Positions 1-64,000 of a stretch of DNA of 64,000 nt are shown here, piece after piece. Position numbers and translations under genes: made by a program. Below the pieces are notes generated by a model. The model was not told where the DNA came from. It worked only from the letters and a program-made list of their open reading frames with translations, and ran no database searches. This DNA comes from Obrimoposthia wandeli (lineage: Eukaryota): contig CDROCS010004943.1 of NCBI GenBank assembly GCA_977020255.1, positions 310,001-374,000 on the forward strand, read 5' to 3'. Position 1 is the first letter of the stretch, and each line of letters starts with the position of its first letter.

Positions 1-1319
1 TAAAAGATTTTGGTGATATTCGTATAAGTTATTTGGTCAATCTCAAAATCAAGTTCTCTTAGTAAAATCAAAAACACGTTCTTCAAAAATTTATCCAAAA
101 AATATCTGTCCCTTATCACTTTGAGCACTACTCACGTCAACCAGTGTATAGTTTTTTATATGATAGTACTCGACGCAACTTGGGAAACAAGATAATTCGC
201 GACAAAAATTAAAATTTTTGGTAAGTTTATATTTATTAAAAAATATATATAATTCTTTCAACTTTTATAATCTTTTTAGTTTTATATTTTACTATTATGT
301 CTTTAATAGATAAATGCACTCCAATTTATAGTTTTCAAAAACGAATCTTGATTTGTAAACCAGTTCAAATGAAAAATGTTAAAATCTATCTCAAAATATA
401 TTGTATTTGAGATGTGCTTCGTTTGTTGATTACTTTTTTAATATATTTGTCAGTGTTCAAAACTCTATCCGACAACAGCTAGTGTTTAGCCTTTATATAA
501 ACATAACTCCGAAAACCGAGAAAATATTTTTATATTAATATTACAACTGAATTGACTTACACAACTCAAATTGTAAAAGAAAATTAGAGAATGGAACTCG
601 ACTGTTTCGGAAAACAAAAATTATGTTTGTACTTACGAGACTTGTGCGCAAAGCTGCAAACACCTAAACTATATTATTTTATATTATACTTATGATATTA
701 ATCAAGGTAATATAAAAGTTCCTGAAACTTTATACTAATCACAAATTTACACAAAAATAAAATGTTGTTAGTTTTTTGAAATTGTAAATATTTTTAATGT
801 ATTAAAACTAAGATGATTTTCAAATAAGTTCAAATAACCCACAAGAAAATATTTCAAATCTATATGTATTCAAATTTACAAGTTATATCTATGTAATAAA
901 AATATAGACTAAAGCAATAAAATTAAACTAAATAAACGGCTTTTCTAGTTATTTTGTAAATTAGAATGCCATGTATACAATAAAATATATGATAATAAAA
1001 TTAATGTTTAATAAGCAAAGTAAATAAAATTATTACAATAGGTAAAAGAAAATATGAACACTAAATGTAAAAATGAAATAAATTGCGGCTAAAACTTGAG
1101 AAAATAAAATGAATCTTTTCTTATCAAAGTTAAATAAATTCTTACAATTAATAAAACTAAATTTTTAATGTCAAATGTTATAACCAAAAATAAATAGTGA
1201 CTAAAATGCAAGAAATAAAATTAATTTTAAATAAATTATTATAATAAATAAAATATTATTGTACAAAAACAAATAAATTACCTGTTGCTTGGTCGGGCTC
1301 ACTAAATTGTTAATAAGTC

Positions 1320-1420
1320 AAGATGAAAATTGAATTTAATTGAGAAATTGTTCTTGGGATCAAACTGTTTCAAATAATTTCTGGATCAAAAATTGTGTCT
1401 CTGCAGAAGAAATGCTGTTC
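1320..1420 (-). mobile_element. Possible non-LTR retrotransposon RT C-terminal remnant
   Basis: Minus-strand translation NSLIPRTISQLN resembles the NSF(I/F)PRT..LN tail of CR1/Rex-type RTs. It is a single motif and is deleted in copy B. Confidence 0.3.
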
Positions 1421-1952
1421 ATATACCAGAGGGAAATACACATGGAGAGATAGAGGAGCGAGTTAGGGACAGCACACACAACCACAAGTCTCAGTCAGGT
1501 AAGCTGGCAATGGAAATGTCAACTCCACTTTGTAGTGGACACAATTGCCGCTATTGAATGGCTATCTGCTTGGAAAGGAGATAAGACCTGGGTGTCAGGG
1601 GGCAAAATCTCCGAGACGGTGAGGCAAAGCGGCTGCAGCAGCGCATTCAGTGACTTGTTGGCAATCCCGTAATAATGGTTGGTAGGGAGGCATGAATATA
1701 GTTGGGCGGTTGGGCAGGCGGGAAATCCGAGAAGCTGCATCAACCGAGGCACAACATACACAACAGCAGCACAAGATCGGCTGCAGATACTGATGATGCC
1801 GTTGTTTCTGGAAGATGATTACGATGCCGTTCTCGCCGCATGAATGATAACGGAGGAATGTAGAGGAGAGAGACTGCTGCTACTGGGCGGCAAATCTTTG
1901 GTGGACAAAACCACTTTACTTTTTAGTCAGACTTATTTCTGGCATTTTAGCC

Positions 1953-2004
1953 ACCTCCCTGACGAGGCCAAGGTAGGCCGAAACAGGTTTATCATGTCGG
2001 AGTT
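1953..2004 (+). ncRNA. Type I minimal hammerhead ribozyme (Penelope/retrozyme class), copy A
   Basis: Stem I is CTCC 1955-1958 with GGAG 1999-2002. The core reads CTGACGA 1959-1965, stem II GGCC-aaggta-GGCC, GAAA 1980-1983, short stem III CA/TG and a GTC cleavage triplet at 1996-1998. Confidence 0.8.
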
Positions 2005-2137
2005 TGATTAAAGTATACCTTCCTGATTTTGGGCATTTCAGTAATGTCAATTTAAATTGACATAATTAATTCTAATATATATATATATTTTTTTAAATTC
2101 AAACATTTATGAAGTTATGTGATCTCGTGAGTTCACA

Positions 2138-2235
2138 TGACCTTGACCTACATGGCCTTGAAAAATCATGTATACTCGAGAGAATATGACCCACATAAAA
2201 TGACCTTGACCTACATTTTGACCTCATCATGACCT
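2138..2235 (-). repeat. TGACCT (AGGTCA) hexamer array; homolog at about 27610-27710
   Basis: Six perfect TGACCT hexamers at 2138, 2144, 2201, 2207, 2219 and 2230. Confidence 0.8.
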
Positions 2236-2439
2236 TAACTTGTCCTCATAACCCCTGGAGGCTTTGTTCCAAAAGTGCAACATCTACATACTCACTAGGT
2301 GGACATTTATCATGAAAAAAAATACATTTTCAGGATATAACCTAAAATTTAATTGGATCAACATGAAAGAAGATGTGAAAATAGGTTCAAAACATGTGAA
2401 ATATTTCTTAAACGAAAAAATACTTTACGTCATACAAAA

Positions 2440-2960
2440 ATACCTTTTTTACCTGAAACACCCCGACGAAATCACTACATAATAGTATTTTCCGACCTAT
2501 TACAAGATTGCTAGAGGTTTTACCAATACAAGATCACAAGGCTGTAACCATCGCAAAGGTTTTAGTTGTAAAAACAATTTTTACTTTTGGTGCACCTCGA
2601 AAGTCTTTAACTGACAAAGGTCCTGAATTCATAAATAATTTATTAGTATCAATAGCCGAAATATTTCAGATAAAAAAGATCAACACAACACCATATCACC
2701 CTCAAACCGATGGATTAGTAGAACGATTTAATATAACCCTCGAAGATATGATGGCATCATACACTAACAATAATCAAACAGATTGGGATTTACACATACC
2801 TCCATGCCTTTTTGTATATAGAACATCAGTACTGGCATCAACAGGAGAAACATCTTTTTACCTTATGTTCCTACATTATTACAACCTACCACTCAATACT
2901 TAGAAATACCTGAAAGCAAAATAGAAATTAGAGAAAGAATAAAACTAGCAAATTTGTCTC
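2440..2960 (+). pseudogene. Ty3/Gypsy integrase core (rve) remnant
   Basis: PETPRRNHYIIVFSD, frameshift, then TDKGPEF...TTPYHPQTDGLVERFNITL...DWDLHIPPCLFVYRTS..STGETSFYL (ORF 2508-2903). Confidence 0.88.
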
Positions 2961-2989
2961 TGTCTTTTTTATGTGTCTTTTTCGCAAAA

Positions 2990-3130
2990 TTTCTAAAATA
3001 TTTCTAAGTTGTGAAAATATTTTTTGTTGGGAAATTATTTTTAAATTTCTAAACTATAAAACAACTTTGAAAATATTCTGTGTATATTCTAGTACAAAAG
3101 GTTTTGTAAATAATTCTTTGTAAAATTTAA
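2990..3130. repeat. Dispersed ~140-bp AT-rich repeat (also about 22375-22510 and 28480-28620)
   Basis: ttctaaaatattt..aagttgtgaa...tctaaactataaaacaa...tattctagtacaaaa occurs three times. Confidence 0.8.
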
Positions 3131-3186
3131 GTTTTGAAAATGTTGAAATTTGCGAAAAAAATAATATTAAAACAAAAACATGGTCA

Positions 3187-3214
3187 TGGCACGTGCCACG
3201 GTTGCCATGGCAAC
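3187..3214. promoter_or_regulatory. Adjacent palindromes: E-box-containing TGGCACGTGCCA and RFX X-box-like GTTGCCATGGCAAC
   Basis: Perfect 12-bp palindrome at 3187-3198 and perfect 14-bp palindrome at 3201-3214. Copy at 28671-28698 reads GTTGCTATGGCAAC. Regulatory function is not shown. Confidence 0.45.
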
Positions 3215-5283
3215 AATACACACCTTACCACACGTATCATTGATTCAAATTACACAATTATAAAATATACCAAATAATTATAGGACAAATATTTTTATCC
3301 GTTATTGATATTTTCATGAAGGTTTTGCGCAAATTTATACGGAAAAATCCCCTTATCATGAACCGAAACTAAGAACACTGACTGTGTAATTGGCCATGCA
3401 TTTAAAGATGCCGTTAAATTTTTTAAAGAACCGCTCAAAAACTGCAGAGAATCTATAAATCTTAAACTGTAGAATTCAGTATATGCTGTTAAAGATAAAT
3501 ATTTCTCTGAAGTTTGAGGTACACATGAAATTTCTCAAGAGCTTAATGTACCCAACGCGTATTTAAGTATATGATGCAAATCATATTCTTTGAGATTATG
3601 AAACACGATGGGAATGCGTGGTTTTTAGGGAGTAGACGGCCAAGGTTACAGTGGTTGCATGCCGCTCCCAATTATCGCCCCGTAACATGATCGTGATCTC
3701 TGACTAACTTAGACTGGGTTTCACACAAATAACATAATCTACAAGAATTAAAATTAACCCAGTCTATGCCTGTCATGATCATTGCTTGATGAGCATTAAG
3801 ATCAATCCACGGTTTGTCAATTGTAGTTCCTAATTCTTCTAATTTTAACATTAAAACTAAAATACAATTTGGACCGGAAAATTTATGATACTGTGATAAA
3901 TATATTGGGGCATAAGATTAGTAGTCCTGCCGAAGCCGGTAAATGAATTCTCTCATACTGGTCGTGCAATGCTAGAATTGACTCAAAATCAGCATACACC
4001 CTGAATTCCACGGGTATGCATTTTGTCCAATCCCTGAATTTTAAATCCTTATCCTTAGGTATGCTGTATAGCGTATTGTCATCGGGATTCAGTGAACATA
4101 ATGTCAGATGTTTGTTGTAAGAGAGCTCGGATCGGAATCCATGTAAACATCTATGACACCACTTAGACCTTATCCTAACCGGTAAGGCTCCATTATCTAA
4201 ATTTAGAAGACGATGTAAACTGGGAATTGCAGCATAATATAATTTTTTCTTATGTTCGAGCAAAATTAAGTTTTTGCTCCTATAAATTACATCTACAAAA
4301 GGATTTTGAAAAATTTCTTCATCTGTTACATTAACTGGGATATCAGTATTGTATTTAAATACATTAATACTCAAGTTATTAAGATGTTCAAATCTTGATA
4401 TCGCAGTTAATTTAACATGAAAATCTATTCCATGATACTGCAATTCATTTATAAAATTAATTTATATTAAAAAAAAATATTAATTTATATATATTTACTA
4501 ACACGCTCTCTATGCTCAGTAATTACATCCCTTTTGAGGATGGCCATCACGCAATACAGAAAGCAAAGGTTATCACTGTTTTGTACGTTAACAATGGAAC
4601 GTGAAAGTTGAAGAGATCTAGGTGAAGGAATGTATGAACTCCCCGAAAGATATATCATGTCAGTGGACTTTTTTAAGAACAAAGCTAACATCGTGAATTC
4701 TAACTGGAGTCCATCCACTACTTAACTCGTTATAATTAGCAATTTTTTCATTTAGGTTTCTTCCAATTTCAGTTACAAAATTATCATAGAAAACAGTTGC
4801 TTTATGTGAAATTACCCAAGTTTTAGTCTCCTCATTGACATTTTAAAACTGCACTGTTGCGCAAAATTGAACCTTAGCCTGTCCTAATTTAGTCACTTCT
4901 GATTTTAAAAGATTTTCAATATTTGAATCTACACCTACGTTTAATAAAATTTCATTTCCTAATGACACCTTAACTATAACATATTTATTATTTAGGTGAT
5001 ACTCTATAGTAGCACTGTTTTCTCTACGTTTTTTGGGTGGGACCTTATTAAGAAATTGGCCTCGCCTCTTTCTTCCTACAGTCGCTGACAAACCTCTCCC
5101 TAATTGAAAGGGAAGACAATTAGTTATATTAATCGCAGCTGATGTAGACGATGCTGCTGTAATAGATGCTGCTGCAGATGATGAGACAGTGGCAGTTGTA
5201 GAGGCTGCATTTGAAGTTGGAGTATGCAAGGTAGAAGCTGACCTTGCCAATGAAGAAGATGGCTGTTGTAGAGGCTGATGCTG

Positions 5284-5331
5284 CTGAAATAAATATATTA
5301 AAAAAAATATATAATTTAAAAAAAAATTTAC
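5284..5331 (-). other. pPolB intron 3 (48 nt, phase 1)
   Basis: AGAG|gtaaattt...atttcag|CAGC. The intron is almost pure AT between ~50% GC exons. Confidence 0.8.
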
Positions 5332-5418
5332 CTCTAAGGCGTGCTAACATCGATGTAGGCACTCGCGATGGGGGAGGCATAGCTGTCGTAGCGGATGACG
5401 TCTGTATCAAGTTACTTC

Positions 5419-5497
5419 CTGAATAAAATATATAAAATAAAATATAAATAATTACAATTTTAAAAAAATTATCAGAAAAATAATTATAAAAAAGTAC
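5419..5497 (-). other. pPolB intron 2 (79 nt, phase 1)
   Basis: TTAG|gtactttt...tattcag|GAAG. The 87-nt exon 5418-5332 keeps frame (GSNLIQTSS...RLR). Confidence 0.8.
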
Positions 5498-5860
5498 CTA
5501 ATGAAGGCAATCCAACTGGAGCTGGAATGAAGTCCTCTTCATTGACGGTATCCATCTAGCTGTCTTCCGTTAACTCGACGAAATCGGATTCCTCGGTAGA
5601 GCAGGTGCAGTCTGGGAATCGCGCACCAATTGCACGATATCCCTCTTCTTGTTGTTGGCCGTGAAACAGAATAGGTGAGCTCGATGTTCACCGAAGAAGA
5701 CTCGAAACTCCTTCTCCTCCATTGTTCTGCAGAAGAGGCAGACGAAGAATTGAAACCCGCGAGACTTTGTCAGATAGAAGGCAGACATTATCTCCATACA
5801 GGTCTCTCCTCCATGCGGAGCTGAAGCACCACAATATGCTGGAAACAGGATACACGTAAT

Positions 5861-5907
5861 CTGAAATAATAAATATTAATAAAGAAATAATAAGTATAGA
5901 TTCTGAC
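5861..5907 (-). other. pPolB intron 1 (47 nt, phase 0) directly after the start ATG
   Basis: ATG|gtcagaat...tttcag|ATTACG. The homolog at 30644-30689 has the consensus donor ATG|gtaaga. Splicing extends ORF 5570-5797 by exactly 21 open codons. Confidence 0.82.
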
Positions 5908-5957
5908 CATAGTCAATATTTCAAATATTCGGGGATTTAAATGAAGAAAGTGTTTGC

Positions 5958-5999
5958 TTATATACTAAAATTTATGCACACATGCTCTTTTCCTATTGG
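5958..5999 (-). promoter_or_regulatory. Putative pPolB promoter (TATA and CCAAT)
   Basis: TATATAA on the minus strand at 5958-5964, 48 nt before the ATG, and CCAAT at 5995-5999. Both are conserved in copy 2 (TATA at 30740-30746). Confidence 0.55.
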
Positions 6000-6149
6000 A
6001 TTAAAACATTGAATTTTATTGAGAAGGATTGTTTATCTGTTATTGGTCGAAAACATTTTTTTTTATTCCTCCAATTAAAAGGCTTATTTGTAATTGAATG
6101 AAAAATTGAATTTTTAAATAATGAATTTCTTCAATTAGAAGAATTGTTT

Positions 6150-6636
6150 ATCTACATGTTAAATAATAATAAGATAGACTTAAACAATTTTTATATGCGC
6201 AATGGTCACCATGACTACGACATAGACAGCAAATATTTCGTGGAATTTTTAATAGGTGATCACGTGAAATATTTAAAGTATTCAACCTCAATTTGTGAAA
6301 ATATTTTTTAAAGTCTTATACTTTTTTGCCATCCATTTCATCTAAAACATAAAAAATTCCATTTTCTATATCAAAATTAGATTTTATTGTATCGAAAATA
6401 CATATTTCACAAAAAGCCTTATGTCCTTCTTTCCATTTTAATAAATGAAAATAATTAGTTAGATATAAATTAGTAAATTTTTTCTTATAATCTAAACTTT
6501 TAAACGGGATATCTATTTGAAATATGAAATGCAAAGTATGAAAAACGTTGCATACATCCATAATACATAATTCTTTTTTAATATAATCACCATTTTTGTT
6601 AATGAAAACCTCAAAATCTATGATATATTCCTGCAT
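6150..6636 (-). pseudogene. Polinton accessory DnaQ/DEDD-like exonuclease-fold protein with Cys/His tail, frameshifted
   Basis: IDFEVF..YIKKELCI..HFIF..YLTNYFHLLKWKEG, then after a frameshift CCLCRSHGDHCAYKNCL. This pattern is familiar from Maverick accessory ORFs. Confidence 0.6.
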
Positions 6637-6700
6637 AATTACTCAAATTTGTAGCAAATCCCATTGTTTATAACGAAAATAACCATTAATCAAAAATTTA

Positions 6701-6940
6701 TTAAAATAACAAAGTACTCAGTCTTTCATGTTCAGATTGGTATAAATTGTCAATTCTCCTATGAATATTAAAATAAATTATATTAAATGTAAACATACCT
6801 AAATATTTCGAAATTAAATTACGTATTTTATCTTCAACAATTTCCGGAGTATCATTTTCTGAAAAGTAATTTTTTTTATAATATTCCATTAAATCTGGAG
6901 ATAATTTAATGTATAATTTATTCCAATTTTTATTTTCCAT
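6701..6940 (-). CDS. Polinton small hypothetical protein (79 aa)
   Basis: Open ORF within the gene array. A disrupted homolog lies at about 31510-31750. Confidence 0.5.
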   Translation of the reverse strand: MENKNWNKLYIKLSPDLMEYYKKNYFSENDTPEIVEDKIRNLISKYLGMFTFNIIYFNIHRRIDNLYQSEHERLSTLLF

Positions 6941-7059
6941 CTTACAAAAAACATTATATAAAAAATTGTTTATATTTAGTATGCTTATGTAAAATATTTA
7001 GACAATTATGTAACACTATATATAATCAATAAAGGACAAAGAAAAAAATAATAATCAAA

Positions 7060-8130
7060 AAAAAAAATTTTTTGTAGGAGGACCCTCTTAACCGCCGCTT
7101 GTTTCCTATCGACGGATAGTCTGAGAGTTGCCTCCTCTTAAATTTCCTCTACCAATTCGGCTTCTTATGTGAATAATTAAAATTATTAACTAATTATTAA
7201 CTAATTTATAATAATTTACCTCATATTTATCCGGAGTCGGTAGGTATCGCTGCTCACTCCTTGGATCATCCTGGTTACATTGACTCGCCAAGTACTGCGG
7301 TTCAATCAGCCTCTCCGCCGTGGTCACTGACGGTGCCAAATCCAGTTGAAGTTTCTAAAAATGAAATTAAAAAACATTTTAAATAAATTAACCTCATTCG
7401 TCGCCTTTATTCTCCTAACAGGACATATCGGAGATTGCGGCCTTATGAACGGACCAGGCACCTTTATTGTCGGCTATCGGAGTTGGTGTTGCAGAGGGAG
7501 TGAGACCATCCAAATCATCGGTGAACAGGCGCCACTCGTCTTCGTCCAATTCTGCACCATCGAATCGTTGGCTCCTGGGGCTCCGATACTTGGCTGTATC
7601 CATTCATCGATGAATGGAGTCAAGTCCTCCTCACCCTCCAACGGAACGTAATTGGTGAATAGCTCCTCGTCTGAGTCTGGTGCAAGTTCTATCTCCGGCT
7701 GAGACAGCAGGATCAATTTCCAGGGGCGTTTGATTGTCGCCTCAAAATTCTGAAAGAGATTGAATCTCCTTGCTGCTACTGCTGAAGTTGCCGGACGATT
7801 GGGTTTTGTGTTTTGCCTGGGAGTACAGTCTTCCCAATTCTCAATCGAATGCTGACTAGTCAGGTCAATATATTGGGATCTCTGTACCCCGCCTCTCACG
7901 TCCATTGGTTCTTCTTTTGGAGTTGAGCTGGCCAATGGGGCTTCTTCTTCCAACAGCTCCGCTCTTGCTGCTGCTTCTCCTTCGTCTCCTTCGCTCACCA
8001 CCGACGAGTCTTGACTAAGTAAGTCAATGTATTGCGCCGGTGGTGGCGTTCGCTGCTGTACTGGAGAGAGATCCCCATTTAGTTGAACCTCCATCTCTTC
8101 GTCTAGGTCAACGTTGTTGAAAATAGGCAT
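7060..8130 (-). pseudogene. Polinton terminal-proximal spliced acidic disordered protein ('gene X')
   Basis: GC-rich exons at 8130-7393, 7354-7220 (135 nt) and from 7164. Introns are 7355-7392 and 7165-7219 (acceptor mutated here, intact in the 40464-40507 copy). Two frameshifts. Two QYIDL(L/T)SQ motifs. Confidence 0.75.
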
Positions 8131-8185
8131 TCTTGATTATTGATTCTTGATTTTGATTAATGAAAAATAATGAAAAGAGGTCTTA

Positions 8186-8212
8186 TTATATACAAATGAA
8201 ATGCCGTCCAAT
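8186..8212 (-). promoter_or_regulatory. Putative gene X promoter (TATA and CCAAT box)
   Basis: TATATAA on the minus strand at 8186-8192, 56 nt before the ATG, and a CCAAT/ATTGG at 8208-8212. Confidence 0.5.
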
Positions 8213-8504
8213 AAAAGCAGGTTATTCAAATAATTTATTTGAAAAGTCCATAGGCTTTTATCAATTTTTAACTACTTTTGAATGCGAGAATGTCATTGGA
8301 TAAAAAAAATATTTTATTTAAAAATAGTATTATTTTCTTAAGTTTTTGTTGCTTAAGTTCAACGTCCAATGAAAACGTATTATTCAAATAATTTATAGAA
8401 TTTTATTAATTTTTGTTGATGTTTGAATACATGTATATCTTTGGATTTAAAATAGTAATATTTTCTCGATCGTACATGTTTGAATGGTATAAATGTTTTT
8501 CCAG

Positions 8505-8635
8505 AGGTCATTAAAGGTCAAGTTAAGGTCATGACCTCATGAGGTCAAGGTCATTTAAAGTCATCATGAGGTCAAGGTCATTTAAGGTCATGATGACTCA
8601 TTCTATAACTCATCGATGGTTCATCGTATGACTCA
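8505..8635. repeat. AGGTCA half-site array plus two TGACTCA sites in the Polinton subterminal region
   Basis: Nine perfect AGGTCA/TGACCT hexamers in 8505-8590. TGACTCA at 8594-8600 and 8629-8635. Confidence 0.75.
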
Positions 8636-8719
8636 TCCTACGACTCAACGATAACTCATCCGAATAAAATGAAATAAAATGTTGAAATCATTTCCAATTT
8701 ATGTAGTTAATGATTTAAA

Positions 8720-9000
8720 TTTTTTGCGACCCTATATATGTATTGCTCGTTAAACTACCGCAGGCCCGGAGGGCACGTGTTGGCCCACTAGACGGCTTCT
8801 CAGGACCTTCCTCACTTTTTTGGGAGCATTATGAGATTTTCAATTTTAAAGGGTGTTATATGGGGTTAATTAGTTATTGTGAGTGTTGGCCCAACACTGT
8901 TGGGGTGGGGTAAAATATTTCACTCCACACACATGCTCAGTTTTAAAGGACAGTGGAAGGAGGGGGTGTGAATTAGACCAGACACATCCACATACTTACT
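8720..9000. mobile_element. Polinton subfamily-2 right end (subterminal region and TIR)
   Basis: Ends ...gacacatccacatacttact at 9000 (reverse complement AGTAAGTATGTGGATGTGTC) and matches 40860-41121. The element extends inward to about 3220. Confidence 0.85.
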
Positions 9001-9305
9001 ATATTTAGTTAAAGTAAAATTTATCTGCAATATGCGTAAAGTTCGCCTTCCACTACTCAATTCACTGTAATTGACAATTTTTTCATCCAATTTTTGCGAT
9101 ATCTTGTTCAAACACTCATCATCATACAACACGGTTATTGTTATTGATAGTTTTTTGATATAATTGAATGTCTGATACACCTGATGTGGTAGGATTTGAT
9201 AGTTTCGTGATAGCCAGTGAGGATGGACTTTGTATCCTTGCTGATGTGGAAGGACTTTGGTGTGTCATGGCATACGATATAAATGGTATTTGGTGTGTTA
9301 CCTGT
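9001..9305 (-). pseudogene. Fragment of a second, divergent Polinton pPolB N-terminal region
   Basis: TVLYDDECLNKISQKLDEKIVNYSELSSG..QINFTLTKY aligns with TVFYDNFVTEIGRNLNEKIANYNELSSGW in the 4700-4800 region. It is preceded by S/T/P-rich sequence and cut at TKY by the subfamily-2 TIR. Confidence 0.65.
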
Positions 9306-9309
9306 ATAA

Positions 9310-9618
9310 AGATATAGAATTATGGGCTGCAAAAATCCTATATTATTCTCAACTACTTCATTGAAGATTCGTATCGAGAAAATTCAATCTGTAACGATAT
9401 CTTCAAGTCTTGGAAAATCAATAAATTTACACAAACTTTCACGTAAAGTATCATGTATATATGAGCCAGAATTATTTCCAACTTTACAGTTAAACAAGTT
9501 CAACCCTATGTGTGTAAATATATTTTCTACCGGAAAAGTTGAAATTTTAGGTATCAAATCTTTAAACTATAAACATCAAGTCAAATCAATAATGAATCAT
9601 ATTGAATATTGTATATGA
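9310..9618 (+). CDS. TATA-binding-protein-like protein, second repeat (5' truncated)
   Basis: RIMGCK...KIQSVT..INLHKL..IYEPELFPTL..VNIFSTGKVEILGIK matches TBP repeat 2 (KIQN..YEPELFPGL..IFVSGKVVLTGAK). Confidence 0.85.
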   Translation, partial: RYRIMGCKNPILFSTTSLKIRIEKIQSVTISSSLGKSINLHKLSRKVSCIYEPELFPTLQLNKFNPMCVNIFSTGKVEILGIKSLNYKHQVKSIMNHIEYCI

Positions 9619-9704
9619 TTGTATATGATTGGTTAAAACTGTACATATAAACTTCATGCAGAGTAACTCACCTAAATCTTTATACATGGAATACAAAATG
9701 TCAT

Positions 9705-10052
9705 TTGAATTTGAATTACAAAATGAATACATTGAAGAACAGTTGGATATTTACATTTTCATTACCAGTATCCATTAGTTTAGCCAAATTCAATCATAAA
9801 CTGAATGATATTACAATGTCAGATATGGAAAACTTGAATAAAACACTGGAGCGAATGAATATCAAATATGCTTTGGAAAAACCGTTTATGTTTTTAAGAT
9901 GCGAGGATTTCTTTGACCGATTTGGAAAGAAAATAAACTTTGAATATGATTGTGAATGGTTGATTGATATATCAATACAAGGATTCAAAGAGAATAAAGA
10001 ATGTCAAATCACTCCAATTTGGAAGGTGAAGTCTGCTCATCAGTGTTTTTAA
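9705..10052 (+). CDS. Polinton hypothetical protein (115 aa)
   Basis: Open ORF co-oriented between the TBP-like and ATPase genes. No family recognised with confidence. Confidence 0.55.
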   Translation: MNLNYKMNTLKNSWIFTFSLPVSISLAKFNHKLNDITMSDMENLNKTLERMNIKYALEKPFMFLRCEDFFDRFGKKINFEYDCEWLIDISIQGFKENKECQITPIWKVKSAHQCF

Positions 10053-10177
10053 TACATGTTATAACTAGCCTTTATTATTCTTGAATAATATACATAATAA
10101 TGTATTTTAAACTTTTAATAAATATACTTATCAGAAAAATTGTTGAAGTAGTAACATAAACAATGTGTTTTTTCTAG

Positions 10178-10802
10178 AAATGTTTTATTATGATTTTAAA
10201 AAAATAATGTAGTTTATCAGGTAGTAGGGCCTTCTGGTAGGGGAAAGACGTCTTTTGTTTGAAAATTATTGAAAAGTAATTTATTTAAATATTCCTTTAA
10301 AAGGATTTATTGTCATCAAGGTGGTGCCTTTTGTGATTTAAAAAATGTTGATGTAATTGATGGTTTTGATTAAAATTGGTCAAATAGATTGAAAAAGGGA
10401 GATGTAATTGTAGTAGATGATTTATATCAAGAAGCCAATAAAGAAGCCGATTTTAATAATCTGTTTACTAAAATTGCTCGTCATAGGGAAGTTACTGTAC
10501 TCTTTATAACACAAATCCTGTTTCATCAATGAGGAGCTCACAGAACACGTAATATTAATGTACAATATTTGATATTATTTAAAAATCCTCGGGATCAAAC
10601 TGTTGTGGATTTTATTGCTAAACAGACTTATTCACATAATAAACGCTTTCTTATTGATTCGTTTCATGATGCAACAAAGAAGGCACATGGGTATTTATTC
10701 ATTGAATTTACACAAGATTGTCTTAATGATTTTAGAATTTCTACTGACTTATTTAATCCTCACGGTTATATTGTATATAAACAAAAAATAATTAACAGCT
10801 AA
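10178..10802 (+). pseudogene. Polinton packaging ATPase (A32/FtsK-HerA family)
   Basis: Walker A GPSGRGKT at 10227-10250, Walker B VIVVDD, then LFTKIARHREVTVLFITQ..YLILFKNPRD..DAT..HGYLFI. Internal stops. Confidence 0.92.
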
Positions 10803-10829
10803 ATCAAAATGTATTTTAAAAAGGTTTTG

Positions 10830-11170
10830 ATACCACATGAGAGATGATAAGTTAAAAAACTAATTTCCAACGTTTTATTTCAAAGAAAATCCAATCCATA
10901 TATTAATATACTATTAAAGACACTTAATTCTCGTAGAATGAGAATTTTAAAGTATTTTTCGACATTTGTAATAGATGATATTATTAAAGTATTCATTAAA
11001 ATAATAAGCGGTACAGTAAAAGTCGGTAAATAGGCTAATGCATTAAAGCAGTATAAACAACCACTTTTAAGAACCAAGAATAATTTAGGTAAACGTAAAA
11101 TATTTCTTTAACAATCAGGTGGTATTCTTCCGGTTTTAGCACCAATACTAGCATCACTAGCACTGTGCGT
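10830..11170 (+). pseudogene. Polinton small basic core/pVI-like protein with xGG motif
   Basis: IIKVFIKIISGTVKV..LKQYKQPL..KRKIFL*QSGGILPVLAPILASLA matches the conserved Maverick QxGGFLP.LL.PIL ORF. Confidence 0.65.
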
Positions 11171-11249
11171 TATAAGTTCATTGTTTTAATGGGTCTTGGA
11201 TCATCAATGTTGCTAAATTTCAATTTTAATTTGAAATCTTCATTCTGTA

Positions 11250-11400
11250 ATGGAAAAGACGATGTCAATATGGTTCGATCCAGAGAATCCAGTTGGATTC
11301 ACAGGAGTCTCAAAGTTGGCAGAAAAGACAAAGTCAATATAAATGTTTGCTCAGAAATATCTGAGAAATTAAATGGCCTACAGTTTCAACAAACCAAAGG
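11250..11400 (+). pseudogene. Polinton integrase N-terminus (truncated by deletion)
   Basis: MEKTMSIWFDPENPVGFTGVSKL...AYSFNKP, homologous to the start of the 14698-15696 integrase. Confidence 0.75.
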
Positions 11401-11750
11401 AAAGCTGGATTAACTGAATTTTCTTTCAATTACTCTCCAATATTAATTCAAAGTGGAACTGAAATTGAATATATTACTCAACAAGAAGTTGATAAAGTAA
11501 TTGATGTAACTTTACTATTTGATATGGGAGAATTATATTTGGCGCGTATTAAGCCAGGGATAATTTAACAATATTTTTAAATAAAGAGAATCGAATATAA
11601 ATTGCAGGACAAGGAGATGATTTTGAAATAGTTTTTAATGATGACATTATTGCAGAACAATATGGATTTCCGACTGACACTAATAAAAGAAAATATATGT
11701 TTTCAGGAATTATGGATAAACAAATTAAAATCAAACTTTAATATAACTAT
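11400..11750 (+). pseudogene. Polinton minor capsid (penton) fragment fused to the integrase by deletion
   Basis: KAGLTEFSFNYSP matches WEAALT*FSF of the 13915-14690 penton, followed by IAEQYGF (LA..LGF motif). Confidence 0.55.
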
Positions 11751-12289
11751 TAAATATTCTTAGATATTTGCATTTACATATTACAATATCTAGCCATTTT
11801 GCATAATATTTATAAATATCAAATATAATTTAATTAGCACTTGTTTACTCACAATTACTAAAGTAAAAATATTGAAATATATCAAATTTATTCAAAATTA
11901 ACCTAAACTTATTTGAATGAAAATTCCAAGACATAAATATGTACGCAAATAATATTACTGAGATGAAAACAGTCACTCACTGGATTTATGTAAAGCTGTG
12001 ATAATAGTGTTGAGATCCAAAACTGTGAAAGTCAAATACTAATTATCGAAAACTTCCTTTTATTGAAAAGAAATTGGCTCTTCCTACAATCGTTATTGAT
12101 TATTGATTATTGATTCAAAATGTAAAAATGAAACTGAAATATGTAAAAATCCTTCAGTTGTAATAGCACACACTCACGAGAAAGAATCGCCGGATACACA
12201 AAGTCGACATGCATCAATATAAACAAATGATAAGATCTTAGTGTGTTGATGCGATTTGACCTTAGTGGATATGTCAATCACACATCGCT

Positions 12290-12340
12290 GACTCATTGAG
12301 GGGTAAGGGGGTACTGGCCGGTATCGACACACCTACCTAT
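12290..12340. mobile_element. Possible third Polinton terminus closing the 9001-12340 element
   Basis: Ends ...gacacacctacctat (reverse complement ATAGGTAGGTGTGTC) after G-runs, similar to AGTAGGTAGATGTGTC termini. Confidence 0.35.
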
Positions 12341-13009
12341 TAAGCTGCATTGAATTTAATTTCTAGTCGTAAATTTCCATCTTTTGGTAATTTGCATTGG
12401 TTTATATCAAAGTCTGGTGCCAAAACAAATATGAAGATTTTTAATTTATATTAAATACCTTTAAATAATCTAAGTATGAAATTGATGTATTTAAAGAAAG
12501 TGTCTTTATAATGTCTTTATGATGAATAGTTCCAACACGTGGTAGATCTTGTAAATAAATTTATATAATACTTATCAGTAGATTGCTTATTTTTAATAAA
12601 TAAACTTTGTAAATTTTTTATTACTTTGTTTTAAAAGTAATTAATTTTAAAGTAATAAATTTTTGAAGAAAATAAGTTTTTGAAGAAAATAAATTTTCAG
12701 GAAATAAAGTTTTGATGAAAACATTTCAGACAAAAATTTTCATGTACAAAATTTTTTGGTGAAAATGATGTACAAGTGATTTAAAAACTTTTTTATTGTT
12801 GACTCCAAAAGGTTTTGAATATTTAAACAAAAACTTTTTGAAAAAATAATTTTTTGAATATTTTTTGACCCTTGAAGGTCTAATCCAAGTCAGTTCAAGG
12901 CTATTAAATTTAACTTTGAAAAGTAGAAAAATAAATTTTTTTGAAGGTTTGGACCTTTGATGTTCAGCCTTGAAGGTTTTAGACTCTTTCAGAGAAGCTA
13001 TTCAAACAA

Positions 13010-13160
13010 CCATATTAAAGAATCAACTCAAAGAAGGAATTCGAAGAATCAGCAATAAGAAGTACCTTAAAAGAAGCTACTCAAATAGCTTACTTAAAAG
13101 AACCAACTCAAATAACTTCCTTAAAAGAAGCAGCTCAAATAATCAGCTCAAAGAAATACC
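13010..13160 (+). repeat. Degenerate ~30-bp tandem repeat (cttaaaagaagcagctcaaataa)
   Basis: Four to five imperfect units inside ORF 12970-13224. Confidence 0.5.
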
Positions 13161-13679
13161 ATCAAGAGTGAGTAACCATGTGCTCATAGTCTTTGAAATG
13201 TTCTCAAAATGTGAAAGGAAATAATTCACAAAGAACAAAGCACATCACGTGTACAAATGTTGCAATTATTTGTAAATCACACACTCACACAGTCAAGGTG
13301 ACATTTTCATCACATCTGTGCGAGTGTGGGAATTTATCTTTCCTGCTGCACGCACACATACTCCAATACAAGGCAGAGATTTTCTCTGTCTTGTATTGGA
13401 GTATGTGTGCGGCTAATGGCAGCAGATTATGCCAGAATCACATCAGTCTACCGCTGGATGGATTTATGCTACAGTATTAGGTAAGTTTTAATTTATATTT
13501 ACTTTCTACTGCAATATCGAATGTAAGTTTTTTCAATATATATATGTTTGAAAGACATAATAGTGGGACAAATATCTATCGATTGTTCTTCTATTGTGTT
13601 TTTCAAACATTATTTGAATAATCGTCAATCTATATTCGATCAATAATCCTTTTAGATGATGGGATTGGATGTCTGTCTT

Positions 13680-13918
13680 TCATGGCATGAGCTCATAGTG
13701 AGCACATGGGCTCATGAACCTTGATAGCATGCTAGCCCTATCATAACCTTGAGCTCATGGTGGGCACAATAGCTCATGATCATATAATAATAACCTTGGG
13801 CTCATGGTAAGCACATGGGCTCAAAATCGTACAATAATAATAACATTGGGCTTATGGTGGGGACATGAGCTCATAAGCTCATAATAAACTTGAGCTCATG
13901 GTGAGCACATGGGCTCAC
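13680..13918. repeat. Minisatellite (aaccttgagctcatggtgagcacatgggctca core, ~50-60 bp period)
   Basis: Four to five diverged units containing GAGCTC palindromes. Confidence 0.8.
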
Positions 13919-14690
13919 ATAATGAATGCACCATAGAACAAAGGACATGCCTGATATTTAGCTGTTATGGTTTTTACTGTATGTGTTTCAAAGTTATTTT
14001 TTGTTAAACCAAAGTTTTCAGCGAGTTTATCATCAAAAAAAACCCGTTTTATATTGCTCTTTACTGTAAACGTCAACTTACCATTTTTTAATGTTACACA
14101 TTTATCGTAATATTCACTAAATTGCTTCATTATAAATTTACATAAATTCACTTCACTATCTATTTTATAATATTTTGAAATCTTTTTCAGTTCCAGTACA
14201 TCTTTAAATCTACTTTCAGCTAACAACAGTTTTGCTAATCAACTAGGAACATTTCTAACCAATTTAGATGAGACAATGTTTCGTTTCTTATTACCTATTG
14301 CATGTTCACTATTAGAACCGAATTGAAGAGCTTCTTTTTAAAAATTCAAATGTCAATTGAATCAATTGAATCAATTATAATTGATTTTTAAATACAACTT
14401 TTTATATTCATATAATACTTTCACTCCTTTATTTATACAATTAAAATATAATTTATTGTACTATAAAACCGTATCACAACAATATTTGCTTTACCGTATT
14501 TGATTTCTTTTAAAACGAAATATGAATTTTTTTTCTGATAGCAATTGGAGAATAAAAAAGAAAATTATGTTAAAGCCGCTTCCCATTTTCCTTGGAGATT
14601 TATAGGATTTTCCTAATCGATAATAAAGCTACTAGCATCATTATCCGGCTGAATTTTCGGGCATCTGCTTCTAGGTAAAACCATATATAA
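13915..14690 (-). pseudogene. Polinton minor capsid (penton) protein, N-terminal part
   Basis: LYMVLPRS...PDNDASSFIID*ENPINLQGKWEAALT is the typical FY..LPSN..PDN..F...L.G.WEV.L start. It continues into ORF 13915-14226 (KLAENFGL). Confidence 0.8.
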
Positions 14691-14697
14691 AGATTTC

Positions 14698-15696
14698 AAG
14701 TAAGATATGAATAACCATGCCATTTAACAAAGTATTGTATATGTTTATCAGTACCTTTAGATTTTAATTTTTTTTTGAATTTGGTACACGTTAGATTTAT
14801 TTGATGTTACTTGTAGTTCTTGTTCGTAAAATTCACCTTGAATGATATTGCTGCCAAAACTTTAATAGTATACATTATCGGATTACTCTTTTGATAAATT
14901 TTACTTATACAACATTTTTAATAACTCCCATTCTGATCAAAACATTTAATAAGTAGAGAAGAGCTAATTTTATAAATTCGACCATATTTGTTTTTCTTAT
15001 ATTTTACCTTTCTAATATTTTCTTTTTAATTCCTATTTATCAAAATATCCAGAGTTTTTATCAATAACATGTACTGGTCTGATTCCTTTGAGACTTTCGT
15101 GTTCAGAGTGATTATTTGCATGTATTATTTTGGGTAAAACTTTGATCCATTTTTTATTTATTTATTTTGTGAAAGACGTTTTTATTCGATCTAACAAAGT
15201 ACGATTAAATCTTTCTACTACTGATGCTTTGTACTGCAAAATTACCAAGTAGTGATTTATATTGTTTTGTTAAAATAATGATTGAATTTGCTAATTATAA
15301 AATTCTTTTCCTAAATCAGTATGCACATTTTGTGGAATGTCCTCTTATAATATTTCTTTAATGGCTTCAACCATAGCTATTGAAGACTTTGCTTTAACTG
15401 AAACTGCACGAGCAATCCTTCTAAATACATCAATACATGTTAAAATATATATGTATTCCTTATTAATGAAGAATATAGAATCATCTCCATCAAATTGATT
15501 TGCCATAAATTATTAGGATTGCTGGTTTTGTATGCTCTAGTTGGAAACATTCTTCTCATCGACTTGTTTAGACTGTAGGCTAACTGATCGCTCAGCCATT
15601 TATGCGTTTTCTTGTAATTCTATTTTTTTTTGTTGCCATTTTTGAAACTCCTGTGTAGCCAATTGGATATTTTGGATTGAGCCATATCTTCTCCAT
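14698..15696 (-). pseudogene. Polinton retroviral-like integrase with C-terminal chromodomain
   Basis: MEKIWLNPKYPIGYTG; YILTCIDVFRR; VHTDLGKEFYN; KASVVERFNRTL; QYFVKWHGY. Several stops and frameshifts. Confidence 0.9.
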
Positions 15697-15763
15697 TAAA
15701 ACAATTAGAATATATAGATAATTTAAATTTGGGTAAAGAAGGGTTATCACCCATATCTTTGGG

Positions 15764-16024
15764 TTATTTTTGAAATAATTGTATTGTCCTTGTTATAGCT
15801 ATAATGCTATTAATAATTGAATCAACAAGTGCTATAACAGTGTATTTAAAACCACCGTTATGTTTAAGAATAATATTTCGTTTCCGTTTTTTACTTTTAA
15901 CATTAGTAATATCTACAATAGTTTTTCTTTGTTTCTTCAAGACATTTTTCTTTTTTCTAATTTTTACTCGACCCAAAACTATGTTATTCAATATAAATAT
16001 TAATATTAATATATTGAGTGACAT
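15764..16024 (-). CDS. Polinton small basic core/pVI-like protein with xGG motif (second homolog)
   Basis: NIVLGRVKI..LKKQRK..KKRKRNIILKHNGGFKYTVIAL, directly upstream of the integrase as in the 10830-11170 copy. Confidence 0.65.
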   Translation of the reverse strand: MSLNILILIFILNNIVLGRVKIRKKKNVLKKQRKTIVDITNVKSKKRKRNIILKHNGGFKYTVIALVDSIINSIIAITRTIQLFQK

Positions 16025-16267
16025 TGAGTAAAGCTAATGGTGTTTTATGTTTGATATTTTTAATACTGAGATTAATTTTGTGTTCTATTTTTTTTTCTCA
16101 TATATACTTAAAGTGAAGCCTATATTAGGTTTTATATTTTTTTAAATAATTGTTTTGAAATTAATTTTGTCTTTTTTTCTAATAAAAATATATATAAGTC
16201 TAACCTACATATTTTTATCCTCCTAACAGGCATAAAAATGTAGTCATTTATTCATACAAAATTATTA

Positions 16268-16315
16268 TTTGAAATCTCGTCTACGATAAGTCAATGGAGT
16301 CAATATGAATTCAGA
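16268..16315. mobile_element. Fragment of Polinton subfamily-2 subterminal sequence
   Basis: ttgaaatctcgtctacgataag...atatgaattc matches about 54825-54870 and the reverse complement of about 40250-40290. Confidence 0.55.
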
Positions 16316-18296
16316 TATGCACGTAATTTCACTCTAAGTAACACACAAAAATATTGTTATAGCGTTCAAAACAAGGCTCTGACACTCTGAATATCGTTGC
16401 ATAACATTACCTATGCTGCTGCTTTCATTTGGTAAGCATAAAATACTAGCTTCTTCAATAGTATTAGCATTCATCGCACATCTTCATAAAATTACAAAAT
16501 TCATAATTACGATAACTGAATAACATAATATCTAACTATTATATAGCTGCACACTCAAACACCAAGCACTGTAAAATGCAACAGTCTTGCAGACCTGGCC
16601 TTCAATTGGCACACTTTATAAAACTACAAATGATTAATAGTTGATCAAGCAAAAATTAAAACAGTATTTCTATGATTTTAATTGAAATCTTTGGAAATTT
16701 AGATACCAAAATAAGCTAATAAAATTTTATAAAATTCTCAAAAAATATCAGAACAGAAAAAGCACAGTATCTACCGAACAACCTTAATTATAGAGAAAAT
16801 TGCTTCTATCCTGAAGTAAAATCGCAAAGAATGTTGCTAGAAAGCAGGAAATAAAAGTTTACGTCAGTTTCAGCTTCTGTGGTAAACATCACAATTAAAT
16901 CACTGATTCATTATCTTTCTCAGCTAATCCATGTGGCTCTCAAGTCATGCCTGTAGCTACATAATTGCATCACCTTACACCAAACTTCATGTACACATTT
17001 CTCAAATAATTGCGCTCTTTCTCACCAAGACGTCCACAGGTAGAGTTTAGGGTCTGGTATAATAACATCAACATGACAAATAAATTCATAATTCAATTTC
17101 TCAGCTTTTCTTTATTCTTTACATAACAATACATTATAAATATTTAAATCGCATTTGCACTATATGGTGTCCCAAAAATATCTCCCTATTTACATTTTCT
17201 CATTTAACTTTCCAAAATTATGCTTTCTTAAGACTGTGTTTGAAAATAATATAAAGTAACAATTCATTTGTACATACTGGTTAATTAATAACTTTACAAT
17301 AAATTACCATAAAAATTAAAATAGGTACCAACAATTAGGTAAATGTGCAAAATGATCAAGTACTCTAATACATGAATACATGCACTTTCAGTCGTCAATG
17401 GAAATTAAATGATAAATATATTGATTTTCTGACATAAATTTTGTGACATCAGTAGGTAGAAGGATGGAGTCTATGCCACTTAACCCCCCCACCCCTCATC
17501 ATGTGCACACAATGTCAAAGGATTTCTCAACATAAGGATGTCACATCATAAGGGTATATGTTGACTCACCATAAGGATGTCTTGTCACAACATAAGGGTC
17601 TGGCTCAGAAAGGTTATGATAGGGGGAGGAGGAAGGGTTAAGTGGCTTAGTCTCCATCCTTCTTATGGTTGACCAACATAGCCTAGGGTTGTGGTCGTCC
17701 ATAATTCAAAGGGTCGGCAGAGTTTTGACTTGAAGGTTTTAAGGTATGATCATATCCGTCTATGGTTGGCCATCACATCTAAAGGGTTGTGGTCGTCCAT
17801 AATTCAAAGGGTCGGGCTAAAACAAAATCAAGTTTTAAATATCAAGGTTTTAGTACATGGTTGGAATCATCTTTAGAAGGCGAATTCATCCATATAGGTA
17901 TGGTCGTTCATAGATGAAGGGTTAAAAATTTTTGGAATTTCATAGTTTTAAGAACATGGTTGTATTCGTCAACATATTACGAGTTTAATCATGTAAAAAG
18001 TTTATGGTCGTTCACAATGTAAGAGTCAGATTTGGCATAAGTTAAAGAATTATATAGTAATTAATCAATTATTCTTTGTGAAAGTTAAAGTTCACTCTTA
18101 TCAGTTAAGGAATGTTTTACGTAATAATACACACACTATTCTATGTGAAAATTTAGATAAAAGTTTTTTCAAGGCTTATGCATCTAAAGAATTATAATAA
18201 AATTTCTTTAAATAACTTAAATTATATATTAAAATAAAATAAAATAAGAAAGAAGTCAGAGAATAATACAAAATTAAACACATTTATTATGTTATT

Positions 18297-18378
18297 TCAT
18301 AATGTCATATTCAAACTTAAGTGAATAACATTTACAAAGTAAGAAAATCCATTCTTTATACATTCTTCTTTCCGATTC
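18297..18378 (-). pseudogene. 82-bp pPolB remnant
   Basis: EWIFLLCKCYSLKFEYD, a near-exact match to about 50480-50550. Confidence 0.75.
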
Positions 18379-18399
18379 AACGACTAAGTTACTGCGTCA

Positions 18400-19700
18400 T
18401 TAATAGAAAAAAACAAAACAACAACACTAAGTTTGACGCTATGACTGAAAATCAATAAAATATTAATGTATTTTAATATATTTGAATGATAGTTTGAATA
18501 AATGAGAGTTAGATTGAATGTAAATAAATGCAAGTATGAATGCAATTGAATGCAAATACAAGTAAGAGTCTTAGCAAGTGAATGTTATTTTTAAAAAAAT
18601 AAGAGTGCCGAGAGTATGATTGAATGAAAGTGTTATTTAGACTATAAGTAAATTAAAATAGAGTTTTCGTATGAATAAAGTTATGTTAAGTTACAGTTAG
18701 ATTAATAACAAGTAAGCAATTATAAGAAGCAGTAATACTGAGTTATGTTAAAAGTTAGAATTACTAAGTTACAGCAAGATTAATAGAAAACAATAATATG
18801 TTTGACGGCCATTTAAAACTTCTTTTTGGTAAAGGTTGATTAAACATTTAATAACATTCCTTAATTAATTAATTTTTTTTTAAAACAGATAAACTTTAAT
18901 TATTTATTTTTAAAGAACTTGGTTAAAGAAATGTTTAATTATATAATTTGAATATTAACATTATTCGATTTACACTTTAAACATTCGAAATTATCTTTAA
19001 CACATTAAAAAAAAAAACTTCGATTTTTTAAATTTGTATCGAATTTTGAAAATTCATTTGCAAACACATGTTATTCAAAGCTACTGAAAGCTCAGTATAT
19101 AAATTCGAATATCAAATCTTTAATTATATTGTTTTATATGTAAATAAATCAAATTATGTACATATTCGATTATCAACTTAGTATTTCTATTTATTATTCG
19201 ACTTTCTAAAATAATTAAAATGTCTTGTAGGAACACATAAAATTAATAATCGATTGTATGAATTAATACAAGAATGAATGCAAGTGAATGCAAGAATGAT
19301 TGTAAGTGAATACAAGTATGAATGCAAGTGAATGCAAATACAAGTAAGAGTCTTAGCAAGTGAATTAAATTGAAAAATAAGAGTGTCGAGAGTTTCATTG
19401 AATGCGAGTGTAATTTAGACTCTAAGTAAATTAAAATAGAGTTTTCATATGAATAAAATTTATATTAAGTACCAGTTATATTAATTACAAGTAAGCAACT
19501 ATAAGAAGCAGTAAAAATATTAATGAATTTGAATGCTAGTTTGAATAATGAGTGTAAATGAATGTAAATGTAAATGAATGTAAGTATGAATGCAAGAGAA
19601 TACAAATACAAGTAAGAGTCTTTGCAAGTGAATGTAAAACTGTAAGTGAGTACTAGCTAATTATTAAATTAATACTATCAATCAATGAAGATGATGTAAC
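18400..19700. repeat. GAATGCAAGT-type short repeats in ~500-bp higher-order units
   Basis: Repeated tgaatgcaag/aaatacaagtaagagtcttagcaagtgaatg blocks. The same array occurs at 51860-53830. Confidence 0.85.
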
Positions 19701-22700
19701 AATCTGATGAAATTATAATAATTACGATGTGAATTTATATATTTTATTTTCACATATTTTACCTTAATGTACTTGCTCTAAAGTTAACAGTTCATACACA
19801 CTCACGCAATTAAATAATTAAAATGTCTTATCTCGTTTGATAACATTCCTTAATTTAAATATTTTTAAATAATTAGATAAATTTGAATTATTTATTTTCA
19901 AATAACTTGATTATACAAATATATTCATGAATATAATTTGAAATTATCATTATTCGTTTCACTTTTTAACTATTCGATAATATATTTATATATACAAATT
20001 TAGATTATGGTTTAAAAGGATACTAAGAGTTAAAAAGAGTAACTAAAAAGATAGTAATATCGAATGTGTAAATGAACTAGAGTTATAGAGTATGACTGAA
20101 ATTGTAACTGAGGACGTTAATTAGTATAATAATAATCTTCACACAAAAAATATATATTTAAATTACTTGATATTTTTTGTCGTTGTCTTATTAATATAAT
20201 ATGAATATTCAATTTATTTCTTCAAAAATTCCTTTTATATATTAAACAACCTTTCTTTACCACATTATTGTAGTTTTTTATCAAGTGATTTTATATTTAA
20301 ACTATAAAACTATTTTAACTATAAAGTTAGTAGCTGTATTTCGCCGACTGCATATAATATAAATTTCAAACATAAGTTACTTTTAAATTTATTCTTTCAA
20401 ATATTAAAAGTTCTTTCGAGTTATTTAATTTTGTTTACTAGACATTCGAAAATTACTTGTAAACATAATATATTTTTGTATATATTTAGTTTAATATGTT
20501 GTAAGTTATTATTGTAATATTCCATTACATAAAAGTAATTGATAGTTTAATATCGTTTACAATAAATTGAAAAATATATACATAGTTGTAAGCAAATCAG
20601 TATTAATTGATTTAAACTAGATTAACCTTGTTTAATTTTGAGTATATTATATTCTTTGACTTAAATATGCAAATTTCAGTTATGAGTTGTTCATATATGA
20701 ATATTTTAAACTTATTTCATGATTTTACAACAAAAAATTTCAAATAGTTTACTTATTAATCATAATTTCAATGATTTTATCTGACATTTATTAATTTACT
20801 GTTTATAACAAGAAAACGGTAATTATAAACTTTAGCTACTGAAACTGTTTACTTTCCAAAATTGGTGTTGATTCTTATTTCAATATATTTTACGCTTATC
20901 ATGAAATAAATTTACAGTTTACTTTATACAATTTGTTATATATGACATACAATTACAGTTCTGTTGCAATAATTAATTATTAATAAAGAATATCAAATGA
21001 TATTTATTAATATTAAAAATACCGATAAATTATGATTAAACCATAAGTTTTGATTAAAATAAACTTATTACTTCTCTTTCCTAAATTATATTTTAATACG
21101 AATCGTAATATACAAATTTCGTTGTATTCTAGCATTTTATTATAAATATTCTTTAAGTAAAATTAGTTAAAATATTTATTAGTGTATTCAGTTGTTATTT
21201 TTGAATATAGCATTATTTCTTTTTAATTAGTTTTTTTTAATACTACATTTAATTTCTTTAACAACTACATGTTTTTACAATATTAGATACGAAGTAATCT
21301 GTTATTTTAGTTTAGGTTTTGTTGCGTCAGTTTTTTTTCAACTTTATCTAACAATATTTAATTTAATCTAATTAATAGGATATGAAATATTAGATAATCT
21401 ATTGTATAACAGAAGTAAGTATGTATTTATTATATATTTAAGATAATTACAATTTTGTTTTAACAATTTAATAAAAAAGTCAAAAAATATCAAAGAGCAA
21501 GATTTTAGGCTCTGGAGTGACGAACAAAGAGAAGGATCTCTTGACAAGAAAATTATTAAAATAATTTCCAAATATGATTTTAAAAATCTACAAGAAAGTG
21601 TTAATACTTACAAAAGTGTTAAAGAAATGGTAATTTTTATTCTTATTTTACAGAGGAATAGCGGACTATTGGAAGTTAATTTTGATCTACAGAAACTGAA
21701 GATCAACTGTGGTGAAGAAAATTTAACATAATATATAAATATCTTTTTAGTGTTTTTCTTCTTTTTGTAGTACCTATAATAACGGTAGTTTGATAGAATT
21801 CAATAAATATTTATTAACATATTTCACTATAATTAAAATTAACTTTACCGTTTGCAGACTTTGCTTTATTGGTAGAGCATTGCGTGTGACACATTATTTT
21901 CATAGAGTTTTAAATATAATAGTTTAAAGTTCATATTTTATTAAAATAAATTAAAGTTTAAATATTAAATACACTTCTAACAAATATTTGACAATAAATA
22001 TATGCAAATGACCAAATTTTTAAAAAACTATATTTTCATAATTCCACACACACTATTAATTTTAAAATTTTATATTCAGAAAGAATATATTAAATACAGT
22101 TTCCAATGTTGTATGATATTAGAACTTGTGTGCTTGTATTCAATGATTAACTTTTATTAAACTTTTATATAATTTTTACCACAAAAGGATATTTAAATAT
22201 ATTTTAGTTTAAGATAAAGAATGAGGTTATACAAGGTTAATGTAGTTTAAAACAATTAATACCAATTTTTTTACCAAAATTTGTAAAGAACAATAAACTA
22301 TTATGATCTACAATAAAGAAACTATTGAATTACAATATAACCATTCGTATTCAGTAAATTAATAAATGTAAGATATTCTAAAATATTTCGAAGTTGTGAA
22401 GATATTTCTTGTTTGCAAAATATTTTAAAATTTCTAAACTATAAAACAAATTTGAAAATATTCTATGTATATTCTAGTACAAAATTTTTTGTAAATAATT
22501 CTATGTAAAATAAAAATCTTGAATAATTTTTATTATACAATTTTATCTATATGTTGAGGTTATCTAATGAGTGTGGGTTATGGAAAATTTTCTAATCTAC
22601 ATAAACTTGGCTAAATATAAAGAAATTAAAAAAAATGAAAATCTAGACATATTTTAACGTGATAAAATAAGAGTGAAACTAAAAAGTGAACTAAAATAAA

Positions 22701-23138
22701 AATCAAAGTATTACATCAATGTACCAAGTCTTACTTCATATTCATCAGATAAATTTATATGCTCAACAATTTAAGTACTTTTTTAAAACAAATTTAAATA
22801 AGGTATAAATTCAATTGAAAGATTTTTCATTCGAATGACATTTGGATCATAACTTTGTTACAGAATGTATTGGTCAGCGAGATTTTGCGTCCCAGCTGTA
22901 GCCGATTGAATGAGCATTGAAATGTTCGATGATTTTGAGGAATTGTGATATTTTCCTAACATTGATTTGTTAGATTTTTCTCAAAGGGGCTCAATTCGAT
23001 TTTTCTTCATTGTCAGGCCAGCTACAGTGGTATTGAATTTTCTCCGGTACACCACTATGAGAAGCTCTATGAGACAGACTTCAAATTTTGTTCATTTAAT
23101 CCCGAAGACGATGGCAAATTTATATGTTGTAAGCGAAT

Positions 23139-24050
23139 ATGAGTCAAACAATCTGTGTAACAAATTTCAAAGAGGACAATAAAAACTCAGTCGCTTATAT
23201 CTCAGGTGTCTGGGAACGACAGATGATGTTGATGGACTTACCCACTGGGAACCCTACATATGTTCCAAGAGAGCCTCAGGATTCATCGTGCCCAAAGACA
23301 GAGACTCCAATCTTGAGGACGTCCCCAACACGACTGAGCGAGCGAGCCGCATTAGAGGCGGACCCTCTTTGTGAGCGCGTGAGTCGTCTGCTCGTGATCT
23401 ATACTGGCGGAACTATCGGCATGAACAGCTCCGACGAGGGCTACACGCCTGAAGCAGGCTTCCTGAGTTCTCAGCTGCACCGTAGTCAGGAGGGCTCGCG
23501 AGCACTGCACGACCCGGAATTCATGGCTCGCTACACGCAGAACCTGGATCGGGAGCACGACTGCGTCTTCGCTTTGCCGCCACTGGTGATATCCGGAGCT
23601 CGAGTCCGGGTTCTGTATGCGGTGTGGGAGTACGCCCAGCTGCTGGACTCGTGTGACATCATCAGAGACGACTACCTGCGCATCGTGCGTGATATTCGTG
23701 ACAACTACGAGCACTACGACGGCATTGTAGTGCTACATGGAACTGACACGATGGCGGAGACCGGTTCAGTGCTCTCCTTCTTGCTGGAGAGCCTCACAAA
23801 GCCTCACTGGCTCCCAGATCCCGCTCTTCGAGCCTGGAAGTGACGGCAGCAACAACTTCCGGCGGCGTCAAAGGCCTCTACAAGACCGGCATTGTGCTGC
23901 GCAACTATGGTGTTCTCTCCGGTGCAGACATGACAATCAAGGCTGCGCACGCCAAGCTAGCCTTCGTGTGTGCGCGTTCAGATTAGAGTCTGCAGCAGAA
24001 GAAAGACGCTCTCATCGGCAGTCTTCGCGGGGAACTGACTCCGCAATAGC
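23139..24050 (+). pseudogene. L-asparaginase (type I/ASPG-like catalytic domain), intronless, frameshifted and internally deleted
   Basis: LLVIYTGGTIGM at about 23388-23423, LLDS.D, HGTDTM at 23736-23753, frameshift at about 23800 into LTGSQIP..SDGSNNF, deletion junction at about 23860, then GVLSGADMT..AAHAKL, stop at 23982, LRGELTPQ*. GC-rich. The 5' part (23139-23310) may be unrelated fused DNA. Confidence 0.92.
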
Positions 24051-24789
24051 ACGCTAAGTGTGCAACTACGACAAAAGTAAAACTACAACATAGAATAATC
24101 AAAAAATTATTTATTAAATTTCCTTCATATTATTTTAAAATCTAGTATAAATATTTATAATAATTTATTTTATTTCATTTTCTTTAATATAGCATACCTT
24201 CGGGTTTTTAAGACAATTTCGTCCGAAGAACAGTATTAATTTTATAGTGTCACCCAACTAACTCAATCAAATACTCAATCTACATTACAATTATAGATTT
24301 CTAAAAAATTCATCCGATCACTCACAAAACTAGAGTCCGTAAGTCTTAGTGAACAAGTTTACACATATTACAATTGTTTGGAATTAGGAGCCAGAAATGT
24401 CACGGAAGGTTTGTCATGTGAGGTCAATTATTACATTTTGGTTAGCCTGGTCCTAAACATGTCATCAACTCTCATTAGTTAATCAATAATGAGATATTAC
24501 ATTAATATTGATAATAAATTATTGTTGATACTTATAATGTATCAAAAAATGGTTACTACAACATATTTATTGATTTCATCCATACTATTAATATATTAAT
24601 CTACTTACAAATATCTACTTCATCCAATGGTAATAAATTTATATAGTAAATGTACTTTCAAACAATTATCTTCAACATGTATACCAAATTTTGCAAGAAA
24701 TTTTATCATTTACGTTTTATGATCGAAGTATTGATAAAAAATTATAACGCTTGTTGGTGGTCTATATTGTTGTTGGTTTTGGTAATTAA

Positions 24790-25387
24790 ATTGTGTGTTT
24801 AGGTTAAAGTTTTCGGTTTGGTTGTTATTTGGTGGTGTTGTAATTTTTTAAAAGTTAACGCTGAAACTTCTGTTTGTTGCAACATATTTAAGGGGGTTTC
24901 TACAATTTGTGCTTTATTTATGGCTTGTTGAAAATTTTCTACTTCTAGTAGTGCTGGGTGATTTTTGATTATATCGTTTAGTACATATAGGAACTGATGT
25001 AGTAGCAAGCGTTCTCTTAAAGCTTCATAAATTCCGGGAAATGATTTTAAGGATAATCTTCGTAATTCAACTGCAAATATATTTGTGGGTTCTCCTATAT
25101 GTTGCTCATGTAAATTGGTTAGGGTAATTTTGTTCTGATTGTGCTCCTAAAATCATTTTTTGAAAATTCTGAACCTAATGGTCCCGTGTGTCTTTTTGTT
25201 CATTAGTTAATCCTTTATAAATTGTTAAAGCAGTGCCTTTTAAATATGCTGGAAAAATCTTAAGTTTCTCTGCGTTAGTACACTCAAATGCTTCAGCAAA
25301 TGAATTAAATATATTTAAAATTTTGGATAGTGAAGATTTATCGCCATTGAAAGCGTCTAATGAAAAATTTCATTTATGTGCAGCCAT
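24790..25387 (-). pseudogene. Ty3/Gypsy Gag capsid-domain remnant
   Basis: FNGD..KLKIFPAYLKGTALTIY, frameshift, then GEPTNIFAVELRRLSLKSFP..RERLLLHQFL..FQQAINKAQIVE. Confidence 0.75.
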
Positions 25388-27427
25388 TATTTGAGGTTGG
25401 TAGACTATTTGTTCGTTGTTTATTTTTAAAATAGGTTGTTCTGGTACCACCACTGTGTAAGTAAATCGTTATTTGTGATTTAGGTCTTTAAATCGGTTTC
25501 TCACTGGAGTCTGTTCTAACTAATCTTGTTTGAATTCGTCTCCAGTGAAGGCTAGCGCTACGTTTTTGTTTATTTATTTTGTGTGTCTGTTTTGTGATAG
25601 TTTTTTGGGTTTGTGTTGTTAGTATTTTATTTTAAGTTTCAAAAAAAATATTGTGATAAATGAAAAATGTGTAATGGGTACTGAAATTAAAAAGATTTCG
25701 ATGATATTCGAAAAAGTTATTTGGTCAATCTCAAAATCAAGTTCTCTTAGTAAAATCAAAAACACGTTCTTCAAAATTTTATAAAAAAAAATATCTGTAC
25801 CTTATCACTTTGAGCACTACCCACGTCAATCAGTGTATAGTTTTTTTTTATGATAGCGCTCGACGCAACTTGGAAAACAAGATAATTTGCAACAAAAATT
25901 CAAATGTTTGGTCAGTTTTATATGTATTCCAAAAATATATATAATTCTTTCAACTTTTATTATCTTTTAAGTTTTTATTTTACTATTACGTTTTTAATAG
26001 ATAAATGCACTCCAATTTATAGTTTTCAAAAACGAATCTTATCTAGTAAACCAGTTCAAATGAAAAATGTTAAAATCTATCTCAAAATTTATTGTATTTG
26101 AGATGTGCTTCGTTTGTTGATTACTTTTTTAATATATTTGTCAGTGTTCAAACTCTATCCGACAACAGCTAGTGTTTAGCCTTTATATGAACAGAACTCC
26201 GAAAACCGAGAAAAATATTTTATATTAATATTACAATTGAATTGACTTACACAACTCAAATTATAAAATTAGAGAATGGAACTCGACTGTTTCGGAAAAC
26301 AAAAATTATGTTTTTACTAATGAGACTTGTGCGCAAAGCTGCAAACACCTCAACTATATTACACCTGAAACTTTATACTAATCACAAATTTACACAAAAA
26401 TAAAATGTTGTTAGCTTTATGAAATTGTAAATATTTTTAATGTTGTAAAACTCAGATGATTTTCAAATAAGTTCAAATAACCCACAAGAAAATATTTTGA
26501 ATCTATATGTATTCAAATTAACAAGTTATATCTATGTAATAAAAATATAGACTAAAGCAATAAAATTAAACTAAATAAACGGCTTTTCTAGTTATTTTGT
26601 AAATTAGAATGCCATGTATACAATAAAATATATGATAATAAAATTAATGTTTAATAATCAAAGTAAAGAAAATTATTACAATAGGTAAAAGAAAATATGA
26701 ACACTAAATGTAAAAATGAAATAAATTGCGGCTAAAACTTGAGAAAATAAAATGAATCTTTGGTTATCAAAGTTAAATAAATTCTCACAATTAATAAAAC
26801 TAAATTTAACTAAAAATAAATAGTGACTAAATTGCAAGAAATAAATTGAATTTTAAATAAATTATTATAATAAATAAAATAGAAGAACTGCTGTTCATAT
26901 ACCAGAGGTAAATACACATGGAGAGATAGAGGAGCGAGTTAGGGACAGCACACACAACCACAAGTCTCAGTCAGGTAAGCTGGCAGGGGGAATGTCAACT
27001 CCACTTTGTAGTGGACACAATTGCCGCTATTGAATGGCTATCTGCTTGGAAAGGAGATAAGACCTGGGTGTCAGGGGGCAAAATCTCCGAGACGGTGAGG
27101 CAAAGCGGCTGCAGCAGCACATTCAGTGACTTGTTGGCAAGCCCGTAATACTTGTTGATAGAGAGGCATGCATATAGTTGGGTGGTTGGGCAGGCGAGAA
27201 ATCCGAGAAGCTGCATCAACCGAGGCACAACATACACAACAGCAGCACTAGATCAGCTGCAGATAGTGATGATGCCGTTGTTTACGGATGATGATTACGA
27301 TGCCGTTCTCGCCGCATGAATGATAACGGAGGAAGGTAGAGGAGAGAGACTGCTGCTACTGGGCGGCAAGTCTTTGGTGACAAAACCACTTTACTTTTTT
27401 GTCAGACTTATTTCTGACATTTTAGCC

Positions 27428-27479
27428 ACCTCCCTGACGAGGCCAAGGTAGGCTGAAACAGGATTATCATGTCGGAGGT
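27428..27479 (+). ncRNA. Type I minimal hammerhead ribozyme, copy B
   Basis: Stem I ACCTCC/GGAGGT (6 bp), CTGACGA at 27434-27440, stem II GGCC/GGCT, GAAA, CA..TG, GTC at 27471-27473. Confidence 0.78.
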
Positions 27480-27899
27480 TGATTAAAGTATACCTCTCTG
27501 ATTGTGGGCATTTCAGTAATGTCAATTTAAATTGACATAATTAATTCTAATATATATATATATATATTTTTAAATCCAAACACTTATGACATCATGTTGT
27601 CTCGTGAGGTAACATGACATTGAAAAATCATGTATACTCGAGAGAAATATGACCCACATCAAATGACCTTGGCCTACCTTTTGAACTCATCATAATCTTA
27701 ACTTGTCCTCATAAACCCTGGAGGCTTTGTTCCAAAAGTGCAACATCTACATACTCACTAGGTGGACATTTATCATGAAAAAAATAAACATTTTCAGGAT
27801 ATAACCTTAAATTTAATTGGATCAACATGAAAGAAGATGTAAAAATAGGTTCAAAACATGTGAAATATGTCATAAACGAAAAAATACGTTACGTCATAC

Positions 27900-28420
27900 A
27901 AAAATATCTTTTTTACCTGAAACACCCCCAGGAAATCACTACATAATAGTATTTTCTGACAATTTACAAGATTGCAAGAGGATTTCCCAACACAAGATCA
28001 CAAGGCTGTACCATCGCGAAGGTTTTAGTTAAAAAACAATTTTTACTTTTAGTGCACATCGAAAGTTTTTAACTGACAAAGGTCCTGAATTCATAAATAA
28101 TGTATTAGTATCAATAACCAAAATATTTCAGATAAAAAAGATCAACACAACACCATATCACCCTCAAACCTATGGATTAGGCGAACGATTTAATATAACC
28201 CTCGAAGATATGATGGTATCATAAACTAACAATAATCAAACAGATTGGGATTTACACATACCTCCATGCCTATTTGCATATAGAACATCAGTACTGGCAT
28301 CAACAGGATAAATACTTTTTAACTTATGTTCCTCAGAGATCCTCAAATTCCTATCGATCTCACATTATTACAACATACCACTCAATACTTAGAAATACCT
28401 GAATACAAAATAGAAATTAG
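27900..28420 (+). pseudogene. Ty3/Gypsy integrase remnant, duplicate
   Basis: Homolog of 2440-2960 with extra stops and frameshifts. Confidence 0.85.
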
Positions 28421-28699
28421 AGAAAGAATAAAACTAGCGAATTTGTCTCTGTCTTTTTGATGTGTCTTTTTCGGAAAATTTCTAAAATATTTGTAAGTTG
28501 TGAAAATATTTCTTGTTTGGAAATTATTTTGAAATTTTAAACTATAAAACAAATTCGAAAATATTCTGTGTATATTCTAGTACAAAATGTTTTTTTAAAT
28601 AATTCTATGTAAAATTTAAGTTTTCAAAATGTTGAAATTTGCTAAAAAAATAATATTAAAAACATGGCCATGGCACGTGCCACGGTTGCTATGGCAACA

Positions 28700-30692
28700 A
28701 TACACACCTTACGACACGTATCATTGATTCAAATTACACAATTATAAAATATACCAAATAATTATAGGAAAAATATTTTTATCCGTTATTGATATTTTCA
28801 TGAATGTTTTTGCAAATTTATACGGAAAAATCCCCTTATCATTAACCGAAACAGGAAACACTGACTGTGTAATTGGCCATGCATTTAAAGATGCCATTAA
28901 ATTTTTTAAATACCGGTCAAAAACTGCAGAGAATCTATGAATCTTAAACTGCAGAATTCAGTATATGCAGTTAAAGATAAATATTTCTCTGAACTTTGAG
29001 GTACACATGAAATTTCTCAAGAGCTTAATGTACCCAACGCGTATTTAAGTATATGATGCAAATCATATTCTTTGAGATTATGAAACACGATGGGAATGCG
29101 TGGTTTTTAGGGAGTAGACGGCCAAGGTTACAGTGGTTGCATGCCGCTCCCAATTATCGCCCCGTAACATGATCGTGATCTCTGACTAACTTAGACTGGG
29201 TTTCACACAAATAACATAATCTACGAGAATTAAAATTAACCCATTATATGCCTGTCATGATCATTGCTTGATGAGCATTAAGATCATACCACGGTTTGAC
29301 AATTGTAGTTCCTAATTCTTCTAATTTTAACATAAAATCTAAAATACAATTTGGATCTGAAAATGTATGACACTGTGTAATATTGGGCCTAAGAATAGTA
29401 GTCCTGTCGAAGCCGGTAGGTGAATACTCTCATACTGGTCGTGCAATGCTAGAATTGACTCAAAATCAGCATACGCCCTGAATTCCACAGGTATGCATTT
29501 TGCCCAATCCCTGAATTTTAAATCCTTATCCTTAGGCATGCTATATAGCATATTGTCATCAGGATTCAGTGAACATAATGTCAGATGTTTGCTGTAAGAG
29601 AGCTCGGATCGAAATCCATGTAAACATATATGACACCACTTACACCTTATCCTAACCGGTAAGGCTCTATTATCCTCGCCTCTTTCTTCCTACAGTCGCT
29701 GACAATTCTCCTCATAATTAAATGGGAAGACAACTATTCATATTGACAGTTGATGCTGCTGAAGTTGAGTCAATCGCAGCTGATGTGGAAGGTGCTGCTG
29801 AAGAAAGTGCTGCCGCAGATGTATAGGCAACGACGCTTGTAGAGGCTGCATTTGAGGTTGGAGTAGATTAGGTAATTATTACCTCTAAGGTGTGCAAACA
29901 TCGATGTAGGAGGCATAGCTGTCGTAGCGGATGACGACTGTATCAAGGTATTTCCTGAATAAAAAATAAAAAATATATAATTACAATTTTAAAAAATAGT
30001 CAGAAAATAGTAATGAAAAAATATCTAATTAAGGCAATCCCACTGTAGCAGGTTGAAAGTCCTCTTTATTGACGGAATCCATCCAGCTGTCGTCCGTTAA
30101 CTCGACGAAATCGGATTCCTCGATGGTCTGTAACCAGCTGTTGTCGCTCCACTGAGGCTGCTCCATCTCGAATCTTGACTGGGTAATATTTTCCATCCAG
30201 TCATTGTTCGAGAATTGGGTTGCTGGTGCCAACTCCTCAAAATTCTTCTTGGGATATGATCTTTATCCACTCATTGTTAGTTATTTGAGTGGATGAGGCA
30301 GCTGCAGAATCAGAAGACGGCAGATAAGGACCAATCGCAGGACCGAAAACGGGTTGAACGACTGCAACTGGAACAGGGCAAGAGCTGGAGCGACCTACGA
30401 ATCGCGCACCAATTGCACGATATCCCTCTTCTTGTTGTTGAACTTGAAACAGTATAGGTGATCTCGGTGTTCACCGAAGAAGTCTCGAAACTCCTTCTCC
30501 TCCATAGTTTTGCAGAAGGGGCAGACGAAGAATACCCGGCCATGAGACTTTGTCCGATAGTAGACGGAGATTATCTCCATGCAGGACTCTCCTCCATGCG
30601 GAGGCGAAGCACCACAATAAGCTGGAAACAGGTTACACGTAATCTAAAAAATAAATATTAATAAAGAAATAAAAAATAAAGTTTCTTACCAT
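28700..30692 (-). pseudogene. Polinton pPolB copy 2, spliced 5' end, internal deletion or junction at about 29665
   Basis: ATG at 30692, intron 30644-30689, Cys/His domain, four W-containing acidic repeats, intron-2 acceptor at 29955, intron-3 donor at 29882. The equivalent of about 4198-5059 is missing. YADFES and RDHDH motifs are present. Confidence 0.88.
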
Positions 30693-30954
30693 ATTCATTA
30701 TTTAAAATAGTCGAGGATTGAAATAAAAAAAGTGTTTGCTTATATACTAAATTTTATGCACACATGCTCTTTTCTTATTGGATGAAAATATTGAATTTAT
30801 TTTTCCTTTAAGAAGGATTGTTTAACTGTTATTGGTTGATAATATTATTTTTAATATATTTTTTCCTCAAATTAAAAGGATTGTTCATTTGTATTTGTAA
30901 TTGGATGAAAATTTTATTTTGTAAATAATGAATTTCTCCAATTAGAATAATTGT

Positions 30955-31437
30955 TTATCTTCATGTCAAGTAATAAGATAGACTTAAATATTTTTTATAT
31001 GCGCAATGGTCACCATGATCACGATATGGACAGCAAATATTTCGTGGAATTTTTAATAGATGATCATGTGAAATATTTAAAGTATTCAATCTCAAATTTA
31101 GAAAATATTTTTTTAAAGTCTTATACTTTTTGCCATCCATTTCATCTAAAACATAAAAATTTCATTTTCAATATCAAAATTAGATTTAATGGTATTGAAA
31201 ATACATATTTCCCAAAAAGCCTTATGCCCTTCTTTCCATTTTAATAAATGAAAATAATTAGTTAGATATAATTAGTAAATTTTTCTTATAATCTAAACTC
31301 TTAAACAAGATATCTACATGAAATATGAAAGGCAAAGGATGAAAAACGTCGCATATATCCATAATACATAATTCTTTTATAATATAATTTCCATTTTTGT
31401 TAATGTAAGCCTCAAAATCTATGATATATTCTTGCAT
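30955..31437 (-). pseudogene. DnaQ-like accessory ORF, copy 2
   Basis: MQEYIIDFEAYINKNGNYIIKELCI, homolog of 6150-6636, frameshifted. Confidence 0.6.
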
Positions 31438-31819
31438 AATTACCCAAATTTGTAGCAAATCTCTTTGTTTATAACGAATAAAAAAAATATTAATCAAAAA
31501 TTTATACTAATAACAAAGTACTCATGATTCACTTTTCACGTTAAGATTGGTATATATTGTCAATTCTTCTATGAATATTAAAATAAAATATATTAAATCT
31601 AAACATACCTAAATATTTCGAAATTATATTTACATATTTTATCTCCAACAATTTCCAAAGTATCATTTTTTGAGAAGTAATTTTTTACATAATCTTCCAT
31701 TAAATCTGAAGATAATTTAATGTATAATTTATTCCAATTTATTTTATCATCGATTTTATAAAAAACAATATATATAAAATTGTTTATATTTAGTATGCTT
31801 ATGTAAAATATTTAGACAA

Positions 31820-32960
31820 TTATGTAACACAAAAATAATCAATAAAGACAAAAGAAAAAATAATTTTCAAAAATAATTTTTTAGAAGATGGACCCTCTAC
31901 AGGTTTAATATGGAAGATTCTCTTTCTTGAAGCTCGGCGATTGTCCTCCATCTCCACTCTTCGTTTTTCAGCCATTTGCCTTTGCTCCAATTCAATCTTC
32001 TTATTCCACTCCACGATCCAACGTCGTTCTGCTAGCCGCCTATCTTGAGATTTTAGCAGTAGTTTCCACAATTTTTTGAGAGGAAGTGCAGGCAATGTTG
32101 ATGGCCCCAACGATTAAGTTGTAGCCTTCCTCTTCCGCGGAGCTTTCTTCCATTTCTCCTACTTCTCACGCTGAAGCTGACGTGAGGCGGTATCCTGCTG
32201 CCCTCACGAATCTGGAAGTATTGATGGTTGAGGAGTATCCAGATCCGCTAGGAATTCGTCCAATCCAGCATCATCTCAGGCCCTTTTCAAGTTCTGGCTG
32301 GTAGATGCTGTTGGCAGAGGAGAAGTAGTCTCTCAAGCCCTGGTCAAATTTTGGCTTATACTCAATGAACCTGGTGCCGTCTTCTACAGGTGTCGTTGAC
32401 TCGGTGGCGGTTTCCTCTCGTACAGAATTGACCCGTCGTCCACTGGATATGGGAGAATTTCCTGCTGGCCAATCACAGCCTCAGAAGAATTGAGCTTCGT
32501 GGTGCGGCATTTTCTCGAGCGCTTCGTTTTCCGCACCTCTGCTTGCTTCGTATGTTTCTTGGGAAAAGGAGCAATTTTCCCCATGTCTCCTCAATTATCT
32601 GCAACAAAAACATTAATAAAACTTTTAATTAAACTTTTAATTAAAAAAGTATATTTAAATATTAAAAAATTTACCTCAATAATCGGATTTTGAAGTTTTT
32701 CCTGCAAATTCATTTACACCTAGGTAGATTTGAGCAGAAAAGATTTTACCTTTTTAGGACGCCTCGTCTTCCGCACAGCAGCCCACTTCATTCGTGTCTG
32801 TGGGAAAGGATAAAATTTTCCCCACGTCTCCTCAGTTAATTCTATTGGTTCCTGCAACAAAAACATCAATAACATTTAAACATATAAATAATTTTCTCAA
32901 TGACAGGCAGGTTAGCCTGTTTCCCGAACTTGGCTTTCTTCCGATGGACCGTATGGGTTT
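31820..32960 (-). pseudogene. Divergent homolog of spliced gene X (subfamily 1)
   Basis: Same position relative to neighbours and TIR. GC-rich exon-like blocks are separated by gtaaat...ttgcag and gtaaaa...cctag AT stretches. Repeated EETWGK exon starts. The 3' end overlaps the AT-rich tail seen at 7060. Confidence 0.5.
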
Positions 32961-33290
32961 TGACCTGAAGGCATCGCGGTTTTATGGACGACCATTATCC
33001 CATACTTTAAAAACTTCAAGTCAAAACTCTGCCTGACACATTCATCTATGGACGGCCACAACCCTTGGATATGTTGGTCAACCTTAAGAAGGATGGAGAC
33101 TAGATCACTTGACCCCCCCTTCCCTCAATCATAACCTTTATGAGCCAAACCCTTATGGTGTGGCAAGACACCCTTATGGTGAGGCAACATATACCCTTAT
33201 GGTGTGAATCTCTTATGGTGAGGCAACATATACCCTTATGGTGTGAATCTCTTATGGTGTGACACCCTTATTTAACATTGTGTGCTCACA
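32960..33290. mobile_element. Polinton subfamily-1 right TIR, outermost ~40 bp missing
   Basis: ttatggacg repeats, gaaggatggagactagatcacttgaccc and a cccttatggtg array, colinear with about 55160-55460. Confidence 0.85.
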
Positions 33291-34439
33291 CAGGTATTTA
33301 ACACCCTACCTATGCGACCCCACGTTTAGGCAACTGAATCAAGTTACTTACAAAATCGAGAGAATTTCATTAAATCAGCACTGATCAAGCAATTTTAGAA
33401 AATAGAATAGAGTCAGATAAAAAACATATATTTTCAGATAATATTTGAGACTTAAAGGATAGGCCGTCCATAGAAGACCTTTTAAATCAAAATCATTGCC
33501 ATTTCACCAGAGGCTTCTTGCATAAGAACTCTGGTCCAAACATGAAGTCACTGATATGACTTTTCTTTGTAATATTTTCTCTGGCATGTATTAAACTCAT
33601 ATTTTCTTCAATATGGTCCATGTTACTTCTATGGCTTCAACCTTTTTCCCGTTTTATGTTATTTTAATCTAATCTAAATAGCTACTTAAAATAATTCATG
33701 TTAGATAAATCGTTTTGTTATATTGTTAGGATTAGGTTTTGTTAAAATTAAATAATTAAGCTGAATTTATACTAAAAAGAAAATCCTTGAGAACAAGGTT
33801 AGAATTAAAATAAATTAATATCCCGCTTGAAGGTCGTGTGTGAAATGCATTAATATATAAAGGTTAAGCACAAAAACAAAGCAACTGTAGAAGCAAGAAA
33901 GAAAAATTAATTAAGGTGATTAAATCCGTGACGTCAGCAGCCACGTCGAGTCAGCAAAAGTGCATTTAGTGCCAAATCAATTTATTTTCCACTAGAGATG
34001 AAGAAACTTAACGATCAACAGGTGAAAAAAGAAGACCTCTACCGAAACAGAACGGATTCATAAGGAATCAACTTAAGCCAGAAACAGCTGCTCAGTTCAA
34101 TAAAGAAATTCAATTTCCCTCCGGTCATGGTTTTGATTAGTTAAATTTAATATTGATTTTTTGTAGAATCGAACTGCGACCGATGAATCAAGTTACTTAC
34201 AAATGAGAGAAATTTCTGCCCATTCTGGCAAGGAGCTGAACTGCTTATACAAATCGGAAATTTCCAAGCACTTTACTAGAGAAATCGATCAGTTACCAAA
34301 ATCTTAAAAAAGTAACTTCGTCGTATTTCCTGAGATTGACCCATCTCGATTTAGTAATCAACTGCCCATTCACAACGGAGCAACTGTACGGCCAAAACTA
34401 TCGATCCATCTAACTTAGACAACTATAGGTAAGACGAGA

Positions 34440-35200
34440 AGTTATTTGAATCATAAAAATTGAACTAAATTATTTTGAATCATAAAATTGAACTACTATT
34501 TTGAATCGTAAAGAACTACTATTTTGAATCGTAAAAATTGAACCGCTAACTATTTTGAATCATAAAAATTGAACTAACTATTTTGAATCATAAAAAATTG
34601 AACTAACTGTTGTTTGAATCGCAGATTGAAGTGAATCGTTAAAAAGAATTTAAGTAAAATTTGAACCAACTATTTTGGAATCATAAAATTGAACTTACTA
34701 TTTTGAATCGTAAATTGAACCAACTATTTTGAACTAAATTGAACTACTATTTTGAACTCGTAAATTGAAACTTAAGCAACTATTTTGAATCATAAAATTT
34801 AATCCAACTATTTTGAATCATAAAATTGAACTAACTATTTTGAATCATAATTCGAATCCAATCATTTTAAATCATAAATTGAAACCTACTATTTTGAATC
34901 GCAAAATTGAACCAACCATTTTGAATCATAAAATTGAAGTAACTATTTCGGAATCATAAAATTGAACTACTATTTTGAATCTGTAAATTGAACCAACTAT
35001 TTTGAATCATAAAATTGAACTAACTATTTTGAATCATAAAAAATTGAACTACTTTTGGCTTCGAACGTAAAATCGTCCTGACTATTTTGAATCGTAAAAT
35101 TGAACTAACTATTTTGAATCATAAAATGAACTAACTATTTTGAACTACAAAATTGAAACTAACTGTTTGAAATCGAAAAAGTTAAATATTGGAATCATAA
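34440..35200. repeat. Minisatellite, ~27-28 bp unit aaaattgaactaactattttgaatcat
   Basis: More than 20 head-to-tail diverged units with no unique spacers. Confidence 0.92.
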
Positions 35201-35207
35201 AGTTGGG

Positions 35208-35760
35208 TGTTAAATATATTATAAGTTTGATTCGTTGCGGAAGTTGATTTCGCTGATAATTCAAATCGAGAAAAGTATAGTCACAGTTAGAGTAAGCTTA
35301 ATTCCATCTAAAATCAACTCCATACTTTTAGAGCAAATCGGCCCCATAAAATCTGTAACTTGAGCTTACCCACGATTTAGAGGAAGGACTCTAAGAAATT
35401 AACCAACCTTAAATATTAAAATCATACGTGGTTCATCCCCCACTTGTGTAGAGACTTTTCACAGAAGTCTTAGGAATTTTTACTGTAACTTTTAGAAAAT
35501 ACGTACGCGTAAACGTATTGTTGTATTAAATCTAGTGTGTTAACAATAAACGATTTCCTACATTAGAAAGTGTTGTTTTAAACCCTTCAGATTATTAAGA
35601 GACATCAAAACAAACACCTTCGGATAAAGCAATTGGAGATAGGCAACCATAACATTGGCAGGCCACTTAATCAACTTTAAGACCTGCTTCTATTAGAACT
35701 CACGTTGGGGCCCTCCACATTCAAGAGGATCTATATCAGTTTCATATAGAAACCCCAACA
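35208..35760 (+). mobile_element. Possible LTR (TG...CA) following a tandem array
   Basis: Begins TGTT after gttggg and ends ccccaaCA. The last ~60 bp are shared with about 46520-46579. No TSD or PBS confirmed. Confidence 0.3.
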
Positions 35761-36099
35761 ATATAATTAAATTAAATATAGAGGGTGCTCGATCTTCTTG
35801 CAGATTTTTTGTTTTATCATATTATTTAATTATTTATCAAAATTAAACAAACACAGGACATGTAAATCACAAACCTGCAAACAAGTGACACAAAGGTCAA
35901 TTTGTTCACGAGTTAAGTTTAACTGAAAGGAAAAATCATGGAATATCGCGATTTTACGAATAACAAAAAGGCTTCGATTGTGTGTTATGCGGTCAAATTT
36001 AGTCGTGAAGTAAAAGTTTCACAAATTGGCTTCTAGCTCTCATCGAAGCAAGCGATTCTTGATTCCCTTTCAGTAGCTCCAAGAAGCAGAATTAACATT

Positions 36100-36620
36100 C
36101 ACGGTACTCGAAGAATTTCAGATGAGAGTAACATATCACAAAGAAATGTTTCCCAAGAAGCTGACATTTCTGCATCATCTATCTGAGATGACCTAAAGCC
36201 TAGAAAATTCGCGATTGTTAAAAGATGATCCTCCTAGCACCAATAGTTATAATTACTTTATCTATACTCATGGAAATTTGCATGAAAATGAGGAAGAACC
36301 ACAAAATTACAATTGACAACATGTTAGGCTCCTAAGAGGTGAATTTCATATCATGTAATGAAGGAGACAGCTAATTGTCAGAGCTACGAGGATATTTTGT
36401 TCATCAAGGTGCTTTCTGTTGTAAATGAGAAACGAAAGCGAATGCGTATTTACCAGCAAGTTGGAACAGTCAAATGCAATCTAAAATTACAGCATACTAA
36501 TTGTGGCATTGGTCACTCTGAGTCGATTCCCTGGCCCCACAAAGCTTACTTTGACAGTGGGTGATTTCTGGCTATGAAGGGAGTTACGAGATAAAATCTA
36601 CAAGGACATACGTTATCGAA
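36100..36620 (+). pseudogene. Tc1/mariner-superfamily transposase remnant
   Basis: IYQQVG (FQQDG motif), IPWP, frameshift, then LTVGDFWL*RELRDKIY (WPPRSPDLTPLDFFLWGYLKDKVY motif). Confidence 0.65.
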
Positions 36621-37268
36621 ATCATTATATTCTTTAAACAAAAAATACGAAAGATTGTTTCGCAAAGATTTTGCATAAAATATTTTAGTATTTAATTAGT
36701 TTTTTCACGTATTCGTTTCAGCTTTCCATATTATTTAAAAAATTCATTTTTTCTCAATTTAGAATTTAAAAAGAAAATTCTAAAATATTTCCAAATATTT
36801 GTTTGGGAGTTAAACCAGTTTCATTTACATAAATTTACCTGCTGGAACACAGCCATGTGTTAGTCATGTTACCAGGGCAAGGTGGGCACTGCTGTTATAG
36901 TAAAAAAAAGATTCCTAGAAAATTCTTCATTCAATCATATCACAGTTTAGCTACAACTTGTAAAGTTCCCTTTCTTTTTCACCACTTAACACCGAAATAG
37001 CCTCAGCGGCAGCACTAACAGCAACTGAAGCCGACAAGGATTACTCAGTTGAATTTGTCAGTAATTAGAAAAGTTGCAGACCAAATGAGACAAAGAATCG
37101 ATCAGTGGCTGGATGAAGAAGTTTAGGTGGATAATATGGCAATGAAATCAATTTACAAGTTTTCTGTGGTGGCTGATGAAAGTGCATTCGAGAACACAAT
37201 TTTTGTTGATGGACGTATTTGAAGATTGAGTCTGATAAACGAAGCGGGCGTGGAGATGAGGAAGCATT

Positions 37269-37712
37269 TCACTCAACAAGCAGCATCGCCGAGAAGCCTA
37301 ACAAAAGAGCGGAAATCAATAATCGATAAACTCCCACATTGGCAGCGAGTTTTTTCTGCGATTGTCTGCTGTTGAGAGCGACGATATCTTGCTCCATTAG
37401 GGTTCTGTCTGGAGAAGATGACGACGACGAGGAGGACGTGCCTCCCGAGTCCTGGTAGCGCTGCTGTCGCTGACGGAGATAGTAGTTACTGTTGAGGTAG
37501 TTGTTCAGCATGTGATCATACTGGTAGTGACAGTTAGCAGGCAGGATCTCCTTAAAGTAGTTGAGGATGAGCCGCACCGCGTTGGGTGGGCACTGCATGT
37601 GCAGCACGTCGTATAGACACTTCAGTTGCCGTTTCAGGCCTCTGCGCGGATACAATAGGCATTTTATGATCATTACAACACCAACAACACATATATAATG
37701 GAGAATAACCAT
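37269..37712 (-). CDS. GC-rich ORF of unknown family with C-terminal hydrophobic tail
   Basis: 147-aa ORF with C/G-ending codons from about 37660 downward and a possible acceptor cgcag|AG. Contains a poly-Ser tract and ends LISALLLGFSAMLLVE*. Confidence 0.45.
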   Translation of the reverse strand: MVILHYICVVGVVMIIKCLLYPRRGLKRQLKCLYDVLHMQCPPNAVRLILNYFKEILPANCHYQYDHMLNNYLNSNYYLRQRQQRYQDSGGTSSSSSSSSPDRTLMEQDIVALNSRQSQKKLAANVGVYRLLISALLLGFSAMLLVE

Positions 37713-39921
37713 TATTTACTTAACCATTATTATACAATAACTAAATCTTTTACACAAACGAATTTCTCGGAATAAACGTATTTCAAAATTGTGTTCATTG
37801 ACGAAATCCTGGCCTTTCTCACTAATTGAATACCTTTTTCTACAACAATAATTCATGATATAAGAGGATCAAGGGAACTCCGATTTAGTAGCTGGTTCCC
37901 TCTGAAATTTACCTCTTATAACATTAAATGAGTACGATGTGTGGCTTTCTTCATTTTTATATGGGTTGAAATTCTTTCATTGCGAAAAGCATAAATGTAC
38001 ATCCAAATCTTTGAGTTTGTGACAAGGAGCAATTTTCAGTTGTTTGTTTTCATTTTTTTTGTTTTTCAAATACTGATTATCGAAAATTATTACTTTTCAG
38101 ACCGACTTTTGTTATCTAATTTATGTAAACTGGTTTCCTTTGATGACGGGACTTTTCAACGCTCTTCTTAGTGCATGGATATATCTGTAGATTTCTCTGC
38201 TAAGTCGATAAAGACCTGTCGAAACTCAACGATGATAATCTTCAAACATCACCTATACTAAATTAACAATAAATTTGTAAATCTGAATGAACTTGATGTA
38301 GACACAGAAACTTTCAAATCAATGACGACACCTCAAATTATCGGTATTTTAACGTATGCGCACACAGACCCACACAAAGAAGGTATTGTATGTGATGTAG
38401 CCTGTATTTTTATTATAGAAAAATATATTTCAACTGACGGTGACAATTAAAGTGAACAGTAAAATAATTTTTCAAGAAATTAATGTTTTAGGGACTTAAA
38501 ATAATGTTACACTGTAATTTGTTTAGTTTCTAAAAATTACTATTTTTAAGATAGATGTATTCTTAAAGGTGATAATGAAGCTATTTCATATTTAATTTAA
38601 ACGAAATTTATATGAAAATTATGATAATTTCGATATTAATGATGAAAATAATCCTGAATATGCTGATATTTATGAAACATTGTGGAATTCAAAATATGTT
38701 TCAACAATAAATTGTTTAACATAAAATAATAAAATAAGTTTATAAGTTTTTCTTTTAATGTAGTTTAATAAATTTTGACGATATTTTTAACATTTTTGTA
38801 TTATACATTTTACCTTCGTAGATAATAATGTATAAAAAATCCAATGTCGACTTGATTGATATCACCAATGAGATAAGTCAGGTGTGGAGCATTCTATGGG
38901 AAATTTTAGTTGATTTCACAAATAATTTTCATCAATAACTATAGATAATTAAAGTAATGTTGTCAGAAAATGTCGCTTTTTTGCTTCAAAATATCAAACG
39001 GGATTAGCAGGATAATGCTACGGAAAATAAGATACTATTATAATGAAAATATTACTTTTCAAAACAGATAAAATTTAACCTTTTTTACTTTAAAACAAAT
39101 ATTATGTCAGCAATTTGAAATTTTATGTGACTTTCCATGTTGGGAAAGTGCATCTACGTCAAACAGTTTTGCCAACCCTTCTATTTAGACGAACAACTGA
39201 ATATAGCACCATATTTTCAAAAAAGTGTTTAAATGATTTTTATGAATTTTTAATAAATTAACAAAATACATTAAGTAGTTCATGTATTTCTTATTTTTGT
39301 TTTAAAACGACAGTTCTTGTGTTCTTAAGGCAGCAGAAGCGTGGTTCCCAGATTACGAACGAAAACAGACCGTGTATCTATATTGCCCTACTGACAAGAC
39401 CGAGGTAAAAGCCTAATTAAACAAGAGATTATGAGTGTTACTTAACTGTTGAATGTGAAATAATAAGAAGTCTCTCATAATGAGTTTACTATTAATTGTG
39501 CGTTGCAACTACTTGAGACTTCGCGTTTATGTTAAATAGTACAAAAACGCTTTGTCAGCAAAACTTTCCTCGGTTTTCATCTCACCAAAGCTTCTTTAAT
39601 GATCTTAATGAGATATTTTTTAATTAAAACTACTCCTGTTTTTTTAATTGTATATATACAGGGGTACGCAAAAGTATCTTTACTCTGTTGTTATATGATG
39701 ATGATTTAGTGATGATGTAATGGTGAAATAATCTTCTTTTTGCCTATATGTATTATTAAACGAATATGAAGTGATCGATCCTAAACTGCATTTTAGACTT
39801 ATTAATGTCAATTCCTCTTAATTTATGTCAAACTACTTACAAAACATTCTTGTAAATTATTCAGAAACAATTTTATGTTTACCAGTTTGTGGGTGCAGTA
39901 TTATATGTGTAGTTCATTTAT

Positions 39922-41121
39922 AGTAGGTGGATGTGTCCGGTCTAATCCACACCCCCTCCCCCCACTGTCCTTTAAAATCGTGCATGTGTGTGGAGTGAAA
40001 ATTCGTGCATGTGTTTTGAGTAAAATTTCGTGTATGTGTGTGAAGTGAAATTTTCTAACCCCCCGGGGGGTACCACTGTTCTTTAGAACCATGCATGTGT
40101 GTGGAGTGAAAATTCGTGCATGTGTGTGGAGTGAAATTTTGTGTGTGTAGGGGAAAAATTGAAAAAGCATTGAATAAGAGCTTCCTCCACCCATATTTTT
40201 TATTTTACTTTGAAATTTATCTCAAAAGTGGTTAGAGAAGACCACGGGAATCCATATTGACCCCGGCGGCTTATCGCAGACAAGATTTCAAATATATTAC
40301 TACATGTTAAATATTTAGGTCAGAGAGAAAAATTAGATCACTATATAATTTAGAGGAGAAAAAACAAAATATGGCGTCGAGGTTTCTTAACCGTCGCTTG
40401 TTTCCTATCGACGAGTAGTCTGAGAGTTGCCTCCTCCCAAATTTCCTCTACCAATTCGGCTTCCTATGTGAATAATTAAAATTATTAACTTATTTATAAT
40501 AATTTACCTCAAATTGATCCGGAGTCGGTAGGTATCTCTGCTCACTCCTGGGATCATCCTGGCTACATTGACTCGCCAAGTACTGCGGTTCAATCAGCCT
40601 CTCCGCCGTGGTCACTGACGGTGCCAAATCCAGTTGAAGTTTCTAAAAATGAAATTAAAAAACATTTTAAATAAATTAATAGACTAACCTCATTCGTCGC
40701 CTTTATTCTCCTAACAGGACGTATCGGAGATTGCGGTCTTTTGAACGGATCAGGCACCGTATTGTCGGCTATTGGAGTTGGTGTTGCAGAGGGAGTGAGA
40801 CCATCCCAATCATCGGCGACCAGTATATATATGTATGGATATAAATTCTTATAAGGAAAATTTTTTCGCGACCCTGTATATGTATTGCTCGTTAAACCAC
40901 CGCGGGCCCGGAGGGCACGTTTTGGCTCACTAGACGGCCTCTCAGGACCTTCCTCACTTTTTTGGGAGCACTTTGAGATTTTCAATTTTAAAGGGTGTTA
41001 TATGGGGTTAATTAGTTTTTTTCAGTGTTGGGATAAAGAAAATTTCACTCCACACACATGCTCAGTTTTAAAGGAGAGTGGGGGGAGGGGGTGTGGATTA
41101 GACCGGACACATCTACCTACT
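39922..41121. mobile_element. Complete 1.2-kb non-autonomous Polinton (subfamily 2) with TIRs and 6-bp TSD
   Basis: TIRs of about 85 bp (AGTAGGTGGATGTGTCCGGTCTAATCC and its reverse complement). TSD ATTTAT at 39916-39921 and 41122-41127. Confidence 0.93.
40370..40818 (-). pseudogene. 3' half of gene X with both introns intact
   Basis: Introns 40643-40688 and 40464-40507, both phase 0, around a 135-nt exon. Spliced product reads ...RIKATNE|KLQLDL...TPDQFE|EAELVEEIWEEATLR. Confidence 0.8.
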
Positions 41122-41989
41122 ATTTATGTGTTGAACCAATTAATTTAAACAATTAGAATTTATCTTGTAACATAAATACAATTCACTTTAGATTTTCTGA
41201 TAAACATTTACGATTTTGAAAATATCTATACTACAAAGTTGAGGAGCTACAAAAGTTCTTTAAACTACCATTTCAAGATAAAGAGGTACTTTGAGAAAAT
41301 TTTGACCTGGTAGTATAAACAAAATAATACATTTAATTTTGTTTCCCTGGTTTCCTTCCGATAATGTAGGACAGTTTAACTCGCGCCAGGTCATGGCAAC
41401 ATTAAATTATATAAGTCTGTAATATCATTTGAATTCTCATGTACATTAAAACAAAGGTTGTTTAACAGGATAATATCTGTCTGAACTCAAAATGAAATGA
41501 AATTAAATAAGTTATATAAATTTTAAAAATTAATTAAAGAATTTAGAAATTATTTTAATTATAACGACTGTGAAATCACTTTTTTAAATGAAAATGATTA
41601 TTGATGAAATATAAATATCAGTGGTTTTTAAGGTGGGTTCTTTGAAGGAGTGTTTAGATTCCGTGTGAAGAGTTCAGAGTATTAAATTTTTAGCGTGACA
41701 AATTCTCAAAATTGATAAATAATTTCAATAAAATAATTTTTCAATTACCAAATAAAGGTTGTATGTAATTAAACAGGAATATTTTATTGTAAAATTAAAT
41801 ATTTTCAATTAACATTTAATTTTATTATCATATGACATTTTTAATATTTAAATAGACTGTCGGTTATTACTTTTTGTAACTTCACAAATTTTACAGATTT
41901 TATTAACTTATTTGATCAAGTGGGATTACTATCAAAATCGATTTATTGAGTTTTAAACTATGTAATTATTTTACCTATTATTTTAACCT

Positions 41990-42288
41990 ATTTTTCCGAA
42001 AATTCCTGTTTAATGCATAAAAATATTTGTGAAAAATAACTGAACATCTTCAGAAATTTCAAGAAAACTCTTTCAAGTATGTGTTCCATAAGACTAGACT
42101 AATAAAAATTCAATCAAAAATCCATGTCAAGTGACGAATTTCCAACTATTGCAAAACAATCAATATGGACATTTCTGACATTCCTCACTACATACTTTTG
42201 TGGGACTGGTTTCTCATATTACACAGCCACAAAGACGGAATACAGAAATATATGTAAAGCTGCCCTTAAAATGATACACTCGTCGTAA
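41990..42288 (+). pseudogene. hAT (Buster/Charlie-like) transposase C-terminal dimerisation domain remnant
   Basis: DEFPTIAKQSI..FLTTYFCGTGFSYYTATKTEYRN (F.TTYLCE.GFS...KTKYRN motif). Confidence 0.75.
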
Positions 42289-44894
42289 CTTACTAAATTG
42301 AATATAGAAAGTTACTAGATAAATTATGGCTTAATAGTCTAACTTACTGTACAAAATGTCACCCGGCAATTGATCCAAATTGCAATCTGAAACCTGTTAG
42401 TAGTTACAAAAAAAATTACTAGGTAGAAAAACAGGTAAATTAAAATTGCACGCACACTTACACAAAATTCTAAAATCAAAATCCAATTAAACACAGAGTA
42501 AGACACACAATTTTAGAATTTTAATAGATGAATTTATAGTTTAATAGATTGATTGTAAATATTAAAAACAATTTAAATTGAAAATTAGAAACTTTTTACG
42601 ACAGATTTCTATGTCTAGATTTGATAACCTTTTATTCTGGGACTATAAAACAACAATAATTGTTAAGAAAATTGAAATAGAAAATTTGGAGAAATTCAGT
42701 GATTTTAACAGTCTTCCAAGAGTCTTCTAAAATGAGAATTTTTGCTAATAATTTATCAAATAAATGTTTTACATACTTTATAATTTTAAATCCGTTTCAT
42801 CAGGCTTTAAATTCGACTAAAAATAGCTATTTTCAAAATTTATCACTTACTAAGTTTCTTTATTCAACTTAGTAAGTTACACAGTGTATTAAGAATCAAA
42901 AGCAATGTTTTCATTAAATGTTACTAAGTCATTAGAATAACACGACGAAATCAAATGAATAATATTTCCATTTCATGCGTTACGTACTTGTGACAAATAT
43001 TTAAAAATATATATATTAGAGCTTTTTATATATTTATTATTTATTAAGGTAAATGCGTTTATATTTACTAATACTAGCCAAAGAAAATCGAAACCAAAAA
43101 TGGTTCCACGTCAGAAAAGTTTCAGAAACCCAGATCGATATGAAAGAAACAAGACAGTTGAAATGAAAGAAAATAAAACTGAGACCATGTTATTTTAATT
43201 TATGAATAATAGAAGCCAACTAAAGTAACAAATAGTTTCATACTTGCCAGTGAGAATATTGTTAAGACCTATCAAATTAATACAGTGATAAGAACATGTA
43301 ACAGTCATAAAATGGTTTATGAATATTCATGAGTTTACCACACCCAGACTTACACACTTTAAAAATTCTTCATTTCAATAATTTTCAGTAAAATTCCAGC
43401 TTATCAATTAAATTGTTTGTCAAAAATGTTAAAACAAAAGCGCCAGAGTAATATTAAAATTAACAAAAAGTGCTAGTACAAGTGATCATATAATGAAGCT
43501 CTAATGGCGACCATTTAATGCCAGAATTGAATTCAAGATTCCAATTATTATTTAAATATGTATTTTCTCATAAAAGCAAAAAAATTAAGTTTACATAATT
43601 TTAAAAGAAAGTTATGCTTTAAATTAAACTCTAAAATTTAGTAACAGTAAACTTACTATTAGTCCCAAAAAATGCAAGATTAACAGCATTTCAACTAACT
43701 TCTTCTTTTCTTTCTAAGTTAAATACTCAAATATTAAACATTACAATTTAAACGAAAATTTGTTTTTGTGTCTGAATTTTTAACAATTTATGAAATACTG
43801 ATAAAAAAAACCCGGGCTATACGACCATGCTATACGCCTTCTTCTCTTTTAACAAACAATTTGAGCAGTTTAAAATTTTTGTCATTTGCAAATACAATTC
43901 ACTATGCACTTTTTCTTTTCGATAATATTCCGAGATAACGAATCCTGATTATTTCATTATGATATGCTGGAGTTTCTTGTCGATTTTCCGAAATCAGATT
44001 AGTTTATGAAAATACATTGATCATTGTTCAGGAATCTTCATAAAATTCACAATGCAAGTGAATAAGTGACAGTCTGTACAATTATAATTTATTCAGTTCC
44101 TCGCGATGATAACGTAATTAAACCTGGTTCAATTAGAATTCAGGAATTTATAATTCAATTCCACAAATCAGCAGTTAAATCCATTGATTACATTAAGATT
44201 GATTATACTTCATTTCGAATGACAACTCCGTATTTAACACAATTTTAATACTTGTGAGATTTAGTGTAGTATATAAAATTTACTTAATCCAAATTAAATC
44301 TAGAAATAGTTAATATTAATTGTATTGATTTTGTATTGAATTTCGTTTTAAATTTTATTTCATCGTTGTTTTATATTTCTCTTATTATTTCATAATTATA
44401 ACTAGTCATTTTAATTTGTTCAATATTGGTTTTGTCAAAAAGTCCGGAAACGTTTAAATGAAAACAACAAATAAGAATGAAGATTAGAAATGGCTAATGC
44501 AAATACAAAAAGTTCCATTTATATTTTCTTAATTATTATTTCAATTAATGTTTCCTCTATAACCCATATAAAGTCTATAATCAGTCTTTTTTATCATAAT
44601 TCTCATACATTTGCAATAGTTATTCCTTTAAATAAATCAGGAATTAAAAATTATATTTTATGCATTTTTATTATTCGAAAGAGTGAGAAGATTATGTGAT
44701 CATGTTCAACTGACAGCAAAAAAATACATTCATTTCAAAACAGTTTATATTTCATATTATTCTTTCTTGTGAATACTTTTTTCTGTTCTAATTTTCCACA
44801 TTCAAACGATTGACAGGTTCTTGGTGCAATTGATTTCATTATAGTTATAAATTATTCAAACATGATACTGTCATGACAATATGACTGTAAGGAG

Positions 44895-44980
44895 AAAGTC
44901 GATGTGTCTGGTTTAATCTACTCCCTTTCTAGGGAGACATACATATGTCCTTTAAAACCATGTGAGACATACATGCACTT
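44895..44980. mobile_element. Degenerate subfamily-2 TIR fragment
   Basis: gatgtgtctggtttaatc...cctttaaaaccatg resembles 39930-39985. Confidence 0.5.
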
Positions 44981-47888
44981 TTCAACCGCACAAGATGAGG
45001 TTTACTGACGGTGGAAAGTACACGGTCAAAGTCTTGGACTGAAATTAAAAGATTAGGCGCGTAAGATACTTGAATTCCACCAAGAATGAGTTCGTGCAAA
45101 AGGGTGAAAAATCCATATACAAAATTATTTTTGCTTTTCCCTCATCAAAATTATTCTTCCCTTACAAACATACAATTTTTTCATCCCCTCAAATCAAACA
45201 GTATTTTATTAAAAATAAATTATGACTATGAATTTGTTAAATTAGGAAAATTAGTAAATATAAATAAATAATATATTTATATTTAGTGAAAATTTAACCT
45301 AAAAAACAAACAAGGTTAAATTAAAATTAAAATTTAAAATAAGTTTAAAAATAAAATAAATTGAGACCTTGAAGAGGTCATAAAATGTATATTTAAAGAA
45401 CAAAACAATGTAAGAAAAGACAGAGGAAAAACAGAGTCAGTCATAGTAAAAGTAAGAAAGGTCCAAAACTCTATAAATATAGCTATTTATATGTGTCTGC
45501 AAGATTACAGAATCGTCACAATCAGCAAACCTCTAATTTGTATGTAAGCGATTGTTGACATTATCAGTAGACACAGAAGTATCCAACAAAGAGATACGAG
45601 AACCAATTTTAGAAGATAACTCATTCAACCGAGGAGTGAACCACAGAAGAATTGAATTGGAAAAAACCCAAGACACCGGATAAATTACGGTAAAAGACCG
45701 GGAATTTACAGATGTAACCCAAAATGCCTGAAGCAAAGACGAAGATTCAAAACGGCTCGGAGAAAACTCAATCACTTTGAAATTAGTCGGGGTCGATAAC
45801 AAGAGACAAGGAATTACCATCCAAAATTCGTGAGACAACTTGTGTAAAGGTTTTTTTGTGAGAGAATTTGTGAATTAAAAGTAGATACCTTGTGTAAAAA
45901 TAATAAAGATAATTTCATGGGCAAAACAGTTTTATTTGCAGACTTTATGGATAAAGAGTAATTAAGATTGCCTTTCTATAAGTCGAGCTTATTGAGGAAA
46001 TAAAATCAATCTTGACCGACGTGTTTAGGTTTTAATTGGGCAATTAATACTGTAGTCTCATTGTTACTTTGTAGCGAAGCGGCGACTAACGGATTTGTTG
46101 TAGGCTGCATTTAGCGTAAGTGTAACTTGAAAAAATAATATCGAACGAGATCAACATAACCTTTCGGAGACCCTAACCTTTAGGTCGGCCAGGAGCTAAC
46201 CATGTAACGGTGTTCCAAACCCTGATATATACAGAGGAGCATCGTTAAAATCGCTTGGTTCCGTCTTCATATCCACATATTTTCAATCTAGATTTTAACC
46301 AGACCCCTTTGAATTAAACTTCAAACCAGCCTAACCGGCTAAATACCACAATCCTACACTACACCTATATAGGTTAAGGGTCTATATTAGTTATACTCAT
46401 AATAACTCTTTGCATACAGAATCAACGAATAAATAATATCCAAAACCTTCAGATTTGAGACTAGAATACAGGAAAGTAAGAATATGTAGGCCACATCCAT
46501 CTGTAAACCCTATCGCTACAAAACTCACGTTGGGGGCCTCCGTAAGAGGATCTGAAAGTTTCAATTAGAACCCCCAACTAATTTTGTGAATTTTTTAAAA
46601 ATAATTTTCTCTTCTCAAGAAAACAAATCCATCTTCCCATACTGAATTATATATTAAAGATATGCCTCTCTCTGCAAAAATAATTTTTAAAGACAGAAGC
46701 ATTCAGATAACAGAAAATATCATTATGAGTATTTTAATTCAGCGCCATCGTACTCAATCGCCTGTGATGAGTTGGGTGACGCAAATAAAATTGAGCAGAT
46801 AGCGCTGTTGAATAATATATACATTGAACTTCAACAGCTCCACTACAAATCTACAGATGTTTGAATTGTGGTCACATTTTCGAATTATACAATAATCGAT
46901 TAATAAAATATTTCGAAATTTGTTATTTTACTTTTGATTTCTTTTTAATATATATAGAGAATTTTTATTATATCACACATTTTAAAATAAATAAAGCAAT
47001 TTAATAATAGGGTATTTAATATAATTTATATTGAAGTAACTATTGCTTGGAAAATGCTACTTTGTATCTATATTTAATTGATTAAAGTGGATACAAATTC
47101 ACTTGTATGCTAGAGTGGTTTTACGTTAAGATAATGCATTAATTTTAGGGACGAATTGCATCTGTAATAGACTGTTTCATAGCTATATTTCCTTTATTAG
47201 TACTTCATCTTAAAGAGTTCTGTACGATTTTGTTATTCCTCCAGATATTTTGGGACTTCATATTGGAAAGCTTATCAATAGATGTTTGTATTAGAGATCA
47301 GGAGTAGCTAAAGAAATTTCTGTTCTCTTTCAAATTGCATTACTGAGGAAATTAATATTGCATCAAATCTATAACGGAACTCCAAGTGCAATTTAAAGCA
47401 CGGAATCGTAGAACTGTCGGCATCGTAGGCCACAAAATGGGACCGATGTTGCTAACATGAAACCAAAATGCTGGCAAGCGTCAAGAACCCGGACGGGCTT
47501 AACTAATTACCGGAAATTATCAAACAAATAATTATTTGCACTTTAGTACGTAATAAAACAATCCAACACGATTTTGGTTAAATCAAAAAATATGTACAGT
47601 TCAGCGTACTATTTGAAGTCTGCCCACAAAAATTGGAAATAAAATACCCTTCCGTCTTTTCAACTTTTACTTTCAACTATCTAAACTTTACTGACATACT
47701 TGTTTAATTATATATATGTTCAAATTTTATTAGCTTAAATTTTATTTATATGAAAAAAAATAATAAAACTTATTTATTAATATAACCTACAATCATAATT
47801 GTAGAAAATAACTCTTTTCAATACAGTTTCATTTGAGATTTTGATTGTATTTTCAAGGTAATAAACTATTTAACAGTTTTGAATGATA

Positions 47889-47966
47889 AAAATAATATAT
47901 TATAAATTTTTTATCAATTGATATTATTAAATAATATATTATAAATTTTTTATCAATTGATATTAT
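47889..47966. repeat. 39-bp tandem duplication
   Basis: aaataatatattataaattttttatcaattgatattatt occurs twice. Confidence 0.85.
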
Positions 47967-48751
47967 TTCCTTGTTAGTTCCAAATATTTTATAACTTGCT
48001 CATATTTTGTGAAATACTAGGAATAAATATTGTTTAGCTACTTGCAAATGTTAATAAAAACAAACTTTTTTATAATGCACATCGTCTTTCAAGATTGAAA
48101 AATGTTTAATTATAAATGCGAAAATTTTTCCTGGCAAAAGTACATTCTCTTTGGACAGAATTGATGGAAATGTTTATTGTTGGTCTGATAAGCTTAATGT
48201 AATATTTTGGCTTTGTTTACTTTTGTTAATTTATGAAGAATTCAACGGCCAATTAGGAATGTTTTGCTCTATGCTAGAAAATACATATCCCAATTTCTCA
48301 CGAGGAGTAACGGCAATCTTCCTTTAGGTATAATTACAAATACTTACTCCTTTGTTCAAAGTAATAAATATGTCCTTCCAAAAATGGGGTGCCTATCTCA
48401 ATTATTGAAGATGATATATACCAATTTACAACATACAGAATTATAGATGATGCTCACTTAAACATTTACAAACTAAATTAATCCTTTTTGGAATTTTTAA
48501 GAATACTATGTTTCAAATTAAGTTGTACAGATTTGAGGTTCTTTAAGCGTATTCTGCTTGATAAATCGCTCTTTTTTTGTAAAATTGAGTATAACTAAAA
48601 TACAATAAAAAACCTTCGTAGATTTGATGTCCTAAATTCAGAATACGAAATGATTATAAAATATCATTCTAATTGAAATAGCAAAACACACTTGCGGAAA
48701 AAGCAACGAAAACGATACATTGATGCAATCATGGATTATTGGAGGTCATAT

Positions 48752-49295
48752 TAACGCATATTTAAAAGCATCCGTTGTAGCAGATGTCAGGAAGTATCAC
48801 ACAACAGGGATAACGTATGTATATCATTGATCATATATCATTCAGCGAAAAAAGAAATAATCTATTGTGTTTTTGTGTGTTTGTAAAATTTATTGATTTT
48901 CATTAATGTCGGAGCTAACAATTTATATTTAACTATTTTATAAATAACAAAATGTTAGTCGATATCAAAATTACACTACTTTTAAATAGTAGTATTTATT
49001 TAATACTTAAATAATTATATTAACGCATATTTAAAAGCATCCGTTGTAGCAGATGTCAGGAAGTATCACACAACAGGGATAACGTATGTATATCATTGAT
49101 CATATATCATTCAGCGAAAAAAGAAATAATCTATTGTGTTTTTGTGTGTTTGTAAAATTTATTGATTTTCATTAATGTCGGAGCTAACAATTTATATTTA
49201 ACTATTTTTATAAATAACAAAATGTTAGTCGATATCAAAATTACACTACTTTTAAATAGTAGTATTTATTTAATACTTAAATAATTATATTAACG
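48752..49295. repeat. 269-bp tandem duplication, apparently identical copies
   Basis: Units start at 48752 and 49021, with atattaacg microhomology at the junctions. Confidence 0.92.
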
Positions 49296-50254
49296 TAAAA
49301 TGAATATATTCACAAGCAGATTGCTATAGATGATGTACTGTTTTTTCAATTTAAGATGACTTTGTGTATATCATAAATAATGACATGTTTCATTAAATGT
49401 GACTACAGTTGTACAGAAACTTTATTTAAACATTTCTCTATACCTTACACATCAAATAGCATTTTCTCTCTTTGGGTATTAATCCTACTGAAGCAAGGAA
49501 GATTGCTGGAGTGCTTACTTCTCAACCGGAAGACATTTTCGAAGACACTTCCAGCGCGTGTGACCGGAAATGTTTTCTCAAGGCTTAGTGGAACCTGTTG
49601 AGAACAAGAGCCAGCCTTAGGAAACTGCGAGTCTCTATATAGTGAAAATATGGATCACAAGATATATTGGTAAATTTGCGTTGAAGAAGTTGAATGAATA
49701 ATCATGAATTGTAGTATTAAATATCCAAAGACAAAAACACCATGTAAATATTTATTGGTATTTAATGAAAAGTCGAAAATAATTCAACTAGTCGACATAA
49801 AATTCCTAATTGATGATAAACAAAAGTGGGAACAGACATTCAATGTGTTCTACCTGGATTATCGAGTTTCACTTGATACCTTGCATATTAATTCCAGAGT
49901 TTGATAAAGATTAATAATCACTCTTTTAATGATTAAAGACACTACACAACTCCCATCTATGTGAAAGTTAAAGTTCACTCTTATCAGTTAAGGAATATAT
50001 TACGTAATAACACACAAACTATTATATGGGAAAATTTAGGCTAAAGTTCACTATTGTCAGTTAAGGAATGTTTTACGTAATAATACACACACTATTCTAT
50101 GTGAAGATTTTGATCAAAGTCTTTTTATGCATCTAAAGAATTATGATAAAATTTCTGTAAATAAATTAAATTATATAGTAAAATCAAAATAAAATAAGAA
50201 AGAAGTCAGATAATAATACAAAATTGAACACATTTATTATGTAATTTCATAATG

Positions 50255-51660
50255 TCCATAAGCGCGGTTTCTATTTTTCTCGATCCAATAGCGTTTGTCG
50301 TCTGATGAGATGAGAGCAGTCTTTTGTATAATGATTGTGTATAGCTGGTGATTTATTGTTCCAAACTTCTTTCGTGGTATAGTATATGCATTACCGTTTT
50401 CATACACGTATAAATATGTTTGGTGTACAACCGTTGATCCCTTAAAATTTACTCATTTTGCTTTATTATTTTCAAAGTCATCTTCAAACTTAAGTGAATA
50501 ACATTTACAAAGTAAGAAAATCCATTCTTTATACATTCTTCCTTTCGATTCTTCTTTAAATAATCCTATTTTACTATTAAAATCATTAGAATATAACGGA
50601 TCATTCACATTATAATTTGACGTATCTAATGCTCCATCTGCAATCATTTGTTGCAACAACTGATTTCTTAAATTAACACATTTGCATTCTAAAAAGAACG
50701 AATCAGTATCTCCGACAACTATATTAATTGAACAATTAAAAATTATCTATAATTTTGTAAATCATGATACTGAAGAGTATACATTCATAATTTGTTAAGG
50801 TCTAGTACGGCTTGGCCTATATAATTTGGTCGATCGAGACAAATAAAGTATTTTCTTAATAAAGCAGCTATTAAATTATCATGAATTTCAATTGATCGTT
50901 GAAACATAAGTTTGCTAGTATATGTGATTAATTTTGTAGAACTAGTGCAGATGCGAAGATTCAACCGTTTCTTAACATTTTCAACGGTATTTCCATACAA
51001 ACTAACATTTTTAAGTTTATAAAAATCTTTGTCACATTTATTCGTTGCTTGTGATCTCATTTCTGAATTATATTCTATATATTCTGCGAATATCTTAGCC
51101 TGAGAGAATTTTACTGCTCGATGAATAATTGTTACCACTGCTCCTAAACTAACGTACATCTGCAATAGTCTCCAATGATTAACGTAATGACCTTTTGGTG
51201 AATGTGTCATTAAAAGTTTTTCAAAAATTTACCAGGAGGACATTTCTTTTCTGGAGCTATAGGTAGTTCGCCTAAAATGTCATAAAGGTTTTCCGGTATT
51301 ATCAAGTCTACCCCCATAACATGACCATATTCAATATGTTCCATGTTCATATTTTTCATTTCATGCAATATTTCGTTTAATTTATATCATCAAGAATCTA
51401 TGCAAAATCTCATTTGGGTAAAAGTTGATCAAGAGCCCATCCATATAAACTATTAACATCTATGTATAAAAGACTCGTTTCTTCATCAGCAACTACATGA
51501 TGCTTATTGACAAATGTCATTCCTTCACGTATACCTGAAGAAATCATGTACATTTCAGGATCTTGCATCAGTTTAACCTTATGTATTAACATTAGCACTT
51601 GCCCAGCTCAACCCAGGAATGCTTAAGGGTTAAGTGATTCTAAACCATCTTTGCTGAGAG
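50255..51660 (-). pseudogene. Polinton pPolB polymerase domain (C-terminal half)
   Basis: GIREGM..LLYIDVNSLYGWAL (motif A), FYKLKNVSLYGNTVEN (motif B), YIGQAVLDL, VGDTDSFF (motif C), IGLFKEE, SDDKR. Confidence 0.93.
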
Positions 51661-51859
51661 TTTTTCTTCTGAATGTTTTATTTAAAATTTACTGAAAGCT
51701 TCGTCCATAAATTATAATATCAAATCTTTAATTATATGGTTTTATATGTAAATAAATCAAATTATGTACATATTCGATTATCAACTTAATACTTCTATTT
51801 ATTATTTGACTTTCTAAAATAACTAAAATGTCTTGTAAGAACACATAAAATTAATTATC

Positions 51860-53830
51860 GATTGTATGAATTAATACAATAATGAATGCAAATACAAGTA
51901 AGAGTTTTAGCAAGTGAATGCAAGTATAAATGCAAGTGAATGCAAATACAAGTAAGAGTCTTAGCAAGTGAATGTAATTGAAAAAATAAGAGTGTCGAGA
52001 GTTTGATGGAATGCGAGTGTAATTTAGACTATCAGTAAATTAAAATAGAGTTTTCGTATGAATAAAAGTTATATTAAATGTCAGTTAGATTACTTACAAG
52101 TAAGCAACTATAAGAAGCAGTGATACTGAATTATGTTAAAAGTTAGAACTTAGAACGACTAAGTTTCAGCGAGATTAATAGAAATCAACACTAAGTTCGA
52201 AGGTATGAATGAAAATTAGTAAAATATGTATTTGAATGTATTTGAATGTAATTGAATGATAGTTTGAATAAATGACAGTTAGATTGAATGTAAATGAATG
52301 CAAGTATGATTGAATGCAGCTACAAGTACAAGTAAGAAAGAATTCGATTGCAAGTACGAATGACAATTATTATTGAAAATTAGTAAATATATTAATGAAT
52401 TTGAATGCTAGTTTAAATAAATGAGAGTTAGAATGAATGTAAATGAATGCAGGTATGAATGTAAGTGAATGCAAGTATGAATGCAAATACAAGTAAGAAT
52501 CTTTGCAAGTGAATCTAAAACTGCAAGTGAGTACTAGCTAATTATTAAATTAATACTATCAATCAATGAAGATGCAGCTACAAGTACAAGTAAGAAAGAA
52601 TTCGATTGCAAGTACGAATGACAATTATTATTGAAAATTAGTAAATATATTAATGAATTTGAATGCTAGTTTAAATAAATGAGAGTTAGAATGAATGTAA
52701 ATGAATGCAGGTATGAATGTAAGTGAATGCAAGTATGAATGCAAATACAAGTAAGAATCTTTGCAAGTGAATCTAAAACTGCAAGTGAGTACTAGCTAAT
52801 TATTAAATTAATACTATCAATCAATGAAGATGATGTAACAACCTGATGAAGTTATAATAATTAAGATGTGAACTTTCATATTTTCACATAGTTTACCTCC
52901 ATGTTAAAGTTAACCTTTCATACACTTTGACGGTATGAGTGAAAATTAGTAAAATATAATGTATTTGAATGATAGTTTGAATAAATGAGAGTTAGAATGA
53001 ATGTAAATAAATGCAAGTATGAATGTAAGTATGAAAGCAAGTGAATGCAAATACAAGTAAGAATCTTAGCAAGTGAATGTAATTGAAAAAAATAAGAGTG
53101 TCGAGAGTTTGATTGAATGTGAGTGTAATTTAGTAAATTAAAAGTGAGTTTTCTTATGAATAAAAGTTATATTAAGTAACAGTAGATTAATAACAAGTAA
53201 GCAACTATAAGAAGCAGTGATACGGAATTATGTCAAAAGTTAGAACAACTAAGTTTCAGCGATATTAATAGAAAACAACACAAAGTTTGAGGGTATTAAT
53301 GAAAAATAGAAAAAAAATTAATGTATTTGAATGTATTTGAAGGAAAGTTTGAATAAATGAGAGTTAAATTGAATATGAATGAATGCAGCTACAAGTACAA
53401 GTAAGAAAGAATACGATTGCAAGTACGAATGTCAAGTACAAGTATGAATGAAAATTAGTAAAATATTATTGAATATTAATGAATTTGAATGCTAATTTGA
53501 ATAATGAGAGTTAGAATGAATATATATGAATGCAAGTATGAATGCAAGTGAATGTGAATACAAGAGTCTTAGCAAGTGAATATAAAACTGCAAGTGTGAA
53601 ACATTGACAGTGTAAGTAATTGAAAAAAAAGAGTGTTGAGAGTAAGATTGAATGTGAGTGTAATTTAGACTATTTAAATTAAAATAGAGTTTTCGTATTT
53701 ATAAAAGTTATGTTAAGTTACAGTAAGATTAATAACAAGTAATCAACTGTAAGAAGCAGTGATACTGAGTTATGTTAAAAGTTAGAACGACTAAGTTACA
53801 GCGAGATTACTACGAAACAACACTATGTTT
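51860..53830. repeat. GAATGCAAGT-type array with higher-order units, including a 258-bp exact duplication (52315/52573)
   Basis: Same blocks as 18400-19700. Period read directly from the tgcagctacaagtac starts. Confidence 0.88.
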
Positions 53831-54442
53831 AATGGTATGAATGAAAATAATGTGAGTAAAACTATAGACAAGTAAGTTATTAGAAATGTATGATTGAAAG
53901 TAAATGTAAATTACAATGTAAATAAATGAGTTAGAGATTATGGTTGAAAATGATGTTAGTAATTATGGTTGAAAATTATGCTAAGTAATACATTCTTTAA
54001 CTGATAAGAGTGAACTTTAACTCTCACATATAATAATTGATTGAATACTATAGATTTCCATAACTTATGACAAATCTGACCCTTACCTTGTGAACGACCA
54101 TAAAAATATTTACATGATTAAATCGTAATATGGTGACAAATAAAACCATGTACTTAAAACTATGAAATTCCAACTTTTGTTAACCCTTCATCTATGGACG
54201 ACTATACCTTTATGGATGAATTCGTCTTCTAAAGCTGATTCCAAACATGTTTTCAAACCTTGTCATTTAAAACTTGATTTTGTCTTTAGCCCCACCCTTG
54301 ATTTATGGACGTCATTTCAAAAGGAAAACTATGTAATATATTAAAGAGGCATCAAATTATACGAGTTATGAATCCTGTGAAAATATCAAAAGTGGAGAAT
54401 AAATATCTCATATAAATTTTAACAACATCTGATATTGATCAA

Positions 54443-54676
54443 TTGAAAAATAGTTTGGGATTTTACATTCCTGATTATGTATATGAAGGAAATTCTTTCC
54501 AGCTGGAAACTGATCCCAGTCTGGATTTTAAAGATGATCTAGGATATTTGATTGCTCCAATTCTAGATGAAGAACTATGGAATATCTCAATACATCTCAA
54601 TGGATATTTTGCTGATGACGGGAAAATGCAGCCTCTTTGGACTTTGAGTGAAGCCAATATGTTGTTTTTTGTTTAA
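54443..54676 (+). CDS. Hypothetical 77-aa ORF inside the nested insertion
   Basis: Protein-like acidic/aromatic composition. Non-ATG start and no recognised family. Confidence 0.3.
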   Translation: MKNSLGFYIPDYVYEGNSFQLETDPSLDFKDDLGYLIAPILDEELWNISIHLNGYFADDGKMQPLWTLSEANMLFFV

Positions 54677-54699
54677 TAAATATTTTGAAAAATAATTTT

Positions 54700-55094
54700 G
54701 ACTTGTATTTTGTTTTTTCTCCTCTAAATTATACAGATCTAATTTTCTCTTATAAATCTGACCTAAATATTTAACATGTAGTAATCTAAAATCTTTCATA
54801 AAAATAGTAGTAATATATTGACATTTGAAATCTCGTCTGCGATAAGCCGCCGGGGCCGATATGAATTCCCGTGGTCTTCTCTAACCACTTTCGAGATTCG
54901 CGGTAAATTTCAAAGTACAATTTTAACAAATGGGGGGGACCCTTTCCCTTCCTATTCGATGCTTTTTCAAAAAAAATTCTCTACACACATACTCAAAATT
55001 TCACTTCACACACATGCACGGTTTTAAAGGACAGTGGTACCCCCTCCCCCGGGGGAGGGGAAGGGGTGGATTAGACCGGACACATCCACCTACT
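54700..55094 (-). mobile_element. Polinton subfamily-2 left end inserted into the subfamily-1 TIR
   Basis: Reverse complement of 39922-40370. The terminus ...cacatccacctact at 55094 abuts aaccatag of the subfamily-1 repeat unit. Confidence 0.85.
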
Positions 55095-57769
55095 AACCAT
55101 AGTTAACCTCAATTATACCTTCAAACATACAAGTCAAAACTGAGCCCGACCCTTTGATTTATGGACGACCACAACCCTTTAGATGTAATAGCCAACCATA
55201 ATTGACCTCAATTATACCTTCAAACCTTCAAGTCAAAACTCTGCCTGACCCTTTAAATTATGGACGACCACAACCATTTAGTGGTTGACCATAAGAAGGA
55301 TGGAGACTAGATCACTTGACCCCTCCCTTCTCTCCTCTATCATAATCTTTCTGAGCAAGACCTTTATGCTGAGACAAAACACCCTTATGGCGAGGCAACA
55401 TATACCATTATGGTGTGACACCCTTATGATGTGACATCCTTTAACATTGTGTGCGCACAAGGGGGCAAGTGATCTAGACTCCATTCTTCTACTTACTATA
55501 AACCATTGAGATAGTTCTCATCGTTACCGTTTTCTTAGTTAGCTTGTAGATTAAAGATAATTGCATGTGTGTTTTGTGCAGTAAAGGCTCCGCATATATG
55601 GGGAATTTGATTCAAATATAATCCGAGATTCTCACTAGAAATCAGTGGGGAAAACATTTGACATTAACGGTTTACATCTCTTATCAAAAATCGCTTCAAT
55701 GAGATGTCAAAAATGACGCTATTTAGCGGTTGTTCATGAAATCCCTTTTGACATTGGTTAGCAGTATATAGGCAGTATAATTGGAAATCTGATGAGTTGT
55801 CAGATATAAAGAGTTTTTTAATAGTATAACGAATTTGATCTCATCATGCCGTTTCTCCCTTTAAAAGCATCCTATAATATAAGAGACTTACCTAAATAAC
55901 TTAACTCGACAATTTCGATTTGATGGTTTCTTTATTTTTATAGGATATTCCTATCAAAGGTTTCAAAAATAAAATATATTATTGGAATATCATTTTATTA
56001 AACACCTTTTTTTTCTTGTAATTTATATAAATGATTCGTTATTTTATTTAGTATCAAATTTATTGTACAACGTTACTTTGTCAATTGTACGAATATTAAT
56101 TATTTTAGCTATAATAATTATATTTGAATGAGTTTTTTTAATTTACTTTAATTATCTTTCTGAATTTGAATTTAAAATATTTCCATTTGATAAAAAAGTT
56201 ATAAATTATTTTGTTTGAACATTATTGTTCAATAAAGACTTAATTATTATACATTTTTGAACTTCAACAAAATATCGTACAAATAATATACCAGTTTTCC
56301 TGATTATTTTAAAAGAAATTTAACACAGTGTATTTCTTCGCCAACGCGATATATAACAGTGGCTATAAGAAACTTTGCGAAACATAATAGAAATAAACAA
56401 AGTGGCGGCAAACATTGAGGGTTGTGAAAGACTCAACTTGTCAAATATCTGTGCGCAGTCATTACATATCCAAATCGATCATTCTGTGAAATATTTAATA
56501 TTTAATTAATCTGCCAATGAAAGTCACTGTTTCAAAATTTATGAGTTTCAGCTTACTATCGAGGTATTCTGTAGCAAATTCGTATATCTAACAAACTGTT
56601 TTCCCTATTTCAGCTTCCTGAACACTAATTAGTAAAGTGATACATAAAAAATTCAGATTTTACTGCATAGTTCTCAGAGGGAATTCTGATAAACAATTCA
56701 AATACATTTCCATTTATGTTCTTGTTTAAAAGTAAACTGTTCAACTCACGTTTAACAATTTTTCAAAAAAAACTCACATTTTTTTATTAAACTTTCCTTT
56801 TTAATATTATGAATATGAAACAAATTTTAATAATCTTATAAAAATATCGTATCTAAATTTTCGAAGTTAATATTGTAAATTTGTATTGATAGAAATTCAA
56901 GCAGAAATGCAAACTTGATCAAGAATTGTCAGTTTAACCTTTTGAGTGTACAATTGAATCTTTATTGTATGATTTTTATATGATTAAAAAATTCAAATAA
57001 AAAACAAATATAGACCGGCATTGGGGGATATTTCTTTATATAGCAAACTATTGATAGTTTATATTGATTTGCATGGAAAATGGATTATTCAATTGTAAAA
57101 CAATTGCTGTGTAAATGTTTATTAAAGTATCTTTCGTAAGATTATGTATAATTTCTATTTCAATATCTACATGACATTTTATTTAATTTGTCCCTCATTT
57201 TAGAGCCGAATAATATTATATGTTCTCTAATTTTCTTAATCAAACTTAGACATTATTATTTTCCGAATATTAAAGTTTTCGTTAGCTTCTTGCTTTTTTC
57301 AACATTGTGAACATTTCTGGTCTTTGTTATTGGATTTCTATCTGTTTGTTGTGTGAGAATTTCTTAACCAATCTGCAGTCATCATCGGTGCCCCAAATAT
57401 GCACCAGGATGGAGAAGATCAGGCATATATTTGGGCTTTTTTGAGAATACATTTTTCGATCATATGTAGGATCTTGAATTCAATGACTGCCCTTTTCATT
57501 AATTTGAATATAACTCTTACAGCTTTGTTTAAAATATTTAAAATCGATTTCTACATTCGAGTCACACAATTTAACCAGAATACCTAGTGAGTCATTTAAG
57601 TAAGCATACCAGGCAATAAGGCAATGAACCAAACCACAAAGAAAAAAAATATTGATATATATCTATATTTGTCTAGAACTACCGATGATGTCTAAATATG
57701 TCACGTTTATAGTATGATATTTTACTTTTCTTATTCCAATTTTTATTATTTTACGTCTTATTCAGATGC

Positions 57770-58110
57770 ATAGAAACCGGGACTGAGAGGTTCGAGCACG
57801 ATATGTTGCCTCTGGTGGACCTTTACCTGATACATGTGCAGACACCATTCCTTTAGAACTGATTCAGAGGAATGAGGTTCCACAAGAGGGACTTCCTCTC
57901 ATTAATGGTGAGATGCAAGAGTAAGTTCGGTTGTGTCGTGAGGCGAGCAGGAAGTCGCCGAACATGTCTTCCTCAAGTGTATAATAACAGTAACTAAGAG
58001 GTTTGAGCACGATTTGTTGTCTCTGGTGGACCTTTACCTGGCACAGGGCTTCGACACATGGCTTGAACAACAACATGGCCATGTTAAAGATAACTCTGAT
58101 TGTTTCGCAC
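57770..58110 (+). other. GC-elevated coding-like island with internal 45-bp duplication
   Basis: gagaggttcgagcacgat..ctctggtggacctttacctg at about 57786 and 57995 (RFEHD(M/L)L.LVDLYL). Flanked by ttcag and gtaagt. Confidence 0.35.
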
Positions 58111-58254
58111 AACTTTAAGCTTCTTTGGTGTTCTATCTGGTACAGCTTGTAAAAGAATGGGATTAGTTAGATTGCTTAGAAATGGGCTTCAGGGTTTGTT
58201 TTAATCTATAATGTATGGCTCTTATTAAATATTCAACATAAGACCAAGACTGAC

Positions 58255-58441
58255 TTGCACTCGTAACGATTGAGGGTCTCCTGTACATACTGGTAGTACT
58301 GGTTGGGACTGGAATGCTTGGCGCGGGACTTGTTTCCGAGTGCGTTTATGGTCTCCTTCACCGTTGACGACTTCAGCTTCGCACACATGTTAGCCTGAGC
58401 TTCCTGCTTTAACAAGCAGTCGTTTTTGTGGAAGTTGAACA
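58255..58441 (-). other. Candidate orphan exon (187 nt), GC-rich
   Basis: Acceptor gttcttgcag| and donor |gtcagt flank an open frame FNFHKNDCLLKQEAQANMC...RYEC. Confidence 0.3.
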
Positions 58442-59339
58442 CTGCAAGAACGACACAGATTGTGAGTCGGAATTGGGTACAACAACACAAAATTATTAGT
58501 TTATTAAAAACGTTGAAAGTTTATTTAATTAGAACTAATATAATTCATTATATTATAAATGAACATTAAATACAACAACAAAATAATTCAGTTAAGGTAA
58601 TATTTAATTTTTCATCATGTTAATTCCCTGACAGACAAAATGCGTACTAATAAAACCATTGTTCCAATTCAAAAATGAAGACAAAACAAGTCTATAAAAT
58701 TTTAAACCGATTTCAAACCTCTCATGACCGTCGAAAGTTCTTGAAAATTTAATTTCGATACAGTTAAATAGTTTTTTAGAAAAAAATAATTTTCTACCGA
58801 TTAAAATAAGTTAAACAACGTTATCACTCAACTGAACCTGTGTTGCTGAGTGTAAAAATTTTAATATGTGTTCATAGCTTACTTATCTGCAGCGTTTGAT
58901 ACCATTAATCAGGAAATATTGATAAAAGATTTGAAAAATATTGGAATTAATAGGAAAGAGCTGAATTGGTTGAAAGGATCTTTACCTTTGTTATAATTGA
59001 CAGCACTTTCTCAGATTCTGATTATTTAAAATACAGTGTTTCTTAGGATTTGATTTTAGGTTCAATTCTATTCTGATGACATACGACTTTATATTGATTT
59101 TGAGTAAAATGACAATGAAATCAAATTTTCTAAATTGGGAAATTTATTAATGAGATATAGCTTTATGGATGAAATTACGACAATTGAAGATAAATGAAAA
59201 TAAATTGAGGCTACATAATTTTGATATAAGAATGATATAAACCGTATCAAACAAAAAAAAGAGTTTCATACATATTGGTGAAAATATTAATAATTCGAAA
59301 ACTAAAACATTAACATCAAAACGATTTATTAATAAGAAA

Positions 59340-59720
59340 ACACCTTATTGATGAGATAATTACAATGCTAATGTATGCAAATAACATACCAAGACTGGAT
59401 TTTCAACATTATTTACATTTTAAAATTCCAATTTATCAATTAAATCGCTTAAAGAAAATTTTAAACGAAGTGGTCAGAATTATATCGAAATTAAAGAAAA
59501 GTGCTAGTACAGGTGAACACTTAATGAAGATGCACTGTCTACCGATAAATGCCAAAATTGAATTCAATCTCCTGCTTATTATCAAAAATTGTCTTTTCTC
59601 ACAAATATTTATATAATCTTCTTAAGCCTGATGCAGAGAGTATCTATATGCATCTAAGGAGCAACGATGATGGCAGCAAAGTCTTAAATAATAAACATAG
59701 TGATGGAGTATATGAAATTT
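59340..59720 (+). pseudogene. L2/CR1-type non-LTR RT C-terminal remnant
   Basis: IPRLDF..LNRLKKILNEVVRII..HLMKMHCLPINAKIEFNLLLI..YLYNLL..HLRS (RLDYCN..KLQ..AARLI..LHWLPI..RI.FK.L..YL..LL..LRS pattern). Confidence 0.7.
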
Positions 59721-61194
59721 ATAATCCGAATCTTTACCGTGTTGAAGACTTTACTATTCAGAAAATATAACGAAGTATATTAAAAAACAGGAAGTGCATT
59801 TGATTATTTTTTAAAAATAATATAATTAGTATAGCACTGAAATAAAAAATAAAAAAGTAAAATCAAATAGGTATGAACATTTTGATTGAAAATAGTCAGT
59901 ATCATTAATTAGTATTAAATAGTGATTCATATATGTATGCTATACATAAGATTGTTTCTAAATTATGGTATGCATTCTAAAGTTTAATATTATTAATTAC
60001 GAAAAGTTATTTAAATGACTTGTTATAGTATACTACAAATATATCTTCAAACATTAGTGTTTTAAAAAGAATGTCAAATATTAGTAACGGTAAAATATTA
60101 TTTTGTACCATAAAATGTAAAATGATCCTATTTGTAATGTTAAGAAAAGTGCTTATATATTGAGAGAACTTGTGTTTCTGTCGTCCAGTTCGTTAGTAGT
60201 TAGCCCCCCTATTTGCATTATCGAAAACACTAAATCCAGAGTGTTTGTTGATCAACATTGATGATAAAGTTGTTTATACACTGATTTAGAAGTACCATGT
60301 TCGAATTGTACGAAAGTAAAATGATATTTTGTTAATATAACTTATAGAGTCCTCCGAGAGAATAGGATCATTTTACTTAGTTCAAGAAAAAAATGAAAAC
60401 CAGGGGAATGTCTATAGTGTTCAAAAGAAAGAAGCAAGTAGTTAGAGGACCAGAGAATTTGGTTAATCAGTGTTTGGCATCTGAACATTTAGTCACAAAG
60501 ATTCTCTTACACTATTAAGACCATTCAGTGTCAATTTAGGAGTTGGGTAGAGGGCGGATTCTCATCTAAAGAATATTTCCTCAAAGTAGTGCTTATATGA
60601 GACTAGTTCAACGAGACGAGTGCCTGTTATTGGATCGTTGTTTTTCTTTAGAACGTTAGAAGCATCAACATTATCAAGACATCTAGACTTTATCAAAGAC
60701 ATATAACAACAAGACACTTAACAGAAAGACTTAATATAAGCAAATGATCCCAGTTATTAATAATGAAGGAATTATGACTATTAAATCTATCATCTCGATT
60801 AGTTCTGGATTTTTTTAATTTGTGGATTATGTGACTGCATATATTATTATTCTCGTTTCAATATAGGGTTATTTGATAAATTTGGTGGTGCTTTTTTTCC
60901 AGAAACAATGGAAAGATCAAAGGATTGGATATTTCCCGGAGAATCGTGTTATAAGAAGTTAAGATCTTAAGCTTCTAACAGTAAATGCCTAATGCTAACG
61001 ATATTTTGGAATTTCTTCAGTGTAATTTCGGTAGATTATGCAGAAAGCAGTGTAAAATTAAATTTGTCTTATTACGAAGAATTAGTAAAAGATAGCTCAG
61101 GAAAATTGACGCAAACCAAGAAACCAAGATTTACACATTTTACAAGACAATGATAATATTTAAAACTGAAATTAATGATCTTAATTTCATTTCG

Positions 61195-61503
61195 CTTCCA
61201 CGTCCATCATATGCACCGAGTGATTTTTATTTGTTTCGCTACTAGAAGAAATTTTTTAGAGGAGAAACCTTTAATGATACAGATCTTTTGCGTCAAAACT
61301 GTTGCAACTCCTTTAAAACATTTGGAACCGGAGTTCTTCAACAAAACCTTTCAGAAGTTATTAAGACACTAGAAAAAATGTGTTATATAAAGAAAAATAA
61401 TTTCCTTTTGATGATGTAGTTTTTAAATATATATAGTTTATATGTTCCTGTTTCTTTAATTATTTCCGTGTTAGTCCGGATAATTAATGAACACACCACG
61501 TAT
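61195..61503 (+). mobile_element. Mariner transposase 3' remnant with probable right TIR
   Basis: YAPSDFYLFRY*KKFFRGETF..EFFNKTFQKL..KC. Ends tccggataattaatgaacacaccacgta followed by TA. Confidence 0.7.
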
Positions 61504-63510
61504 ATTAAAATAAAATATCATTAATAACAAATGACAAAAATATGGTTATTTAAGTTATGTAAAAATGAGATTTTAATAGGTTAAAATTAATGTTGAGTCA
61601 GTACACTAGGGTTATTATAAAAAATATATAGAGGATGCTTATATGTGATTATATATGAGAAATAACATGTTTATGTGATTAAAAAAATTAATCATATAGC
61701 TTAATATTAATGTATTTCAAACTATTTTTTTCCTTTTTGTTATAATAAATTCAAATTACTTCAATAAAATTTAAAATGAAATAACACATATCATTAATTG
61801 TATGAATTTTAAATCTAAAAATCTTCAAGATTATCATAAATATTTTTATGTCAAATTTATAATGTAGGTTATCGAAAATGTTCATAAAATAAATATGAAA
61901 TATTAGTTGTCGTTATGATATCCAATGTACGTAGGGTGTCAACATCATATACTTGACAGGGTTATACGAATTATAAAGGAAAGTGCGATTCCAAACTTAT
62001 TTTAGTTAATCGAAAATTAACTATTCTTTCATAAATGAGTACATGAGTAATTATGATAAACTTCAATTAAGTGATTCGGTAAATGTAAATGTAGAAAATT
62101 ACTAGAATATAGGTATGAGAGATGATATGAAGTTCTTATAAATTTCATTTGAAGCATTTAAATATCGCGTTAAATGTAAGTTATGGCCTCTATTTGATTG
62201 TAAAAAGAATACCCCATTCATCAATTGCAGTTGAATCCAAGAGCTATTTCTGCTTTTGCATAATTTTACTAAATTCTAGCGAAATATTCCAACCAATTTG
62301 CAGTAATATATTTGGATCATGAGCACAGTTATGATTTAGTGACAACAAATTCAAACAAACTCAGAACAGAATTAGGTAATTGTTTTGACTCTTCTAAAAG
62401 GCAAAAAAATTTAACTAAGCACTGCAATCAATCATTTCGATATTCTCCGTAGTAATCAAATAGAAAAAGGTCAATAAAAGATATGCAAAATCTCATCTCA
62501 ACATCTGTCACTGACAAATATCCTACAATTACATTTTTACGTCTAAATTGATCTGTATAGTTATTTTAAAAATATATAGAATACTGTTTTATCGTGTACA
62601 TATTTTTGGGAAACATAAATCTACAATATGACAATTGTAAAACTTCGATAATTTATTTAGTTATAAGCCTTATGAACATAAATATAACTATTTTAAAAGT
62701 TATATTATTTGTTAAATATTTAAATGTTTCTAAATTTATTTGAACATCAAAGTAATTCCAAAGTAATACTATTCTTAACTAATAACTACAATTAGAATTC
62801 ATTGCCTTTAGCTTTTCATCACTCAATAAACTATTTTAAATAAAAATAAAAGTTAATGAAATTATTATTGGAAAAAAATTAGTATAACTTATTTATTAAT
62901 AAAATTTACATACATACTTAATGAAAATATTTCTTTCAAAACCAGCTCCGTTTCAAATTTTGACTCTTGTTATGACCAGTTATGAATGATAAAAAATAAT
63001 ATCATATAAATATTTTTCTTTATTTGAAATTGATTATTTAAATATTCAGAAGGTGATAGTTGGAATTATTATTATGATTGGCTTACGAAAAATTATAAAT
63101 AATGAATACTAACTGTCTACATTATAATATTTGAATAAACAAAAGTTATATAAACCATTAAATTAAAAATGACATACTTAATAGTATATGACTTGCATTA
63201 AAATTATCGGGCTAAATAAGCATAATCGGTAGATGTTTGCTTCAGCTTCGTAAGGTTCATTTCGTTATTTATAAAAATTATATTCGAACAAATGAGGCTA
63301 CATTTGCTTTCTTACGGTGCACTTGATCATAAAAAATAACTATTTCATTAAAATTTCCCATCTTGATAATTAAATGCCGCGTGGATCAAATACCTTCTCA
63401 ATTGCTGTGTTATTAATTCTATTTCCCCCTCATTTCTCCTCTTTCTCATTGACACATTATCTATCGTTCATCCCAGCTTTCTCGTCAACTAATTATTACT
63501 GATTTTTCTT

Positions 63511-63730
63511 TTAGTCCTCTATGCTACCCAACTTGTTTTCCCTCACAATATTAATAATGTCAATGAAACAGTGCAGTTTACCGTCAGATATAGTAGGAAG
63601 CATAATTTTTAATGCCCTTCTTTTAGTCCTCTATGCTACTCAACTTGTTTTCCCTCACAATATTGATAATGTCAATGAAACAGTGCAGTTTACCGTCAGA
63701 TATAGTAGGAAGCATAATTTTGAATGCCCT
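63511..63730. repeat. 112-bp tandem duplication
   Basis: Units start at 63511 and 63623 and differ at a few positions. Confidence 0.9.
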
Positions 63731-64000
63731 TGAGTATATATATTTGGAATAATTTATGAAATAATTTATAAATATTTCTTAAAGTACCACATACATAATT
63801 AGAACATGCAATAGTCATTTTAACTATACTAATACCTAACTACTGAGAATGCAGGCGATCATTACATCAAAACTTGATTTTCAAAAGTCATTAAATTAAT
63901 TACAAAAAATAAAAACGCTGTCAGAATTATATTCAAATTAAAAGAAACAATGAATTCAAGATCCTGCTTGTAATCAAAAATGCATTCTCTAATTTTAATT

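Follow-up and report, generated by a model that had tools for sequence, protein, structure and literature searches.

A selected and probably spliced terminal gene of Maverick elements in Obrimoposthia wandeli carries two SUMO-interaction-like motifs

Introduction

Maverick/Polinton (adintovirus) elements are described as having terminal inverted repeats (TIRs), a 6-bp target-site duplication, and pPolB, integrase, ATPase, capsid and protease-like genes, with variable open reading frames flanking these core modules, and the intact vertebrate members are reported to be intronless (PMC8097293). In nematode Mavericks, intron-bearing, high-GC cargo adjoins the left terminus beside the terminal repeat and consists of the wasp proteases and krma kinases, folded host-like enzymes in a poorly conserved cargo slot (10.1101/2022.07.12.499685). 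Dinoflagellate Maverick elements carry introners (PMC11957031), and a Maverick expansion has been reported in a planarian genus (10.64898/2025.12.11.693146).

At the genome end of other elements and viruses, upstream of the polymerase, the adintovirus Oncoid and adenovirus E1A genes encode motif-based, probably host-facing proteins (PMC8502044, PMC5513362), of which E1A is described as touching the SUMO pathway by binding Ubc9 and not by binding SUMO through tandem SUMO-interaction motifs (SIMs) (PMC5513362). HSV-1 ICP0 and VZV ORF61 are viral proteins with several SIM-like sequences, and in a SIM acidic or Ser/Thr residues flank a hydrophobic core (PMC8430037). VIDLT represents the type-b class of SIM, in which Asp at position 3 has been called critical (PMC4161520), and avidity for di-SUMO arises when type-b SIMs are arranged in tandem (PMC3901395). 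The cellular proteins RNF4, PIAS1, CAF-1 p150 and FLASH/CASP8AP2 have, in tandem and in disordered sequence, (V/Y)IDL(T/L/I) cores with Ser/Thr and acidic residues after them. In Drosophila, piRNA targeting is coupled to the silencing of chromatin through SUMO scaffolds (PMC8490990).

The gene described here lies in a 64,000-nucleotide stretch (the window, from whose first letter positions are counted) of the AT-rich, 1.35-Gb genome of Obrimoposthia wandeli (GCA_977020255.1 CDROCS010004943.1:310001-374000; G000:C4943:310001-374000). Its element has the Maverick terminal repeats, target-site duplication, polymerase, integrase and ATPase, with weaker capsid and protease-like matches, and the gene is one of the variable reading frames flanking the core modules; in contrast to the intact vertebrate elements, it has three or four predicted introns, and it encodes no known domain. 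Like the nematode cargo it is GC-rich, intron-bearing by prediction and located beside the terminal repeat, whereas its product is a predicted disordered orphan, it has been under selection in four subfamilies, and its introns appear to have been multiplied by exon duplication. Its place upstream of the polymerase at the element end resembles that of Oncoid and E1A, and a first-pass annotation had proposed an E1A/ICP0-like identity. That identity does not hold: in exons 1–4 of copy L012 and exon 5 of copy L027, the LxCxE, CR1, CxxC and PxDLS motifs that define Oncoid and E1A in PMC8502044 are absent; no sequence similarity to them was found, and the five exons scanned contain only 5 Cys, no RING finger and no Pfam family. 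Because a RING finger is lacking and cysteines are so few, the protein cannot be an ICP0-type SUMO-targeted ubiquitin ligase. From the cellular multi-SIM proteins it differs in a motif spacing of 37–53 residues, in a Thr that is not fixed, in being encoded by a mobile element and in that its SIMs are predicted ones. It is a real orphan accessory gene of Mavericks, under selection across subfamilies and very likely spliced, in a setting where intron-bearing cargo is already known from nematodes.

Results and Discussion

The decayed element and the window copy

By its sequence the region ending at position 8996 belongs to the terminus of a decayed Maverick/Polinton. The terminal region with its inverted repeat (8717..8996, minus strand, element end at 8996) matches at 85% the right end (40858-41121) of a mini-element at 39922-41121, which retains both ends with an AG-type end motif at the termini and a 6-bp target-site duplication, so that the terminal repeat expected of a Maverick is found at the focal end. 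Within the flank fetched, a TIR-like match lies 5' of the gene in 22/30 subfamily-A loci. Profiles PF03175 (pPolB), PF00665 (rve integrase) and PF04665 (packaging ATPase) score above their cut-offs in the linked loci L033 and L034, and decayed pieces match PF21738 (double-jelly-roll capsid, E 0.006) and PF00770 (adenain-like protease, E 0.032), both below the curated cut-off. The terminal gene is, as first annotated, the first reading frame inside the terminus at 8996 and reads inward, toward the polymerase; downstream of it (3300..6717, minus strand) lie a reading frame that we provisionally label exonuclease-like and a decayed protein-primed DNA polymerase, matching at 85–88% (tblastn) the reading frames of L033 and L035, whose polymerase pieces match PF03175.

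The minus-strand reading frame opens at an ATG at 8130 and contains the two motifs first noted in it, YIDLL (8017..8031) and YIDLT (7858..7872), each followed by SQ, and residues 1–185 hold five S/T-P sites, where several had been noted. Exon 1 (7393..8130, minus strand, 738 nt) encodes acidic, Pro/Ser-rich sequence, and in this copy its last quarter has two frameshifts (near 7555 and 7460) and a stop at 7474-7476. On the same strand follow the predicted phase-0 GT-AG intron 1 (7355..7392, 38 nt in this copy, GC 0.11), predicted exon 2 (7220..7354), which is the reported 135-nt exon between two AT-rich phase-0 gaps and is identical to 40508-40642 at 130/135 positions, and predicted phase-0 intron 2 (7165..7219, GC 0.09), whose acceptor is lost here. 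The 5' part of predicted exon 3 (7086..7164, minus strand) holds a stop and is cut by a deletion of ∼1.25–1.36 kb at 7086-7089; 28 non-duplicate A loci diverge from the window at 7086-7088, and three of them rejoin it at 7089 further on. Given the frameshifts, stops, lost acceptor and ∼1.3-kb deletion, the window copy is a pseudogene. The span 7060..8130 originally assigned to the gene is too short: the gene does not stop at 7060, and other copies add up to two introns and a basic C-terminal half. Because of that half, the description as an acidic, Pro/Ser-rich protein stands for exons 1–2 but not for exons 3–5, which are basic.

Two further copies lie in the window on the minus strand. The second (40371..40823) comprises the end of exon 1, intron 1, exon 2, intron 2 and the start of exon 3, and sits within the internally deleted mini-Maverick 39922-41121, which retains only the middle of the gene; locus L005 is a similar short derivative, complete from end to end. 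The third, more diverged copy (32021..32982; tblastn with natural exon reading frames, 55–76% identity) comprises the end of exon 3 and exons 4 and 5. Separately, the focal region 7060-10900 is duplicated ∼26.5 kb upstream (G000:C4943:290509-294363) at 97–99% identity, and because this match runs across the element's end it represents a segmental duplication or an assembly haplotype.

The whole gene and its predicted introns

Reconstruction from other copies recovered a gene of four or five exons and ∼640 codons. A DNA search yielded 30 subfamily-A loci, fetched from 40 scored of 7510 candidates and 92–100% identical, and two further searches yielded 30 and 25 loci, each from 40 scored. A tree of the first 60 loci separates subfamilies A, B and C; subfamily D is ∼40–60% identical to A in exon 1. 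The modal exon lengths in A are 738, 135, 165, 177 and 705 nt, all multiples of three, and the modal intron lengths are 46, 44, 46 and 76 nt, none a multiple of three. Exon 1 measures 738 nt in 24/30 A copies, and exon 2 measures 135 nt in 28/30 A, 13/18 B, 5/6 C and 8/13 D copies, while intron 2 drifts in length (mode of 44 nt in A, 39 nt in 12/14 D copies). In scorable A copies the GT donors 1–4 are kept in 28/30, 28/30, 25/26 and 24/25, and the AG acceptors 1–4 in 29/30, 25/30, 27/28 and 21/23; GC is 0.09–0.20 in the introns of A copies versus 0.48–0.53 in the exons. Old D copies keep the splice dinucleotides less well, e.g., GT in 11/19 at donor 1 and 9/19 at donor 2, as would be expected of longer decay, and are weaker as evidence of splicing.

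These features indicate that the terminal gene is very likely spliced through three or four short, AT-rich, phase-0 GT-AG introns. The first-pass claim of a spliced gene is borne out as far as the gaps, the conserved splice sites and the selection in the spliced frame described below are concerned, splicing itself being deduced from these. Four read sets cover the introns and no predicted-intron joint occurs among the 15 joints listed of 227; these reads look like DNA and are silent on splicing. In place of the intronless condition reported for intact vertebrate Mavericks there are four conserved GT-AG gaps of predicted introns.

Paralogy links exons 3 and 4 with the beginning of exon 5 (53% identity with E 3e-20, and 35% with E 9e-6), and most subfamily-B copies have one intron-exon unit fewer than those of A and C. 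Because of these two findings, we infer that some introns arose by duplication of intron-exon units inside the gene. A Maverick gene whose introns have been kept and multiplied by exon duplication during element replication would run against the picture of intronless elements drawn from vertebrates, and annotation based on open reading frames would miss it.

Selection across subfamilies

Net dN/dS was obtained from pairwise codon differences, between groups minus within groups and uncorrected, after the near-duplicates L002, L040, L048, L049, L055 and L130 had been dropped; the sample then comprised 29 A, 20 B, 6 C and 24 D copies (28 A for exons 4–5). Because the within-subfamily ratio, ∼0.55–0.75 in A and B, includes neutral decay, it and not 1 is the fair baseline. 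Exon 1 has a net dN/dS of 0.21 for A-B (CI 0.14–0.30), 0.23 for A-C and 0.34 for A-D; exon 3, of 0.20 for A-B (CI 0.09–0.38) and 0.34 for A-D; exon 4, of 0.29 for A-C (CI 0.13–0.61); and exon 5, of 0.36 for A-B (CI 0.22–0.57) and 0.42 for A-D. The values for exon 2 are 0.49 for A-B (0.23–1.50), 0.69 for A-D (0.39–1.27) and 0.44 for B-D (0.23–0.92), not separable from the baseline. Shifted frames give 0.68–5.6, the high values being partly mechanical, from third-position changes. Judged from these codon comparisons, exons 1, 3, 4 and 5 have been under purifying selection in the phase-0 spliced frame between subfamilies, of which four were compared.

Two YIDL motifs maintained as peptide

Both motifs lie in exon 1 on the minus strand, motif 1 as YIDLL followed by SQDS and motif 2 as YIDLT followed by SQ. 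Their recurrence is not expected from composition: in 3000 shuffles of residues 1–185, two core motifs and a 10-mer repeat with 8 identities each occurred in 0/3000 and a strict type-b string in 1/3000, and there are no YIDL-type cores in the 2573 aa of 13 other Maverick reading frames. Motif 1 has identical majority residues in A, B and D, with Asp in only 2/5 C copies, and ranks 1/237 among 10-residue windows for A–D conservation, a rank that is not motif-specific because the whole surrounding block of ∼40 residues is conserved. Motif 2 ranks 106/237 and keeps Tyr-Ile-Asp-Leu and Ser-Gln-acid-Ser, whereas its Thr, present in 29/29 A, 19/20 B and 5/6 C copies, is Ile in 22/24 copies of the most distant subfamily, D.

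The two motifs were also compared with each other within genes, at the 23/85 loci where both match the strict 10-residue pattern. They differ by 117 synonymous versus 28 non-synonymous codon differences, a split that recurs in 14 A copies (66 versus 15), 5 B/C copies (29 versus 5) and 4 D copies (22 versus 8), and the ten residues on either side of the motifs share ∼0–1.5 positions. Because the two copies differ mostly synonymously and their flanks are unrelated, the motif has been kept as a peptide and not as DNA.

We take the strict type-b SIM string to be [VILFY]-[VI]-D-L-T, and the YIDLT of human FLASH/CASP8AP2 to be a SIM. Motif 2 of A, B and C fits this string; motif 1, and motif 2 in 22/24 D copies, do not. 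Both motifs fit the general description of a SIM, since SQ(D/E)S follows each hydrophobic core in a region predicted to be disordered, and in A, B and D most copies have Asp at position 3. The proposal of tandem type-b SIMs therefore survives in part: both cores have been maintained as peptide and have the general form of a SIM, but the strict string is confined to motif 2 and loses its Thr to Ile in D. Likewise, where conservation of IDLT across subfamilies was at issue, Tyr-Ile-Asp-Leu is kept, but in D the final Thr mostly is not. The twin YIDL-x-SQ-(D/E)-S motifs are thus predicted SUMO-binding sequences, and a role in SUMO recognition is plausible. The host encodes SUMO, and its SUMO exon is 77–79% identical to proteins of three database entries, of which two carry flatworm names. 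A complex prediction for residues 22–108 with a flatworm SUMO as stand-in returned a score of 0.00, which is no answer and bears neither way. At L145 (G000:C2050:143400-145100) and similar places, diverged ubiquitin-like domains, each in a short frame of its own, form arrays that repeat every ∼270 nt.

The sequence YIDL also fits, by our reckoning, LIR and tyrosine-based motif patterns, and LSQ an ATM/ATR site. The protein could accordingly be the same kind of nuclear transactivator or hub with motifs of another class, i.e., an ATM/ATR-type SQ, an LC3/Atg8-binding YxxL or a tyrosine-based SH2/adaptor site, an alternative that we consider unlikely. In all four subfamilies Tyr, Ser and Gln are conserved to the same degree as the hydrophobic core whereas Thr is not, a LIR-type pattern matches both motifs, and a third SQ (LSQPE) occurs later in exon 1, all of which favor such a class. 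However, the LIR pattern is unspecific, matching four other places in exon 1; the acidic and Ser residues follow the core and do not precede it, as described for SIMs in PMC8430037; and YIDLT followed by Thr-Glu-Ser is present in human FLASH/CASP8AP2 (PMC4495600).

Host cargo or element gene

The gene might instead be a captured host gene carried as cargo, like nematode wasp and krma, in which case it would either serve the host or have a function of no consequence for the element. This is improbable, although high-GC, intron-bearing, TIR-adjacent cargo has a precedent in nematode Mavericks (10.1101/2022.07.12.499685) and the intron style matches that of the host SUMO gene, in which a 40-nt phase-0 intron has the donor GTAAAT, the same hexamer as introns 2–4 of the terminal gene. 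Against it, the terminal gene occupies one and the same terminus in four subfamilies and has been under selection throughout, and the paralogy of exons 3, 4 and the start of 5 indicates that some introns arose inside the gene. Similar mini-introns also occur ahead of the polymerase, as AT-rich GT-AG gaps of 43–48 nt between GC-rich, Ser/Thr/Ala-rich exons in 4/5 stretches scanned (window 4800-5950, minus strand; L033:2500-5300; L035:1700-3300). An upstream reading frame near these polymerase mini-introns carries acidic Trp repeats.

Cargo capture is further opposed by the finding of no cellular homologue, although these searches could miss a host gene that evolves fast and encodes a disordered protein. 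A phmmer search with exon 1 against 1.84 billion representatives gave 1 match, a repetitive protein of 2553 aa with 11 matched stretches, which was rejected as spurious as it bears no resemblance at the match. Exon 5 matched 0/405 candidates among proteins of 129–412 aa, and a 10-sequence exon-1 alignment matched 0/7989 scored among proteins of 432–2000 aa. The ESM Atlas returned one match at 0.79 and none usable, Pfam 0 families on the five exons, a PDB profile search 0 matches, and a capsid-protein scan of viral contigs no relative; for a disordered, spliced gene such blanks carry little weight. Among titles and abstract openings, largely from openly available journals, no description of a SIM-bearing Maverick gene was found; the supplementary cargo lists that accompany 10.1101/2022.07.12.499685 and PMC8502044 could affect how novel the terminal gene is.

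The acidic and basic halves

Net charge is −25 and −4 for exons 1–2 and +6, +8 and +19 for exons 3–5. A disorder scan of exon 1 of copy L012 (D+E 0.19) gives FoldIndex <0 in 179/206 windows, and exon 5 in 165/195; the AlphaFold2 model of exon 1 has a mean pLDDT of 45.9 from a shallow 10-sequence alignment and is uninformative. Exons 3–5 have a K+R content of 0.20–0.25, NLS-like strings and tandem repeats of varying number. In exon 1, acidic aromatic F-x-x-x-W patches, which we regard by analogy as activation-domain-like, lie at 7500..7630 (minus strand), the second out of frame in the window copy; two each are present in L012 and L053 and three in the D copy L111, and both are among the ten most conserved non-overlapping 10-residue windows of A–D. 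If the AT-hook pattern is, as we assume, a conserved Gly-Arg-Pro core between basic residues, a loose form of it occurs in exon 5 in 21/28 A and 6/20 B loci, most C and D loci ending short of this region. Because four copies (L068 in B, L061 in C, L114 and L126 in D) have another residue in place of the Gly of the GRP core, the string is better called a basic patch than an AT-hook.

A Gly-Gly pair just before motif 2 (7885-7895, minus strand) presumably resembles an adenain-type cut site. This pair, kept in 6/9 aligned covering copies, the basic composition and variable repeats of exons 3–5, and a protease-like reading frame in the family (the PF00770 match at E 0.032, below cut-off) would be compatible with a structural DNA-packaging core protein, whose basic repeats condense the genome and whose acidic half is a chaperone-like propeptide cut by the element's cysteine protease. 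Such a role is, however, about as improbable as cargo capture: the gene is separated from the capsid module, being terminal and preceding the polymerase, the Gly-Gly pair is deleted in L053, selection on the acidic half equals that on the basic half in strength, and the genome contains a second Maverick family in which capsid genes are present but the terminal gene has no match.

This second family (window 50450-51679, minus strand; L077-L106) has another gene order, with the polymerase pointing outward at one end, and ∼40–60% protein identity to family 1. No terminal-gene match was found inside its termini in the 16 + 14 stretches examined, and because these 30 stretches are without a match, the gene is dispensable for some Mavericks of this genome. 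Clear matches at L082, L092 and L095 were rejected as family-2 homologues, since they lie outside the family-2 termini and belong to nested family-1 copies, and weak matches at L102, L105 and L106 (E 0.003–0.87) were dropped. One family-2 copy is inserted into an old subfamily-D copy of the terminal gene.

Finally, the introns might not be real, with exon 1 alone translated and ending a few codons into the AT-rich stretch while the rest is non-coding or a set of separate reading frames, as the modal read-through of 32 codons past donor 1 in A copies (13/23) and the near-baseline dN/dS of exon 2 might suggest, but this is highly improbable, given that read-through length varies among subfamilies (4–51 codons in 11 B and 2–66 in 8 D copies) and so leaves no conserved product, that exons 3, 4 and 5 are selected in the exact frame given by phase-0 splicing, and that all eight splice dinucleotides are kept in A copies.

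A possible function and associated elements

The reading that we tentatively prefer, which falls somewhat short of even likelihood, is that the intact gene encodes a spliced, disordered nuclear regulator whose two predicted SUMO-binding motifs and acidic patches activate the element or shield it from silencing. Host RNA polymerase II would transcribe the gene from a TATA-like box (8186..8192, minus strand, 62 nt 5' of the ATG), which is found at −55 to −62 in 27/29 A copies and at −44 to −51 in 10/15 scored B/C copies, and the host spliceosome would remove three or four introns of 39–76 nt. The K/R-rich half, with its NLS-like strings, a KP(G/D)RPKK patch and two or three exon-encoded basic repeats, would direct the protein into the nucleus, where it would contact DNA or chromatin. 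There the two YIDL-x-SQ-(D/E)-S motifs, 37–53 residues apart, may bind with avidity to the SUMO of chromatin proteins, and phosphorylation of the Ser following the core may tune this binding, and the acidic F-x-x-x-W patches may recruit co-activators. Because there is no RING or catalytic domain, the role would be that of an adaptor or competitor and not of a ligase. The protein would then be a candidate for how integrated Mavericks switch on and evade host silencing, and its motifs could be assayed as peptides.

A more specific version of this regulator, which we regard as unlikely, is a Maverick-encoded multi-exon anti-silencing activator, whose tandem SIMs would sit on a host SUMO scaffold and whose basic half would sit on element DNA, while its acidic patches would reactivate the copy together with the element's TBP-domain protein. 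If true, the protein would resemble ICP0/E1A in function while lacking their domains, and would offer a first way into how integrated Mavericks leave latency. The TBP-domain reading frame (window 9310-9618, plus strand; L036:2411-2767, minus strand) matches PF00352 above cut-off (E 9e-12 and 1e-11), lies near the opposite end of the elements of this family and adjoins the ATPase; a DNA search for it scored 40 copies of 2826 candidates. A title-level literature search found nothing specific on a Maverick-encoded TBP-like protein, which may merit separate study.

Farther upstream, 380–460 nt 5' of the ATG, the window copy has a cluster of TGACCT/AGGTCA hexamers (8510..8590, minus strand), which we take to be nuclear-receptor half-site-like. 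At least one hexamer is present in 26/29 scored A copies and in 2/15 scored B/C copies. Being nearly confined to subfamily A, the cluster was rejected as a conserved control element, and it may be a host-factor site gained by this youngest subfamily.

Follow-up and report, generated by a model that had tools for sequence, protein, structure and literature searches.

Why should a gene resembling that of the TATA-binding protein (TBP) stand among the genes of a Polinton, and could it act on them? The window, a 64,000-nucleotide stretch of the Obrimoposthia wandeli genome, raises this question at 9310-9618, where an earlier note had placed a TBP-like gene in a Polinton array. We know of no account of how Polinton capsid genes are switched on. 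Virions of the vertebrate Mavericks have not been observed according to PMC8097293.

A TBP remnant in a decayed Polinton fragment

The frame at 9310-9618 is open over 102 aa and matches the Pfam TBP family PF00352 (E 9e-12) above the curated cut-off: it scores 45.1 bits, a sibling copy 64.4, against a cut-off of 22.9. Its best PDB sequence match has an E-value of 4e-12. These matches bear out the TBP identity proposed in the earlier note, and the strings cited there, YEPELFP, IFSTGKVEILGIK and RIMGCK, are all found in the frame. The remnant, a copy of a gene that we call mini-TBP, sits in a decayed Polinton fragment (~8996-11722) in which a PolB 5' remnant on the minus strand is followed by TBP, an SSB-like ORF, an ATPase, a core-like ORF, an integrase piece and a presumed-penton piece; the element also holds four sites of the word YATAAACR. 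As had been stated, TBP is co-oriented with the ATPase, the core-like ORF and the 5' fragments of the integrase and presumed penton. The features, in window coordinates, are:

8959..9268, minus strand: PolB 5' remnant, internally deleted, found by tblastn/blastn with sibling PolB; head-to-head with TBP
9305..9311, plus strand: TATA remnant TATAAAG of the TBP gene, identified by sequence; now adjoins the deletion junction
9310..9618, plus strand: mini-TBP remnant, comprising the last strand of repeat 1 and the whole of repeat 2; 5' part deleted
9312..9313, no strand: deletion junction, ~155 bp lost, placed by blastn and pairwise alignment with siblings; break common to L002
9568..9575, plus strand: YATAAACR site TATAAACA, within the TBP 3' end and upstream of the SSB-like ORF
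9711..10052, plus strand: companion SSB-like ORF, 93% to the sibling ORF
10155..10162, plus strand: YATAAACR site CATAAACA, ~35 nt upstream of the ATPase ATG
10190..10784, plus strand: packaging ATPase, broken (split frames), 83% to sibling; sibling matches Pox_A32, E 3.6e-6
10776..10783, plus strand: YATAAACR site upstream of the core-like ORF
10803..11186, plus strand: basic core-like ORF, broken; a homologue has a weak Adeno_PX match (E 0.023), a lead only
11052..11059, plus strand: YATAAACR site upstream of the integrase region
11190..11396, plus strand: integrase 5' fragment, catalytic core gone; sibling matches rve, E 2.5e-10
11401..11729, plus strand: presumed minor capsid (penton) 5' fragment, labelled from position and not from a database match

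The identity of PolB comes through another locus, L106 (DNA_pol_B_2, E 3.5e-23), and shared matches; the own-family PolB had no direct match in Pfam or the PDB. Besides the sibling integrase and ATPase matches listed above, the Polinton gene set of protein-primed PolB, integrase, A32 ATPase and adenain protease includes Peptidase_C5 in L076 (E 1e-7). For the capsid, a homologue matches Capsid_N (E 0.007) and is 30-33% identical to ORFs of this genome, with no match in the PDB. The companion ORF, for which no Pfam or PHROG match was found, is likely a single-stranded DNA-binding protein of the T7 gp2.5/Enc34 type, judging from its model (pLDDT 95.8; VIA Z 7.1-7.2, rmsd 3.0, 101-104 aligned; Foldseek E 0.05). 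Its OB fold (window 9711-10052; L035:386-751) came closest to those of T7 gp2.5, Enc34 SSB and ASFV CP312R (Z 6.8-7.2), and some families in this genome carry two paralogues of the ORF.

Compared with siblings that have 144-aa ORFs (~92% DNA identity), the window copy has lost its start codon and most of repeat 1 through the ~155-bp deletion, and it is likely dead. In sibling L003, TATATAAAG lies 35 nt upstream of the TBP ATG. L002, ~26.5 kb upstream, has the same deletion at 96% identity, and therefore it was duplicated in its broken state. The duplications at 721-6712 and 26364-31513 are large and have a period of ~25 kb. Because the 144-aa ORF, its repeat 1 reduced, is uninterrupted in 17 of 28 sibling loci (L003-L030), the observation that only RIMGCK is left of repeat 1 holds for the window copy and L002 as a lesion, and does not hold for the lineage. 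The shorter linker that had been described is a genuine lineage feature, since in the model strand 43-49 leads to strand 62-75 without an intervening helix. Both the truncation of the window copy and the reach of the family far beyond this lineage were missed in the earlier note.

Terminal inverted repeats with a target duplication are not present around the window fragment. A piece of another Polinton family (7426-8999) directly adjoins the PolB remnant, an arrangement that points to a nested insertion; this piece ends in a terminal-repeat-like sequence (8918-8999) that is repeated near 39920-41130. Elsewhere in the window, a GC-rich intronless asparaginase-like ORF stands in AT-rich DNA at 23139-23843 on the plus strand (also L043:3835-5247; Pfam E 1e-23). 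It has a longer copy upstream and is possibly a retrocopy or a transferred gene. A 27-nt unit forms a tandem array at 34657-35185.

The mini-TBP family and its origin

The genome of O. wandeli contains at least 150 mini-TBP matches (150/150 scored, from 28,930 candidates). Among 72 candidate relatives of the 144-aa protein, 62 were near relatives, most of them 145-155 aa long, and a profile search returned 903 clusters at E≤1e-10; some of these are cellular TBPs, and 6 in the best 150 of the 903 were judged by eye to be cellular or canonical TBPs. A Polinton marker was present within 1.5 kb at all 30 of the 30 top loci of this genome. When loci of this genome were picked by their capsid gene, TBP lay within 10 kb in 8/10, and the other two were truncated or interrupted. 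Polinton markers also accompanied 41/75 metagenome loci, many of which are short and 6 of which hold cellular or giant-virus TBPs; for family loci of at least 3 kb, 25/31 were beside Polinton genes, 4 had only an SSB-like ORF and 2 had nothing. Other copies thus adjoin Polinton genes, in keeping with the linkage that had been proposed from the window. The TBP gene occupies several positions within elements, with and without a PLA2-like gene, and no SSB-like ORF was detected beside TBP in PLA2-carrying elements. Polintons are defined by terminal inverted repeats starting with AG and a 6-bp target duplication, and two TBP-carrying copies in this genome (L144/L145 and L034/L035) have AGTAG termini and 6-bp target duplications. 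We conclude that mini-TBP is a real, widespread Polinton-encoded gene, a variant of the viral-TBP kind.

Sequence databases name the relatives of mini-TBP plain 'TBP', which hides the family, and in the atlas the nearest clusters of one homologue are TBP. Two Polinton contigs, L160 and L161, one with a mini-TBP, are filed in bacterial MAG records, probably as contaminants introduced by binning. Adintoviruses and Polintons as described by Starrett et al. 2021 (PMC8502044) have the same element architecture. In that paper, a TBP label occurs in one figure legend, in the section on non-animal datasets; there was no other mention in the main text, and the word 'TBP' was not found in the searched part of the supplement. 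A main-text term search of other Polinton papers did not find TBP, TATA or TFIID. The literature searched, with subscription journals and Repbase lying outside it, held no description of the mini-TBP family or of YATAAACR.

The model of the 144-aa protein (56 sequences; pLDDT 95.5) contains both beta repeats, with helices in repeat 2 only. All 44 Foldseek matches in the PDB at E≤0.001 were TBP entries (TMq ~0.7), and the best of them aligned over the whole chain (E 3e-9, TMq 0.73). As modelled, mini-TBP is a two-repeat saddle without the repeat-1 helices; in the alignment, PLA2-carrying elements seem to retain these helices. Residues were tabulated for 140 representatives, using yeast numbers from Table 1 of PMC12529657. 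Of the intercalating Phe residues, which the earlier note had singled out for a check, the equivalents of F116 (119/120), F190 (136/137) and F207 (132/132) are retained and that of F99 is Pro (103/108), so that three of the four are kept. The N69 equivalent is also retained, and by sequence the stirrup Glu residues are present at Glu94 (119/137) and Glu96 (134/137). At the remaining DNA-face positions, the equivalent of V71 is Asn, V122 is Arg (121/121), T124 is Met (134/134), N159 is Ser or Thr (138/138), V161 is Thr or Ser (136/138) and L205 is Asn (132/132). Repeat 1 of TBP contacts the 3' half of the TATA box, where the unusual C of YATAAACR falls.

Thus, like cellular and archaeal TBP (PF00352; PDB 1ytb, 1cdw, 2z8u), mini-TBP has a two-repeat saddle, three intercalating Phe, the Pro after F190, the first Asn and the YEPE stirrup. 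It differs from them in its length (144 aa versus a ~180-aa core, at 21-29% identity), in lacking the repeat-1 helices in this lineage, in the change of F99 to Pro, and in six altered DNA-face positions, five of which have become polar.

In a 52-row tree, whose group labels are our own assignment from sequence and context, a branch with 100/100 support separated 30/30 element TBP rows from host TBPs and from those of other eukaryotes, archaea and giant-virus-like sequences. Row L090, with 32% over 101 columns and a long branch, seems to be in the wrong frame; the tree includes it, and the 56-sequence residue table does not. Identity between the element TBP and three host TBP/TRF rows was 21-22%. 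The gene therefore does not group with host TBP, and the clade and the low identity uphold the proposal that this lineage carries its own divergent TBP. Giant-virus (NCLDV) TBPs, which share the viral TBP fold and gave the best viral Foldseek matches, lie outside the Polinton clade; many giant viruses encode their own RNA polymerase. Because the stem branch is long (~2 changes per site) and the tree root is a midpoint, we name no donor for the mini-TBP gene. Values of dN/dS were 0.08-0.33 in 13/19 pairs, with dS saturated in 6, and 0.44 in a young family, on ORFs chosen for being open. The element TBPs are under purifying selection. In the host itself (L119-L122), two TBP genes stand head-to-head, and there are at least two TBP-like paralogues that are divergent and lack introns.

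Promoter-like words in TBP-carrying elements

The earlier note had taken TATATAA as the promoters of the element. Instead, the element-wide word is YATAAACR, and canonical TATA precedes the TBP gene itself, where it was found at -20 to -70 in 27/47 dereplicated loci (shuffle mean 8.3, maximum 16). A TCATT-like sequence is often present near the TBP ATG. TBP genes without a nearby TATA share TGTTT(T/A)A ~45-60 nt before the ATG (L047, L049, L050, L079, L084, L086, L088, L091, L093), a putative second promoter type; TGTTTTA was not clearly enriched before other element genes.

In 13 virion modules, YATAAACR occurred 105 times in the sense and 5 times in the antisense direction, with ~14 expected, and 12/13 modules exceeded all 60 shuffles. 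The word was at chance in non-element DNA, and each of five PolB coding regions held 0-2 sites. Most sites (83/101) lie within 120 nt upstream of an ORF, and 34 of these 83 are 30-39 nt before the ATG, compared with 111/1162 random sites; at this spacing the leader would be very short, a point against the late-promoter reading. Protein constraint does not explain the word, since 46/111 sites are outside long ORFs, the remainder are in two reading frames, and the density of sites rises ~10-fold in the final 130 nt of coding regions (13 in 2,990 nt versus 9 in 21,115). YATAAACR was first noticed in the loci counted here, and it recurs in families fetched later, from this genome and one other contig. 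Directly upstream of the site before the ATPase in L100 is a tRNA-like sequence.

At 2/10 loci of this genome, both truncated or interrupted, YATAAACR occurred without TBP nearby. Three partial elements with no TBP detected (L161, L164, L166) had YATAAACR at chance, with 0-2 sites per region and, in L166, three further sites within a short tandem repeat; as the elements are incomplete, they make weak controls. Scans with ATPase and capsid alignments found no complete TBP-less Polinton in viral contigs, nor was one found in phages, and integrase and single-capsid scans together with the genome collection gave only partial elements as TBP-less candidates.

Possible roles of mini-TBP

Because YATAAACR stands before the capsid and packaging genes of TBP-carrying elements, these elements likely bring their own late-gene switch. 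The promoter-like word and the altered DNA face point indirectly to mini-TBP as a driver of transcription, and we think it somewhat probable that intact mini-TBP acts as a viral late-promoter factor, reading YATAAACR before the packaging, integrase and capsid genes. Early on, the mini-TBP gene would be transcribed by the host's TBP and Pol II from the canonical TATA and a TCATT-like initiator. The protein would then bind YATAAACR, where its remodelled, polar DNA face would accept C at positions 1 and 7, and through its retained acidic stirrup it would bring in host TFIIB and Pol II at a short promoter that each late gene has for itself. The loss of the repeat-1 helices would also take away surfaces on which host regulators of TBP act. 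Host TFIIB was seen only as separate exons. Our judgement is evenly divided on a broader proposal: that a broad group of Polintons evolved an orthogonal TBP-promoter pair, the 144-aa TBP recognising YATAAACR and using host TFIIB and Pol II to take the virion genes through an early-to-late cascade.

The working analogy is the herpesvirus vTBP (KSHV ORF24, EBV BcRF1, HCMV UL87), likewise a viral mimic of TBP whose DNA face is polar, and alike at most in its way of working. In beta- and gamma-herpesviruses, the vTBP goes with a modified TATA ~30 bp before late starts (PMC6541308; PMC12529657). KSHV ORF24 is polar at V122, T124, V161 and L205, a face that has been tied to late promoters (PMC12529657), and these are four of the positions that are changed in mini-TBP. 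ORF24 is a protein of 752 aa that binds Pol II directly, needs five partners and has four Phe and no TFIIB-binding acids, whereas mini-TBP is a bare 144-aa core with the TFIIB-binding acids and without an N- or C-terminal domain. The words also differ, YATAAACR in the elements and TATTWAA in herpesviruses. Against a late factor stands the loss of one intercalating Phe in mini-TBP, whereas ORF24 needs all four (PMC12529657).

It is conceivable, although unlikely, that host TBP/TFIID reads YATAAACR as a weak TATA and that mini-TBP is a repressor or decoy, blocking the sites or titrating TFIIB, so that the element is kept quiet or host transcription damped. Host TBP tolerates changes at positions 1, 6 and 7 and uses TATAAACG at 27% in plant protoplasts (PMC10005294, Table 4), and therefore YATAAACR need not require a new reader; mini-TBP, moreover, has the acidic stirrup but lacks the repeat-1 helices and one Phe. 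However, C at position 7 is at ~1% in the plant TATA matrix (PMC10005294) and yet is fixed in YATAAACR, the TBP gene itself retains a canonical box, and the polar, mostly invariant DNA-face residues fit an altered specificity better than a decoy.

Quite improbable is a role in replication or packaging, in which mini-TBP, along with the SSB, would bind an origin, the termini or single-stranded DNA while another factor reads YATAAACR. TBP often adjoins the SSB-like ORF and PolB, a divergent TBP of Giardia is reported to bind single-stranded DNA (PMC12209930), and ORF24 also aids replication (PMC6541308). Nevertheless, neither of the two terminal repeats bounded by target duplications contains YATAAACR, and the earlier suggestion that the protein binds the termini of the element gains no support from them; the position of TBP varies, PLA2-carrying elements have no detected SSB-like neighbour, and the stirrup Glu is retained. 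Slightly less credible again, YATAAACR might have no connection with TBP and instead signal polyadenylation or termination of the gene upstream, given its resemblance to AATAAA and its clustering at gene ends; but the base before ATAAAC is T or C in 121/156 cases and A in 17/156, many sites are within the upstream coding region, and their spacing is tied to the next ATG. That the gene is a recent retrocopy of host TBP, a passive passenger of one element family, would suit its lack of introns and the intronless TBP-like paralogues of the host. This candidate, to which we give next to no credence, is refuted by the 21-22% identity, the separate clade shared with metagenome elements and the purifying selection.

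A dedicated TBP and a matching word make the switching of Polinton capsid genes testable with one small protein and one 8-bp motif. Mini-TBP is a natural minimal TBP whose specificity has likely changed, which makes it useful for studies of TATA recognition, and it might be usable as an orthogonal Pol II switch. If the orthogonal pair is real, it would do with a single protein what takes six in the herpesvirus late complex, having arrived there through convergent change to polar residues at the same DNA-face positions, and it would point to a helper-independent nuclear virus programme in these integrated elements.

What the first reader, a model, noticed from the sequence alone, without database searches (positions are those of the whole stretch)
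17451..17662. Each subfamily-1 terminus folds into a 28-bp stem around a tandem-repeat loop, with covarying arms
Seen: the arms at 17459-17486 and 17635-17662 match at 26/28 as inverted repeats, and those at 55462-55489 and 55295-55322 match at 25/28. Between the two termini the arm core changes from GCcacttA to ATcacttG in both arms together. The GTC (outer) versus GAC (inner) mismatch is kept in both. The loop is an array of cccttatggtg units. Inference: selection on a terminal hairpin or on paired protein-binding sites within a single TIR, a second level of structure beyond the usual end-to-end pairing, perhaps for replication initiation or integrase end recognition.
Basis: partly seen in the sequence, partly recalled or inferred. 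Interest (0 to 1): 0.7.

Follow-up and report, generated by a model that had tools for sequence, protein, structure and literature searches.

The report
Fold-back stem inside Polinton ends
The ends of a many-copy virus-like transposon (a Polinton) carry two mirror-image 28-letter arms about 140 letters apart that changed together between copies, so each end can fold back on itself and leave its last seven letters free, possibly to mark where copying starts; what it does is untested.

Summary
Observation confirmed: arms pair 26/28 (end A, 17451) and 25/28 (end B, 55497), far beyond chance; three pairs changed on both sides and one T·T mismatch is kept. The ends belong to different decayed copies of a Polinton whose pPolB carries an endonuclease-VII-like domain. 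Public contigs of the same organism (one sample) show both arms at about 10^4 times flank depth, and one covarying pair tracks in frequency (78-92% against 68-89%). Against clean covariation: only about two independent double changes; a frequent inner-arm change has no listed partner change; a sister family in the window lacks the stem. The stem leaves 7 terminal bases unpaired and shows no flip-flop, so it is not a parvovirus-type primer. Best reading (0.45): a selected fold-back of single-stranded replication intermediates at a protein-primed origin. Rivals: paired binding sites on duplex DNA (0.27) and neutral duplication with patch conversion (0.2). Palindromes at virophage/PLV tips are already described; this offset, long-loop form in a pPolB Polinton was not found in five literature searches. 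New variant of a known kind; moderate interest.

The parts
17451..17457 (+). Terminal 7 nt of end A (starts 5'-AG), left unpaired by the stem
   Evidence: Folds; depth jumps from about 10^2 to 10^6 here, and loose ends with unrelated flanks (agreement 0.44) start at 17451
17458..17486 (+).
17487..17634 (+). 148-nt spacer: C tract, unique DNA, four CATAAGG-headed units (starts 17531, 17547, 17570, 17591), purine tract
17635..17663 (+). Inner arm of end A; T·T mismatches at k12 (17470/17651) and k16 (17474/17647)
17451..18128 (+). Terminal inverted repeat of copy A (minimum extent; 81-87% like end B)
18283..18378 (-). Short piece of the pPolB C-terminal coding region shortly inside TIR A (90% like 50462-50551)
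55491..55497 (-). Terminal 7 nt of end B, unpaired
55462..55490 (-). Outer arm of end B
55323..55461 (-). 139-nt spacer of end B with four units
55295..55322 (-). Inner arm of end B
54312..55094 (-). One end and part of a sister-family (subfamily 2) Polinton nested in TIR B
53975..54311 (-). Inner part of TIR B, resuming after the nested piece (87% like 17794-18128)
50249..51769 (-). Broken C-terminal half of pPolB in the copy that ends at B
33001..33290 (-). Third end C: inner arm 33088-33115 (28/28 identical to B's), spacer about 40 nt longer through an exact 39-nt duplication, outer arm and terminus missing
39922..41121 (+). 1.2-kb non-autonomous subfamily-2 element with 5'-AG ends and a 6-bp target-site duplication (ATTTAT); no long terminal stem (comparison case)

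Best explanation
A family-wide cis-element at the origin end of a pPolB Polinton, kept by selection on arm-to-arm pairing. Protein-primed, strand-displacement replication (and the proposed single-stranded excision intermediate) exposes each end as single-stranded DNA. The first ~212 nt then fold at once into a 29-bp stem with a large loop, long before the far TIR is free to form the end-to-end panhandle. The fold leaves 7 nt unpaired: the terminal-protein-bearing 5' tip on one strand and, on the other, the 3' template on which priming starts. It would act as a local, transient origin or end-cap, not as a primer. SHOWN: geometry, folding potential on both strands, presence family-wide, joint change of three pairs, a retained T·T. 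INFERRED: selection, that it folds in vivo, and its role.
For: Stem pairs have probability about 1 on both strands of A and B. All 4 inner-arm differences between A and B fall on positions that also changed in the outer arm, P 7e-4 by site and 0.005 by event, while the TIR around them diverged 11-16%. The k24 pair tracks in contig depth: 17482 A>G 78/90/91/92% and 17639 T>C 68/83/88/89%. No B-type change at 17474 or 17647 reaches 5% (my count of change types), so k24 and k16-18 look like separate events. Conversion starting from the 3' tip would have to erase the k12 mismatch before reaching k16-24, yet k12 persists in A and B. Inner arms of B and C are 28/28 identical with flanks 15-17% diverged (P 0.005-0.01). 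The unpartnered change at 17657 would give a G·T wobble on the 3'-ended strand (inference). Precedent for folded, compensated telomeres at protein-capped ends: Streptomyces (PMC7205883, passages).
Against: Only two complete ends could be compared; the shuffle control is reached by 53 of 500. Contigs give frequencies, not linkage, come from one sample, and favour A-like copies. 17657 T>C (70-93%) has no listed partner at 17464; 13 rows were hidden and one hidden row is A>G, so this is likely but not certain. The four subfamily-2 ends, which share the AGTA-- start, have no long stem (scores 5-7, reached by 28-150 of 150 shuffles), so it is not needed by Polintons generally. A TIR-TIR duplex of 680 bp or more would out-compete a 29-bp stem at equilibrium (inference). 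Panhandle-type intermediates themselves lack direct evidence (PMC11886824, passages).
Confidence: 0.45

Rival explanations
1. Two inverted binding sites on duplex DNA for one protein (integrase, or an origin-binding protein), with the CATAAGG units as auxiliary sites; base pairing is incidental. The 139-148-bp spacing, near one nucleosome wrap (147 bp, recalled), could bring the two sites together.
For: Fixed asymmetry at k12 fits two non-identical sites. k1-k15 of the inner arm are identical in A, B and C, and B = C at 28/28. The TIR is rich in short dyads: 9 of 11 TGG-N4-CCA matches in the window lie in subfamily-1 TIRs (partly tandem copies). The apparent uncompensated change at 17657.
Against: Four positions (k16-18, k24) changed identically in both sites, which needs a shift in protein specificity or conversion as well. 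C's spacer is about 40 nt longer.
Confidence: 0.27
2. No function: an old inverted duplication of the terminus by template switching, kept alike by occasional arm-to-arm patch conversion during replication.
For: Only about two joint events are seen. A run of three changes (k16-18) that also repairs a mismatch looks like one conversion tract. Subfamily 2 does without the stem. Inverted repeats are cited as directing repair of adenovirus ends (title only, reference 66 of PMC11886824).
Against: k12 T·T, nearer the tip than the changed block, survives in both lineages and is not among the listed variants. The inner arm is retained at high depth family-wide and is more conserved than its flanks between B and C.
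Confidence: 0.2
3. Parvovirus- or poxvirus-type terminal hairpin that primes replication and is resolved by hairpin transfer, as proposed for Halocafeteria virophages and PLVs.
For: Terminal palindromes with that proposed role exist in related elements (bioRxiv 10.64898/2026.07.28.741278, section 7). The pPolB here carries an endonuclease-VII-like motif.
Against: The 3' end is a 7-nt unpaired flap. The loop has the same orientation in 3 of 3 ends and k12 is T·T, never A·A, in 2 of 2. None of the 15 joints shown changes strand (29 hidden). The element encodes a protein-primed polymerase, whereas the preprint links palindromes mainly to non-pPolB replicons.
Confidence: 0.04
4. The 204-bp arm-loop-arm unit is a separate MITE inserted 7-8 bp inside the Polinton end.
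For: The size and the 28-bp inverted arms resemble a MITE.
Against: No duplication flanks the unit in A or B. Diverse flanks begin at 17451, not at the arm, and high depth runs on past the inner arm. No empty-site joint is among the 15 shown.
Confidence: 0.02

Closest known systems
Polinton/Maverick TIRs (pPolB2-type with HNH/endonuclease-VII insertion; Jeong et al., bioRxiv 10.1101/2023.08.22.554363, passages seen)
   Same: 5'-AG ends, TIR of several hundred bp, pPolB next to the TIR, integrase and ATPase remnants in the window, 6-bp duplication in the sister family.
   Different: An internal 29-bp stem within one TIR is not mentioned in the passages searched ('hairpin' and 'palindrom' occur 0 times). 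The standard model pairs the two TIRs end to end (racket model, seen second-hand in PMC4196379 passages).
Terminal palindromes of endogenous virophages and PLVs of Halocafeteria seosinensis (bioRxiv 10.64898/2026.07.28.741278; section 7 read)
   Same: A fold-back element inside the TIR, next to the host junction, in integrated Polinton-like elements.
   Different: Those are tight palindromes (52 nt in subtype 5; detection allowed gaps of at most 10) at the tip, mainly in non-pPolB elements, proposed as primers. Here the stem starts 7 nt inside, closes a 139-148-nt loop, keeps mismatches and sits in a pPolB element.
Streptomyces telomere palindromes (PMC7205883, passages seen)
   Same: Folding of the terminal ~160-210 nt of a protein-capped linear replicon, with compensatory changes between strains.
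   Different: Bacterial; several short hairpins with sheared loops, used for end patching (role recalled); here one long stem with a repeat-bearing loop. No homology.
Adenovirus/PRD1 panhandle (PMC11886824, passages seen)
   Same: A displaced single strand folding through inverted repeats at a protein-primed origin.
   Different: The panhandle joins the two genome ends and rebuilds a duplex tip; this stem is local and leaves the tip single-stranded.

Membership tests
Polinton/Maverick | Protein-primed family B polymerase | tested here: met
   50788-51228 has 57-62% identity to 5 of 5 hits, 4 with PF03175; broken pieces map at 50249-51769 and 18283-18378, physically inside ends B and A
Polinton/Maverick | Terminal inverted repeats of 100-1500 bp | tested here: met
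   A and B match in inverted orientation over about 680 bp at 81-87%; they come from different copies
Polinton/Maverick | 5'-AG termini (feature recalled) | tested here: met
   2 of 2 complete subfamily-1 ends and 4 of 4 subfamily-2 ends start AGTA; boundary confirmed by loose ends at 17451
Polinton/Maverick | 6-bp target-site duplication | tested here: inconclusive
   No intact subfamily-1 copy lies in the window (A and B flanks differ); met for the subfamily-2 element 39922-41121
Polinton/Maverick | Retroviral-type integrase and packaging ATPase | tested here: inconclusive
   Remnants of rve-chromo integrase (11247-11396, 15066-15598) and ATPase (10221-10787) are in the window but lie outside copies A and B
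Polinton/Maverick | Capsid proteins and protease | tested here: inconclusive
   Not detected by tblastn with 971 ORFs of related loci; the copies are decayed and no dedicated profile search was run
pPolB2-type Polintons | HNH/endonuclease-VII insertion in pPolB | tested here: met
   PF02945 in 3 of 3 relatives scanned (2 above the cut-off); the CxxC..DHDH..CxxCN motif is in both window N-halves, each with a stop. No tree was built
Hairpin-primed termini (parvovirus type; Halocafeteria model) | 3' end base-paired at the tip | tested here: not met
   7 terminal nt are unpaired on both strands of A and B
Hairpin-primed termini (parvovirus type; Halocafeteria model) | Flip and flop orientations | tested here: not met
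   Same loop orientation in 3 of 3 ends; no strand-changing joint in 15 shown of 44, so the family-wide test is incomplete
MITE | Own target-site duplication and independent insertions | tested here: not met
Rfam structured RNAs | Match to a family model | tested here: not met
   0 matches at E <= 1 in 17000-18500
Selected single-stranded DNA structure | Phylogenetically corrected covariation over many copies, and folding in vivo | not testable with these tools
   No genome is held; only 2 complete ends and contig-level frequencies were available

The most novel reading that the evidence does not exclude
Some pPolB Polintons carry a self-contained single-stranded origin at each end: a local stem that exposes a 7-nt priming template, with a conserved T·T/A·A mismatch that tells the two strands apart and may be read by the endonuclease-VII-like domain of the polymerase. 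Weak 10-bp stems starting 13-14 nt inside the ends of another Polinton (L007) and of a bidnavirus-like segment (L033) would be simpler versions of the same design. That would give the long-proposed single-stranded Polinton intermediate a sequence footprint that can be probed on a 212-nt oligonucleotide.
Probability: 0.17. Interest if true: 0.7.

Novelty: new variant of a known kind. Interest (0 to 1): 0.38.

Why it matters
Polinton replication and excision are known almost only from sequence; the single-stranded 'racket' intermediate is a model. A terminal stem whose arms change together, in a family with at least hundreds of ends in one genome, is a natural dataset for asking whether Polinton DNA is under selection as single-stranded DNA. 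If covariation holds over all copies, it is indirect evidence for that intermediate and defines a short substrate for probing. If it fails, this is a family-specific inverted duplication of little wider interest.

Tried and rejected
No whole genome is held, so all ends could not be aligned. Exact-pattern scans for the ends found 0 stretches in viral contigs and 0 in metagenomes. None of 115 loci with related pPolB matched the subfamily-1 or subfamily-2 TIR queries by blastn; the closest loci (about 50% protein identity) do not reach their termini. Pattern scans for a short subfamily-2-like terminal dyad in viral contigs (34 and 120+ stretches) looked like chance hits and were not followed. That dyad seen at L031's left end is absent from its right end: rejected. 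Generality test on 5 outside elements with defined ends: 10-bp stems beat 150 of 150 shuffles in 2 (L007, L033), both picked by eye beforehand; L028, L031 and L116 were not significant; energy z-scores were +0.48 (L007) and -2.12 (L033), so this is a weak lead only. A first profile scan of viral contigs and a scan with L007's polymerase gave nothing new. Host identity: not obtained (the atlas gave no result). Linking end C to the gene block 25690-31898: about 1.1 kb between them shows no similarity to the matching region of the other copy, so it is not claimed. Rfam: nothing. Look-ups of earlier findings by place, sequence and a long word list returned nothing.

Full report
1. The observation. 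Folding as single-stranded DNA gives z = -5.03 and -4.99 against 200 shuffles (1 and 0 as good). A simple stem score gives 23 and 22; 0 of 150 shuffles reach it for either end, and the best of 160 window tiles is 12. The stem starts at base 8, so 7 terminal bases stay unpaired, and the stem pairs have probability near 1 on both strands. The spacer is 148 and 139 nt; about half of it is four CATAAGG-headed units of 16-23 nt. A third end, C (33001-33290, minus strand), keeps the spacer and an inner arm identical to B's but has lost the outer arm and tip.

2. What the ends belong to. The window (about 30% G+C) is a graveyard of Polinton copies in an unidentified eukaryote. ORF 50788-51228 is 57-62% identical to protein-primed family B polymerases (5 hits among 218 candidates); pieces map at 50249-51769, 3307-5043 and 28915-29656, and both N-halves keep an endonuclease-VII-like motif interrupted by a stop, as described for some pPolB2 Polintons (bioRxiv 10.1101/2023.08.22.554363, passages). 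Integrase, ATPase and TBP-like remnants lie at 9382-15598, outside copies A and B. A and B match in inverted orientation over about 680 bp (81-87%) but share no target-site duplication. A's interior repeats, in direct orientation, the interior of B's copy, so they are the left end of one copy and the right end of another. A sister family (subfamily 2) has four ends here, one 1.2-kb element with a 6-bp duplication and one half-element nested in TIR B.

3. Covariation in the window. Between A and B the outer arm differs at k5, 16, 17, 18, 24, 25 and the inner arm at k16, 17, 18, 24. All 4 inner changes meet an outer change: P = 7e-4 by site, 0.005 if k16-18 is one event. Three pairs are true double changes; k16 goes from T·T to G-C; k12 stays T·T; k5 and k25 are B-only breaks. 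The tool's shuffle control is reached by 53 of 500, as expected with two sequences, and sliding the partners removes all double changes. Surrounding TIR segments differ by 11-16%, so the arms are not less diverged between A and B, only diverged in step. Between B and C the inner arm is 28/28 with flanks 15-17% apart (P 0.005-0.01).

4. The family beyond the window. Four public contig sets of the same organism, one sample and one study, were laid on 17380-17800 at 80% likeness. Depth rises from about 10^1-10^2 in the flank to 10^5-10^6 at 17451, where loose ends with unrelated flanks begin. Arm depth is 1.2-2.0 x 10^4 times flank depth in the three runs with flank cover; overlapping short contigs are summed, so I read this only as hundreds to many thousands of ends. 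The k24 pair moves together: 17482 A>G 78/90/91/92%, 17639 T>C 68/83/88/89%. Against the reading: 17657 T>C reaches 70/89/93/93%, although all 3 window copies have T, and its partner 17464 is not among the 40 rows shown. Thirteen rows are hidden, one of them A>G; shown rows all reach about 20% in some run, so I infer the partner is rarer. The alternative is that outer arms of another subfamily were laid on the inner arm. Neither T of k12 or k16 is listed. By my count of change types, the B-type letters at 17474 and 17647 stay under 5%, though B-like contigs may lay poorly on A. Contigs give no linkage between arms. None of the 15 joints shown (29 hidden) changes strand or removes exactly the arm-loop-arm unit.

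5. Mechanism. Hairpin priming fails on geometry: the 3' end is a 7-nt flap, trimming it would lose the conserved tip, and no flip form is seen. Conversion starting from the tip, as in panhandle repair, would erase k12 before reaching k16-24; k12 survives, so either patches skip it or selection keeps it (inference). I favour (0.45) a selected local fold-back of the single-stranded end produced by strand displacement or by the proposed single-stranded excision, leaving the priming template or the protein-capped tip free. It could only be a kinetic intermediate, as the full TIR duplex is far more stable (inference). A duplex dyad of binding sites (0.27) explains the fixed asymmetry and the unpartnered change as well or better, but not the joint changes. 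Neutral duplication with patch conversion (0.2) is not excluded by about two events, and subfamily 2 lacks the stem (scores 5-7).

6. Other elements. Of 115 loci with related polymerases (35 viral; best 80 of 553 metagenomic), none matched the TIR. Five outside elements had usable ends: L007 (a Polinton by its ATPase and rve-chromo genes) and L033 (pPolB plus Parvo_NS1; bidnavirus identity recalled) have perfect 10-bp stems starting 13-14 nt inside (0 of 150 shuffles each), three do not, and energy z-scores are +0.48 and -2.12. PMC4061559 (passages) states that bidnavirus repeats do not form parvovirus-type hairpins. This is a lead, not support.

7. Known and new. Palindromes inside TIRs next to the host junction are reported for Halocafeteria virophages and PLVs, mostly those without pPolB (bioRxiv 10.64898/2026.07.28.741278, section 7 and passages). 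Unchecked notes of this scan report similar tips in chytrids and a protist and an 18-bp stem inside a Giardia Polinton end; they lower novelty and are not evidence. Compensated telomere hairpins are known in Streptomyces (PMC7205883, passages). Searches returned no paper whose listing or passages describe an offset, long-loop stem in a pPolB Polinton TIR. I saw passages of PMC11296320, PMC12220804, PMC8363768, PMC8502044, PMC11886824 and PMC4196379; the original Polinton and Maverick papers and Repbase entries were not seen, and no supplements were read (bioRxiv ones are closed), so a prior description there is possible.

8. Verdict. Real feature, interpretation partly supported, new variant of a known kind, interest 0.38. 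The boldest reading not excluded, a self-contained single-stranded origin with a strand-marking mismatch, has probability 0.17 and would deserve 0.7.

Noticed in passing
window 9310-9615 (+): TBP-like ORF (Pfam TBP, E 9e-12) among Polinton genes; a related TBP gene lies in Polinton-like locus L040. PMC8502044 lists TBP in a figure legend of related viruses.
   Followed up: partly
window 23133-23843 (+): Asparaginase N-terminal ORF (E 1.5e-23) in a 53% G+C island within 22-28% G+C DNA; best relatives only 39-46% identical, bacterial and eukaryotic. Origin unexplained.
   Followed up: partly
window 39922-41121: Complete 1.2-kb non-autonomous Polinton derivative (subfamily 2) with 6-bp target-site duplication; its interior and right end match 7086-7528 and 8717-8996, so it is an internal-deletion product of that element type.
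   Followed up: partly
window 54312-55094: A subfamily-2 end is nested inside the subfamily-1 TIR B, at a 99-bp tandem repeat; this copy has a 20-nt perfect C/G palindrome just after the tip.
   Followed up: partly
window 17663-17800, 32985-33058, 55162-55291: Short dyads TGG-N4-CCA: 9 of 11 window matches lie in subfamily-1 TIRs, beyond the inner arm; candidate protein-binding repeats, partly tandem copies.
   Followed up: partly
window 2-7088 and 25690-31898: Two copies (86-97% alike) of a Polinton gene block, each with an rve fragment (2457-2903; looks Gypsy-like by recalled motifs) interrupting or abutting the pPolB N-half.
   Followed up: no
window 18379-19799 and 51682-53848: Strongly G-skewed array of GAATGCAAGT-type units inside subfamily-1 copies, between pPolB remnants and the TIR.
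   Followed up: no
window 34445-35205: 27-bp tandem array of about 26 copies.
   Followed up: no
L007:13-70 and L033:14-105: Perfect 10-bp stems starting 13-14 nt inside the terminal repeats of a distant Polinton and a bidnavirus-like segment.
   Followed up: partly
L039:7727-8299: 75-bp inverted repeat (92%) with a 423-nt spacer near the contig end of a pPolB-bearing locus; could be a MITE or a larger version of the same design.
   Followed up: no
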